Shown: positions 1 to 24,768 of the stretch, one piece after another
Layout of the letters: each line of letters begins with the position of its first letter
Position numbering within the stretch: the stretch's first letter is position 1
Origin: a virus
Lineage: Duplodnaviria > Heunggongvirae > Uroviricota > Caudoviricetes
IMG/VR virus record: IMGVR_UViG_2778261381_000006
Location: 1-24,768 of that record
Direction: 5' to 3' (one strand)
DNA length: 24,768 nt
The notes under the pieces: model-generated
Told to the model about the DNA's origin: nothing
What the model saw: the letters and a program-made list of their open reading frames with translations, nothing else
Databases searched by the model: none
Made by a program: the position numbers and the translations under genes

Positions 1-810
1 ATTACAGCGCACTAAGACCGCACGAATATAATGGTGGGTTACCACCAAACGAATCGGAAAATCGATACTGGAAAAAACTCTAACTCGGTGGCCAGTTTTT
101 GTTGACCACTTCATATGACGCCCTTTATTAACCACGATTGAGCCGTCGTTGATGCCGCGTACCATCGTTGCGACACTTCCCCATTCATGCAGCAGCTCTT
201 TCGCACCGCCAGCACCAATGCCTCCAACACCGCTAATGTTGTCCGAGTTATCGCCTTGTAATGCTTTTGCTTCCAAAAATGCGCGAGGCGTGGCGAATCC
301 TGTCAGCTCCGCAAATTGCTCAAAATTAACCTGCTTGTTTTTGGCGTCTTCACGCAGGCTTACCCAGCTTACGTTTTCACGAACTAACTGAAGCCAGTCG
401 CTATCGCCTGTTAACAGATAGATGTGTTCAACGGTTGGCTGCGGTGCCATGCGGGATACCAGCAGCCCGGCCAGATCATCCGCTTCTGCATCTTTTGCAA
501 TGAGTTGGGTAACTCCAAGCGCGGTCATCATTTTGAGGATGTATGGCTTCTGGATAGCAAAGCCTTCCTTCATCTTTTTCATATCAGGATCGTCGTCGCG
601 ATTTGCTTTGTAGTCCGGGTAAAAGTCGCGACGCTTGTCACTAAATCCATCCCAAAGAATCATAGGTCGGGCATGGAGGATGGAGGCATAACGACGGACG
701 TTCTTAACAAAGCCGAAAGCAGCCTGTACTTCCATTTCGCCGTTGTGCAATTTGTCAGATTGTTGGTGGTAATAACCCAGGCTATTGCCATCTACGAAGA
801 GATAATTCAC
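1..810 (-). CDS. 5'-3' exonuclease / flap endonuclease (FEN; T5 D15 / Pol I N-terminal domain-like); C-terminus truncated by window start
   Basis: Minus-strand translation from GTG at 808-810 gives VNYLFVDGNSLGYYHQ... (N-terminal nuclease motif) and GDNSDNISGVGGIGAGGAKELL (H3TH motif). GGAAGG lies 9 nt upstream of the GTG. Not in the ORF track because it has no stop inside the window. Confidence 0.8.
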   Translation of the reverse strand, partial: MNYLFVDGNSLGYYHQQSDKLHNGEMEVQAAFGFVKNVRRYASILHARPMILWDGFSDKRRDFYPDYKANRDDDPDMKKMKEGFAIQKPYILKMMTALGVTQLIAKDAEADDLAGLLVSRMAPQPTVEHIYLLTGDSDWLQLVRENVSWVSLREDAKNKQVNFEQFAELTGFATPRAFLEAKALQGDNSDNISGVGGIGAGGAKELLHEWGSVATMVRGINDGSIVVNKGRHMKWSTKTGHRVRVFSSIDFPIRLVVTHHYIRAVLVRCN

Positions 811-825
811 CGGTACATTCCTTCC

Positions 826-854
826 AAAAAGTAAGGCGTCCGTAGACGCCTTAC
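826..854 (-). terminator. Intrinsic terminator after the SSB gene
   Basis: Perfect 10-bp stem (gtaaggcgtc / gacgccttac, loop cgta) at 831-854, followed on the minus strand by TTTTT. Confidence 0.6.
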
Positions 855-870
855 TGGTCACGTAATGGGA

Positions 871-1899
871 TTACAGAGAGTCCAGCTCTCTCAGTAGGTC
901 ATCCAGACCTTCATCTTCCGTCGCAGATGCGGCTGCTACAGATGTCGCTGCGACTGCTTCAGACTCTTTGACTGATACTGCAACGGCAGCGGAACTTGCT
1001 TCTGGTTTAAATTCAGTTTCAACGGCACGGAGGATTTCTTCATCAACCAGACTGGTTGGTTCAGAAGCCGGTGTGTGCGCGGTTGCTACAGCCGTCGCTC
1101 CTTCTGTATGACCAGTGACAGAGCCAAATCCAGGTAGTGCCGCAGCCGATGTTTTCGCGGTTGAGGAAATTGCTGGTGCAGATGCTGCGGCAGTTGGTGC
1201 AGCGATGCCAATCAGACGACCCATAGTGCGAACTGTCGACAGAAGACGAGTTTCATCAGCCTGATTTGCGTATGCGATCAGATCATGCTGGGTGTTCCAG
1301 AATTTATCTTCGATATCGCCTTTGTAGACTTTACGCTTAGGCGAGACGTCATATTTGGTATCGCGACCAGAGCCAGTACGTTTAATCAGGAATGCGTAGC
1401 CTTCCTCTTTGCTCAGTGGATTGCCGATATCATCAGCGATGTCTTCGGTGATTGCTTTGCAGATATCATCGAATACAGTAGACGGCAGCTCGATTAACTG
1501 GCATTTCTCAGCATCTGCGAAATCCTCACGAGCAGAAAGAATGCCGTTGACCAGGTAGCGAGGAGTGGCACGCATTTGACCGATGCGTTCTTCCATTGCT
1601 TTGTTACCCTTGTGACGAGCGCGACCTTCCATAACCATTTCGCATAGCTGACAAGCGCGACCGTGAGTATGTTGCTCACAAATATAAGCGTTGGTTGCTT
1701 CTTTACCTTCCTCGTTCTGATACTTAACGTAGTGCATACCGAAAGTCTGGAAGAACTTACCGTTTGGGTCGTCTTTATTCGGGAAGATGCGGATATAGTT
1801 GACGCCGTCTTTTAAGCGAGTCAGATCAACGTTGTTGCCACGTTTGGCGGCAATGTCTTCACGAGTTTTGTTAAGCAAATCAAGTAATGTCTTAGACAT
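871..1899 (-). CDS. Single-stranded DNA-binding protein, T4 gp32-like
   Basis: His/Cys cluster (EQHTHGRACQLCEM) resembling the gp32 zinc site, a long Ala/Ser/Thr-rich linker, and an acidic C-terminal tail (EDEGLDDLLRELDSL). Strong RBS AAGGAGAAA before the ATG. Confidence 0.65.
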   Translation of the reverse strand: MSKTLLDLLNKTREDIAAKRGNNVDLTRLKDGVNYIRIFPNKDDPNGKFFQTFGMHYVKYQNEEGKEATNAYICEQHTHGRACQLCEMVMEGRARHKGNKAMEERIGQMRATPRYLVNGILSAREDFADAEKCQLIELPSTVFDDICKAITEDIADDIGNPLSKEEGYAFLIKRTGSGRDTKYDVSPKRKVYKGDIEDKFWNTQHDLIAYANQADETRLLSTVRTMGRLIGIAAPTAAASAPAISSTAKTSAAALPGFGSVTGHTEGATAVATAHTPASEPTSLVDEEILRAVETEFKPEASSAAVAVSVKESEAVAATSVAAASATEDEGLDDLLRELDSL

Positions 1900-2016
1900 G
1901 TGTTTCTCCTTGTTGTGATTTGGCCGATGGCGCTATGCGCGTTGGGCTTTCGTTCATTCGTGGCTCTTTCGAGCTGTTAAATGATAGATCAGTACTTACT
2001 TATTATCTATCAAAAA

Positions 2017-2448
2017 TCAACGGGGAGTAATAAAGCGTTCAGAGCCTAATCGCTCTAATTCAACGATGGCCATCTTTGACGCCTGAACGATCATGTCTCG
2101 GCGATGCGAAAAGGCGGCGACAGCATGTTTGTATATGTCTGCGATGTGCCGTGCTTCATCCAACTTCTGCCGTTTAGACAGATACTGTGGGTTTGTTTTA
2201 ACCTTAGCGTCCAGTACAGACTCGTTGAACTTAATGCCGTTCATACTCAAGTTCTTACGCTCTGTGTCGTATAGCTTTGCTTCAACAGCTTCAAGGTTAA
2301 GTTTTGCCTCTGCGACATCTCGATCTGCCTGCGCTAGTTTTGACCCATACTCCATTAAAAGCCGTGGCTGTTTACGCCATACTTCCTCAAGGTTGTCGCG
2401 GTCGAACTCCAGATCGGCCATGATTTTAGAAAAAATATCAGTGTTCAC
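2017..2448 (-). CDS. Hypothetical protein (143 aa), coiled-coil rich; possibly a recombination mediator by position next to SSB
   Basis: Clean ORF co-oriented with SSB and FEN; no recognisable catalytic motif. The UvsY-like idea rests on size and neighbourhood only. Confidence 0.5.
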   Translation of the reverse strand: MNTDIFSKIMADLEFDRDNLEEVWRKQPRLLMEYGSKLAQADRDVAEAKLNLEAVEAKLYDTERKNLSMNGIKFNESVLDAKVKTNPQYLSKRQKLDEARHIADIYKHAVAAFSHRRDMIVQASKMAIVELERLGSERFITPR

Positions 2449-2657
2449 TCTAATAGGTTCCTACTTATAAAATCTGTATCAATTATATCAAACAGAGAAC
2501 GGGTTTATGGCGTCATGTCAACTTTGTTCAGGGGAAAAATATTGAGATCACCGAAGATAATTAGTTGTCTTATTTTGGTAAGCTGTGCTGACCATCTTTA
2601 GGTCACATACATGAGATGGATGGGGGTGTGGCATGAACGGATGAAATTCAGTCGCCG

Positions 2658-2686
2658 TTGACAGATGTCAACACTGTGAATAGAAT
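2658..2686 (+). promoter_or_regulatory. Sigma70-type promoter with an operator-like palindrome over the -35
   Basis: TTGACA (2658-2663), 17-bp spacer, TAGAAT (2681-2686). TTGACA-ga-TGTCAA palindrome at 2658-2671. GGAGG RBS then ATG at 2704. Confidence 0.6.
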
Positions 2687-2703
2687 ACTATTATCGGAGG
2701 CGA

Positions 2704-2928
2704 ATGAAGCAACATCCGAATAAGCATATTCAAGCAGCCATTGACTATGCATTAAGTAAAGGCTGGATCTGGGTAGCAGCTGGTGGTGCTGCACATTGTT
2801 TTTGCAGACTGCGATGCGGTAATCCAGAAGGTGAACACAAAACTCACCAAATGAGCGTATGGTCGACTCCGGGTAATCCCGAAAACCATGCCAAACAGAT
2901 CAAACGAATGGTTGATCGTTGTAAATGA
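2704..2928 (+). CDS. Small HicA-like protein (74 aa), putative toxin of a two-gene module
   Basis: Pattern GW...GG.AH.F.R...G......H.MSVWSTP..NHAKQIKRMV resembles the HicA/YcfA fold signature as I recall it. Consensus promoter and RBS. The assignment is tentative. Confidence 0.45.
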   Translation: MKQHPNKHIQAAIDYALSKGWIWVAAGGAAHCFCRLRCGNPEGEHKTHQMSVWSTPGNPENHAKQIKRMVDRCK

Positions 2929-2988
2929 TTTCAAGGCGGCATTAGCCGCCTTTTGCAGAAACTGTCCAACTATCTTCAAAGGAAAACT

Positions 2989-3552
2989 ATGGCGCTTTAT
3001 AACTTCACTCTGACGCTCTCAGGCGTATCGTATGAGACGGAAGGACTGGAAGACGCGCTGTACCAAAACGGCTGTGACGATGCGCTAATTTGCGCATATG
3101 GAAACTCCGTCTATGTAGAATTTGACCGCGAAGCACAATCACTTGATGCAGCTATCGCATCTGCGGTCGACAATATTGAATCAGCCGGTATCGGTGCAAT
3201 TGTTGAATCCGTCGACTCGGCTCTTGTGGGCTTAAGCGATATCGCGGAACTGACAGACCTGTCTCGCCAGGCAGTGGCGTTGCTCAAAGACGGTAAGCGC
3301 GGAAGCGGCGACTTCCCTTGCCCTGTACAACGCATAAAAGGCCAGTCTCCTCTCTGGGATTGGGCTGATGTGGCTGAATGGCTCATGAATAACGGACGAC
3401 TTAAAGAGGGCGATCAAATTGTCCAAAATGCCCGAACTTTGAGTAAATGGAATCTGGCGCTTCGAAACAGCGTCTCGAAAGATTTCAACGAAATAGAGCA
3501 AATTGCGGAGAAACTGATTAAACGCCGCAAAGATATTGCGAAATGCGCATAA
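2989..3552 (+). CDS. HicB-like / HTH DNA-binding protein (putative antitoxin-regulator); start taken at ATG 2989, not the track's TTG 2953
   Basis: AAGGAAAA RBS before ATG 2989. N-terminal region has a HicB-like pattern (Y.FTLTL...NGCDDALI...). Helix-turn-helix-like stretch GLSDIAELTDLSRQAVALLKDG. Lies immediately downstream of the HicA-like gene. Confidence 0.55.
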   Translation: MALYNFTLTLSGVSYETEGLEDALYQNGCDDALICAYGNSVYVEFDREAQSLDAAIASAVDNIESAGIGAIVESVDSALVGLSDIAELTDLSRQAVALLKDGKRGSGDFPCPVQRIKGQSPLWDWADVAEWLMNNGRLKEGDQIVQNARTLSKWNLALRNSVSKDFNEIEQIAEKLIKRRKDIAKCA

Positions 3553-3553
3553 T

Positions 3554-3585
3554 GATGCCCGCCAATTGGCGGGCATCTGTTCTCT
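3554..3585 (+). terminator. Intrinsic terminator after the HicB-like gene
   Basis: GC-rich 10-bp stem gatgcccgcc / ggcgggcatc (loop aatt) at 3554-3577, followed by a T-rich run. Confidence 0.6.
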
Positions 3586-3668
3586 GTAAAGGTGTCTGGC
3601 ATCGTCTGGTTCGTTAACGTTTACTAAACCAATGGTGACAAAAATTAGTTATCTTTGAAAAATAAAGG

Positions 3669-3881
3669 TTGCATGAAAAGAAGGGGTATGCGTTAATAGC
3701 ATCGTTGGTTTGCAAGACAGACCTTATGTAAGCAGTTTTAGTAAAGCAGTCTCAGTTCAGTGTTATCTTCTGATTTCCCTTCTTCGTGAGTCTCCTCCTT
3801 AAGTGCCTAAGTAAGTCCCAATCTATACAGATCAAATTCTCGCCGCACTATGTGGCTCACAAAATTAAGAAGGTAATATCT
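3669..3881 (+). promoter_or_regulatory. Cold-shock gene promoter and long 5'UTR
   Basis: TTGCAT -35 (3669-3674), 17-bp spacer, GTTAAT -10, as in the E. coli cspA promoter. The following ~180-nt leader has cold-box-like sequence (tgcaagacagacc ... aaagcagt ... aagtccc) and an attaagaaggtaatatct ATG end like csp leaders. Confidence 0.6.
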
Positions 3882-4097
3882 ATGTCTAATAAAATGACTG
3901 GTTTAGTAAAATGGTTTAACTCTGATAAAGGCTTTGGCTTTATTTCTCCTGCTGATGGCAGTAAAGATGTTTTTGTACATTTTTCGGCAATTCAGAGTAA
4001 TAATTTCCGCACTTTGGAAGAAGGCCAGCAGGTCGAATTCTCTATCGAGAATGGGGCTAAAGGCCCAGCAGCAGCAAATGTCGTTGCTCTAAGCTGA
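3882..4097 (+). CDS. Cold-shock protein, CspA family (CspB/CspG/CspI-like)
   Basis: [38 protein letters not shown]... is near-identical to the enterobacterial CspA paralogues, including the RNP1/RNP2 motifs. Real start is ATG 3882, inside the track ORF 3786-4097. Confidence 0.9.
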
Positions 4098-4183
4098 TTC
4101 AACGCTGATGATCCTCATTTCTACAATAACGAAGACGGTGTAAGCCTGAGTGGATAGATTTGTAGGATTGTACAAGTTGAATA

Positions 4184-4210
4184 AATTAGCATGGTAAGGC
4201 CATGCTAATT
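4184..4210. terminator. Hairpin in the convergent gap between csp and dnaE-like genes
   Basis: Perfect 11-bp inverted repeat aattagcatgg / ccatgctaatt with loop taagg. Confidence 0.45.
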
Positions 4211-4373
4211 AAATCGACACAACGGCCAGTTTATTCCATAAAAGTGAATTGCCCATTGTGGCGAAATGCGGGGTTGCCGCATGAATAGTCAAAGGCAGAA
4301 GCTAACTGCCGGCATGGCAAAACAAAGTGCGTAAGAGGAGTGACTTCCTCAACAAGCGCCATAATTCTTTATA

Positions 4374-4400
4374 AACCCGCCAACAGGCGGGTTTTCTTTA
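4374..4400 (+). terminator. Intrinsic terminator for the plus-strand csp transcript
   Basis: Stem aacccgcc / ggcgggtt (loop aaca) followed by ttttctttatt; overlaps the stop of the dnaE-like gene. Confidence 0.5.
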
Positions 4401-7400
4401 TTACTTATTTATTGTCTCCGCGATATCAGCCAGAATGGCCTCCAGTCGCTCTCCTTCTTCCGGTCGGAAGTACAGGATATTCGGGTTAAATCCGTAGAAG
4501 ACGGTTGCATCAAGCTCTGGGAAGTACTCCTTACGACCAATCAGATCTGATGGTTTACTCTTATTGTTAAATAGTGCGGTTGAACGACTACCACACGTCA
4601 AAATGTAGGTTGGTCGTACAAGATTAATTTCTTCCCGCATAAAGTCTGTGAACTGGCCTATCTCGTCTTTGGTATAGTCTTTCTCTTTGTCCTTAACCTT
4701 CTTACAAACACCCGTGACATAAAGATCGCCCATGCGCAGATCTCCAACTGTCAGTAGTTTTGCCTTAAAGTCGTCGTATCCGTTCTCCATGAAGTAGCCG
4801 GTACGAGCGTCATTGCCGTTCGCATTGTCCAGAATGATCATGATTTTGGGTTTAATACCAATAGTCGGGCGTATCAACTCCTCACCCAAGCCCATTTCAG
4901 CCGCCATACGTGTCATGAGTACGTTGATTTCGGCAGAACGCTTAGGATTCATTTCGAACGGACGTGATGCTTTAACAGCGTCAATGATGAGATTGCCCAT
5001 CAGCTCAGCCTGGTCGCGCAGTCGTTCAGGATCAGTTGCTGGCAGACTGCCTGGCTCAATTGACGCAAAAGCCCCTACTTTATGAAGCGACTCGCGTACA
5101 CGACTGTTACATGCACGCTTCTCGACCGCTTCATCGAATTGTGCCACTGACTCGAATTTGCCACCAACTTTCTCACGCGCACGCATAATTGCCTGACAAC
5201 CATTTTCAGAACAGCCTTTCACAGCAGAGAATGGCGCATACAGTGCCTGACTGCCGTCTTCGAGTGTGCGGATCTCAATTCGGTTAGATGACACATTAAC
5301 GTCTGGTGGCAATACGCGAATGCCATAGGTCAGCGCATCCTTCACCAGCCCCTGATGCTTATCCTCGCCCAGAATGGTGAGCGCAGCTGCGAAGAACTCA
5401 GCAGGGTAGTGCGTCTTTAGCCACATAGACTGATAACTGATTAAAGAATAAGAAACGGAGTGTGATTTATTGAACTGATAGGCTCCGTTTTTCTCAAATG
5501 CGGTCCAGATCTCCTTCGCTTTCATCTCTGATAGCCCTGGATGTGACGCTGTAACGCGTACTGCGTTTATAGGTAGTTTTGCGCCGTGCTCAAGTGCCTC
5601 TTCGACAGTTTTCAGAGTTCCGTCTTCGCATTTAAAATGTTCCGCACGGTGAATGCGCTGTGTAGTGCCATCTTCCAGCTCAACGTCTATCCAGCCAGCT
5701 TGAGCCTGAACGATGAACTTCTCGCCCATGCTCTTCATTTTTTCCATGTTCTTCTTACCGATTGCGGAACGCACAGCGTCAGCTTCAGCCATTGTGAAGC
5801 CGGCAAGCAATCGAGTCGCGTTCATCGTCTGTTCCTGATAGAGAATCACGCCATTTGTTTCCGCGGTAAGTTCATCAAGAACGGGGTGTAATGATTCCGG
5901 CGTCATAAAGCCTTTGGCGACAGAAACATAGTCATCCAACATGCCTGATTGAATTGGCCCCGGCCGGAAGAGCGCAGTTGTAGCGACGACCGTTTTAAAG
6001 CTCATTGGCTCAATTCCACCACCTAAATCTTTAAGCAGCTTGCGCATTGGGCCTGATTCAAGCTGGAAAACACCTTGAGTGTACCCAGCAGCAAAACCAT
6101 CCAGCACCTTGCGATCTTCAAGAGAAATGGCATCAAGATTGATATCTTCACCTGTGTTCTCTTTTATGTAGCGTTTTGCACTATCGAGCAAATCGAGAGT
6201 TGCCAGGCCAAGCACGTCCAGCTTAATTAGGCCCATAGCCTCGCAGTAACGCTTGTCAAATGCGATACAACGCGCGTCACCACGGCGCTCAACCGGTGTA
6301 CGTTCTGTCAGAGGAACACCTGCTACGATCATCCCTGCCGCATGTCTACCAAAGCCACGCATAAGGCTTTGTAACTTGCAGGCTGCATTGAATGCATCAG
6401 GATATTTTGTTGCGTATTTGTCGAGACTTGCCAGTTGTTCGCGCAGTTCTTCCAATGGAAGGCTATCATCCTCAGCGTTCTTCAGTTCTTTTGATACCGC
6501 CATATCTGCGGACTCCACACCATAAATACGAGCGGTGTCACGTAGTGCAGAGGCTGCGCCCAGGTAGGTGAAGTTCGGAATGCCTGCAACGTAATCTTCG
6601 CCGTAGCGTTCATTCAGATACTCGATCACCTCATGGCGACGTGCCTGGCTGAAGTCCAAATCCGCATCTGGCAAGTCGAGACGCTCAGGGTTGATGAAAC
6701 GTTCAAACAGAAGACCGTGACGGATAGGGTCGACGTTGGTTATGCCTATGCACCATGCCACCAAAGAGCCAGCGGAGGAACCACGACCAGGCCCGACAGG
6801 AATGCCAGTTTCACGGCTGTGATTCATCAGATCGCGTACCATCAGGAAGTAACCACAAAATCCCAGGCGAGTAAGCGTGTCCATTTCGTACTTAAGTCGC
6901 TCAACATAAACCCTGTTCTCAGAAGCCGGTGGTGTGTATCCAAACTCTTTTGTGGTAAGACGTTTACGCAGCCCTGCAACAGCCAGTTTCATCAGCGTTG
7001 CAGGTTCGTCGTCTGCCATCTTGGGCAGTGCTGGTGGCAATTCATGCCAGCGCCATGTACAGGCTTCGATAATGGAGTCCTGCGTTGTTGAGGCCATTGC
7101 AGCTGTTACCGGCACATCCATGCGAACGGAGAAGGCTTTAAGCGCCTCAAGGAGATGGCGGCGACCATTGACGGCGTTATCTCGCTGGTGGGGTATACGC
7201 AGACGATGCGGCTGGTCGATTTTTATGTTGTTCGTAACCATGTGCGCAATGTCTTTAATGTCTGCATCGTCGATCGATTCGTAATAAGCGGGATAGAACG
7301 CTACTGGCTCTATTTTCAGTGCGCTGGCTACTTTCATCGCTCGGACGTTAATCTGGTCGTAGAATGGGGTAGGGTGCGGATAAACCACGCTATAGAAGTT

Positions 7401-7919
7401 GTCTTTCCCGCCCGCTGTAATCAGTGAGCTTATGATTTTTGCAAAATCGTTGCGTTGGAACACGCTACCGATGTCGGAAGTGAGCAGGATGATGTTGCCT
7501 TTGGCATATGTAGAAACCAACTGTTCGAGCGAGAGACGCGGTACAAAGTAGAACTGTTCTCGTGTGTTGGCCACCGTCATTAGTTCGCAGATGTCGCGAT
7601 ATCCTTGCTCATTTTTAATTAGAGCGGTAAACGAGTAGTTACGTCCCCGCTCTAATGATTCCATACATCTCATAGATTCTTTAGCAAGTTTAGCCCGGTG
7701 CTCGTATGTGGGATCATCAACGATATTTAGTTTCACACCACAAATAACCGCCATGTCGTCACCAGCGGCACGTTGTAGTGGAATAACACTCGCAATATTC
7801 ATGCTATCTGCTGAAATTACAGCGGTGTAGCCAGCTTCTCTGGCAATCTTCACCGCGTTTTCTGCTTTTAGAGCCGACTCCCCAAGTGAGAAGTCAGTTC
7901 GAACCATCAGTGCTTTCAT
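4401..7919 (-). CDS. dnaE: DNA polymerase III alpha subunit homologue (DnaE-type, C-family replicative polymerase), phage-encoded
   Basis: 1172 aa. N-terminal PHP-like region. Signature blocks match E. coli DnaE: GFCGYFLMVRDLMNHSRETGIPVGPGRGSSAGSLVAWCIGITNVDPI...LLFERFINPER, YQEQTMNATRLLAGFTMAEADAVRSAIGKK, GAYQFNKSHSVSYSLISYQSMWLKTHYPAEF. Divergent elsewhere, consistent with a phage copy. Confidence 0.85.
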   Translation of the reverse strand: MKALMVRTDFSLGESALKAENAVKIAREAGYTAVISADSMNIASVIPLQRAAGDDMAVICGVKLNIVDDPTYEHRAKLAKESMRCMESLERGRNYSFTALIKNEQGYRDICELMTVANTREQFYFVPRLSLEQLVSTYAKGNIILLTSDIGSVFQRNDFAKIISSLITAGGKDNFYSVVYPHPTPFYDQINVRAMKVASALKIEPVAFYPAYYESIDDADIKDIAHMVTNNIKIDQPHRLRIPHQRDNAVNGRRHLLEALKAFSVRMDVPVTAAMASTTQDSIIEACTWRWHELPPALPKMADDEPATLMKLAVAGLRKRLTTKEFGYTPPASENRVYVERLKYEMDTLTRLGFCGYFLMVRDLMNHSRETGIPVGPGRGSSAGSLVAWCIGITNVDPIRHGLLFERFINPERLDLPDADLDFSQARRHEVIEYLNERYGEDYVAGIPNFTYLGAASALRDTARIYGVESADMAVSKELKNAEDDSLPLEELREQLASLDKYATKYPDAFNAACKLQSLMRGFGRHAAGMIVAGVPLTERTPVERRGDARCIAFDKRYCEAMGLIKLDVLGLATLDLLDSAKRYIKENTGEDINLDAISLEDRKVLDGFAAGYTQGVFQLESGPMRKLLKDLGGGIEPMSFKTVVATTALFRPGPIQSGMLDDYVSVAKGFMTPESLHPVLDELTAETNGVILYQEQTMNATRLLAGFTMAEADAVRSAIGKKNMEKMKSMGEKFIVQAQAGWIDVELEDGTTQRIHRAEHFKCEDGTLKTVEEALEHGAKLPINAVRVTASHPGLSEMKAKEIWTAFEKNGAYQFNKSHSVSYSLISYQSMWLKTHYPAEFFAAALTILGEDKHQGLVKDALTYGIRVLPPDVNVSSNRIEIRTLEDGSQALYAPFSAVKGCSENGCQAIMRAREKVGGKFESVAQFDEAVEKRACNSRVRESLHKVGAFASIEPGSLPATDPERLRDQAELMGNLIIDAVKASRPFEMNPKRSAEINVLMTRMAAEMGLGEELIRPTIGIKPKIMIILDNANGNDARTGYFMENGYDDFKAKLLTVGDLRMGDLYVTGVCKKVKDKEKDYTKDEIGQFTDFMREEINLVRPTYILTCGSRSTALFNNKSKPSDLIGRKEYFPELDATVFYGFNPNILYFRPEEGERLEAILADIAETINK

Positions 7920-8103
7920 GTGTTTTTACCTTTATGGTTTTTTTGATTTTGTCATTGGGGAAGCCTACGAACTTCCCATACATCGAAATCGCAACTTCTT
8001 TTGCTGATTGGTGACAATCGGGCTTGTCTGGACATACCAGACAAGCCTTACCAGTTTCAGAAGCAGCGATAAGAGAGCCGAAACATCCTTTACGCACGAT
8101 CAA
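7894..8103 (-). CDS. Small Cys-rich ORF (69 aa), possible zinc-ribbon protein; uncertain
   Basis: TTG start overlaps the stop of the upstream AAA+ gene and the 3' end overlaps the dnaE-like start. Contains C...CLVCPDKPDC. No clear RBS. Confidence 0.25.
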   Translation of the reverse strand: MIVRKGCFGSLIAASETGKACLVCPDKPDCHQSAKEVAISMYGKFVGFPNDKIKKTIKVKTHESTDGSN

Positions 8104-9335
8104 CCAAATATTTTTTGAACAACTTCACGAGCCGCTTGTGCAGAAGCTGAAGGGAGTTTGTTAATGAAAGAACGCTCAATACCTGTCACAAAGTCGCCTC
8201 GCATCATTCCAATCTTGGCCGACAACAAAAGTTCACGAGGGCCAATTGGCTGACTGATAAGGTGTTCTTCGTATCCATCGCGAACGATACCGGCAAACTT
8301 AACCATCTTTTCTGCGTATTCATCCACGATACCGGCATTTATCAACATGTTGATCTCTGCCTCTTTGCTCATGTATTTCACATTCGAAACGATGCCAAAA
8401 CGCGAAAAGTTCGCGGCGTTCTGGATGTTTGTACCCTGGTACAAGCCGGTTTCATCACCAGATCCGTTCGTGTTGCCAGTGCCAATGAAAGCAAACCGTT
8501 CATGCGGAGTAATGCGACGCCATTCTGGAGTCGCCTCTTTGATGACCAACGCTTCACCTTCCAGCACTGGCTGATACACGCCAAGAATCTGTGGAAACGC
8601 AAAGTCGTATTCATCCGCGAGGTAAACCCAGCCATGCTTCATTGCGAGCGCAAGCAAGCCAGGCTCGAAATACGTAGAGCCATCACGCGCCAGAATTTGC
8701 CCCGTAACATGTGCCTCTTCCATTGATGCTGTATGTTGGGCACGGATCAACGGACGATTGAGCAAAGCACATAGTTGTGTAGGCAATGACGATTTGCCTG
8801 TTCCTGCATGACCCCACAAATAGCCAGGTATGCCAAGTTCAAGCATCATGAAAATGTCTTTGATCAGTTCGAAGTCGCCATATACGTAGCCCTTCTTCAC
8901 TTCTGGAACGAACTCTGGAAACGGCGTATTGACGTTGACGCTAACCATGAGCGGCGTCCCACGTTTTGTTCCGAGTTCTTTCACCGTTACATTTAGCAGT
9001 TCGTGAGCTGCGACCAGATCTGTCTTGTACTCAACTGTGCCTGTGTAGCCTGGGCTACTGGTCACGCCAGATGATTTGGCCATTTCGCTTTTTTGCTCGG
9101 CACGTTTAGCTTGAATTGCATCAAGTGCCTTTTTCGATAGCGTTGGTTCATCTGGAAACTGCGTTGTGTACATTTTCAGTACGGTGTCAGGATCGGCATC
9201 TTTTACTGACTCAGGAATGCCCTCGCAATTACCATTGGCTACATGGGACTTAAAATAGTGAAATGATTTGCCGCACCACTTGCAAACAAGGTAATCAGAA
9301 GGATTTTTATCATTTTGCAGTGCAGTAGTAGTCAT
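8100..9335 (-). CDS. AAA+ ATPase, MoxR/CobS-like, with N-terminal Cys-rich region
   Basis: Walker A GHAGTGKSS, Walker B VYLADEYD, AAA_5-like spacing. N-terminal CKWCGKSFHYFKSHVANGNCEG. Directly downstream of the vWA gene on the same strand. Confidence 0.8.
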   Translation of the reverse strand: MTTTALQNDKNPSDYLVCKWCGKSFHYFKSHVANGNCEGIPESVKDADPDTVLKMYTTQFPDEPTLSKKALDAIQAKRAEQKSEMAKSSGVTSSPGYTGTVEYKTDLVAAHELLNVTVKELGTKRGTPLMVSVNVNTPFPEFVPEVKKGYVYGDFELIKDIFMMLELGIPGYLWGHAGTGKSSLPTQLCALLNRPLIRAQHTASMEEAHVTGQILARDGSTYFEPGLLALAMKHGWVYLADEYDFAFPQILGVYQPVLEGEALVIKEATPEWRRITPHERFAFIGTGNTNGSGDETGLYQGTNIQNAANFSRFGIVSNVKYMSKEAEINMLINAGIVDEYAEKMVKFAGIVRDGYEEHLISQPIGPRELLLSAKIGMMRGDFVTGIERSFINKLPSASAQAAREVVQKIFG

Positions 9336-9430
9336 GCGCTTTTCCTTTGTTCTCTAATGAGCGTTCAAGTTCTTATATAAATATACCATTAACTATGGTA
9401 AGTAGTTACTTATCATTAAGGCTGTTTTAA

Positions 9431-11539
9431 TTACTTCAAAATGATACGAGATAGTTCAGTAACTACAGATGAACCAAGACTATCAACACTAGTTACCAGG
9501 GCATGATTTGCGTAAAATCTCTCCGGTGCATCAGTCATGATGCCAATTGCCATCAAATCAATGTCAGTCTGCGTTTCAATTTGCTTCGTAACCGAACGCA
9601 AATGGGCGTCAAAACCTCTCCCAACAGCCCACGGCGCGCCATCACTCAGAACAAGCATGATCTTCCTGTCCTCCAAGCGACCGGAAAATAACGATGCAAG
9701 GCTGGCTATGCTTTCACCATCCACGTTATTAAGAAGTGGGAATGTGTAGCCTACGCACCCCATACGTGAGCGAACTTCGCGAGAATTTGCTTTTTCATTC
9801 CAATTTTTGATGATAGGTAGCATTAAAGATTCAAAGCGAGAGAACTCATATTTGATAGCCTTAAGTTCTCCTGCTGCCATATGACTGCCAAATGTAGTGA
9901 AGCCGGTGATAATGTTGGGAACATTTATTCGATCAAGTGCATCGGCGATGGTATATGCACTTGCAAGAGCTAGTTTTATCGTTTCGCCACTCATTGAACC
10001 CGATAAATCAATCACTTGTTGAACACAGGCGTTAACGGCTTTAGATTCTTCTTTTTTACGAAACACGCGATCATCATTCATTGTTAATCTGTAGATACTT
10101 GAACCATGAATGCGCCCCCGACGCTGGCCAGGTATAAACTGAACTCTGTTTCTGCTTGCTATTGCACGTTCCAGGTCTTTTGCCAGCGTCGACGAAACAC
10201 CTGACGAAAGGTGCTTTTCAATATATTTGTCGAAGAGCTGGTTGCCTTCAGGAACGATGCGATAACGGCTGATTGGATATCCACCTAAATCAATATCGGA
10301 GAATGTTTTAATAAGCCGTTTGATATGGGCTTCTGCCTGATCAATCGAGCCGATGAAGTCGTATGAGCGATTGTATGGCCTGTATTCGCTTTTCGAGCTT
10401 TCTGTTAACTCGCTTTTAATCGTTTCGGATAGCGCATCTTCTGTCATGCCTCCGACTTCATCTTCCATGCTATCCAACTCCTCTAAAGCCTCTTCCAGAC
10501 TCATTTTTGACGGAGTTGGAATGTCTGAAGAGCCGTCTTCTGTCGATTTTCTTTTTTCGTGGTCAGTGGTAAATGATTCTGACGCCGCGTTATCAGAAGC
10601 ACCAGAATCTGATACCTCTTTATCATTTTCTGTATCATCGAATATTGTTTCTGATGATTCAGAATTATCTGAATCATCACTGTCGTTATTATCATGTTTG
10701 TACTTACTGTGTGATTCTGATTTGATAGATTTGTGATTATCTAACGCTGAGGGTGTCTCATGATCTTCGTTGTCTTCATTGTTTTCTCCAGAGGCATCCG
10801 TCTGGTCAGCGTCTGAAGGATCGGAAGTTTTTCCCGGAGCTGACTCCTTACCTTTGCTTTCACTTTCAGTGTCTTTGAGGATCTTAGCTATGGTCGCAGC
10901 CACCTTTACACAATCCTCGGTGCAAGACATGTTACGCACGGCCACATCGATACCATGTTCTTTTAATAATGAAATTGGTTTCTCAATGACAGGCCAATAT
11001 TCATCCATGAAATCTACGAACGGTGCTTGGCCATCCCAGGCTCTTACAACCGGACAGAGAAAGAAGTTTAGAAAAAGCGCGCGCTGATCTTTGCCACAAT
11101 AAGCAATAGCCTCTGAAGCCTTTGTTTTAAAGACTTTTTCGATTATAAGGCGCTGAGTTGCCATCAGATTACGTCTTGTTCCGTTAAAGACCTGACCCAT
11201 TTTTCGCTCGATGAACACGTCTTCTAAGGCATTCCATAGCGACCAGGAAGGAACGCGTCCTTTTTCTCTCATTTTGTTGGACACACGAATATCGGTAAAC
11301 AAAATGTGAGCAACCTCATGATCGAGAAATCCGCGCACAGCATTCATCAATGCCGGTGTTGCGTTATCCGGGATTGATGGGATGTTTACGAGAATTGGCT
11401 CTCCATCATCGTTATAGCGTACATAAGCGTCGTCCCCTCGTTCTGCAACAGGGATGTTTTTACCTGAAAGGAGAGCGACTACTCGTTTTACACTGTCACG
11501 GAAGTCCTGAACCTCTTTGATGGAACGTTTTTTAGACAT
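9431..11539 (-). CDS. vWA-domain protein (CobT-like) with N-terminal HExxH motif and acidic central linker
   Basis: C-terminal MIDAS-type motif VIDLSGSMSGET. About 150 residues of D/E/S-rich low-complexity linker. N-terminal FLDHEVAHILF (HExxH). AAGGA RBS before the ATG. Confidence 0.8.
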   Translation of the reverse strand: MSKKRSIKEVQDFRDSVKRVVALLSGKNIPVAERGDDAYVRYNDDGEPILVNIPSIPDNATPALMNAVRGFLDHEVAHILFTDIRVSNKMREKGRVPSWSLWNALEDVFIERKMGQVFNGTRRNLMATQRLIIEKVFKTKASEAIAYCGKDQRALFLNFFLCPVVRAWDGQAPFVDFMDEYWPVIEKPISLLKEHGIDVAVRNMSCTEDCVKVAATIAKILKDTESESKGKESAPGKTSDPSDADQTDASGENNEDNEDHETPSALDNHKSIKSESHSKYKHDNNDSDDSDNSESSETIFDDTENDKEVSDSGASDNAASESFTTDHEKRKSTEDGSSDIPTPSKMSLEEALEELDSMEDEVGGMTEDALSETIKSELTESSKSEYRPYNRSYDFIGSIDQAEAHIKRLIKTFSDIDLGGYPISRYRIVPEGNQLFDKYIEKHLSSGVSSTLAKDLERAIASRNRVQFIPGQRRGRIHGSSIYRLTMNDDRVFRKKEESKAVNACVQQVIDLSGSMSGETIKLALASAYTIADALDRINVPNIITGFTTFGSHMAAGELKAIKYEFSRFESLMLPIIKNWNEKANSREVRSRMGCVGYTFPLLNNVDGESIASLASLFSGRLEDRKIMLVLSDGAPWAVGRGFDAHLRSVTKQIETQTDIDLMAIGIMTDAPERFYANHALVTSVDSLGSSVVTELSRIILK

Positions 11540-11637
11540 GGCTAATCCTTTGTTATGAAAACAAATTATTTACTAGTGTGTTTAATGTAGCACTGCGCGA
11601 ACAGGGAACTAAGCCATTCGCGCAGGGAGAAGAGGGG

Positions 11638-11850
11638 TTAACAGATTCTGACGGCTAAAGACCCGGAGCCGGTATTGAGAAGCGTGAAGCGTTTGTTGTT
11701 AAGTTCGAATATAAAGCCAGTTGTGTCATTCACACCAACCTGAATCTGCTCATTCGGTAGATCGGTGAGGATGTCAGCTACACACTCATCAGCTAATTTC
11801 TGTACGTGTCCGATCTCAAGAGCGATTAGGCTGGAAATAGTGGTGTTCAT
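11638..11850 (-). CDS. Hypothetical small protein (70 aa)
   Basis: ORF only; weak RBS; no motif recognised. Confidence 0.3.
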   Translation of the reverse strand: MNTTISSLIALEIGHVQKLADECVADILTDLPNEQIQVGVNDTTGFIFELNNKRFTLLNTGSGSLAVRIC

Positions 11851-12101
11851 TCAATCAATCCATTCTAACTTATACTATGGTAAGGAATACTACTAAAATC
11901 TATATCAATACTGAATACATTCATATCATATGCAAGTTGATTTTCTTACCTGTTTTGGGCTAATTTTTCTCCGTGCAATGGCCTTTAACCGGTCTTTTAA
12001 GTGCCTATCGAAAAAAATGATAATAGCTTTACAACCCTAACCTTTGATGTAATATCGGTAAGCACTTACCAGAGAGAATTGAACGCGCAAAGGTTGTAAC
12101 C

Positions 12102-12488
12102 ATGTCTGATAACAAGATTGAATTTATAGAAAGTCGCTACGCTGCTTTTATCGCAGGGTTGATTGAATCCTCACCTATGAGCCAGGCCCAGATAGCCAAA
12201 ACAATTGGGTATAAAAACGCCAACAACCTTTCTTTAATTAAAAGCGGCAAAATTCCTTTGCCTATCGATAAGGTTCGTCCGCTGGCGCTGGCACTGGGCA
12301 TTGAGCCAAGTCGTCTTATGATGATGGTGCTGGAAGAACGCCAACCCGAACTCGCAGCATTTTTATACAAAGAAGGCACTGCTCCTCTTAACGAGGACGA
12401 AAAACAGGTTCTTGCTGCATATAACGAGCGATTCGGTAAAGAGAAAGGCGCATCACAAAAGGTTGTTGAGGCCATAAAGTCTCTATGA
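12102..12488 (+). CDS. HTH DNA-binding protein (XRE/Cro-like regulator)
   Basis: MSQAQIAKTIGYKNANNLSLIKSGKIPLPIDKVRPLALALGIEP is a helix-turn-helix pattern. A GGTAAGcaCTTACC palindrome lies 40 nt upstream. Convergent with the recombinase gene. Confidence 0.6.
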   Translation: MSDNKIEFIESRYAAFIAGLIESSPMSQAQIAKTIGYKNANNLSLIKSGKIPLPIDKVRPLALALGIEPSRLMMMVLEERQPELAAFLYKEGTAPLNEDEKQVLAAYNERFGKEKGASQKVVEAIKSL

Positions 12489-13586
12489 AAAATTTACACG
12501 AATAAGCTCTGTTGATAGACGATCTCCCTTAAATTTGTGGTCAATTTCGTCTAAATCCGGTTGCTCTACGATTGATGCGATGTACGTCGAGAAACTTTCT
12601 AAGGCGTCTCGCATCTCGTCCATATAATCGTGCCGGTCGTAGACCCGATCTATCCCCTCAAGACTGTGGTTCATGATTTTACGTGATACCTCCTGGCTTA
12701 TGCCTAATGCTGGGAAGTAACTACGCGCAGTACGGCGCAAATCTCGGGGTGTAAATGGCTCAAGCTCCATCAGTTCTGGTCGTTCCAGAATACGACGTAA
12801 TGCCTGGGCTATTGCCACTTTAGACATAGGAAGGTCTTTCCCGATTTTTTTATTCGAAGGCACGAGCCACTGGCTGTCTTTACCATATTCGAACAACTCT
12901 TCAATACAAGTGCGCATTAATGAGCTTAAAGGCAGAGAATGCTCACGGGCAGATTTGTTCCTCTTGCCTTGATTCCAAACCCCACGCTTAAGATTGAACT
13001 CACTTTTTTTAGCCCGCAGTACTTCGTCAGGTCGTCTTGCGGATACAAGACATAGCCTGGCCGCCCATTTTGTACCAGCGCACACATTGAAGTAGTCCCA
13101 TATATTCCAGAACACCCATACCTCTGCGTCGGTCAGCTTCCGCTCGCGAGGTGTGGGCTTTGCGCCACCGGCAACTTTGTTAAGTGACATATCGTTTAAC
13201 GGTGACACGTCTATCATCCCCTGGAAGGCGCACCAGCTAAGGAACTGCTTCATCAGAGAGAAAACGCGGCGGCCCATAACAATTTTGCCATCCAGTATTA
13301 GTGGGTTGACCAGTTGGTTCACCATGAACCTATTAATGTCACTTACTTTTACATCGGCAATGTGCGGCAAAACATGTATCAAAATACAATGAACAGCGAT
13401 CTCTGGCCGACGTCTGGTTATCAGCAGAGATAAGCGAGTGAATAACATGAATGCGTCCGAGAATCTCATGTCATTGCTGACCTGGGAGATCATAACGGCC
13501 TGCATTTGAGATGCTCTTTCGAGATACTCTATCGCCTCTTTTGAGGTGTTCTCCGCAGCGCGTGCTCTGTCAAAGCTATTTTTCAT
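12483..13586 (-). CDS. Tyrosine site-specific recombinase (integrase family)
   Basis: Catalytic blocks: ARLCLVSARRPDEVL (Arg I), PRDLRRTARSYF (box II region), NHSLEGIDRVYDRHDY with the nucleophile Tyr. GGTGA RBS before the ATG. Confidence 0.85.
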   Translation of the reverse strand: MKNSFDRARAAENTSKEAIEYLERASQMQAVMISQVSNDMRFSDAFMLFTRLSLLITRRRPEIAVHCILIHVLPHIADVKVSDINRFMVNQLVNPLILDGKIVMGRRVFSLMKQFLSWCAFQGMIDVSPLNDMSLNKVAGGAKPTPRERKLTDAEVWVFWNIWDYFNVCAGTKWAARLCLVSARRPDEVLRAKKSEFNLKRGVWNQGKRNKSAREHSLPLSSLMRTCIEELFEYGKDSQWLVPSNKKIGKDLPMSKVAIAQALRRILERPELMELEPFTPRDLRRTARSYFPALGISQEVSRKIMNHSLEGIDRVYDRHDYMDEMRDALESFSTYIASIVEQPDLDEIDHKFKGDRLSTELIRVNFS

Positions 13587-13613
13587 ATGACAATCACCGA
13601 GTTACGCCGATGC

Positions 13614-13660
13614 ACTGTATAAGTAAACAGTATATTAGGCATAGATTCTTATAGGATCAA
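13614..13660 (-). promoter_or_regulatory. Sigma70 promoter for the recombinase with an overlapping LexA-box-like site
   Basis: On the minus strand: TTGATC (-35, plus 13655-13660), 17-bp spacer, TAATAT (-10, plus 13632-13637). Then CTGTATAAGTAAACAG (plus 13615-13630), which fits CTGT-N8-ACAG, between the -10 and the start codon. Confidence 0.5.
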
Positions 13661-13684
13661 GAGTAAAAGTAACTCATTTTCAGC

Positions 13685-13717
13685 AATGATTCCATACATA
13701 GTAGGTATGGAATCATT
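13685..13717. repeat. Perfect 13-bp inverted repeat with 7-bp spacer (AATGATTCCATAC-ATAGTAG-GTATGGAATCATT)
   Basis: Exact reverse-complement arms at 13685-13697 and 13705-13717, about 25 bp upstream of the recombinase -35. The architecture matches tyrosine-recombinase core sites such as loxP and FRT. Confidence 0.7.
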
Positions 13718-13762
13718 TAGCCGTTGTTTTTTGAATTTTAAGGGAACCAAGCGTGAGTTTGG

Positions 13763-13792
13763 TGGGAACAAAAACGGCTCCTGTGAGCCGTT
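13763..13792 (-). terminator. Intrinsic terminator after the glutaredoxin gene
   Basis: Stem aacggctc / gagccgtt (loop ctgt) followed on the minus strand by TTTTTGTT. Confidence 0.55.
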
Positions 13793-13796
13793 AAAA

Positions 13797-14042
13797 TTAG
13801 AGAGTGGTGACGTATGCAGCCAGTTCTGTGTATCCGCCAATCGGTTGGCCATCGATCAGTACCTGGGGGATAGTCTCTACCGGTTTGCCAACAATTTCGC
13901 TAAGTTTTTCCTTATCGATACCGGCAGTGGTGATGTCGATGTACTCATAATCACCATAGCCGTGTCCCTTTAGTTGTTTCGCCAGCTCGACCGCACGTTT
14001 GCAATATGAGCAGTTATCTCGTCCGTAGATAACGATAGTCAT
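13797..14042 (-). CDS. Glutaredoxin (GrxA-like, CxxC thiol-disulfide oxidoreductase)
   Basis: Active site CSYC near the N-terminus; GKPVETIPQVLIDGQPIGGYTELAAYV closely matches E. coli glutaredoxin 1. Confidence 0.85.
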   Translation of the reverse strand: MTIVIYGRDNCSYCKRAVELAKQLKGHGYGDYEYIDITTAGIDKEKLSEIVGKPVETIPQVLIDGQPIGGYTELAAYVTTL

Positions 14043-14181
14043 GTTTACCTCATAATAATTATGTGTTACTTAACCAGAAAATAAATATTACTATAAAAGA
14101 TAGGTAAGTAAAAACCTATTTAATGTCTGCAATACATCGTAAACTTGCCTGTTAATCACAACTTAATTTAGTTAATATTTA

Positions 14182-15510
14182 ATGCAACTAACAATGGTAA
14201 GTACGAGAGCATACATGCCTGTTTTTATTTCTGTTGCAATTCTAATGTTTTCCATAATAATTTTGTTTTTAGGTTTACTACTTGAGCCATTTCAAGATTG
14301 GAAGGTTACAGACCAAATTGCTGTATTGAGTAGTTTTATAACGACAGCGGCTTTTTGTGCAACAGCGTGGAACGCCTATGAAGCAAGAAAAAGTGCAAAG
14401 GCAGCACTGGAGGCCGTTAGGATAACTACCGATTCATTGATTGAGATGAGAAAAAATTCTTTCAAAGAATGGTTTGACACTTTATTAAATCAGCATGATG
14501 AGTTGTACAATAATGTCATACCAATCATTGAACAGACAAAAAAACAATTTAATAAAAATGAAATGCATTCGTTTTTTTATCCATTGGTAAGAAAGCATGA
14601 GGTTATTCAGTACATAAAACATATTACCAATATATTAGTCTATGTAGATAACCGATTTTACATAGATGGAAATTGTTTTGATGAAAAAATGGAATATATT
14701 ATTCAATTGAGTGGAAAAATACCACCGCAAATGAAGTTGGTTATTGCAGTTTTTGGATTGGACATCGATTCTCGTGAACCGCAGGATTCAAAAAAACTGT
14801 ATGCTTTATTAAATAAATATGATTTTTTCAAAGATGAAATATTCTTTGATGATGCTTATTCAAGCATGCCTGAAGTAGAGCTATTTATAAAGGATAGATT
14901 TGATAAAATATTTAAAACCAAGATGTTAAAATACTTTTGGAACGTGATTAAGGAATATTATTCTCAAGTTGAAGTCAAAGAAATCTGGGTGGTTCGTCGT
15001 CCGCAAGTTGCTTCATCGGTATTAATGAACTACCAAACACCATTATCTGGTTTAATTGATGATTATTTTAAAAATTTGCCAAATGAGGTAAAGAGCATTT
15101 TTGATGAAGCACTAAAAAAAGCTAATGATAGTGTTACGTCTATTGATGACTATATTCATCGTTTGATCGGTTGCAGAGTCGCGTCGATTTCAGAGCATGT
15201 CCATTTCGAAAGTGAAATACTGAGTAGTGAAAAGGATGTGAAGGATATGATTAAAAATTACATAGAGCAAAGAAAAACTGGAAAAAATGCGGTAAATCTT
15301 GGGCAGTTATATTTCTCGAGTGAGTCAGATGTAATTACAGGTGATCAGTTGAGTGATGCGATCGATGAATATGAGAAAAAGTTGGCACTTATGGCAATAA
15401 ACGATAATGATGATAGTGATAACCTATTGTGCCATATCTATATTAAATCATGTGAGATAGTTGATGAATATAAGCGTGAAACATTAAAATTGGGCGAGTA
15501 CGCACAATAG
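14182..15510 (+). CDS. Membrane-anchored protein of unknown function (2 N-terminal TM helices plus ~380-aa soluble domain); candidate exclusion or abortive-infection factor
   Basis: Markedly AT-rich relative to flanks. Hydrophobic segments MPVFISVAILMFSIIILFLGLLL and IAVLSSFITTAAFCATAW. No catalytic motif recognised. True start may be ATG 14215 (weak GAGAG RBS). Confidence 0.65.
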   Translation: MQLTMVSTRAYMPVFISVAILMFSIIILFLGLLLEPFQDWKVTDQIAVLSSFITTAAFCATAWNAYEARKSAKAALEAVRITTDSLIEMRKNSFKEWFDTLLNQHDELYNNVIPIIEQTKKQFNKNEMHSFFYPLVRKHEVIQYIKHITNILVYVDNRFYIDGNCFDEKMEYIIQLSGKIPPQMKLVIAVFGLDIDSREPQDSKKLYALLNKYDFFKDEIFFDDAYSSMPEVELFIKDRFDKIFKTKMLKYFWNVIKEYYSQVEVKEIWVVRRPQVASSVLMNYQTPLSGLIDDYFKNLPNEVKSIFDEALKKANDSVTSIDDYIHRLIGCRVASISEHVHFESEILSSEKDVKDMIKNYIEQRKTGKNAVNLGQLYFSSESDVITGDQLSDAIDEYEKKLALMAINDNDDSDNLLCHIYIKSCEIVDEYKRETLKLGEYAQ

Positions 15511-15523
15511 GTTGTGCAGATTC

Positions 15524-15551
15524 GAAGCCTCTTTAAATTTTGCGCTGAAAA
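15524..15551. repeat. Direct repeat copy 1 (gaagcctctttaaattttgcgctgaaaa)
   Basis: About 28 bp matching 16445-16474 with 2 mismatches; the two copies flank the lipoprotein gene. Confidence 0.6.
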
Positions 15552-15588
15552 TTGTTATTTTACGGTAAGTAACGCTGTTTTCAGCGCA
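15541..15588. other. Large hairpin in the convergent gap (11-bp stem tgcgctgaaaa / ttttcagcgca, 26-nt loop containing a GGTAAGTA motif)
   Basis: Exact 11-bp inverted repeat; the loop contains ttacggtaagtaacg. Confidence 0.5.
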
Positions 15589-15761
15589 TAAATGTCAGTG
15601 AATAATTTGATGCTTGCTGTAACGATGGTACGCTACGTAAAATCCGATATTTATGAGACTGATTGCAGGTAAGGACTTACATAGCGCACAAAAATTGCTG
15701 ATACCAGATGCAATATATGTTTAATGTCAAATTTTAGATAGGGGCGTATACGCCCCTGTCA

Positions 15762-16316
15762 TTATTTTATTTTATCTTCTTCTAAACGAGAAAATTTAAA
15801 TTGTTTATCGGTGATGGTGAGTAGTGTTACACCTTCCTTTTCGTGTAAAAGACCGGCACCGTTTGACACCATAATCAATCTATCCTTCCCTCGAAAGATT
15901 TCATAATATTTACCAGCTCCACAAGTTTTAGTTTCAATACAGTCCATGCCAGATACTGCTTCTCTGTTAAAAACACGATCTTTTGTAGCAACGGGTTTTC
16001 CGTACTCCTTTGTCAGCATTTCACTTATCTGGATGAATGTATACTTACCAACATTACTGGTTAATGACATTTCGACTTTTCCGTCGATCAGGTTGCCATT
16101 CGTATGCGGTTCTTTTTCAGTCGGACTATTTTTATCTTGAAGAATAAACACTTCAACATTTTGTGTTAGCTTCTTGAATTGGGCTTTATAATTTTGTTCA
16201 AGTTCACTTTTATCTTTGCCTATTAACGTTAATTCATCTATTTCAGATTCGTTACACCCTGTTAGTGTTAACGCAATTATTAGAGATGCGAAAATATTGA
16301 GATGGCACTTCTTCAT
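15762..16316 (-). CDS. Lipoprotein of unknown function
   Basis: Signal peptide with lipobox LTLTG-C (MKKCHLNIFASLIIALTLTGC). GGAGA RBS. AT-rich. Confidence 0.7.
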   Translation of the reverse strand: MKKCHLNIFASLIIALTLTGCNESEIDELTLIGKDKSELEQNYKAQFKKLTQNVEVFILQDKNSPTEKEPHTNGNLIDGKVEMSLTSNVGKYTFIQISEMLTKEYGKPVATKDRVFNREAVSGMDCIETKTCGAGKYYEIFRGKDRLIMVSNGAGLLHEKEGVTLLTITDKQFKFSRLEEDKIK

Positions 16317-16430
16317 TAATTTGTCTCCATGTTTAACTGCTGCGATCTAATCAGGAACATGAAGGCAGTCTAACGCTGCCTCGGATCAAAGCGATAAAAC
16401 GATACGTGAATATAACTAAGTGTCAACAAA

Positions 16431-16474
16431 TCAAAAAAGGGGCCGAAGCCCCTTTGAATTTTGCGCTGAAAAAA
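16431..16474. terminator. Bidirectional intrinsic terminator plus direct repeat copy 2
   Basis: Stem aaaggggc / gccccttt (loop cgaa) at 16436-16455, flanked by an A-tract upstream and T-tract downstream. Sits downstream of the minus-strand tRNA cluster. Confidence 0.65.
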
Positions 16475-16609
16475 GTGTTGCTAGGATGTTAGCAAGCTAT
16501 GGTTAAGAACGTCTGCCGTAATTGTCTATCACAGCGTTGAGCGGTCTGGTTTATGTTAGCGGAGTCTTAATCTGGTTGATTAAAAGGCCAAACCGCTCAA
16601 CGCTGTGTC

Positions 16610-16696
16610 TGGCGGAGAGTAATGGAATCGAACCATCATCGTTTGCACAATGGGACGGTTTTCAAGACCGCTTGAGCACCATGCTCCCTACTCTCC
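16610..16696 (-). tRNA. tRNA-Ser (anticodon UGA), type II with long variable arm
   Basis: Manual fold: acceptor GGAGAGU/ACUCUCC, anticodon stem-loop GCGGU-CUUGAAA-ACCGU, T-arm GAUGG-UUCGAUU-CCAUU, encoded CCA. The D-arm is irregular. Confidence 0.7.
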
Positions 16697-16990
16697 AATT
16701 GTGTTGTGTGCTCCGTTTCGTGGAGCTAACGGCGGGTGATCAGACCGCACCAGGTTGGACGTATTTCAGCGTTATGCTGTTGCAAGAGAGCCAAATTGTG
16801 ATGGCCGGTGCTGATCTCCGGCATTGCCTACGTTAGCGGCCTTCAGGCAGTTCATCCGCTTGCTTCTACGTCGCACATCAGCCTGTGCATTCACCACAAT
16901 GTTGAGAACACTGGTTGTCACGCTGCAACGCAACATTATATTCATAAATTGGGATATGAACCCGTTACGCCAATGTTCTCAATATTATGT

Positions 16991-17066
16991 TGGTGCCGGT
17001 TAACGGACTTGAACCGCTGGCCATTTGCTTACAAAGCGACTGCTCTACCAACTGAGCTAAACCGGC
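16991..17066 (-). tRNA. tRNA-Thr (anticodon UGU), anticodon stem with two mismatches
   Basis: Acceptor GCCGGUU/AACCGGC, D-arm GCUC-AGUUGGUA-GAGC, T-arm AGCGG-UUCAAGU-CCGUU, encoded CCA. Anticodon loop UUUGUAA, but the stem GUCGC/GCAAA pairs at only 3 of 5 positions. Confidence 0.5.
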
Positions 17067-17070
17067 AATT

Positions 17071-17157
17071 TGGTGGGGAGTGATGGAGTCGAACCACCCG
17101 AGTCGCAATGACAGTAGATTTACAGTCTACACCGCTACCTCTACGGACTAACTCCCC
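17071..17157 (-). tRNA. tRNA-Tyr (anticodon GUA), type II
   Basis: Acceptor GGGGAGU/ACUCCCC, anticodon arm GUAGA-CUGUAAA-UCUAC, T-arm GGUGG-UUCGACU-CCAUC, long variable arm, encoded CCA. Confidence 0.7.
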
Positions 17158-17162
17158 TAAAT

Positions 17163-17237
17163 TGGCGATGGTGGGTGGATTCGAACCACCGACCAGTTGG
17201 TTAACAGCCAACTGCTCTACCGCTGAGCTACACCATC
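17163..17237 (-). tRNA. tRNA-Asn (anticodon GUU)
   Basis: Canonical cloverleaf: acceptor GAUGGUG/CACCAUC, D-arm GCUC-AGCGGUA-GAGC, anticodon arm GUUGG-CUGUUAA-CCAAC, T-arm GGUGG-UUCGAAU-CCACC, encoded CCA. Confidence 0.8.
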
Positions 17238-17239
17238 AA

Positions 17240-24768: not shown

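Follow-up and report, generated by a model that had tools for sequence, protein, structure and literature searches.

A toxin-antitoxin-like gene pair with a HicAB-like layout in SSU5/pHCM2-like phage-plasmids

The locus and its genomic setting

The stretch of DNA analyzed here, 24.8 kb in length and called the window below, is part of an SSU5/pHCM2-like phage-plasmid of E. coli. Over positions 2400-3800, the sequence shared 99.6% identity with Escherichia phage Cyrano (pLF82), and several E. coli plasmids, each around 110 kb in length, matched it at 100%. In all, 265 plasmid records matched this region, and the carriers were SSU5/pHCM2-type phage-plasmids of E. coli, Enterobacter, Citrobacter, Klebsiella and Yersinia. 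The region contains gene A (2704-2928, + strand), which encodes a putative toxin of 74 aa, followed by gene B (2989-3552, +). The sequence features listed in the initial annotation were all present, with the length of protein B, which is 187 aa and not 188 aa, as the one difference. A homologue of A, 57% identical, was located at the same position in phage SSU5.

The pair is flanked upstream by genes for a gp32-like SSB (871-1899) and a UvsY-like protein (2017-2448) and downstream by dnaE (4401-7919), all three on the minus strand, in agreement with the earlier remark that A-B is transcribed opposite to the surrounding replication genes. A cspG-like gene with a cspA-type thermoregulator leader (3704-4122, +; Rfam cspA thermoregulator 185.7 bits; coding sequence 3882-4097, +) comes after the A-B terminator and has the orientation of A-B, and the three genes together form a plus-strand "moron" islet amid minus-strand replication and recombination genes. 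Elsewhere in the window, three tandem tRNA genes were present at 16994-17237 (-; Rfam tRNA, 41.6-75.5 bits). The window was collinear with plasmid pCTX (L095, NZ_CP047004) up to about 14 kb and then diverged (compared region ~14054-18840), and the ISEcp1-blaCTX-M-55 insertion of pCTX was missing at the homologous place. In an SSU5-like element of Enterobacter (L083; region 2548-4890 / 10053-14305), RecA contained an intein (Intein_splicing and LAGLIDADG_3) and dnaE was interrupted by an HNH/NUMOD4 homing-endonuclease gene.

Architecture of the A and B proteins

Gene A is preceded by a Shine-Dalgarno sequence, GGAGG (2696-2700, +), which was read from the sequence and has a counterpart at the equivalent position in the most closely related Enterobacterales loci. 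Its product is a small protein of α-β-β-β-α topology with a Cys/His cluster consisting of C38, H45/H48, and C73. The residues H4, K7, H31, T55, P56, and H62 were near-invariant, and W21 was kept too; H31, located at the beginning of β2, was found in 121 of 127 family representatives. Among the same 127 representatives, the Cys/His set comprised C38, Cys or His at position 48, and C73, with an additional His or Cys at position 75 in 75 of them and H45 instead in the clade of the window. Judged from this conservation, the Cys/His set is probably a structural zinc site that would tie helix 2 to the β2-β3 hairpin, and H4, K7, H31, and H62 are candidates for an active site; to call A an RNase would be only a guess. 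The A family comprised 715 clusters at 50% identity from several phyla. Four distant homologues (P0271, P0286, P0315, and P0209) carried an extra Cys-rich insert in the β2-β3 loop (CPFNxxDCRCGxFC), which may be a second metal-binding knuckle.

Several other assignments of A were discarded. Fusions of B to A were not found among 149 A-family representatives, and the N-terminal extensions seen there look like miscalled start codons. RuBisCO_small (PF00101) matched 28 of 39 homologues weakly, with a best E value of 1.2e-4 that lies below the gathering score, and the match was regarded as spurious; the NCBI name "ribulose bisphosphate carboxylase small subunit" of a homologue from Shewanella sp. 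(P0039) is likely an annotation error that apparently arose from this sub-threshold match. Matches of the A profile to plant lectins (E = 0.04) were attributed to chance.

Protein B is composed of three parts. Residues 1-77 (2989-3219, +) form a ferredoxin-like β-α-β-β-α-β domain, the proposed A-binding and neutralizing part, in which the motifs AGCDD and F(D/H)REA were kept family-wide. Residues 78-136 (3220-3396, +) form an AlpA/excisionase-like winged helix-turn-helix (HTH), with helices 82-89 and 93-100, strand 122-124 and helix 125-134 in the AF2 model. R93 and Q94 belong to the recognition helix, which comprises approximately residues 93-100. An HTH in the second protein had been anticipated in the initial annotation, and this domain, weakly matched by the PHROG families for "excisionase and transcriptional regulator" (phrog_66, 2e-4; phrog_2790, 1e-3), bears it out; Pfam did not recognize the domain, with no match to HTH_3 or RHH. 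Residues 143-186, encoded with the stop codon at 3415-3552 (+), form a C-terminal helical hairpin (AF2 helices 143-162 and 166-186), which was present only in the Enterobacterales class of about 185 aa, was missing from the class of about 150 aa, and may serve dimerization.

Three forms of B were distinguished across the family. The form of about 185 aa in Enterobacterales consists of the N-domain, the winged HTH and the helical hairpin; that of about 150 aa in Acinetobacter, Pasteurellaceae, Neisseriaceae and Moraxellaceae consists of the N-domain and the winged HTH; and that of about 85 aa in Planctomycetota, Latescibacterota, Anaerolineae and Nitrospinota consists of the N-domain alone. Since the N-domain is the sole part common to all three forms, the conserved core of the system is A together with the ferredoxin-like domain.

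Promoter, operator and proposed recognition by B

A sigma-70-type promoter was located at 2658-2686 (+), with TTGACA (2658-2663) and TAGAAT (2681-2686) separated by 17 bp and 11 of 12 positions matching the consensus. Transcription was predicted to start near position 2693, giving a leader of about 11 nt. Promoter-like sites in the region were as numerous as in shuffled sequences (4 found, 3.9 expected), so the case for the A-B promoter rests on how good the site is, on its conservation and on RNA-seq, and not on the scan alone. The -35 hexamer lies in the left half of a perfect palindrome at 2657-2672, GTTGACAGATGTCAAC (GTTGAC-AGAT-GTCAAC), and the near-consensus promoter with its -35 inside a palindrome was thus present as first described. 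The palindrome had a single match in the 24.8-kb window, against 0.04 expected. A weaker promoter-like site, ATGTCA-18-TATTAT at 2665-2694 (+; 9 of 12 positions), overlaps the right half of the operator, which could thus extend over a pair of overlapping promoters.

The conservation of this element was examined in 80 species-representative genomes carrying A. Of the 52 loci whose B bears an HTH, 45 had the pattern GTT[GT]AC-N4-GT[CA]AAC at a distance of 43-69 nt upstream of A, whereas it was present in none of the 27 loci with HTH-less B; most of the remaining seven HTH-bearing loci had near matches, and elsewhere in the 80 loci scanned only two stray matches occurred. In all 47 palindrome loci the left half-site encloses the -35 hexamer, with TAnnnT located 16-18 bp farther downstream. 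The central four bases of the operator varied freely among loci, and the half-site centres are spaced by 10 bp, a distance that fits a dimer on one face of the helix.

Residue 94 of B was found to covary with base 4 of the half-site, with one exception. Thirty-nine loci combined Q94 with GTTGAC, among them those of Acinetobacter, where B belongs otherwise to the 150-aa type; A94 accompanied GTTTAC in four strict and two near matches. The co-occurrence of operator and HTH, together with the covariation at residue 94, provides good indirect evidence, drawn from sequence comparison, that B binds the palindrome and represses its own promoter. In Yersinia pestis NCTC5923 (L012; a 108-kb contig, probably pMT1-like; ~5950-6885), A and B were intact and the right operator half-site was degenerate (GTTGACACGCGCTCAC); this module may be derepressed.

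Hairpins and expression in lysogens

Two hairpins were identified in the transcript. The first, a GC-rich hairpin between the two genes (2933-2952, +; AAGGCGGC-ATTA-GCCGCCTT), had a folding energy of -15.8 kcal/mol (z = -3.3) and is a candidate partial (attenuating) intrinsic terminator. The hairpin that the initial annotation had placed here is real; the T-run described with it amounts to four T's, two of which lie within the stem, and for this reason the hairpin was not called by the terminator scan. A GC-rich hairpin of varying sequence was usual in the A-B spacers of the related Enterobacterales loci examined; 15 of 20 had a perfect stem of 7 bp or more, and a short T-tract was often present, so that the structure and not the sequence was conserved. 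In Acinetobacter, most Pasteurellaceae and Neisseriaceae and a few other lineages, A and B instead share 4 nt or are at most 3 nt apart. The second hairpin (3554-3577, +), with a 10-bp stem containing eight GC pairs and a T-rich tail, had a folding energy of -21.8 kcal/mol (z = -5.2) and confirmed that the module possesses an intrinsic terminator of its own.

RNA-seq of LF82 lysogens showed CYRAN_51 at 30-fold and CYRAN_50 at 14-fold above the prophage background (PMC9928086, Table 1). CYRAN_51 corresponds to A, with 100% identity, and CYRAN_50 to B; the module is thus an expressed moron. According to the same data (PMC9928086), the A transcript was about twice as abundant as the B transcript in lysogens, and part of the transcription may terminate at the A-B hairpin.

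Pairing, distribution and decay

Comparison of the loci showed that A and B are obligatory partners. A homologue of B was located directly downstream of A on the same strand in 79 of the 80 genome loci, at spacings from a 4-nt overlap to about 150 nt. These loci span Enterobacterales, Pasteurellaceae, Neisseriaceae, Acinetobacter, Planctomycetota, Latescibacterota, Anaerolineae, Balneolales and Nitrospinota. Two generic features of type II toxin-antitoxin modules were observed, namely two small, adjacent, co-directional genes inherited together, and a patchy distribution in association with mobile elements and without fixed neighbours. The contexts included the moron region of a P2-like prophage beside YefM/YoeB, an integrative island beside a RelE-family pair, SSU5-like phage-plasmids, and stand-alone chromosomal sites, for example in Providencia. 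The 148 immediate neighbours belonged to 182 Pfam families, each represented in at most six proteins, and searches of these neighbours with Pfam and PADLOC models found neither a conserved third gene nor a defence-island context. Such heterogeneity argues that the module has no third partner gene.

The decay of the module was asymmetric. In five loci, A was inactivated by a nonsense or frameshift mutation while B remained full-length: W53 was changed to a stop codon in L017, different frameshifts were present in L054 and L058, and stop codons were present in L079 and L042. Intact A without B was not found in any locus among those examined, and in one locus (L073) A, B and the operator had all decayed. 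We estimated the probability of this asymmetry at about 0.005, assuming mutations proportional to gene length, a figure to be read with caution because two of the five cases came from metagenome bins. The asymmetry is indirect evidence at the sequence level that A is the harmful partner. The three Providencia loci (L017, L054, and L058; ~5950-6250) represent independent inactivations of A with the operator intact and B full-length, and their B genes look like orphan antitoxin-repressor genes.

These distributions also bear on whether the pair is a toxin-antitoxin system at all. B could instead act as a transcription factor, its ferredoxin-like (ACT/RAM-like) domain being the sensor of a ligand or a partner, with A as a harmless small zinc protein that modulates B or as a co-expressed enzyme or accessory factor. 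We consider this unlikely. B lacks a DNA-binding domain in many phyla and is still paired with A, so the core function must be something other than transcriptional regulation; moreover, the only conserved operator found was that of the module's own promoter, and the patchy occurrence on mobile elements with no conserved neighbouring target is typical of selfish two-gene modules.

Relation to HicA, HicB and PDC-M06

The identification of the 74-aa protein as HicA and of the N-terminal region of the second protein as HicB-like, both proposed from motif patterns, did not hold. No match to HicA_toxin (PF07927) was obtained, even at E values as high as 10, with A, 39 close homologues or 127 distant representatives as query, whereas control HicA proteins in the same database all carried PF07927, and no HicB signal was obtained. 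Searches of Pfam, NCBIfam and PDB sequences with single sequences and profiles returned no significant match for A or B. When A was compared by hhalign with E. coli HicA, with a HicA alignment and with a mixed alignment including PDB sequences, the probabilities ranged from 6 to 68%, and the best match was out of register, aligning the N-terminus of A with β3-α2 of HicA over 19 columns. The single in-register local match, to HicA of B. pseudomallei, reached only 9.5 bits, with H31 of A one residue past the position of H24. Profile-profile homology of weight was thus not found in register. A pairing by hhalign of the HPNK helix of A with the PRHP helix 2 of HicA raised the idea that A is a circularly permuted HicA, and this was rejected because the two proteins share the α-β-β-β-α order. 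As for B, its N-domain is ferredoxin-like and not the partial RNase H fold (β-β-β-α-β) of HicB, and its DNA-binding domain is an AlpA/excisionase-like winged HTH in place of the C-terminal Xre-HTH or RHH of HicB.

The A-B pair therefore resembles HicAB in layout and regulation yet lacks a HicA sequence signal or convincing in-register profile match as well as the two domain types of HicB, and the HicAB annotation of family members is wrong by the usual criteria. Among public sources, this label was found only in the Cyrano record, the others using "hypothetical" or "DNA-binding protein". That the pair is nonetheless a true and very divergent HicAB, as annotated in Cyrano, with A as a HicA mRNA interferase that keeps its histidine at the start of β2 and B as the HicB antitoxin, is improbable, and rather more so than the regulatory alternative discussed above.

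Strong matches of A and B were obtained elsewhere. The pair corresponds to PHROGs 5923 and 2620, and in PADLOC A matched the PDC-M06A model (PDLC04383) at 1.2e-19 and B the PDC-M06B model (PDLC04388) at 1.3e-32, the two genes being adjacent as PADLOC demands for PDC-M06. PDC systems are computational phage defence candidates derived by "guilt by embedding" in BREX, DISARM and type I RM loci (Payne et al. 2024, bioRxiv 10.1101/2024.01.29.577857), and in the literature on PDC-M06 and on toxin-antitoxin systems of SSU5 phage-plasmids no functional study of the A-B pair was found. Phage defence by PDC-M06 without toxin neutralization, for instance by a sensor-effector pair that excludes competing phages, would suit the matches to both models, the embedding by which the candidate was defined and the expression of the genes as morons in lysogens, but we regard it as the least probable explanation, since PDC systems are put forward as candidates at their source, only about 8 of the 148 immediate neighbours in the 80 species-representative genomes matched any PADLOC defence model, and defence is in any case compatible with a toxin-antitoxin mechanism, as many such modules defend by abortive infection.

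A model of the A-B module

The proposal of a toxin-antitoxin cassette is thus supported by pairing, conserved core, operator, decay and neighbours, and its HicA/HicB identity is not supported. On balance, A-B is probably an autonomous, self-repressing type II toxin-antitoxin-like module of an uncharacterized family (PDC-M06; PHROGs 5923 and 2620), although we hold this with only some confidence. The phage-plasmid would carry it as a moron expressed in lysogeny. A would be a toxin of HicA topology with a probable zinc staple, and B the antitoxin, the ferredoxin-like N-domain of which would bind and neutralize A. As a dimer, B would contact GTTGAC-N4-GTCAAC across the -35 hexamer through its winged HTH and thereby shut off the operon, while the GC-rich hairpin between A and B would halt some transcripts after A and set the A:B ratio. 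The module may favour retention of the phage-plasmid by killing or arresting cells that lose it or through competition between plasmids; alternatively or additionally, it may act as an abortive-infection defence.

A further-reaching reading is conceivable, and we offer it tentatively: A-B may found a new, phylum-spanning toxin-antitoxin family, in which a zinc-stapled toxin of HicA-like fold with a His/Lys active site of its own is countered by a ferredoxin-like antitoxin and which the phage-plasmid uses for addiction or for the exclusion of other phages. The toxin would have branched off long ago from the HicA/dsRBD toxins or have arrived at its fold by convergence. We know of no ferredoxin-like neutralizing domain among other antitoxins. 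In some lineages, the N-domain would have recruited an AlpA-type winged HTH, with residue 94 reading base 4 of the operator.

The family is invisible to Pfam and NCBIfam and its members are annotated as "hypothetical" or HicAB, so defining it would correct the annotation and would give the PDC-M06 candidate a testable mechanism. The pairing of Q94 or A94 with G or T at position 4 of the half-site offers a clean natural system for operator recognition, and the occurrence of an internal terminator or of overlapping genes in different lineages offers another for the control of the toxin:antitoxin ratio. Some SSU5/pHCM2-type carriers spread ESBL genes, and if the module aids retention or excludes other phages, it would bear on the persistence of these phage-plasmids.

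Comparison with known systems

The likeness to HicAB is seen in the putative toxin, which is small, encoded first and of the same α-β-β-β-α topology as HicA, in the composition of the second protein from an N-terminal partner domain and a C-terminal DNA-binding domain, and in the palindromic operator within the promoter. HicAB classes exist with and without a DNA-binding domain (PMC10865869), and the forms of B mirror this, the compact variants without such a domain recalling HicAB classes 1 and 3. Variants of A-B with an internal GC hairpin and a short U-tract recall hicA(T)B, a genuine HicAB arrangement in which a "noncanonical" terminator inside the operon, bearing a UUU tract, shifts the toxin:antitoxin ratio upwards and drives plasmid competition (PMC11878559), and the variants with overlapping genes recall hicA(O)B. 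In contrast to HicAB, A and B have no detectable HicA/HicB sequence signal, and the conserved Cys/His cluster and the N-terminal HPNK motif of A are absent from HicA. The partner domain of B is ferredoxin-like whereas that of HicB is a partial RNase H fold, and the DNA-binding domain is an AlpA/excisionase-like winged HTH whereas HicB carries an Xre-HTH or RHH.

With PDC-M06, A-B shares the cassette family itself (models at 1e-19 and 1e-32), but the cassette studied here lies in the replication region of a phage-plasmid and not within a defence system. The relation of residues 78-136 of B to AlpA/Xis-type regulators of the MerR superfamily is indicated by the weak PHROG matches, and some database entries name B homologues "AlpA family transcriptional regulator". 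Unlike those regulators, the domain of B goes unrecognized by Pfam, is fused to a ferredoxin-like domain (and to a helical hairpin in Enterobacterales), and is paired with gene A, with no conserved integrase or excision context.

MqsRA and HigBA are toxin-first type II modules in which an HTH antitoxin represses the operon at a palindrome; the toxins MqsR and HigB have RelE-like folds, and MqsA has a structural zinc site, so that the zinc of MqsRA is borne by the antitoxin. No sequence or fold match of A-B to either module was seen. At the level of general design, A-B shares with them the toxin gene in first place and an antitoxin with a separate DNA-binding domain, and it differs from MqsRA in that the Cys/His cluster belongs to the putative toxin A, whereas the zinc of MqsRA is held by the antitoxin.

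Follow-up and report, generated by a model that had tools for sequence, protein, structure and literature searches.

Among the closest described counterparts of the locus analysed here are the cspB, cspG and cspI genes of Escherichia coli, whose mRNAs are experimentally probed RNA thermometers with a cold-box hairpin, a leader-CDS helix and a conserved CDS start (PMC13271884). Rho-dependent attenuation has in addition been shown for cspB and cspG (PMC7815308). In Rfam, leaders of this kind, about 160 nt long and with the cold-box hairpin at the 5′ end, are described by the cspA thermoregulator family RF01766, the model of which includes a terminator located right after the stop codon. In E. 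coli K-12, cspB lies in the Qin prophage, in a cassette that has the gene of the Q antiterminator on one side and the lysis genes on the other and is paired with the divergent gene cspF. To our knowledge, cold-shock regulation has so far been explained almost wholly through the 5′UTR.

The window (the whole stretch of 24,768 nucleotides that was analysed) originates from an SSU5-type phage-plasmid. It is 99.9% identical to the phage Cyrano/pLF82, with a matching gene order, and its backbone genes are, in order, repA, a recA-like gene, an exonuclease gene, gp32-like and uvsY-like genes, dnaE, cobS/cobT-like genes, an integrase gene and tRNAs. The copy number of the phage-plasmid is 5.5 per cell (PMC9928086). 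The cold-shock gene csp and its surroundings are organized as follows:

871-1899, minus strand: gp32-like SSB gene (Pfam gp32 match)
2017-2448, minus strand: uvsY-like gene
2704-3552, plus strand: two genes, HicA/HicB in the Cyrano annotation (last stop codon 3550-3552)
3554-3577, plus strand: intrinsic terminator, 10-bp stem with 8 GC pairs and a T-rich tail
3640-3697, plus strand: cspA-type sigma-70 promoter, recognized by inspection and from alignments with cspB and with the copies in Klebsiella
3704-3881, plus strand: 5′ leader of 178 nt, a cspA-type thermoregulator (RF01766)
3742-3751, plus strand: leader box UAAAGCAGUC, which forms a helix with GACUGGUUUA at the beginning of the CDS (3896-3905)
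3870-3873, plus strand: Shine-Dalgarno sequence AAGG, within the leader
3882-4097, plus strand: csp CDS (codons 3882-4094, stop codon 4095-4097), 71 amino acids
4098-4400, plus strand: long 3′UTR, about 300 nt
4373-4394, plus strand: intrinsic terminator of the csp transcript, 9-bp stem followed by TCTTTATT
4401-7919, minus strand: dnaE-like gene, convergent with csp

We read the region 3553-4400 as an autonomous cassette of the cspA family, resident on the element and regulated in a cspA-like mode, with a probability of roughly 0.8. The first-pass annotation had already described a CspA-family gene with a csp-like promoter, a leader of about 180 nt carrying a cold-box-like sequence, and terminators, and each of these parts was recovered. 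It had also stated that the gene is transcribed opposite to the flanking polymerase and SSB genes; this orientation is correct, but the SSB gene does not directly adjoin csp, the uvsY-like gene and the pair annotated HicA/HicB lying between. The latter name comes from annotation only, Pfam and NCBIfam searches having given no match for either protein. The terminator at 3554-3577 closes this upstream pair and insulates the csp promoter.

The promoter comprises an AT-rich UP-like tract (3640-3668), a −35 box TTGCAT (3669-3674), a 17-nt spacer and an extended −10 box TGc-GTTAAT (3689-3697), an arrangement that we take to resemble the published cspA promoter. Its TTGC.. and ATGCGTTAAT blocks are kept in the cspB genes of Qin and Tritos and in the Klebsiella phage-plasmid copy. 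A generic consensus promoter scanner did not list it, since GTTAAT fails the rule used by this scanner, so that the promoter call rests on the alignment to cspB. The only call of the scanner in the region was a weak site at 3635-3663, and its promoter-like sites were no more numerous than in shuffled sequence. The transcription start was placed at G3704 by homology to the cspB and cspG 5′ ends used in PMC7815308.

The leader belongs to the cspA thermoregulator family. RF01766 matches positions 3704-4122 of the plus strand over model positions 1-428, with 185.7 bits (E = 9e-50; gathering score 78 bits), a score exceeding those of Qin cspB (158.8 bits) and cspI (112.8 bits). The cold-box-like hairpin GGTTTGCAAGACAGACC at 3707-3723 aligns with model positions 4-20. 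In an RNAalifold analysis of eight csp leaders, the long-range ‘closed’ helix between leader and CDS was formed by 9 pairs, two of them with double changes, in agreement with the 37 °C structure probed for cspG, cspB and cspI (PMC13271884). By analogy with these thermometers, the box at 3742-3751 would pair at 37 °C with codons 5-8 (3896-3905). A long stem would thereby enclose the Shine-Dalgarno sequence and the AUG, and the mRNA would be short-lived and prone to premature termination. After a shift to the cold, the nascent leader would be caught in an alternative fold, and the csp mRNA would be stabilized and translated. The product, acting as an RNA chaperone and antiterminator, could then top up the host pool from a replicon present in about five copies. 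The plasmid copy of csp is thus presumed to be cold-induced on the strength of its relatives.

The 71-residue protein contains a single cold-shock domain (Pfam CSD, PF00313, 115 bits, residues 5-69) in which the alignment places the RNP1 motif KGFGFI at residues 16-21 and the RNP2 motif VFVHF at residues 30-34. Its assignment to one paralogue is less clear-cut. The NCBIfam equivalog for CspG (NF007378) is passed only marginally (146.6 bits, barely above the cut-off of 144), while the 3′ element described below ties the gene to cspB-type genes; amino acid identities to the E. coli paralogues are nearly equal (83% to CspG, 82% to CspB and 81% to CspI). In many plasmids PGAP has annotated the gene as cspG. 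It is unannotated in the Cyrano record and is consequently missing from the LF82 transcriptome table. A csp gene with its leader on an E. coli phage-plasmid is already annotated elsewhere and ordinary of its kind.

The first-pass annotation had called the gene ‘host-type’ and had suggested comparing it with host csp paralogues. Nucleotide identities to cspB, cspG and cspI are 84, 80 and 74% for the CDS, and 68, 63 and 63% for the leader. Higher leader values were obtained with the Klebsiella phage-plasmid copies (84-87%, with 87% by global alignment), represented by pKqs_SB610_2 and the phage pJN2-26, in which csp occupies the same slot on the same strand, between the uvsY-like gene and dnaE. 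The gene is thus host-type in kind, but the cassette was not recently copied from a host, its nearest relatives in these alignments being other copies carried by mobile elements. The Klebsiella loci differ from the window in lacking the HicA/HicB-like pair upstream and in having an additional minus-strand ORF ahead of dnaE. Leader and protein are under purifying selection, because between the two phage-plasmid lineages the leader is 87% identical, the CDS 81% and the protein 93-94%, compared with 75-78% for the gp32-like, uvsY-like and dnaE backbone genes.

The whole unit is homologous to the cspB cassettes of Qin and of the lambdoid phages Tritos, 2H10 and HannyBb (71% nucleotide identity over 3687-4395), and the correspondence extends from the promoter blocks through the cspA-type leader and the CDS to a structured 3′ element and an identical kind of terminator.

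Carriage by a mobile element was part of the original proposal, which could have failed if the region were a chromosomal flank or an assembly junction. We see practically no chance of this. Over its 848 nt, the region shows 99.9% identity to the phage-plasmid Cyrano and, among the matches listed, is 100% identical in more than 40 plasmids of Escherichia or the E. coli group, with 63 records at 99% or more. These Escherichia plasmids are closed circles of about 95-166 kb with equal neighbours on both sides of the region, and the Klebsiella synteny points the same way. The 5,525 matching records, of which 90 reach at least 99% identity, one falls at 80-90% and the rest at 60-80%, include no E. 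coli chromosome above 90% identity.

Within the element, the cassette is accessory cargo residing on the phage-plasmid. The dnaE backbone is found in about 820 plasmids, including pMT1, but only about 100 of them contain the csp cassette, which is therefore dispensable. The earlier placement of the gene in a ‘replication module’ has to be qualified, the slot being variable: another E. coli lineage has a DUF4365 gene there, and Yersinia pMT1 has the same slot without csp. The proximity of replication and recombination genes could nevertheless suggest that csp serves the element's own programme, as a chaperone or antiterminator in replication or lytic growth, and not the adaptation of the host to cold. 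CspA-family proteins are antiterminators, and lambdoid phages place the homologous cspB cassette between Q and the lysis genes. We consider this rather unlikely: csp is driven by a separate promoter of the cspA type, lies between two terminators and converges on dnaE, which puts it outside any phage operon; it is absent from most SSU5-type elements; and the cspB of Tritos, like cspI, is expressed in the LF82 lysogen in the manner of a moron.

Both terminators lie on the plus strand, and the second does not adjoin the csp stop codon. No terminator is found next to the stop codon, and model positions 398-425 of RF01766, corresponding to the terminator, are deleted in the alignment; the window copy has instead a 3′UTR of 300 nt, of which 275 nt of structured sequence separate the stop codon from the terminator at 4373-4394. 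The convergent dnaE-like gene has its stop codon 6 nt from this terminator, which may thus act for csp and dnaE alike. The csp transcript is most likely about 690 nt long, ending at this terminator. The predicted minimum free energy of the 3′UTR is −100.7 kcal/mol (z = −5.5 relative to shuffled sequences). Its parts, all on the plus strand, are:

4184-4210, plus strand: hairpin P0, 12 bp, without a U-tract
4208-4367, plus strand: conserved structured RNA element, a long hairpin and a closing helix around three hairpins
4224-4254, plus strand: hairpin P1
4255-4263 with 4357-4365, plus strand: closing helix P2
4266-4282, plus strand: hairpin P3
4294-4310, plus strand: hairpin P4, loop AAGCUAA
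4324-4335, plus strand: invariant single-stranded AAAGUGCGUAAG
4335-4350, plus strand: hairpin P5

A conserved structured 3′UTR inside 3553-4400 was absent from the first-pass annotation. A covariance model of the element (R1) recovers the window copy with 131 bits (E = 8e-26). Double, compensatory changes occur in 12 of the 37 pairs, 96.7% of cells are paired, and none of 500 shuffles reached the observed values; between the covarying helices, the junction sequences are invariant. The element is present in a single copy per locus, only after cspB-type genes, including the cspB of E. coli K-12 Qin, and is directly preceded by such a gene in 136 of 138 loci. The cassette formed by cspB and this tail is found in about 31% of complete E. 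coli genomes, K-12 included. Among the Klebsiella phage-plasmids, the 3′ element is present in pKqs_SB610_2, as in the window, and lost in the lineage of pJN2-26, in which csp is kept. Hairpin P0 is conserved in the copy of K. quasipneumoniae, where its sequence differs, and is missing in Qin, where a strong Shine-Dalgarno sequence and an 11-codon ORF are present instead.

Searches of 4,227 Rfam families with the window and K. aerogenes copies gave no family for the element at E values up to 10. The matches obtained in the 3′ region (the 3′ end of sroH, STnc370 and a mir-2187 hairpin) were terminator-like or due to chance. Neither Rfam nor ARAGORN reported a tRNA-like or hammerhead junction, and the AAGCUAA loop of P4 has no U33. 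The opposite strand was discarded as the RNA strand, as many G-U pairs would turn into C-A mismatches; only the csp strand fits. A putative second copy at 16793-16949 on the minus strand (14.8 bits, E = 0.2) is a chance match. Coding capacity was likewise rejected for a 22-codon plus-strand ORF in the 3′ region and for a 43-amino-acid minus-strand ORF (4231-4362), because 1-nt indels in homologues, Qin among them, put both out of frame. In the papers open to search, we found nothing relevant on a 3′UTR or sRNA of cspB, nor the core sequences as text. As far as these searches reach, the 3′ element is a previously undescribed structured domain common to cspB-type genes.

Like the enterobacterial 3′UTR and intercistronic elements and the sRNAs derived from 3′UTRs, this domain lies after a stop codon and ahead of a terminator, and its helices carry compensatory changes. 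It differs from typical stabilizer hairpins in having a multi-helix junction, long invariant joints and a putative competing helix, and is in this respect more similar to riboswitch aptamers. The putative competing helix involves the 5′ strand of P2 (4255-4263), which, judging from visual inspection and calculated duplex energies, can alternatively pair with bases located 5′ of P1 in all 19 sequences compared; at two positions, a change is matched in both of its pairing partners. The energies of the closed and open conformers differ by 0-7 kcal/mol, and nearest-neighbour energies gave no consistent shift between them from 37 °C to 15 °C.

The function of the element can only be inferred. As a working hypothesis, the domain at 4208-4367 could be a cis-acting RNA with two states, in which 4255-4263 has a choice of two partners, the stretch immediately 5′ of P1 and 4357-4365, and its state might tune the stability or processing of the csp mRNA 3′ end. 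This last step is speculative, and we regard such a role as a two-state regulator of csp mRNA as rather doubtful. That cspB-type genes carry a new class of regulatory RNA, in which a two-state multi-helix junction senses temperature, the Csp protein or a small ligand and sets the stability, processing or read-through of the transcript, is a tentative proposal with less than even odds.

The domain could instead be a trans-acting sRNA, released from the mRNA or made separately and bound by Hfq or ProQ, as for other 3′UTR-derived sRNAs, csp being a mere host. A rho-independent terminator of the form AAACCCGC..GCGGGTTT ends the element in 104 of the 138 loci, the invariant single-stranded AAGCUAA loop and AAAGUGCGUAAG could act as seeds, and every homologue has an A-rich linker ahead of the invariant block. 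However, Enterobacter, Kosakonia and Kluyvera have no terminator directly after the element, the U-tail of the terminator in the window is interrupted (UUUUCUUUAUU), a scan of the stretch from the end of the csp CDS to the element found no promoter-like site, and the literature search gave no Hfq data. We thus view an sRNA as unlikely, even if the element persists in Qin and the phage-plasmids despite the loss of a gene found downstream elsewhere.

This gene, a conserved ORF of 75 amino acids on the same strand, follows the element in most loci outside Escherichia, sometimes after a gap of only about 55 nt with no terminator between, and leaders that bind ligands typically combine covarying helices and invariant junctions. 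The element could accordingly be read as a riboswitch or thermometer controlling the 75-amino-acid gene, and as a functionless remnant in the window, where this ORF is missing and only the terminator and the convergent dnaE lie downstream, leaving no gene for it to control. We consider this reading decidedly unlikely. The distance to the 75-amino-acid gene varies from about 55 to more than 600 nt, often with an opposite-strand gene between, whereas the upstream csp is the invariant partner; and Qin-type prophages and the phage-plasmids of E. coli and Klebsiella, all devoid of the 75-amino-acid gene, have retained the element and show compensatory changes in it, which is present as well in the nearly one third of complete E. 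coli genomes carrying cspB with its tail. Since that gene occurs downstream in other genera and is missing here, part of the original role of the element may have been lost in the window.

The phage-plasmids of E. coli and Klebsiella, a widespread family maintained at about five copies per cell, thus bear a cold-shock RNA chaperone gene with a full set of regulatory signals, retained under selection since the split of the two host lineages. It is therefore a candidate for a lysogenic-conversion trait that would aid survival when the bacteria are outside the gut. The csp gene itself is of modest importance, and the 3′UTR is the more useful result: a well-supported structured RNA outside the Rfam collection lies behind the cspB-type genes of roughly one in three complete E. 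coli genomes. The conserved 3′ domain and its possible conformational switch offer a concrete new starting point for work on how csp mRNA is stabilized and processed and, if the proposal is true, this domain would be a second sensor in the cold-shock regulon, acting at the 3′ end.

The window belongs to an Escherichia phage-plasmid of the SSU5 type. Across the 848 nt at positions 3553-4400, it shares 99.9% identity with Escherichia phage Cyrano (pLF82), whose record lists, in order, repA, recA-like, exonuclease, gp32-like SSB, uvsY-like, 'HicA' and 'HicB' genes, an unannotated gap, then DNA polymerase III alpha, cobS/cobT-like, integrase and tRNA genes; the region studied here is this gap. The same 848 nt occur at 100% identity in more than 40 plasmids among the matches listed (about 95-166 kb; E. 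coli, E. albertii, E. fergusonii and E. marmotae), and 63 plasmid records carry them at 99% identity or more. PGAP names the gene cspG in RefSeq plasmids.

Features of the window (coordinates, strand, description)
871-1899, - strand, gp32-like gene (SSB)
2704-2928 and 2953/2989-3552, + strand, ORF pair directly upstream of csp, annotated as HicA toxin and HicB antitoxin in the Cyrano record
3554-3577 and 4373-4394, terminator-like hairpins, both within the 848 nt
3640-3668, + strand, AT-rich tract upstream of the leader, conserved in cspB and Klebsiella copies
3669-3674, + strand, TTGCAT, conserved in the same copies
3689-3697, + strand, TGc-GTTAAT, 17 nt after TTGCAT, conserved in the same copies
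3882-4097, + strand, csp ORF, 71-aa cold-shock-domain protein
4401-7919, - strand, dnaE-like gene
16610-17237, - strand, four-tRNA cluster (Ser-tga, Thr-tgt, Tyr-gta, Asn-gtt)

As a gene, csp is an unremarkable representative of the cold-inducible CspA/B/G/I group, and many plasmids already have it annotated. Its product matches Pfam CSD (115 bits) and the NCBIfam CspG equivalog (146.6 bits, cut-off 144). The Rfam cspA thermoregulator (RF01766) matches positions 3704-4122 of the + strand with 185.7 bits (gathering score 78, E = 9e-50), above the scores of cspB from the Qin prophage (158.8 bits) and of cspI (112.8 bits). The sequence GTCGGTTTGAAG..., corresponding to the 5′ ends used in cspB and cspG constructs (PMC7815308), aligns onto GTTGGTTTGCAAG, beginning at G3704, so that the leader is 178 nt long. 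The CspA-family gene and its leader of about 180 nt, proposed in the first-pass annotation, are therefore borne out, as is its csp-like promoter, through the blocks shared with cspB and the Klebsiella copies; this promoter call rests on homology, since a generic consensus promoter scan did not list the csp promoter among its calls. The opposite orientation of csp to the polymerase and SSB genes also holds, but the SSB gene, two to three genes away, does not flank it. The terminators reported earlier are present as hairpins, with the correction that the csp terminator lies 275 nt past the stop codon. This hairpin (region 4373-4403) is 6 nt past the stop codon of the convergent dnaE-like gene and, because T/A-rich sequence lies on either side, may serve both the csp and the dnaE-like transcripts.

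The region could have been chromosomal flank, captured at an assembly or host junction. Among complete E. coli genomes, however, matches of at least 99% were found in 90 records, plasmid-borne places numbering only 100 overall; below 99%, a single record lies at 80-90% and all other best matches at 60-80%. In Klebsiella, SSU5-like phage-plasmids have a csp that matches in position and strand. The complete-genome matches and this synteny place the cassette on the element and refute the chromosomal-flank reading, and the observation and interpretation of the first-pass annotation are supported overall. On the chromosome, the nearest relative is the Qin-type prophage cspB cassette (71% identity over 3687-4395), followed by cspG (73% over leader and CDS). 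Identity to the host paralogues cspB, cspG and cspI is 68%, 63% and 63% in the leader, which makes the gene host-type in kind but not a recent host capture; in the CDS, the E. coli paralogues reach 84%, 80% and 74%, respectively. The gene is a long-standing cargo of the element. In a global alignment with the Klebsiella copies, the leader is 87% and the CDS 81% identical (93-94% for the Csp protein), whereas the backbone genes that flank the cassette in this element pair reach only 75-78%. These identities indicate that cassette and backbone diverged together, and that the non-coding leader is more constrained than the neighbouring proteins. Since about 820 plasmids share the dnaE backbone but only about 100 have this csp, the cassette is accessory on SSU5-type elements.

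The uvsY-like/dnaE interval (about 2450-4400 in the window; compared with loci L003, L005, L154 and L155) is a variable cargo slot of SSU5-type elements. It contains the hicAB-like pair and csp in the window, csp alone in Klebsiella, a DUF4365 gene in another E. coli lineage, and only two small + strand genes (a hicAB-like pair of 252 and 564 nt) in Yersinia pestis pMT1, the second being equal in length to the 564-nt HicB-like gene of Cyrano. Pfam and NCBIfam gave no match for the ORFs annotated as HicA and HicB. At 3308-5636 of L005, a K. quasipneumoniae phage-plasmid, the dnaE CDS, as annotated, is directly adjoined by a NUMOD4/HNH homing-endonuclease gene, and some 1.2 kb next to it carries no annotation in the PLSDB gene table, which is incomplete; the polymerase gene of this element possibly contains a mobile intron or intein. 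Elsewhere in the window, Rfam reported three of the four clustered tRNAs, and the Cyrano annotation only Ser, Thr and Asn.

When eight csp leaders are aligned, UAAAGCAGUC (3742-3751) pairs over a long range with GACUGGUUUA (3896-3905) in a conserved helix that shows compensatory changes. This leader-CDS helix is the closed form of cspG, cspB and cspI described at 37 °C, whose place is taken at 10 °C by a register-shifted shorter stem (PMC13271884); cspB and cspG also undergo Rho-dependent premature termination (PMC7815308). Because both are known in these homologues, csp initiation would be expected to be constitutive, with an mRNA that would be poorly stable and poorly translated at 37 °C and, after a cold shift, would be stabilised and then translated. 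Each cell contains about 5.5 copies of the replicon and, for the prophage Tritos in a lysogen, homologous cspB and cspI were 59-fold and 93-fold over local background (PMC9928086). The moron table of that study lacks csp because the gene is unannotated in the Cyrano record.

The contents of the region had been correctly recognised, but a structured 3′UTR within it had been missed. The terminator of the RF01766 model is deleted in the window alignment, the fold of 4098-4400 is unusually stable (z = -5.5 versus shuffles), and comparison with the Qin cspB tail shows the distal half to be better conserved than the intervening sequence. Small ORFs in this 3′ region were rejected, each being broken by indels. 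For 19 non-redundant sequences, RNAalifold predicted a long hairpin P1, then a closing helix P2 around hairpins P3, P4 and P5, with invariant joints and loops (GAA, UGAAnAGUCU, loop AAGCUAA, AAAGUGCGUAAG and AAAGC). Standard pairs occupy 96.7% of cells in this alignment and 12 of the 37 pairs show both-sided changes; none of 500 column shuffles matched any of five measures, and sliding the partners lowered pairing to 26-57%. The frequent G-U pairs place the structured RNA on the csp strand. The 3′ element is thus well supported as a real conserved structure.

In all 19 sequences, the P2 5′ strand (4255-4263) has two possible pairings, either with the P2 3′ strand (9 bp, -9 to -14 kcal/mol as a duplex) or with the 5-9 nt directly upstream of P1, lengthening that hairpin. 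At two positions, changes in this middle strand are matched by both partners, and the P2 3′ strand has an alternative partner in an invariant GUGC. Constrained folding placed the closed and open states 0-7 kcal/mol apart, with no clear temperature trend. These alternative pairings, which do not amount to a statistical test, are suggestive of a two-state RNA. In Raoultella lignicola, a tandem 8-mer, GAAAGCCT, is inserted in about 7 copies in the P3-P4 joint, leaving the helices intact. In Qin (L002, about 3480-3530, between cspB and the element), a strong Shine-Dalgarno sequence (AAGGAGG) and an 11-codon ORF (MKQWLAYLAKS) extending into the P1 5′ arm stand in place of hairpin P0; this ORF has no conserved counterpart in the copy on the phage-plasmid.

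Representative genomes have the core pattern GCAGAAGCTAACTGC-N(8-24)-AAAGTGCGTAAG at 26 loci, in the genera Escherichia, Shigella, Enterobacter, Kosakonia, Kluyvera, Phytobacter, Superficieibacter, Pseudescherichia and Raoultella, and at least 119 viral contigs have it as well. A place covering csp and its tail occurs in 1,681 of 5,426 complete E. coli genomes (about 31%). At 136 of the 138 loci with enough flank, the end of a cspB-type gene on the element's strand lies 150-220 nt upstream. At the two exceptions, both viral contigs, unrelated sequence replaces or truncates the upstream csp: only its 3′ end is left in L051, and transposase-like sequence reaches to a point inside P1 in L107. We read both as probable insertion-sequence disruptions. 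A covariance model built from the alignment detected exactly one copy per locus (131 bits for the window copy, 4208-4367) and none behind cspI, cspF, cspG or cspH, nor in pJN2-26.

The unit conserved in Enterobacter, Kosakonia, Kluyvera and relatives comprises a divergent cspF-like gene, a cspB-like gene, the 3′ element and a gene for a 75-aa protein, sometimes with an opposite-strand ynfU-like gene between the last two. The 75-aa protein (L006 3192-3419, L007 3442-3669 and many genome loci) is 68-100% identical across genera and has no Pfam family; most non-Escherichia loci have its gene after the element, on the strand that carries the element, and the window lacks this gene. Rfam STnc100 sRNA matches (L006 3606-3801, L007 4273-4474; 49-53 bits, threshold 47) sit a few hundred nt downstream of it. 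Qin-type prophages and phage-plasmids lack the 75-aa gene and have a terminator, AAACCCGC..GCGGGTTT, directly after the element. As the element is kept with compensatory changes although the 75-aa gene is gone, its constant partner is the upstream csp.

Candidate roles of the element are a stability or processing switch, an sRNA, or a former leader of the 75-aa gene. Rfam gave no family match (E up to 10) for the window and K. aerogenes copies, and our literature search found no paper with the core sequences or a discussion of a cspB 3′UTR element. The main interest of this cassette is a structured RNA in the csp 3′UTR, undescribed in Rfam and the literature searched, which the phage-plasmid shares with cspB of E. 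coli K-12.

Follow-up and report, generated by a model that had tools for sequence, protein, structure and literature searches.

A putative lox-like site-specific recombination module with a predicted LexA box in SSU5-type phage-plasmids

The tyrosine recombinase locus described here, together with the palindrome that precedes it, is on balance best read as a phage-plasmid's self-contained module for site-specific recombination, which by analogy would serve lox-like multimer resolution and possibly cyclisation. Recombinase and site most likely keep the copies of the plasmid separated. The locus lies in a stretch of 24,768 nucleotides (hereafter the window; positions 1 to 24,768 of IMG/VR record IMGVR_UViG_2778261381_000006), and its anatomy, the linkage of gene and site, their co-variation, their conservation and the mosaic boundary beside them were read directly from the loci compared. 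To judge from its promoter sequences, the module is probably subject to autoregulation and induced in the SOS response. Mosaic breakpoints cluster at its outer edge, and isolated copies of the site's arm hint at a second role, DNA-binding or regulatory.

Host replicon and distribution

The window belongs to a phage-plasmid of the SSU5/pHCM2/pMT1 type, a setting that the original prediction did not recognise. It is a 100% match to 110-kb E. coli plasmids that carry phage structural genes together with RepB and ParA, and its relatives include pHCM2 (the typhoid plasmid), pMT1 (the plague plasmid) and Klebsiella plasmids. The largest phage-plasmid supergroup counts an ‘integrase’ among its persistent genes (PMC7969092); its members include Y. 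pestis pMT1 and S. Typhi pHCM2. Among 5,426 complete E. coli genomes, 252 (about 5%) contain the recombinase module, in 262 places that are all plasmid-borne; none of the 262 is chromosomal. One record with the gene in two places, NZ_MZ475704.1, was considered as a natural cointegrate and rejected, being an IS-mediated fusion in which the second recombinase is unrelated.

The pair of gene and palindrome was found in about 140 loci from many genera, with one copy of the full palindromic site per replicon. The module also occurs alone, with phage genes absent, on large contigs and plasmids of Pantoea and Rahnella; the distant loci include contigs of 250-900 kb and annotated large Pantoea/Rahnella plasmids, where the flanks are ordinary cargo genes. 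Phage SSU5 is missing the whole module, which is therefore dispensable for lytic growth, and the end points of the SSU5 deletion do not coincide with copies of the arm.

Recombinase and neighbouring genes

The recombinase gene (12483..13586, minus strand) encodes 367 amino acids with core-binding and catalytic domains. Its product matches the Pfam family Phage_integrase (PF00589) with E=2.9e-10 and 40.6 bits against a cut-off of 27.1, which places it in the superfamily and, with a lambda-Int-like fold, bears out the original prediction of a tyrosine recombinase in this region. The candidate catalytic residues, assigned by sequence comparison, are R185, K211, R284, H307 and Y316. Four of these (R185, K211, R284 and Y316) are invariant among 18 homologs of 43-87% identity, and this invariance extends to replicons without isolated arm copies; H307 is nearly invariant, with Gln in two of the 18. 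The position of the first conserved catalytic His is occupied by Arg (R281) in all family members compared. The same type of substitution is found in one P4-like relative that bears an arm domain and whose activity is only putative, so the His-to-Arg change is not confined to the family of the window recombinase.

In Foldseek comparisons the best match is lambda Int (E=2.7e-7), and the nearest folds are lambda Int and Tn1549 Int, with XerH, IntI and Cre also matched. Cre ranks 42-50 with an E-value of about 0.02 and a TM score of 0.45, and it is absent from the recombinase's sequence matches to solved structures; neither sequence homology nor close structural similarity thus ties the protein to the Cre family. 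MrpR/YopR is a weak match (E=2.6e-3, TM 0.33). IntI appears as a lower-ranked fold match, and no IntI family match was obtained, the NCBIfam search returning only a sub-threshold hit to a generic integrase domain. By sequence, prophage integrases of the P4 and lambda types are the protein's closest relatives, and all records annotate it as ‘site-specific integrase’. The arm-binding domain PF13356 is present in no family member and is carried by the next-nearest homologs, the P4-like integrases; the N-terminal 70 amino acids of the window recombinase are predicted to be helical. Of the two hallmarks of heterobivalent lambda/P4-type integrases, the N-terminal arm-binding domain is lacking from the family, and chromosomal integration with attL/attR hybrids was seen neither in the 5,426 E. 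coli genomes nor in the 62 genome loci with a site; the enzyme resembles those of simple systems in having no arm-type DNA-binding domain.

A gene for a 128-amino-acid helix-turn-helix (HTH) protein (12102..12488, plus strand) is convergent with the recombinase gene and overlaps its 3' end by 6 nt. It was found only in phage-plasmid-type loci, and its homolog in the phage-plasmid Cyrano is annotated as a ‘putative repressor’ (PMC9928086). An AlpA/excisionase-like gene (2953-3552) lies about 10 kb from the recombinase and is retained in SSU5, which is without the recombinase. The terminator of the upstream gene (13773-13792) is separate from the palindrome.

Palindromic site

The candidate core site is a perfect 13-7-13 palindrome at 13685..13717, which reads AATGATTCCATAC-CTACTAT-GTATGGAATCATT on the gene strand. 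Its arms AATGATTCCATAC and GTATGGAATCATT occupy 13685-13697 and 13705-13717, and the 7-bp spacer CTACTAT (13698..13704, read on the minus strand) is the presumed region of strand exchange. The site has the format of simple systems, that is two inverted arms of 11-13 bp around a spacer of 6-8 bp. The perfect 13-bp inverted repeat with its 7-bp spacer, as first described, is the longest in the window, and none of 100 Markov-simulated windows reaches 13 bp, so its presence is beyond chance; its placement about 25 bp further upstream of the promoter also holds, the inner edge lying 24 nt upstream of the -35 hexamer. A secondary-structure calculation predicts a 13-bp stem for the palindrome (-12.3 kcal/mol, z = -8). 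Rfam has no match at the palindrome or in the structured-looking region 17443-18026.

The original proposal that this palindrome is a core site for the recombinase gains strong support from comparison of sequences. The site lies 46-290 bp upstream of the recombinase gene in 62 of 65 genome loci and in 76 of 80 viral loci, the viral exceptions being truncated loci or loci in which the gene is displaced by an insertion, probably a group II intron such as that found at the same spot in a related Klebsiella plasmid. Across 57 distant loci, the recombinase gene is the only conserved neighbour of the site. Both arms change symmetrically in distant relatives, from TGATTCCATAC to TGACTCCAGAC (T5 to C and T10 to G), and this co-variation tracks the divergence of the recombinase clades; outside that distant class the arms are invariant. 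The conservation extends to the sequence itself and is not limited to pairing. The spacer is 7 bp long in all loci and variable in sequence, with at least 15 variants, and it differs even among recombinases that are 98-100% identical; within the SSU5 group conservation is limited to positions 2 (T) and 6 (A). Of the sites in the 62 genome loci that have one, 58 are perfect palindromes and four have 1-2 mismatches, and no attL/attR-like hybrid arrangement occurs among them. A search for further copies of the palindrome, proposed with the original prediction, gave a split answer: the full site occurs once per replicon, and the extra copies are isolated single arms within the window. Invariant arms around a variable spacer of fixed length would also be expected from the dyad operator of a dimeric regulator.

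Outside the distal arm lies an A-rich block, AAAATTCAAAAAA (13727..13739, minus strand), the window's version of the motif TCAGAWTTC(A-rich), which is kept where the flanks are otherwise unrelated and is a possible accessory element.

Mosaic boundary

The site coincides with a change in relatedness between loci. Of 271 locus pairs that are near-identical on the gene side, 173 diverge beyond the site, against only 2 beyond a control boundary placed 400 nt from it, and 182 of 559 collinear pairs lose similarity no more than 3 nt from the core arm; both counts are pairwise, and the pairs are not phylogenetically independent. Relative to pRM9131-1, the window is 100% identical inward from 2 nt outside the palindrome, and outside that point identity falls to 91.5% or homology is absent. 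A single spacer class is found with at least six unrelated flanks, and the end of the F1 capsule operon on pMT1 is about 630 bp from the site, on its outer side. Breakpoints at the arm edge fit real crossovers; the DNA beyond the site serves as a cargo slot and could vary for other reasons.

Promoters and predicted LexA box

A promoter reading TTGATC-17-TAATAT, as originally proposed, is present upstream of the recombinase gene. This promoter, P2 (13632..13660, minus strand), consists of a -35 hexamer TTGATC (13655-13660), a 17-nt spacer and a -10 hexamer TAATAT (13632-13637). It scores 8/12 where the threshold of a simple scan is 9/12, and its hexamers are nearly invariant among 71 unique relatives. 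The predicted LexA (SOS) box TACTGTTTACTTATACAGTG (13613..13632, minus strand) begins within the -10 hexamer and extends across the probable start of transcription.

The core of the box, CTGT-N8-ACAG (13615-13630), is the sole occurrence of that pattern in the window, although the bare pattern is weak evidence alone, since it occurs at least once in 18 of 100 shuffles. Scored with a weight matrix derived from a set of E. coli SOS boxes, the site reaches 21.1 bits, against a training median of 19.7 and a best score of 17.7 from 20 shuffles. It ranks second on the 112,650-bp plasmid, where the other of two strong boxes precedes an S24/UmuD-like gene, and it agrees with the 20-bp consensus TACTG(TA)5CAGTA at 16 of 20 positions. 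Its CTG and CAG are invariant and its inner bases variable in the 71 unique sequences of the group of at least 81% identity, and likewise in a distinct clade (58%), where the box sits in a different promoter sequence; several lineages are without a box. The score, the overlap with the promoter and the conservation among orthologs are what would be expected of a member of the LexA regulon, and this conservation in two diverged clades supports the box that had been predicted at the recombinase promoter. Ciprofloxacin induces Cyrano, one of the related phage-plasmids (PMC9928086).

A possible ancestral promoter, P1, is suggested by the -10-like hexamer TACTTT (13666..13671, minus strand), about 14 nt after the proximal arm. 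Nearly all lineages, among them those that do not have the LexA promoter, keep a -10-like hexamer (TATTTT, TAGAAT or TAAAAT in relatives) at this spacing from the arm. The -35 region of P1 would overlap the proximal arm, which suggests autoregulation.

Isolated arm copies

The exact 13-mer arm, which the original description gave for the palindrome alone, occurs five times in the window (7654+, 13685+, 13705-, 17430- and 18455-) and nowhere else on the 112,650-bp plasmid. Apart from the palindrome itself, four or five isolated arm copies, extended to aTGATTCCATACATC, are conserved within about 6 kb on either side of it; all are oriented toward the palindrome, and they are syntenic among relatives. 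One copy, AATGATTCCATACATC (7654..7669, plus strand), lies antisense inside dnaE at about codon 85, where wobble positions are conserved inside the motif and variable around it. Another, AATGATTCCATACACC (17427..17442, minus strand), is non-coding, about 190 nt upstream of a tRNA cluster, with an invariant motif in a poorly conserved context; this non-coding copy is mutated in SSU5, where the recombinase has been lost. The third, again AATGATTCCATACATC (18452..18467, minus strand), contains the start codon of a 50-amino-acid ORF (MIPYI..., phrog_6302). A degenerate copy, CTTGATTCCAAAC (12968..12980, plus strand), lies inside the recombinase gene, antisense to codons VWNQ; most other lineages have an exact copy (TGATTCCATACATC) in that position (+606).

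No recognisable partner arm lies 7 bp from any isolated copy. No convincing sigma-70 -35/-10 pair was seen by eye around the copies, and a promoter scan of the copies' strand at 17430 and 18455 (7654 lay outside its range) gave no promoter-like site. A reading of the copies as mini-ORFs (MIPYI...) was rejected, as downstream frames are not conserved and no Shine-Dalgarno sequence precedes them, except at the real 50-amino-acid gene. The isolated copies are neither needed for resolution nor explained by it.

Proposed mechanism

The mechanism takes Cre/loxP of P1 and ResD/rfsF of F as analogues, and binding, catalysis, the direction of the reaction and both regulatory steps are what we infer from it and from the sequences. 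The inverted 13-bp arms would be bound by two recombinase monomers, two sites on a head-to-tail multimer would synapse, and strand exchange across the 7-bp spacer via Tyr316 would convert multimers back to monomers, so that the low-copy plasmid-prophage would segregate faithfully. In the same way, incoming phage DNA with terminal redundancy could be made circular, and two co-resident plasmids that have the same spacer could be fused. At the older promoter P1, recombinase bound to the proximal arm would cover the -35 region and shut off its own gene. In SSU5-type lineages, the second promoter, with its strong predicted LexA box over the -10 and start site, would add damage control: DNA damage would bring more RecA-driven multimers and prophage induction, and the supply of LexA-controlled recombinase would rise.

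The original description of the system as Cre/loxP-like stands for architecture and probable function and fails for protein kinship. As in P1, a recombinase without an arm-binding domain adjoins a single inverted-repeat site with 13-bp arms and a short asymmetric spacer on a plasmid-prophage, and the roles expected by analogy are the same, multimer resolution and cyclisation. The differences from P1 are that no sequence homology to Cre is detectable, that the spacer is 7 bp and not 8, that the site abuts the promoter, and that the window locus adds a LexA box and isolated arm copies. Between the resolution and inversion originally offered together, resolution is favoured because there is one full site per replicon, no chromosomal copy in 5,426 E. 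coli genomes and a spacer that differs among close relatives.

Alternative explanations

It is possible, though unlikely, that the recombinase-fold protein is mainly or only a DNA-binding regulator resembling MrpR/YopR of Bacillus phage SPbeta and forms part of an SOS switch, with the palindrome as its autoregulatory operator and the isolated 15-mers as further operators. MrpR shares with the window protein a recombinase fold and a place in a prophage control region, and it binds a dispersed element of roughly 15 bp (PMC10516654), to which the four isolated, syntenic and wobble-conserved 15-mers would correspond as candidate sites. The predicted LexA box, a gene convergent to a putative prophage repressor, the change of the first catalytic His to Arg and the mutated copy in recombinase-less SSU5 also point this way. 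Against it, the Arg, Lys and Tyr residues are invariant here, whereas the catalytic residues of MrpR are lost (PMC10516654), the MrpR match is weak compared with that of lambda Int, and the window has a full two-armed site with a 7-bp spacer. The occurrence of the module alone on Pantoea and Rahnella replicons and the mosaic breakpoint at the arm edge likewise favour an active recombinase.

We would give a similarly low probability to a variant in which the recombinase of enterobacterial SSU5-type phage-plasmids has a second job as an SOS-released DNA-binding factor acting at dispersed sites. LexA cleavage would then lead both to production of the recombinase and to antisense transcription into the convergent repressor gene, monomers would occupy the four isolated 15-mers (at the small-ORF start, upstream of the tRNA cluster, in the recombinase's own gene and in dnaE), and the combined effect would help shift the plasmid-prophage from maintenance to lytic replication. 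If so, an active recombinase would double as a regulator, and the element's only LexA box other than that of the UmuD-like gene would be its damage sensor.

An ordinary integrase, with the palindrome as attP core and with integration into and excision from a chromosomal attB, is quite improbable. The uniform annotation, the AlpA/excisionase-like gene and the kinship with prophage integrases suit it; in structure and in sequence the core-binding and catalytic domains are most closely related to those of lambda Int and P4-type (CP4-57-like) enzymes, and the crossover of lambda has the same 7-bp length as the window spacer. The window recombinase differs from these enzymes in lacking the N-terminal PF13356 domain and in having Arg in place of the first catalytic His, and its element, always on plasmids, has neither attP arm sites nor a chromosomal attB. 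None of the 262 E. coli places is chromosomal, the sites are almost all perfect palindromes with no attL/attR-like hybrids, a spacer that differs among near-identical elements is incompatible with a shared attB, and the AlpA-like gene is kept in SSU5, where the recombinase is gone. Integrons offer a parallel of another kind, since IntI/attI also combines a LexA box in the recombinase promoter (LexA control of intI is well established and was reportedly described by Guerin et al. in 2009) with a site directly upstream and a variable cargo slot alongside; unlike that system, the window protein has no IntI family match, its site is a simple double-stranded palindrome, and its cargo is multi-gene and heterogeneous.

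There is little to recommend the palindrome as an operator through which another regulator, the 128-amino-acid HTH protein or a host factor, controls the recombinase promoter, even though dyad symmetry lies directly upstream of or overlaps the promoter and the HTH gene adjoins in phage-plasmid loci. In about 50 loci the palindrome is present and neither an HTH homolog nor any other common neighbour can be detected; changes in the arms follow the recombinase clade, and in E. coli no copy of the region is chromosomal. Arms of 13 bp with centres 20 bp apart are, moreover, atypical for HTH dimers.

Inversion in the manner of a switch or shufflon, with crossover between the palindrome and the one-armed copies as in Rci with sfx of R64, is highly improbable. 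Rci sites can reportedly have one conserved 12-bp arm and a 7-bp spacer (Gyohda et al. are said to have described this), so the window's isolated copies, which have one conserved arm and flank the palindrome in opposite orientations, resemble them, and the copies at 7654+ and 18455- share 20 identical bases in the window. The idea of shared spacers was rejected, as that 20-nt identity is lineage-specific and other lineages differ: in most lineages the spacer-equivalent bases of the copies differ mutually and from the palindrome. No partner arm is recognisable, and inversion would split dnaE, yet gene order is constant in all related loci compared and dnaE is annotated as intact in every locus where it lies fully within the stretch. 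Finally, the predicted stem and the compensatory changes between the two arm classes lend almost no credence to the idea that it is a hairpin in RNA or DNA, for instance a terminator or processing site, and not a protein target, since the palindrome has no T-run, a terminator scan does not call it and finds a separate terminator nearby, its sequence and not merely its pairing is conserved, and it precedes or overlaps the -35 of its companion gene while the upstream genes vary.

Significance

Multimer resolution by a dedicated recombinase at its own site would give a function and a target to the ‘integrase’ of the supergroup, including those of pMT1 and pHCM2. In the full-text literature searched on phage-plasmids, pHCM2/pMT1 and LexA, the site and the predicted LexA control in SSU5-type elements are undescribed, as are SOS control of a plasmid resolution enzyme and conserved, oriented half-sites, with an older mention possible; a text search for the arm 12-mer matched only unrelated papers. 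The two natural classes of enzyme and site specificity, with simple 33-bp sites, could become recombinase tools orthogonal to Cre/lox. For the plasmids themselves, the site marks the edge of a lineage-specific cargo slot and so offers a testable route for the exchange of cargo between co-resident plasmids.

The palindrome upstream of the recombinase gene

The tyrosine recombinase gene (window 12483-13586, minus strand) encodes a 367-aa protein with a Phage_integrase domain and is preceded by the perfect 13-7-13 palindrome AATGATTCCATAC-CTACTAT-GTATGGAATCATT (gene strand; window 13717-13685, minus strand). All other perfect inverted repeats in the window are shorter, and a 13-bp repeat was reached in 0 of 100 simulated windows. 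The order on the gene strand is the terminator of a glutaredoxin gene (13773-13792), the palindrome, the -35 and -10 hexamers and then a LexA-box 20-mer.

Linkage of palindrome and gene was evaluated in two sets: 65 loci from species-representative genomes, and 80 of at least 119 matching viral-contig stretches, the latter found by the palindrome pattern itself. An inverted repeat with 7-bp spacing is located 46-290 bp upstream of the recombinase gene in 62 of the 65 genome loci (58 perfect palindromes, four with one or two mismatches). The three loci without a site comprise two outgroup proteins (32-34% identity) and one partial match. The recombinase gene adjoins the palindrome in 76 of the 80 viral stretches; in the other four, either the locus end cuts the gene off or an insertion has displaced it, and the inserted element is probably the group II intron that a related Klebsiella plasmid has at the same position by annotation. 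Two comparison loci are altered at this junction: in L200, a group II intron with an annotated ltrA gene (9374-10861) lies between palindrome and recombinase gene, and in L139 unrelated GC-rich sequence (13144-14137) replaces the gene downstream of the palindrome. When all open reading frames within a few kb were clustered, the recombinase was the sole gene shared among 57 distant loci, where the neighbours are unrelated cargo (TonB receptor, chemoreceptor, PagP, EgtB/D-like enzyme).

All lineages with a recombinase at 56-100% identity have the arms TGATTCCATAC. Those at 45-53% identity (Pantoea, Rahnella, Erwinia, Ewingella, Xenorhabdus, Photorhabdus, Morganella and Hafnia) have TGACTCCAGAC, with the same change in both arms, and a few lineages have intermediate arms; arm sequence thus co-varies with the recombinase protein. 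The spacer is 7 bp in all loci, with at least 15 sequences that differ even among recombinases 98-100% identical, and within the SSU5 group its conservation is limited to positions 2 (T) and 6 (A). Judged from these alignments, co-varying arms around a variable 7-bp spacer are the pattern of a tyrosine-recombinase core site that would partner a sister copy, not a fixed chromosomal attB. As the original prediction proposed, the palindrome is very probably the binding site of the recombinase.

A further motif, TCAGAWTTC followed by an A-rich run, occurs 10-27 nt outside the distal arm (the arm away from the gene) in both arm classes, in the window (AAAATTCAAAAAA, 13739-13727, minus strand) and at the same position in loci L004-L069. 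It is kept even where the remaining flank is unrelated, which implies that every flank that came in already carried one half of a complete site. The motif may be an accessory element.

Recombinase family

Homologs of the recombinase were collected, and 18 at 43-87% identity were aligned. No substitution occurs at R185, K211, R284 or Y316; two homologs have Gln at H307; and the first conserved His is Arg (R281) in all family members and in one P4-like relative that bears an arm domain. The nearest outside relatives are P4-like integrases at no more than 34% identity, from which the family stands sharply apart; the arm-binding domain PF13356 is present in these integrases and absent from the family. 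The best fold match of the AlphaFold model (pLDDT 81.6) is lambda Int (E=2.7e-7), followed by Tn1549 Int, Xer proteins and IntI. Cre matches only at E about 0.02, and the recombinase-fold repressors MrpR and YopR are found weakly. The system was originally likened to Cre/loxP, which holds for its architecture, the arm domain being absent, but not for its family, the fold being nearest to lambda Int with Cre far lower.

Host element and candidate reactions

Window positions 11500-15600 match several ~110-kb E. coli plasmids at 100%, the best being NZ_CP151018.1 (coordinate = window + 7154). Since phage head, tail, terminase and lysis genes stand together on this plasmid with RepB, ParA-type and many replication genes, the window is assigned by gene content to the SSU5/pHCM2/pMT1 phage-plasmid supergroup, whose persistent genes include a tyrosine recombinase (PMC7969092). 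Relatives at 73-78% nucleotide identity include S. Typhi pHCM2, Y. pestis pMT and Klebsiella plasmids.

Multimer resolution or cyclisation is somewhat favoured as the main role of the module. A search for further palindrome copies gave no second full site on the 112,650-bp plasmid, only isolated arm copies, and pHCM2 likewise has one full site; a single full site per plasmid is all that multimer resolution requires. Chromosomal integration is unlikely as the reaction: the region is present in 252 of 5,426 complete E. coli genomes, plasmid-borne every time with 0 chromosomal occurrences, the genome-locus sites are all complete palindromes with 0 attL/attR-like hybrids, spacers differ among close relatives, and the recombinase has no arm domain. 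Four phage-plasmid tRNA genes clustered in the window (Ser, Thr, Tyr, Asn; 16610-17237, minus strand) are no attachment site. An inversion switch between full sites, the other half of the proposed resolution or inversion, is ruled out by the one full site per plasmid.

Two other features of the window were recorded. A full-length cspA thermoregulator RNA element (Rfam RF01766, 185.7 bits; 3704-4122, plus strand) precedes a cold-shock protein gene. A non-coding stretch of ~580 nt between small open reading frames and the tRNA cluster (17443-18026, minus strand), also kept in SSU5, has many complementary segments by eye and matched no Rfam family, even at a permissive threshold.

Breakpoints at the outer edge of the palindrome

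Sequence comparison marks the outer palindrome edge as a hotspot of breakpoints. In 271 pairs of distinct loci, the 400 nt on the gene side agree at 98.5% or more; for 173 of these pairs, identity over the 400 nt on the other side is 93% or lower. A control boundary 400 nt further in gives this divergence in only 2 pairs, and one further out in 3. Of 559 collinear pairs, 182 lose similarity no more than 3 nt from the core arm, and almost none lose it at 11-30 nt. These pair counts are phylogenetically non-independent, and a cargo slot occupies the outer side in any case. Within the single spacer class CTACTAT, at least six mutually unrelated outer flanks occur. The recombinase proteins of the window and pRM9131-1 are the same, and the two sequences match at 100% inward from 2 nt outside the palindrome; beyond that point pRM9131-1 carries a toxin-antitoxin insert of 1.1 kb and a glutaredoxin gene at only 91.5% identity to that of the window. 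In Y. pestis pMT (L006), the caf1R-caf1M-caf1A-caf1 F1-capsule operon (245-5373) ends ~630 bp outside the palindrome (6003), on the side where sister plasmids have glutaredoxin, toxin-antitoxin or other genes. The sharpness of the breakpoints fits crossovers at the palindrome between different replicons.

Promoters and LexA box

The predicted promoter is present, with -35 TTGATC (window 13660-13655), 17 nt and -10 TAATAT (13637-13632), followed by the LexA-box 20-mer TACTGTTTACTTATACAGTG (13632-13613), all on the minus strand. The pattern CTGT-N8-ACAG by itself is not rare, being present in 18% of shuffles. With a weight matrix trained on E. coli SOS boxes, TACTGTTTACTTATACAGTG scores 21.1 bits, above the training-site median and the best of 20 whole-plasmid shuffles (17.7), and is the second-best box on the plasmid. 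The only other strong box (23.5 bits; NZ_CP151018.1 84563-84582, outside the window) is directly upstream of an S24/UmuD-like peptidase gene, beside a DNA polymerase III theta gene.

In 71 unique sequences, conservation forms islands at the triplets CTG and CAG, at the -35 and -10 hexamers and at the arms. This promoter with its LexA box is an addition in lineages at 81% recombinase identity or more; a separate ~58%-identity clade has another promoter, TTGACC...TAAATA, again followed by a box, TACTGTATATACATACAGTT. Another clade at 59-61%, Chimaeribacter and all TGACTCCAGAC-class loci lack the box. In nearly all lineages a -10-like hexamer (TAGAAT, TAAAAT or TATTTT; TACTTT in the window) sits ~14 nt past the proximal, gene-side arm, and with this spacing the arm would cover the -35 region, which suggests autorepression of the recombinase gene. 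The LexA box is likely to be functional, and control of the gene is probably dual, autoregulatory and by LexA.

A 128-aa HTH gene, a putative repressor confined to phage-plasmid-type loci, is convergent with the recombinase gene, and the 3' ends overlap by 6 nt (12483-12488); SOS-induced transcription of the recombinase gene would run antisense into the HTH gene. The HTH homolog in Cyrano is annotated as the putative repressor, and this related phage-plasmid is induced by genotoxic stress (PMC9928086). On Klebsiella plasmid NZ_MZ475704.1 (L196, ~6900-6990), an unrelated 377-aa tyrosine recombinase near RepB and Tus, with C-terminal motifs that look Cre-like by eye, has the LexA-box-like sequence TACTGTTTATAAAACCAGTA in front of it. 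Control by SOS may recur among plasmid recombinases.

Isolated arm copies

Lone arm sequences occur antisense in dnaE at about codon 85 (window 7654-7669, plus strand), in non-coding sequence ~190 nt before the tRNA cluster (17427-17442, minus strand; arm at 17430) and with the start codon of a 50-aa gene (18452-18467, minus strand; arm at 18455), and a decayed copy is found inside the recombinase gene (12968-12980, plus strand). The plasmid has no further copies, against a chance expectation of 0.05, and pHCM2 shares the set, with six exact 11-mers in a stretch of 13 kb. Every lineage whose arms are TGATTCCATAC also has the set, at syntenic positions, and the isolated copies have the 15-nt consensus aTGATTCCATACATC. 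Their wobble positions are conserved across the SSU5 supergroup. Xenorhabdus, Photorhabdus, Morganella, Chimaeribacter relatives and large Pantoea/Rahnella-type replicons have none. In the dnaE copy ~16 consecutive motif bases are fixed, and the flanks vary every third base as a coding region does. Copies upstream of the palindrome are all sense and those downstream all antisense, so that all point at it; with four syntenic copies, this shared orientation is only suggestive. A search at the isolated copies for partner arms, shared spacers and promoters found none.

The type phage SSU5 (JQ965645; L201 7738-7974) has a deletion between tRNA-Asn and cobT that took out the palindrome together with the recombinase and putative HTH repressor genes, and its non-coding isolated copy carries a point mutation (ATGATTCCGTACATC; 7559), the only such genome among those examined. 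This suggests that SSU5 is an immunity-deleted derivative.

The one-armed sfx sites of Rci are a precedent for isolated arm copies, and we know of no resolution system with conserved, oriented half-sites. The best one is SPbeta MrpR, a repressor with the recombinase fold that binds a dispersed 15-bp element (PMC10516654). The leading idea for the isolated copies is that recombinase monomers may act there in regulation or as architectural factors.

The original observation holds, and its interpretation is supported in the main points. What is new, as read from sequence, is a lambda-Int-related family without the arm domain, its putative 13-7-13 site in two natural specificity classes, probable dual control by autoregulation and LexA, and candidate half-sites, conserved and oriented, alongside a resolution-type module. 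This is most likely a simple lox-like site-specific recombination module that would serve multimer resolution of the phage-plasmid.

What the first reader, a model, noticed from the sequence alone, without database searches (positions are those of the whole stretch)
14043..15761. AT-rich island encoding a 2-TM, 442-aa protein with no recognisable domain
Base composition drops sharply against ~45-50% GC flanks, the signature of a recently acquired gene. The protein has two N-terminal TM helices and a ~380-aa K/D/E/Y/F-rich soluble domain with no catalytic motif I can recognise. It sits between glutaredoxin and a lipoprotein gene, near a recombinase and the tRNA cluster, and is bracketed by GGTAAGTA motifs and hairpins. 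Membrane-anchored standalone proteins in such hotspots are often abortive-infection or superinfection-exclusion effectors.
Basis: partly seen in the sequence, partly recalled or inferred. Interest (0 to 1): 0.7.

Follow-up and report, generated by a model that had tools for sequence, protein, structure and literature searches.

The report
Divergent AbiC/AbiP-like membrane protein, phage-plasmid hotspot
The AT-rich gene is a real, membrane-anchored accessory protein of an SSU5-like E. coli phage-plasmid, and it is a very diverged relative of the lactococcal AbiC/AbiP abortive-infection proteins sitting in a swap-in cargo slot, so it is most likely an anti-phage gene that standard annotation tools miss.

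Summary
An AT-rich island (gene 32.6% GC against 45.6% for the rest of the window) carries a + strand ORF. Its true start is probably 14215, giving 431 aa rather than 442. It has an N-terminal helical hairpin and a helical cytoplasmic domain of about 375 aa.

Direct scans of Pfam, NCBIfam, PADLOC and PDB find nothing. An exhaustive profile search finds 85 relatives. Of 62 full-length ones, 49 hit Pfam PF16872 (putAbiC), 9 hit the PADLOC AbiC model and 6 hit AbiP. A profile-profile comparison with PF16872-positive members gives probability 100%, E 1e-42.

The window is an SSU5-like phage-plasmid. The gene lies in a variable slot between the grxA start and a conserved terminator. Relatives carry other cargo there:
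- alleles only 30-56% identical
- a nuclease-like defence candidate
- a Gp49 protein
- an unrelated 300-aa family

About 21% of SSU5-type plasmids carry a family member. No chromosome and no deposited phage genome does.

TM2, the stalk and the putAbiC core are conserved, while the C-terminal half is hypervariable. This allele has lost most polar residues that are near-invariant in mainstream putAbiC proteins.

Best reading: a single-gene AbiC/AbiP-type abortive-infection protein. Homology is firm; function is inferred. Novelty: new member of a known kind. Interest is moderate.

The parts
14055..16435 (.). Variable cargo slot of the phage-plasmid backbone. It holds two cassettes here.
   Evidence: Homology with relatives breaks at 14054 on the left and resumes at 16432-16436 on the right. 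The same right border is seen in six other plasmids carrying different cargo.
13797..14042 (-). GrxA-family glutaredoxin gene, forming the left border of the slot
   Evidence: Pfam PF00462 at 6.5e-11. NCBIfam GrxA at 109 bits against a cut-off of 84.
14070..14097 (+). Candidate sigma-70 promoter, TTAACC-N16-TATAAA. This is inferred by eye only.
   Evidence: Read from the sequence. The tool's stricter consensus scan did not list it.
14215..15510 (+). Coding sequence of the 431-aa AbiC/AbiP-like (putAbiC-superfamily) protein, stop codon included. The ORF is open from 14182.
   Evidence: dN/dS among close alleles of the family is 0.24-0.33.
14218..14283 (+). TM1 (res 2-23)
   Evidence: Kyte-Doolittle up to 2.99. 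Modelled as helix 2-22.
14314..14499 (+). TM2 (res 34-55) plus the juxtamembrane stalk (res 56-95), with the family hallmark ATAWNAYEARKSAKAA. This is the best-conserved segment.
   Evidence: 58-71% identity even to alleles that are 15-25% identical in the C-terminal half. Invariant columns are listed. It forms part of the continuous helix 31-111.
14587..14844 (+). Region equivalent to the Pfam putAbiC domain (about res 125-210)
   Evidence: P0008 matches PF16872 at residues 132-207. The hydrophobic core is kept, but most family-conserved polar residues are replaced.
14845..15507 (+). Hypervariable C-terminal half (res 211-431), the proposed specificity or sensor part
   Evidence: 15-57% identity between alleles. 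In the 420-aa alleles, residues 196-420 give dN/dS 0.36-0.55 against 0.04-0.13 for residues 1-85.
15520..15551 (+). Relic copy of the slot's right border, forming a 29-nt direct repeat with 16444-16472
   Evidence: Repeat D2 at 93% identity. Relatives have a single border copy.
15538..15591 (.). Inverted repeat (14-nt arms, 26-nt loop) just downstream of the stop codon. One GGTAAGTA lies in its loop.
   Evidence: (I9).
15737..15760 (.). G+C-rich hairpin between the two convergent genes, terminator-like
   Evidence: 10 pairs, followed by a T-rich tail; I13.
15762..16316 (-). 184-aa lipoprotein gene, a separate second cassette (15552-16435)
   Evidence: Lipobox LTLTGC. PHROG 15156, function unknown. 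It is absent from pLAU-OXA1. It is present without the AbiC-like gene in pIso00225_02, at 75% aa identity.
16430..16472 (.). Conserved right border: the terminator hairpin AAAAAAGGGGCCGAAGCCCCTTT followed by GAATTTTGCGCTGAAAA

Best explanation
The gene encodes a stand-alone, inner-membrane-anchored protein of the AbiC/AbiP (Pfam putAbiC) superfamily. It is carried as exchangeable cargo by an SSU5-like phage-plasmid.

Proposed working, with each step marked:
1. The gene is transcribed on its own, on the strand opposite to its neighbours. Orientation is shown; the promoter is inferred.
2. An N-terminal helical hairpin inserts with both ends in the cytoplasm. The loop has net charge -2, and four K/R follow TM2. 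This is predicted.
3. The helical domain of about 375 aa therefore sits in the cytoplasm on a long stalk helix. This is predicted at pLDDT 89.
4. By analogy with lactococcal AbiP and AbiC, the protein is harmless until an infecting phage makes a particular late or structural protein. It then aborts the infection. TM2, the stalk and the putAbiC core would act as the effector or scaffold. The effector action could be nucleic-acid binding, as in AbiP, or a membrane lesion. The hypervariable C-terminal half would set which phage is recognised. All of this step is inferred.

The benefit to the phage-plasmid would be protection of its lysogen from competing phages.
For: Homology:
- The family profile finds 85 representatives at E<=1e-3 in 1.84 billion proteins. 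Nearly all full-length ones are 416-499 aa and match the profile from near its first position.
- Of 62 full-length members, 49 hit PF16872 putAbiC. All 10 distant members tested exceed its gathering score, at 25.7-38.3 bits against 22.
- Of the same 62, 9 hit PADLOC AbiC and 6 hit AbiP.
- hhalign of the close family against PF16872-positive members gives probability 100%, E 1.2e-42 over 337 columns.
- NCBI names relatives in Pantoea, Cedecea and Pectobacterium 'putative phage abortive infection protein'.

Real gene: dN/dS is 0.24-0.33 among close 420-aa alleles of the family.

Hotspot and accessory status:
- Alternative cargos sit in the same slot. One is a 262-aa protein hitting PADLOC PDC-M68A (5.7e-25) and endonuclease-effector models.
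- The flanks are 97.6% identical to pLAU-OXA1, but the gene is only 67.8% identical and its 5' end cannot be aligned.
- Carriage is 139 of about 650 SSU5-type plasmids. It is found in 56 of 5,426 complete E. coli genomes, always on plasmids.

Conservation gradient: conserved N-terminal module and variable C-terminal half.

Precedent: AbiP needs its TM anchor, binds RNA in preference to ssDNA, and is triggered by a phage major tail protein. AbiC lowers major capsid protein production (PMC13064643, PMC12184496).
Against: - No phenotype has been tested.
- The window protein itself matches neither PF16872 (nothing at E<=10) nor any PADLOC model.
- It has replaced most polar residues that are near-invariant in mainstream putAbiC proteins: S131, H139, R166, S167, N171, D172, N180 and H207. 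It keeps H94 and a conservative K135. If those residues form the active site, this clade works differently or not at all.
- Only two members of the superfamily, both lactococcal, have experimental support. A 38%-identical AbiC-like protein gave no resistance against the phages tested in Lactococcus (PMC11381338).
- I could not obtain the lactococcal AbiC or AbiP sequences to compare directly.
- The mechanism of AbiC/AbiP itself is unsolved.
Confidence: 0.6

Rival explanations
1. Superinfection exclusion at the envelope. The hairpin and stalk would block DNA entry or receptor function of incoming phages without killing the cell, perhaps together with the neighbouring lipoprotein, in the manner of prophage Sie, Imm, Cor or Llp proteins.
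For: It is a membrane-anchored protein encoded by a temperate element. TM2 and the juxtamembrane segment are the best-conserved part. A lipoprotein cassette lies next to it.
Against: Most of the protein is a cytoplasmic domain homologous to AbiC/AbiP-type proteins, which act after DNA entry. The lipoprotein is a separate, later-added cassette. It is absent from most plasmids that carry the family and present without it elsewhere.
Confidence: 0.15
2. A degenerate or functionally drifted relic of a putAbiC gene that no longer defends, kept only by hitch-hiking in the slot.
For: Most family-conserved polar residues are lost. The family HMMs do not recognise it. A lactococcal AbiC-like protein was inactive against the phages tested.
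Against: The open reading frames are intact and full-length in every locus inspected, and 122 of the 139 plasmid hits cover at least 80% of the protein. Purifying selection acts on the close 420-aa alleles, with dN/dS 0.24-0.33 overall and 0.04-0.13 in the N-terminal module. The clade has its own invariant residues, including W52, E56, K62, Y143, D145, Q164, N200 and G319. The AlphaFold model is confident at pLDDT 89.
Confidence: 0.1
3. A membrane-acting toxin or other plasmid-benefit function, such as post-segregational killing or competition with other mobile elements, rather than phage defence.
For: A YafO toxin gene lies between the recombinase gene and grxA in relatives, just left of this slot. 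The gene is found only on phage-plasmids, never on chromosomes, in E. coli.
Against: No partner antitoxin gene travels with it. The alleles sit alone next to grxA. Its homology points to the Abi-named family.
Confidence: 0.1
4. A core phage function (lysis, morphogenesis or replication) of the SSU5-like phage.
For: A weak PHROG hit to a tape-measure family (E 3e-4, 20 bits).
Against: The gene is absent from about 79% of SSU5-type plasmids and from all 50,697 deposited phage genomes, including the close relatives Cyrano and CMS-2020a. Unrelated genes replace it at the same site. The tape-measure hit is the kind that low-complexity helical sequence produces.
Confidence: 0.03

Closest known systems
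Lactococcus lactis AbiC (Prf; Durmaz et al. 1992), grouped with AbiP as 'AbiC/P' in PMC13064643
   Same: Both are single-gene systems carried on a mobile element. Both have two N-terminal TM helices followed by an all-helical domain with no assignable fold. Relatives of the window protein match the PADLOC AbiC model, with a best E of 1.3e-6.
   Different: The window protein does not match the AbiC model. I estimate it to be about 90 aa longer than AbiC; the AbiC length is from my memory, not from a tool result. It sits in a Gram-negative phage-plasmid. The phenotype (AbiC lowers major capsid protein production) is untested here.
Lactococcus lactis AbiP (Domingues et al. 2004, 2008; trigger identified in PMC12184496)
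   Same: Both have a membrane anchor plus a cytoplasmic helical domain. Six of 62 relatives match the PADLOC AbiP model over the same core region that matches AbiC.
   Different: AbiP has one TM helix and is much shorter (the PADLOC profile is 223 positions). Its nucleic-acid binding and major-tail-protein trigger are known only for AbiP and are assumed here only by analogy.
Pfam PF16872 putAbiC proteins of Enterobacterales, named 'putative phage abortive infection protein' (e.g. Pantoea WP_161569778, Cedecea WP_336819259, Pectobacterium WP_104212255)
   Same: Same length class and same order of parts. The TM2/stalk hallmark T..A..ATAW.A.EA..SAKAA is shared, as are the LL.QH and FDFF motifs. 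The A1 profile hits the Pantoea protein at E 4e-35.
   Different: Mainstream members keep a near-invariant polar set (S, R, H, R, S, N, D, N, H). The window allele has lost nearly all of it. They sit in other plasmids or in chromosomes rather than in the SSU5 slot.
Defence hotspots of temperate phages and satellites (P2/P4-type cargo slots; PMC13586616 was seen only as a title and abstract)
   Same: A fixed site bounded by conserved backbone sequence holds alternative, often AT-rich, defence-type cargo.
   Different: This slot is in an SSU5-type phage-plasmid, between the grxA start and a terminator upstream of the tRNA cluster. The one survey I read (bioRxiv 10.1101/2025.09.12.675607) lists other systems for SSU5 elements and no AbiC.

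Membership tests
Pfam PF16872 (putAbiC) | The protein scores at or above the curated gathering threshold (22 bits) against the family HMM | tested here: not met
   The window protein gets no PF16872 hit even at E<=10. Of 62 relatives, 49 hit at E<=0.01. All 10 distant ones tested score 25.7-38.3 bits. The 31%-identical E. coli allele P0008 scores exactly 22.0.
Pfam PF16872 (putAbiC) | Homology across the domain to bona fide (HMM-positive) members | tested here: met
   hhalign of A1 against A3 gives probability 100%, E 1.2e-42 over 337 aligned columns, including the domain region. hmmsearch E-values to these members range from 5e-45 to 7e-16 across 1.84 billion proteins.
Pfam PF16872 (putAbiC) | The near-invariant polar residues of the mainstream family (window numbering H94, S131, R135, H139, R166, S167, N171, D172, N180, H207) | tested here: not met
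   Only H94 is kept, with K in place of R135. The others are replaced by I, N, S, G, P, Q, F and D.
AbiC/P group (lactococcal AbiC and AbiP) | N-terminal TM anchor (two helices in AbiC, one in AbiP) followed by a helical soluble domain | tested here: met
   Hydropathy and charge distribution. AlphaFold model at pLDDT 89.1 with helices 2-22 and 31-111, then a helical domain.
AbiC/P group (lactococcal AbiC and AbiP) | Sequence match to AbiC or AbiP themselves | tested here: inconclusive
   The PADLOC AbiC and AbiP models do not hit the window protein. They do hit 9 and 6 of its 62 relatives, with best E-values 1.3e-6 and 1.1e-4. The lactococcal sequences could not be retrieved for a direct comparison.
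AbiC/P group (lactococcal AbiC and AbiP) | Acts alone, as a single-gene system | tested here: met
   No constant neighbour. Alleles occur with grxA only, with or without the lipoprotein gene, and beside different genes in Klebsiella.
AbiC/P group (lactococcal AbiC and AbiP) | Abortive-infection phenotype, meaning reduced plaquing after normal adsorption and DNA entry | not testable with these tools
   This needs expression and phage challenge.
AbiC/P group (lactococcal AbiC and AbiP) | Non-specific RNA/ssDNA binding by the soluble domain (known for AbiP) | not testable with these tools
   The soluble part has net charge -14, which does not suggest a general nucleic-acid binder but does not exclude a local site.
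Pfam Abi_C (PF14355; HEPN RNase of AbiJ/SadR), similar in name only | Abi_C/HEPN domain with the R-x(4-6)-H motif | tested here: not met
   No such Pfam hit for the window protein, and Abi_C is not among the seven families that any of the 62 relatives hit. The family is described in PMC13590631.
SLATT 2-TM effector domains (PF18181) | Significant match to a SLATT model over the 2-TM region | tested here: not met
   The only trace is E 0.23 (12 bits against a cut-off of 26.3) in one relative, P0011.

The most novel reading that the evidence does not exclude
The SSU5-plasmid clade would be a functionally distinct offshoot of the AbiC/AbiP scaffold.

- It has discarded the polar site conserved in mainstream putAbiC proteins.
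- It keeps an almost invariant TM2-stalk module, which would be the real effector, for example an oligomerising membrane lesion.
- It carries a hypervariable C-terminal half that directly reads phage structural proteins.

The alleles at this one slot (99%, 56% and 30-34% identical, inside backbones that are 95-98% identical) would then form a natural allelic series of immune receptors. That series would offer an E. coli-tractable route to the AbiC/AbiP mechanism, which has been unsolved since 1992.
Probability: 0.3. Interest if true: 0.65.

Novelty: new member of a known kind. Interest (0 to 1): 0.42.

Why it matters
AbiC and AbiP were among the first abortive-infection genes described, and how they stop phage is still unknown. 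All experimental work has been done in Lactococcus.

This finding has three consequences if the inference holds.

1. It places a large, strongly diversified branch of the same superfamily in the SSU5-type phage-plasmids of E. coli, Klebsiella, Enterobacter and Salmonella. Genetics, phage panels and structural work are easy in these hosts.
2. Pfam, NCBIfam and PADLOC models do not recognise this allele. The one DefenseFinder-based survey of SSU5 elements that I read reports no AbiC. Defence content of these clinically common plasmids may therefore be under-counted.
3. It defines a precise cargo slot, from the grxA start to a conserved terminator. The other unannotated occupants of that slot, such as the 298/302-aa family, are candidate new defence genes.

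Tried and rejected
Searches that found nothing for the window protein:
- Direct scans of Pfam, NCBIfam, PADLOC and PDB sequences gave nothing usable. The weak hits (phospholipase A2 at E 0.025, MG319/MPN454 at E 0.004 and 17 bits against a cut-off of 60, DUF1796 at E 0.066) lie below any threshold and fall on helical or TM segments.
- The PHROG tape-measure hit (E 3e-4) was rejected as a helical-composition artefact.

Attempts to reach the lactococcal proteins:
- The second word-indexed protein search, run with the 62-sequence alignment, added nothing.
- tblastn with two putAbiC-positive relatives against PLSDB found no Lactococcus record.
- The NAR plasmidome paper (PMC11381338) has no supplements held, and the review text I searched gives no AbiC or AbiP accession.

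Other leads dropped:
- 'AbiC' in PMC13590631 turned out to be the unrelated Abi_C/HEPN domain.
- The PADLOC PD-T4-4_B hit of one relative (E 3.6e-4) was not pursued. PD-T4-4 is listed with ATPase and PD-(D/E)xK nuclease domains.
- GGTAAGTA as a functional site: enrichment is nominal, with no common context and no conservation in the sister locus. I leave it unexplained rather than call it a site.
- Rfam finds only the tRNAs in 13500-17400.
- 'Recent acquisition' inferred from low GC is rejected as stated, because low GC is a trait of the whole family and of other cargo in this slot.
Full report
**1. What is in the sequence**

The window is part of an SSU5-like phage-plasmid of E. coli.
- The 7 kb around the finding matches Escherichia phages Cyrano and CMS-2020a at about 97%, but only over about 60% of its length.
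- It matches three PLSDB plasmids of about 110 kb at 99.8-99.9% over the whole island.
- The neighbouring genes fit this backbone: a DnaE-type polymerase, an AAA protein, CobT, a repressor-like HTH protein, a tyrosine recombinase, GrxA glutaredoxin, four tRNAs and an ATP-dependent DNA ligase.

All ten database homologs start 'MP' aligned to the ATG at 14215, and RefSeq annotates the identical gene from there. The protein is therefore most likely 431 aa.

The GC content of 400-nt windows drops to 0.29-0.35 over the gene, against 0.42-0.51 outside. The gene is 0.326 GC and the rest of the window 0.456. The low-GC tract continues through the downstream lipoprotein gene to about 16400.

**2. The protein**

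- Residues 2-23 are a strongly hydrophobic helix.
- Residues 34-55 are moderately hydrophobic. They are the start of the best-conserved stretch of the family.
- The loop between them has net charge -2, and four K/R follow TM2. This predicts an N-in/C-in hairpin with the remaining 375 residues or so in the cytoplasm.
- With an 11-sequence alignment AlphaFold gave pLDDT 73.5. With the 62-sequence alignment it gave pLDDT 89.1 and pTM 0.78. That model has helix 2-22, one continuous helix 31-111 (TM2 plus a long stalk), then a mostly helical domain with a small three-stranded element near residues 321-375.

**3. What it is related to**

Direct scans of Pfam, NCBIfam, PADLOC and PDB sequences are empty. 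PHROGs places it in phrog_18168, of unknown function. The word-indexed search of 5.8 billion proteins finds only ten clusters, at 99%, 55-56% and 30-34% identity; those that carry a source name are from E. coli.

A profile of these, searched exhaustively against 1.84 billion representatives, finds 85 proteins at E<=1e-3. Almost all full-length ones are 416-499 aa and match the profile from near its first position. The links to named families are:
- Of 62 full-length members, 49 match Pfam PF16872 'putAbiC, putative phage abortive infection protein'.
- All ten distant members I checked individually exceed its gathering score.
- 9 members match the PADLOC AbiC model and 6 the AbiP model, over the same core region.
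- Profile-profile comparison of the close family with ten PF16872-positive members gives probability 100%, E 1.2e-42 over 337 columns, covering residues 26-371 of the window protein.
- NCBI names relatives in Pantoea, Cedecea and Pectobacterium 'putative phage abortive infection protein'. The close-family HMM hits the Pantoea protein at E 4e-35.

Homology to the putAbiC superfamily is therefore secure, although no single-sequence scan shows it.

**4. How this clade differs**

Across the 48 more distant members, a set of polar residues is 85-100% conserved. In window numbering these are H94, S131, R135, H139, R166, S167, N171, D172, N180 and H207. The window protein keeps only H94, plus K at position 135. 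The hydrophobic core (Y133, L141, Y161, I169, A178, L199, F204, F205) and the TM2/stalk hallmark (ATAW.A.EA..SAKAA) are retained. This explains why the family HMMs miss it. It also leaves open that the clade works differently.

**5. The locus**

Comparison with relatives defines a cargo slot.
- On the left, homology with pLAU-OXA1 ends at 14054, twelve bases beyond the grxA start.
- On the right, homology resumes at about 16432, at a terminator hairpin (AAAAAAGGGGCCGAAGCCCCTTTGAATTTTGCGCTGAAAA). This hairpin is the common right border in all seven relatives examined.
- In the window, a degenerate second copy of that border lies directly after the gene's stop. It forms a 29-nt direct repeat, 15523-15551 with 16444-16472, at 93% identity.
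- The gene therefore once abutted the border, as its 420-aa allele still does in pLAU-OXA1. The lipoprotein cassette (15552-16435) was added later.

The same slot holds different cargo in other plasmids:

| Cargo | Example |
|---|---|
| 420-aa or 432-aa allele of this family | pLAU-OXA1, pAMPD01, two E. albertii plasmids |
| 116-aa Gp49-family protein | Cyrano, pMTY12368_pLF82 |
| 262-aa protein matching PADLOC PDC-M68A (5.7e-25) and endonuclease-effector models, plus a lipoprotein 75% identical to the window's | pIso00225_02 |
| Unrelated 298/302-aa family, 56% identical to each other and 0.29-0.31 GC | pMRY16-002_2, pLR-60_2 |

In Klebsiella pKPN1402_2 a family member again lies just upstream of the tRNA and ligase region, with phoH and gp49 between it and grxA.

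**6. Distribution and selection**

- tblastn finds a family member in 139 PLSDB plasmids: Escherichia 72, Klebsiella 37, Enterobacter 18, Salmonella 6, Pantoea 3, Citrobacter 2 and one from an uncultured bacterium. 119 of the 139 are typed non-mobilizable, and most of the rows listed are 100-115 kb.
- The backbone ligase is found in about 650 plasmids, so carriage is about 21%.
- None of 50,697 deposited phage genomes has it.
- Among 5,426 complete E. coli genomes, 56 carry it, always on a plasmid. Five carry this exact allele.
- The flanks of the window and pLAU-OXA1 are 97.6% identical, but the genes are 67.8% identical where alignable, and TM1 and the upstream region cannot be aligned. This is allele replacement, not divergence in place.
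- Among close 420-aa alleles, dN/dS is 0.24-0.33. It is 0.04-0.13 in residues 1-85 and 0.36-0.55 in residues 196-420.
- Identity of distant alleles to the window protein is 58-71% in TM2 plus stalk, 37-40% in the putAbiC core and 15-25% in the C-terminal half.
- All alleles are AT-rich (0.31-0.36 GC), even in Pantoea. Low GC is thus a trait of the family, not a sign of recent arrival.

**7. Most likely function**

Shown: homology to the AbiC/AbiP-putAbiC superfamily; a stand-alone gene on the opposite strand to its neighbours; an accessory, exchangeable position; purifying selection with a conserved N-terminal module and a variable C-terminal half.

Predicted: hairpin topology with a cytoplasmic domain.

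Inferred by analogy with AbiP and AbiC: the protein is inert in the lysogen, is triggered by a late or structural protein of an infecting phage, and then aborts the infection.
- AbiP's TM anchor is essential. AbiP binds RNA in preference to ssDNA and is triggered by a major tail protein.
- AbiC reduces capsid protein production.
- The conserved TM2-stalk-core module would execute the response, and the variable C-terminal half would set specificity.

I put 0.6 on this. The rivals are non-abortive exclusion at the membrane (0.15), an inactive relic (0.1), a toxin or other plasmid-benefit role (0.1) and a core phage function (0.03).

**8.

GGTAAGTA occurs five times in the window against 0.44 expected. 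Once the choice of 8-mer is allowed for, the excess in the island is marginal, at 11 of 300 shuffles. The sites share no context, and the motif is missing from the sister locus. I do not assign it a function.

The hairpins are real. One is the relic-border inverted repeat, one a terminator between the convergent genes, and one the slot's border terminator. Rfam finds only the tRNAs.

**9. Verdict**

The gene is a new, unannotated and strongly diverged member of a known kind, the AbiC/AbiP-type single-gene abortive-infection proteins. It sits in a newly delimited cargo slot of SSU5-type phage-plasmids. Interest is moderate. It is not a new class, but it offers a tractable E. coli entry to a mechanism that is still unsolved, and it shows that defence content of these plasmids is under-called.

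Noticed in passing
window 13685-13717: A near-perfect palindrome with 13-7-13 architecture, AATGATTCCATAC-ATAGTAG-GTATGGAATCATT. It lies about 100 nt upstream of the tyrosine recombinase start (13586, - strand). It is present in all three relatives compared, and homology with phage Cyrano breaks at 13735, right beside it. It looks like a lox/dif-type core site for the adjacent recombinase, possibly for dimer resolution or cassette exchange.
   Followed up: partly
window 15552-16435 (CDS 15762-16316, - strand): A separate cassette encoding a 184-aa lipoprotein (lipobox LTLTGC, phrog_15156, no Pfam, PADLOC or NCBIfam family). It is bounded by a 29-nt direct repeat of the slot border. A copy 75% identical sits beside a nuclease-like defence candidate in pIso00225_02. 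The nucleotide search also matched this gene's coordinates at 77% in a Citrobacter freundii plasmid. It may be a surface-exclusion lipoprotein.
   Followed up: partly
L008:2004-2912 (+) and L010:919-1815 (+), same slot as window 14055-16435: A second, unrelated allelic family occupies the slot in other plasmids, as proteins of 302 and 298 aa. They are 56% identical to each other, 0.29-0.31 GC, and have no Pfam or PADLOC match. Their diversification pattern matches that of the AbiC-like family, so this is a candidate unknown defence gene.
   Followed up: partly
L007:981-1769 (-), same slot: A 262-aa protein matches the PADLOC candidate PDC-M68A (E 5.7e-25) and the N-terminal region of the endonuclease-effector, SAVED-HNH and SduA models. 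RefSeq annotates it only as hypothetical.
   Followed up: no
between window 13735 and 13797 (L001:3736-4616; L008:461-1489): A second variable slot lies between the palindrome and the 3' end of grxA. Cyrano has a 184-aa hypothetical protein there. pLR-60_2 and the Klebsiella plasmid have a YafO-family toxin plus a protein of about 200 aa.
   Followed up: no
window 16610-17237: The tRNA cluster here is Ser(tga)-Thr(tgt)-Tyr(gta)-Asn(gtt). Phage Cyrano's annotation lists only Ser, Thr and Asn, and the stretch 16697-16970 does not align with relatives. The tRNA array itself therefore varies between close phage-plasmids.
   Followed up: no
window 16530-16607: A strong inverted repeat (20-nt arms, 95% complementary, 38-nt loop) lies directly downstream of tRNA-Ser on the - strand. 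It may be a terminator or a processing structure.
   Followed up: no
window 9397, 14103, 14196, 15564 (+) and 16042 (-): GGTAAGTA occurs five times against 0.44 expected, four of them in the AT-rich island. The sites share no flanking context, and the motif is absent from the locus with the 420-aa allele. It remains unexplained.
   Followed up: partly
protein P0043 (Cedecea putAbiC protein), residues 67-234: A weak match (E 3.6e-4) covers almost the whole PADLOC PD-T4-4_B profile (34-205 of 206). This hints that a component of an E. coli system with experimental support may share the putAbiC core.
   Followed up: no

What the first reader, a model, noticed from the sequence alone, without database searches (positions are those of the whole stretch)
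15524..16474. Lipoprotein gene bracketed by ~28-bp direct repeats and hairpins
The repeats gaagcc(t/c)cttt(a/g)aattttgcgctgaaaa at 15524-15551 and 16445-16474 flank the 184-aa lipoprotein gene. One copy is fused to a bidirectional terminator, the other adjoins a long hairpin. This looks like the footprint of a recombination-mediated moron insertion. Phage-encoded lipoproteins often block a receptor for superinfection exclusion.
Basis: partly seen in the sequence, partly recalled or inferred. Interest (0 to 1): 0.4.

Follow-up and report, generated by a model that had tools for sequence, protein, structure and literature searches.

The report
Recombination scar beside a phage-plasmid lipoprotein gene
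The two 29-bp repeats are real: one is the conserved edge of an accessory-gene hotspot in an SSU5/pHCM2-like E. coli phage-plasmid, and the other is a decayed copy of that edge left behind when two alternative cargo cassettes were stacked, which is an ordinary kind of phage mosaicism.

Summary
A 29-nt direct repeat (27/29) lies at 15523-15551 and 16444-16472. It brackets a 184-aa lipoprotein gene and occurs nowhere else in the 112-kb genome.

The window is an SSU5/pHCM2-like phage-plasmid of E. coli. The stretch between grxA and the tRNA-Ser operon is a cargo hotspot: 389-4255 bp and at least 12 architectures in relatives.

The right repeat is part of the hotspot's conserved edge, the tRNA-operon terminator plus 17 nt. 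That edge is found in about 650 plasmids across four genera.

The left repeat is the vestigial terminator and edge of the neighbouring AT-rich AbiC-like gene. In relatives, two other alleles of that gene stop 9-21 nt before an intact, single copy of the edge and carry no lipoprotein.

The lipoprotein unit has its own promoter, terminator and low GC (moron-like). It is present in only 17-24% of relatives. Where present it always abuts the same edge, and in pHCM2-type genomes it sits inside a longer co-directional array.

The repeats are therefore best read as the scar of non-allelic recombination that stacked two cassettes. They are not a transposition or att footprint.

The lipoprotein's function is unknown, and superinfection exclusion is untested. 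A third, inverted copy forms an unexplained 57-nt quasi-palindrome. Overall the finding is ordinary and of modest interest.

The parts
15523..15551 (.). Left copy of the 29-nt repeat. It is the vestigial loop, 3' stem and T-run of a terminator plus 17 nt. It starts 12 nt after the stop codon of the AbiC-like gene. The 5' stem is deleted and there are 2 substitutions.
   Evidence: the alignment of the 420-aa allele runs through to 15551 in 37 plasmids
16444..16472 (.). Right copy of the repeat. It is part of the conserved edge of the cargo hotspot.
   Evidence: conserved at 91-100% in about 650 plasmids of Escherichia, Klebsiella, Enterobacter and Salmonella
16433..16455 (-). Intrinsic terminator (A6-GGGGC-CGAA-GCCCC-T3) ending the tRNA operon. 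Every cargo variant breaks homology at its A-run.
15537..15593 (+). A 57-nt quasi-palindrome with a 24-bp stem and 6-nt loop. Its 5' arm contains the end of the left repeat.
   Evidence: fold; I5
15568..15591 (-). Third, inverted partial copy of the edge sequence (reverse complement of 16459-16482, 20/24 matches).
   Evidence: I1; score 34 against a maximum of 31 in 200 shuffles
15552..15736 (.). Spacer X of unknown origin. It is found only in genomes with this same arrangement.
15737..15760 (.). Bidirectional terminator shared by the convergent AbiC-like and lipoprotein genes. A similar hairpin follows the gene in IncY (P1-like) plasmids.
15762..16316 (-). 184-aa lipoprotein gene (phrog_15156). 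It has a signal peptide, the lipobox LTGC, Asn at +2, and two invariant Cys in the mature part.
16399..16426 (-). Predicted sigma-70 promoter of the lipoprotein gene (TTGACA-16 nt-TATCGT), directly abutting the edge terminator. The L002-type allele has TTGACT at the corresponding place.
   Evidence: sequence
14182..15510 (+). AT-rich 442-aa ORF (431 aa from the RefSeq start at 14215). Read by eye, it has a hydrophobic N-terminal segment. It is a distant relative of putAbiC (PF16872) proteins. The left repeat is its former 3' flank.
14043..16432 (.). The variable cargo region of the hotspot in this genome, lying between the grxA start and the edge terminator.
16530..16607 (-). Conserved 20-bp hairpin immediately 3' of tRNA-Ser (16610-16696). 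It is part of the conserved backbone to the right of the repeat.

Best explanation
The window is an SSU5/pHCM2-like phage-plasmid. Its grxA-to-tRNA-Ser interval is a hotspot where alternative accessory cassettes are exchanged by recombination between co-resident relatives.

The right edge of the hotspot is fixed: the terminator of the tRNA operon plus the next 20 or so nucleotides. In the ancestor of the AT-rich AbiC-like gene found here, that gene ended just before this edge, as its 420-aa and 438-aa alleles still do.

A non-allelic (illegitimate or very short-homology) crossover then joined this genome, just after ...GCGCTGAAAA, to a relative whose lipoprotein unit (promoter, gene, terminator) abutted its own copy of the edge. 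The product carries both cassettes and two copies of the edge.

The inner (left) copy was freed from its terminator role. It has lost its 5' stem and picked up two substitutions. The outer (right) copy remains the working terminator.

Shown: the repeat, the hotspot, the conserved edge, presence and absence of the gene, and continuity of the left copy with the 3' flank of the AbiC-like gene. Inferred: the crossover itself and the order of events.

The lipoprotein is predicted to be an outer-membrane-anchored periplasmic protein, expressed from its own promoter in the plasmid (lysogenic) state. A cell-envelope role such as exclusion of other phages is the most likely guess, but it is only a guess.
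For: Identity of the element:
- The window is 100% identical over 7 kb to E. coli plasmids p19KM1803_1 and MF554642.
- It is related to phage Cyrano, CMS-2020a, SSU5 and pHCM2.

Hotspot:
- In 80 IMG/VR relatives the grxA-to-edge interval is 389-4255 bp, with at least 12 gene architectures.
- At least 9 different left junctions all end at the A-run of the same terminator.

Single copy in relatives:
- L002, L003, L004 and 36 other loci have exactly one copy of the repeat, the right one.

The left copy belongs to the AbiC-like gene:
- The 420-aa allele is about 67% identical in nucleotides. Its alignment runs from inside the gene to window position 15551 in 37 of 37 plasmids.
- The 3'-flank alignment shows a deletion of about 15 nt that removes the A-run and 5' stem.
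- The 438-aa allele also stops 9 nt before an intact edge.

The junction of the lipoprotein with the edge predates the arrangement:
- The same junction, with a conserved -35 element, is seen with an 80%-identical allele in L002 and in L049, both without a left copy.

Ongoing homologous exchange:
- L045 and L046 keep the left repeat, the hairpin and spacer X, but have an L002-type 5' half of the lipoprotein gene.

Rarity:
- Spacer X occurs in 5 of 5426 E. coli genomes and in 3 plasmids.

A second, independent duplication of the edge terminator brackets a module of about 480 nt in pHCM2-type relatives.

The cargo is AT-rich: 33-35% GC against 44-49% in the backbone.
Against: - No parent genome carrying the window's own AbiC-like allele followed by an intact single edge was found. 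All 3 plasmids and 5 E. coli genomes with this allele already carry the lipoprotein.
- The donor context of spacer X is unknown.
- The simple crossover model does not explain the inverted third copy, which makes a 57-nt quasi-palindrome exactly at the junction.
- The 14 nt TTTTGCGCTGAAAA are perfectly preserved in the left copy, which could indicate function rather than a neutral scar.
- The promoter and both terminators are consensus predictions only.
Confidence: 0.7

Rival explanations
1. The 921-bp unit is a miniature integrative cassette. It would have been inserted by site-specific recombination, catalysed in trans by the nearby tyrosine recombinase (12483-13586). The two 29-mers would then be attL and attR, as for islands that integrate next to tRNA genes.
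For: - Direct repeats flank a small AT-rich unit about 140 nt from the 3' end of a tRNA-Ser gene.
- A Phage_integrase-family gene lies about 2 kb away.
- Relatives show an apparent empty site with one copy.
- There is a palindromic structure at the left end.
Against: - The lipoprotein unit abuts the same edge in L002-type and L049 genomes with no left copy.
- At least 12 other cargo architectures break at the terminator A-run, not at the repeat.
- Only two lineages among about 58 loci show any duplication of the edge, and they duplicate different parts of it.
- The left copy continues the 3' flank of the neighbouring gene.
- The integrase is conserved backbone. It has its own 33-nt palindrome at 13685-13717, which is a more natural target.
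Confidence: 0.06
2. The left copy is kept by selection as a working element rather than being a neutral scar. Together with its inverted partner it forms a 24-bp RNA hairpin in the 3' UTR of the AbiC-like mRNA. That hairpin could act as a stabiliser or an RNase III site, replacing the lost terminator. The resemblance to the edge would then reflect reuse of a pre-existing motif.
For: - The 14 nt inside the stem are perfectly conserved, while the former terminator stem has decayed.
- Two G-U pairs keep the stem intact only on the + strand RNA. The - strand fold loses the inner stem.
- The hairpin is identical in the 97-98% diverged carriers L007 and L045.
Against: - The folding z-score is only -2.0.
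- There is no U-tract after the stem.
- No sequence variation among carriers is available to test covariation.
- This reading explains why the copy persists, not why it exists. It is compatible with the scar model rather than an alternative to its origin.
Confidence: 0.15
3. The repeats are a transposition footprint (target-site duplication), or they are chance similarity between two terminators.
For: Direct repeats flank a single gene.
Against: - 29 nt is far longer than known target-site duplications.
- There is no transposase and there are no terminal inverted repeats at the insert ends.
- Chance is excluded: 0 of 100 shuffles gave a match, and the genome holds only these two copies.
- The shared part extends 17 nt beyond the terminator hairpin.
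Confidence: 0.02

Closest known systems
Morons of lambdoid phages (e.g. HK97 gene 15; lambda bor and lom), as defined in PMC3594210
   Same: It is a single accessory gene with its own predicted promoter and terminator. Its GC content is lower than that of its neighbours. It is present in some relatives and absent from others, and it sits in a temperate element.
   Different: It lies in a dedicated multi-cassette hotspot of a phage-plasmid, not between two structural genes. In pHCM2-type relatives the same gene has no terminator of its own and is part of a co-directional array. Expression in the lysogen was not shown.
Accessory and defence-gene hotspots of temperate phages and phage-plasmids. 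These are variable regions flanked by conserved genes. Variable repertoires in SSU5-group phage-plasmids are described in PMC7969092, and resistance-gene insertions near their tRNA loci in bioRxiv 10.1101/2025.09.12.675607.
   Same: The flanks are fixed (grxA and the tRNA operon). Many alternative cargoes occur there, including candidate defence genes: AbiC-like, an HNH protein matching PDC-M68A, Gp49/YafO-type toxins, and ISEcp1-blaCTX-M in some relatives.
   Different: I found no description of this particular hotspot, of its terminator edge, or of the edge-duplication scars in the papers searched.
Superinfection-exclusion lipoproteins (T5 Llp; Cor of phi80, N15 and HK022; Ltp of S. thermophilus phages). 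This comparison rests on my own knowledge plus PMC3952083 and PMC3594210.
   Same: It is a small lipoprotein encoded by a temperate element and predicted to be expressed independently.
   Different: No sequence or fold similarity to any annotated family was detected. At 164 mature residues it is larger than Llp or Cor. No phenotype is known.
attL/attR repeats of tRNA-associated integrative elements
   Same: Short direct repeats flank AT-rich cargo near the 3' side of a tRNA gene, with a tyrosine recombinase nearby.
   Different: The repeat lies outside the tRNA. Carriers of the same gene exist without the left copy. The left copy is continuous with the neighbouring gene's own 3' flank.

Membership tests
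Moron (independent accessory transcription unit in a temperate phage) | Own promoter | tested here: met
   The best sigma-70 consensus match in 13900-17400 is TTGACA-16-TATCGT at 16426-16399 on the gene's strand. The -35 element is conserved in the L002 allele. This is a prediction only.
Moron (independent accessory transcription unit in a temperate phage) | Own terminator | tested here: met
   A GC-rich hairpin at 15737-15760 lies directly after the stop codon. A similar hairpin follows the gene in IncY plasmids. It is absent in pHCM2, where another gene follows.
Moron (independent accessory transcription unit in a temperate phage) | Present in some close relatives and absent from others | tested here: met
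   Present in 108 of about 650 plasmids that carry the edge, and in 14 of about 58 IMG/VR loci.
Moron (independent accessory transcription unit in a temperate phage) | Base composition differs from neighbours | tested here: met
   35.0% GC against 44-49% for backbone genes.
Moron (independent accessory transcription unit in a temperate phage) | Expressed from the repressed prophage or plasmid state | not testable with these tools
   Needs RNA-seq or a reporter assay.
Bacterial lipoprotein | Signal peptide ending in a lipobox [LVI][ASTVI][GAS]C | tested here: met
   The N-terminus reads MKKCHLNIFASLIIALTLTG|C. L18, T19, G20 and C21 are invariant in 14 homologues. Processing by Lgt and LspA is not testable here.
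Known superinfection-exclusion lipoproteins (Llp, Cor, Ltp, TraT) | Sequence or fold similarity to a characterised member | tested here: inconclusive
   - No hit in Pfam, NCBIfam, PADLOC or PDB sequences, and only unannotated PHROGs families.
- A profile search of 1.8 billion representatives found one full-length family plus one 171-aa distant relative.
- No direct pairwise comparison with Llp or Cor was done.
Site-specific integrative cassette (attL/attR) | Every carrier of the element has both flanking att copies, and empty sites have one | tested here: not met
   L002-type, L049 and pHCM2-type carriers of the lipoprotein have no left copy.
Transposable element with target-site duplication | Transposase and/or terminal inverted repeats, with a short target-site duplication | tested here: not met
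   There is no transposase ORF and no terminal inverted repeats between the repeats. The repeat is 29 nt long.
putAbiC (PF16872) abortive-infection proteins (for the neighbouring 442-aa gene) | Match to the Pfam model above its threshold | tested here: not met
   The window protein has no Pfam hit. It is linked only through a 28%-identical homologue, P0037, which itself matches PF16872 (28 bits against a cutoff of 22). PADLOC gives no hit.

The most novel reading that the evidence does not exclude
The terminator edge of this hotspot may be more than a passive boundary. It could be a recurrent short-homology 'linker' through which SSU5-group phage-plasmids assemble and stack accessory and defence cassettes. 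Each addition would leave a decaying terminator copy. Two independent examples are seen here: the window type and the pHCM2 type. The quasi-palindrome at the junction would then record a template-switch or fold-back step in that process. The strongly conserved 175-nt tail of the tRNA operon that contains the repeat might also be a processed small RNA.
Probability: 0.15. Interest if true: 0.45.

Novelty: new member of a known kind. Interest (0 to 1): 0.25.

Why it matters
It pins down, to the nucleotide, one edge of an accessory and defence-gene hotspot in the SSU5/pHCM2 group of phage-plasmids. These elements are common in clinical E. coli, Salmonella and Klebsiella, and relatives carry blaCTX-M in the same few kilobases. 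The analysis shows how two alternative cassettes became stacked.

That gives a simple marker, the conserved edge sequence, for cataloguing cargo in these elements. It also yields two uncharacterised candidates for phage-resistance testing: the lipoprotein family phrog_15156 and an allelic series of AbiC-like proteins.

The repeat itself is an ordinary recombination scar and does not reveal a new mechanism.

Tried and rejected
**Lipoprotein function.** All of the following were uninformative:
- Pfam, PHROGs, PADLOC, NCBIfam and PDB sequence searches.
- A profile search of 1.8 billion representatives. The extra hits were low-complexity C/G/Y repeat proteins.
- Two AlphaFold runs, both with pLDDT 50-54.
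- The afdb50 library was unavailable.

**Link to P1 Plp.** Plp is a 'putative lipoprotein' next to the P1 tRNA genes. I rejected the link: there is no significant similarity (E = 0.35). The P1 homology lies in the tRNA-Ser/Thr spacer at 16708-17006.

**Origin of spacer X (15552-15736).** There are no matches in phages, plasmids or E. coli genomes outside the same arrangement. There is no similarity to the flanks of the gene in IncY plasmids or pHCM2. Only ORFs of 26 aa or fewer lie there.

**Other checks.**
- Rfam gave nothing above threshold in 13500-18000 except the four tRNAs.
- By eye, integron attC and XerCD/dif-like readings of the palindrome do not fit. The core motifs are not matched (R'/R'' boxes; XerD arm 4/11). 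I dropped these without a formal scan.
- The literature search found no description of this hotspot.

Full report
**1. The observation**

The region contains a 29-nt direct repeat, CGAAGCC(T/C)CTTT(A/G)AATTTTGCGCTGAAAA, at 15523-15551 and 16444-16472. It matches at 27 of 29 positions and the copies are 921 nt apart. Allowing 3 mismatches, there are only these two matches in the window, and none in 100 dinucleotide shuffles.

I rebuilt the complete 112,650-bp genome of a relative that is 100% identical over window 11500-18500 (NZ_CP151018). There the 29-mer occurs only at these two places, with one inverted partial copy beside the left one. Only two GGGGC-N-GCCCC hairpins exist in the whole genome, and both lie in this locus.

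Between the repeats lies a 184-aa ORF at 15762-16316 on the - strand. It has a classical lipoprotein signal, MKKCHLNIFASLIIALTLTG|C, and the LTGC lipobox is invariant in 14 homologues.

The right copy begins in the loop of a terminator hairpin: A-run 16433-16438, GGGGC-CGAA-GCCCC 16439-16452, TTT 16453-16455. The left copy forms the 5' arm of a 24-bp hairpin at 15537-15593. The description is correct apart from a 2-nt overrun of the right copy.

**2. What the sequence is**

The window belongs to an SSU5/pHCM2-like phage-plasmid of E. coli.
- It is 100% identical over 7 kb to plasmid p19KM1803_1 and to MF554642.
- It is 93-98% identical in the backbone to hundreds of non-mobilizable plasmids of about 110 kb.
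- It is related to phages Cyrano, CMS-2020a and SSU5.

The local gene order is as follows:
- CobT-like gene
- HTH regulator
- tyrosine recombinase (12483-13586)
- grxA (13797-14042)
- a 442-aa ORF on the + strand (14182-15510)
- the lipoprotein gene on the - strand
- a tRNA operon, Asn-Tyr-Thr-Ser, on the - strand (17237-16610)
- DNA ligase

**3. The interval is a cargo hotspot with a fixed right edge**

Annotated relatives differ exactly between grxA and tRNA-Ser.
- LR882992 carries a PhoH fragment, a 262-aa gene and an 80%-identical lipoprotein allele.
- CP103659 carries only a 420-aa homologue of the 442-aa gene.
- CP081707 carries only a Gp49-family gene.
- pHCM2 and a Citrobacter plasmid carry a long co-directional array: 242-aa gene, lipoprotein, (263-aa gene, absent from the Citrobacter plasmid), phoH, small gene, gp49, grxA.

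In 80 IMG/VR relatives recovered through GrxA, the distance from grxA to the edge ranges from 389 to 4255 bp. There are at least a dozen gene architectures.

Every one of these relatives has exactly one copy of the repeat, the right one. At least nine different left-hand junction sequences all end at the A-run of the same terminator, AAAAAAGGGGCCGAAGCCCCTTTGAATTTTGCGCTGAAAA.

This edge is conserved at 91-100% in about 650 PLSDB plasmids from Escherichia, Klebsiella, Enterobacter and Salmonella. On the - strand it is the end of the tRNA operon transcript. The order there is tRNA-Ser, a 20-bp hairpin (z = -6.6), a smaller hairpin, the repeat motif, and then the terminator.

**4. Where the left copy comes from**

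The 442-aa gene has a 420-aa allele that is about 67% identical in nucleotides and 55-56% in protein. This allele is present in 37 plasmids. In every one of them the alignment with the window runs from inside the gene to window position 15551, the last base of the left repeat.

In those genomes the stop codon is followed after 21 nt by the intact edge terminator and then tRNA-Ser, with no lipoprotein. A third allele (438 aa, 34% identical) sits at the same place in another lineage and stops 9 nt before the intact edge.

An alignment of the three 3' flanks shows what the window's left copy is. It is this same flank with about 15 nt deleted (the A-run and the 5' stem) and two substitutions, one of them in the 3' stem. 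The left repeat is therefore the vestigial terminator and edge of the 442-aa gene cassette.

**5. Status of the lipoprotein unit**

It has the anatomy of a moron as defined in PMC3594210.
- The best sigma-70 consensus match of the region, TTGACA-16-TATCGT at 16426-16399, lies on its strand, directly next to the edge terminator.
- Its own terminator at 15737-15760 lies right after the stop codon.
- Its GC content is 35%, against 44-49% in backbone genes.

It is accessory. tblastn finds it in 108 plasmids, against about 650 that carry the edge. It is in 14 of about 58 IMG/VR loci with a detectable edge. It also occurs, with a similar terminator, in IncY (P1-like) plasmids in a different context.

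However, in the SSU5-group relatives examined that carry it, it lies at the tRNA-side end of the cargo. It abuts the edge directly, except in full pHCM2-type arrays, where the 242-aa gene lies between.
- The junction, including the -35 element, is shared with the 80%-diverged L002 allele and with L049. Both lack a left repeat.
- In pHCM2-type arrays it has no terminator of its own.

So the gene was at this edge before the arrangement seen in the window arose.

**6. Most likely history**

A single non-allelic crossover explains the arrangement. It would have occurred between two co-resident variants: grxA-[AbiC-like gene]-edge-tRNA, and grxA-[...]-[lipoprotein]-edge-tRNA. The join was made just after ...GCGCTGAAAA in the first variant and about 185 nt downstream of the lipoprotein terminator in the second.

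This crossover yields exactly what is seen: both cassettes, two copies of the edge, the inner one decaying. Whether one calls this insertion of the lipoprotein or insertion of the AbiC-like gene is a matter of viewpoint.

Three further observations fit this picture.
- Exchange continues. Logan contigs L045 and L046 keep the left repeat, the hairpin and spacer X, but carry an L002-type 5' half of the lipoprotein gene and promoter. That is a crossover inside the gene.
- The arrangement is rare. Spacer X is in 5 of 5426 complete E. coli genomes and 3 PLSDB plasmids, always in this same layout.
- A second, independent duplication of the edge exists. In pHCM2-type relatives the full terminator hairpin is repeated about 480 nt away (88-100% identity). 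It brackets a small module with a 33-aa hydrophobic ORF. Cassette addition that leaves a spare terminator copy has therefore happened at least twice at this hotspot.

The longest perfect match between the two window copies is 16 nt. From general knowledge this is below the roughly 25-nt length needed for efficient RecA recombination. That fits the stability of the arrangement in isolates from a cat, a gull and humans.

**7. What remains unexplained**

Bases 15568-15591 are an inverted copy of the edge (the reverse complement of 16459-16482, 20 of 24 matches). It reaches 10 nt beyond the direct repeat. It turns the junction into a 57-nt quasi-palindrome (I1 and I5). Chance is unlikely: the local alignment scores 34, against a maximum of 31 in 200 shuffles.

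Two origins are possible. One is a template switch or fold-back at the small hairpin of the edge while the junction formed. The other is later selection for a 3' RNA hairpin after the gene lost its terminator. Two G-U pairs keep the stem intact only on the + strand, which fits the second idea. There is no variation among carriers with which to test either.

Spacer X (15552-15736) has no detectable relative outside this arrangement.

**8. Rivals**

Site-specific integration by the nearby tyrosine recombinase is attractive on paper, given direct repeats near a tRNA gene. It fails a defining test: other carriers of the lipoprotein lack the left copy. In addition, all other cargo variants break at the terminator A-run, not at the repeat. 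Transposition and chance are excluded. A functional role for the left hairpin is possible, but it is compatible with the scar origin.

**9. Function of the lipoprotein**

The predicted features are a signal peptide with a lipobox and Asn at +2. By the +2 rule, from general knowledge, that implies sorting to the outer membrane. There are also two invariant cysteines in the mature part.

The family is tiny and confined to enterobacterial phage-plasmids. It has 16 clusters at 61-99% identity, one representative at the 50% level among 1.8 billion proteins, and one 171-aa distant relative. There is no annotated family, no defence-system model and no solved relative. The structure models were of low confidence, so the fold matches are meaningless.

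Superinfection exclusion remains a reasonable guess, because the neighbours are candidate defence genes.
- The 442-aa protein is distantly related to a putAbiC-domain protein.
- The 263-aa neighbour in pHCM2 arrays matches PADLOC PDC-M68A and HNH effectors at 1e-23.

Nothing here tests the exclusion idea directly.

**10. Verdict**

The repeat is the hotspot's own edge, duplicated by cassette stacking, and is not a signature carried by the insert. This is a new, well-resolved example of a known kind of phage mosaicism. Interest is modest.

Noticed in passing
window 13685-13717: A 33-nt near-perfect palindrome lies between the tyrosine recombinase gene and grxA. It is conserved in all relatives examined, showing up as a reverse self-hit at about 91%. 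It is a plausible lox- or dif-like target of the recombinase, for example for plasmid dimer resolution.
   Followed up: no
window 14182-15510: The 442-aa AT-rich ORF (32.7% GC; hydrophobic N-terminus, read by eye) belongs to a family with at least four very divergent allelic classes (99, 56, 34 and 31% identity). Three of these occupy the same hotspot position in different phage-plasmids. A 28%-identical homologue carries the putAbiC domain PF16872, so this is a candidate abortive-infection gene.
   Followed up: partly
window 16530-16607: A 20-bp hairpin sits immediately 3' of tRNA-Ser (z = -6.6). The pHCM2 version differs at two stem positions by compensatory double changes (T-A to C-G, and G-C to A-T), so the structure is under selection. 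It may be a processing site or part of a 3'-trailer RNA.
   Followed up: partly
window 16708-17006: The spacer between tRNA-Ser and tRNA-Thr is 82% identical to the P1 region annotated as upl and plp ('putative lipoprotein'). P1 Plp is unrelated to the window's lipoprotein. The tblastn matches are split over different frames, which suggests conservation of the DNA or RNA rather than of those P1 ORFs.
   Followed up: partly
L039 (pHCM2) 2104-2616; also L079, L080, L095, L108: A second copy of the edge terminator lies about 480 nt away. It brackets a small module containing another terminator and a 33-aa hydrophobic ORF (MSEMLTTFIQAPLLSQVLTVLALYLLFRCQQNK). There are sub-threshold Rfam hits to antisense and antitoxin RNAs. 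This may be a type I toxin-antitoxin module.
   Followed up: partly
L039 4096-4887 (pHCM2 263-aa gene next to the lipoprotein): It matches PADLOC candidate defence protein PDC-M68A (E about 1e-23) and HNH endonuclease effectors of CBASS-type systems. The 67-aa gene in the same array matches Pfam PF21825.
   Followed up: no
L045, L046 (Logan contigs): These carry a mosaic lipoprotein allele. The 3' half is identical to the window type. The 5' half and promoter are of the L002 type. This is direct evidence for homologous exchange inside the gene.
   Followed up: yes
relatives NZ_CP104844, NZ_CP047004, NZ_AP039430 and others: ISEcp1-blaCTX-M-55/179 insertions lie within the same 7-kb integrase-to-tRNA region in related phage-plasmids. 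This agrees with a report that resistance genes in SSU5-group elements insert near tRNA loci (bioRxiv 10.1101/2025.09.12.675607).
   Followed up: no
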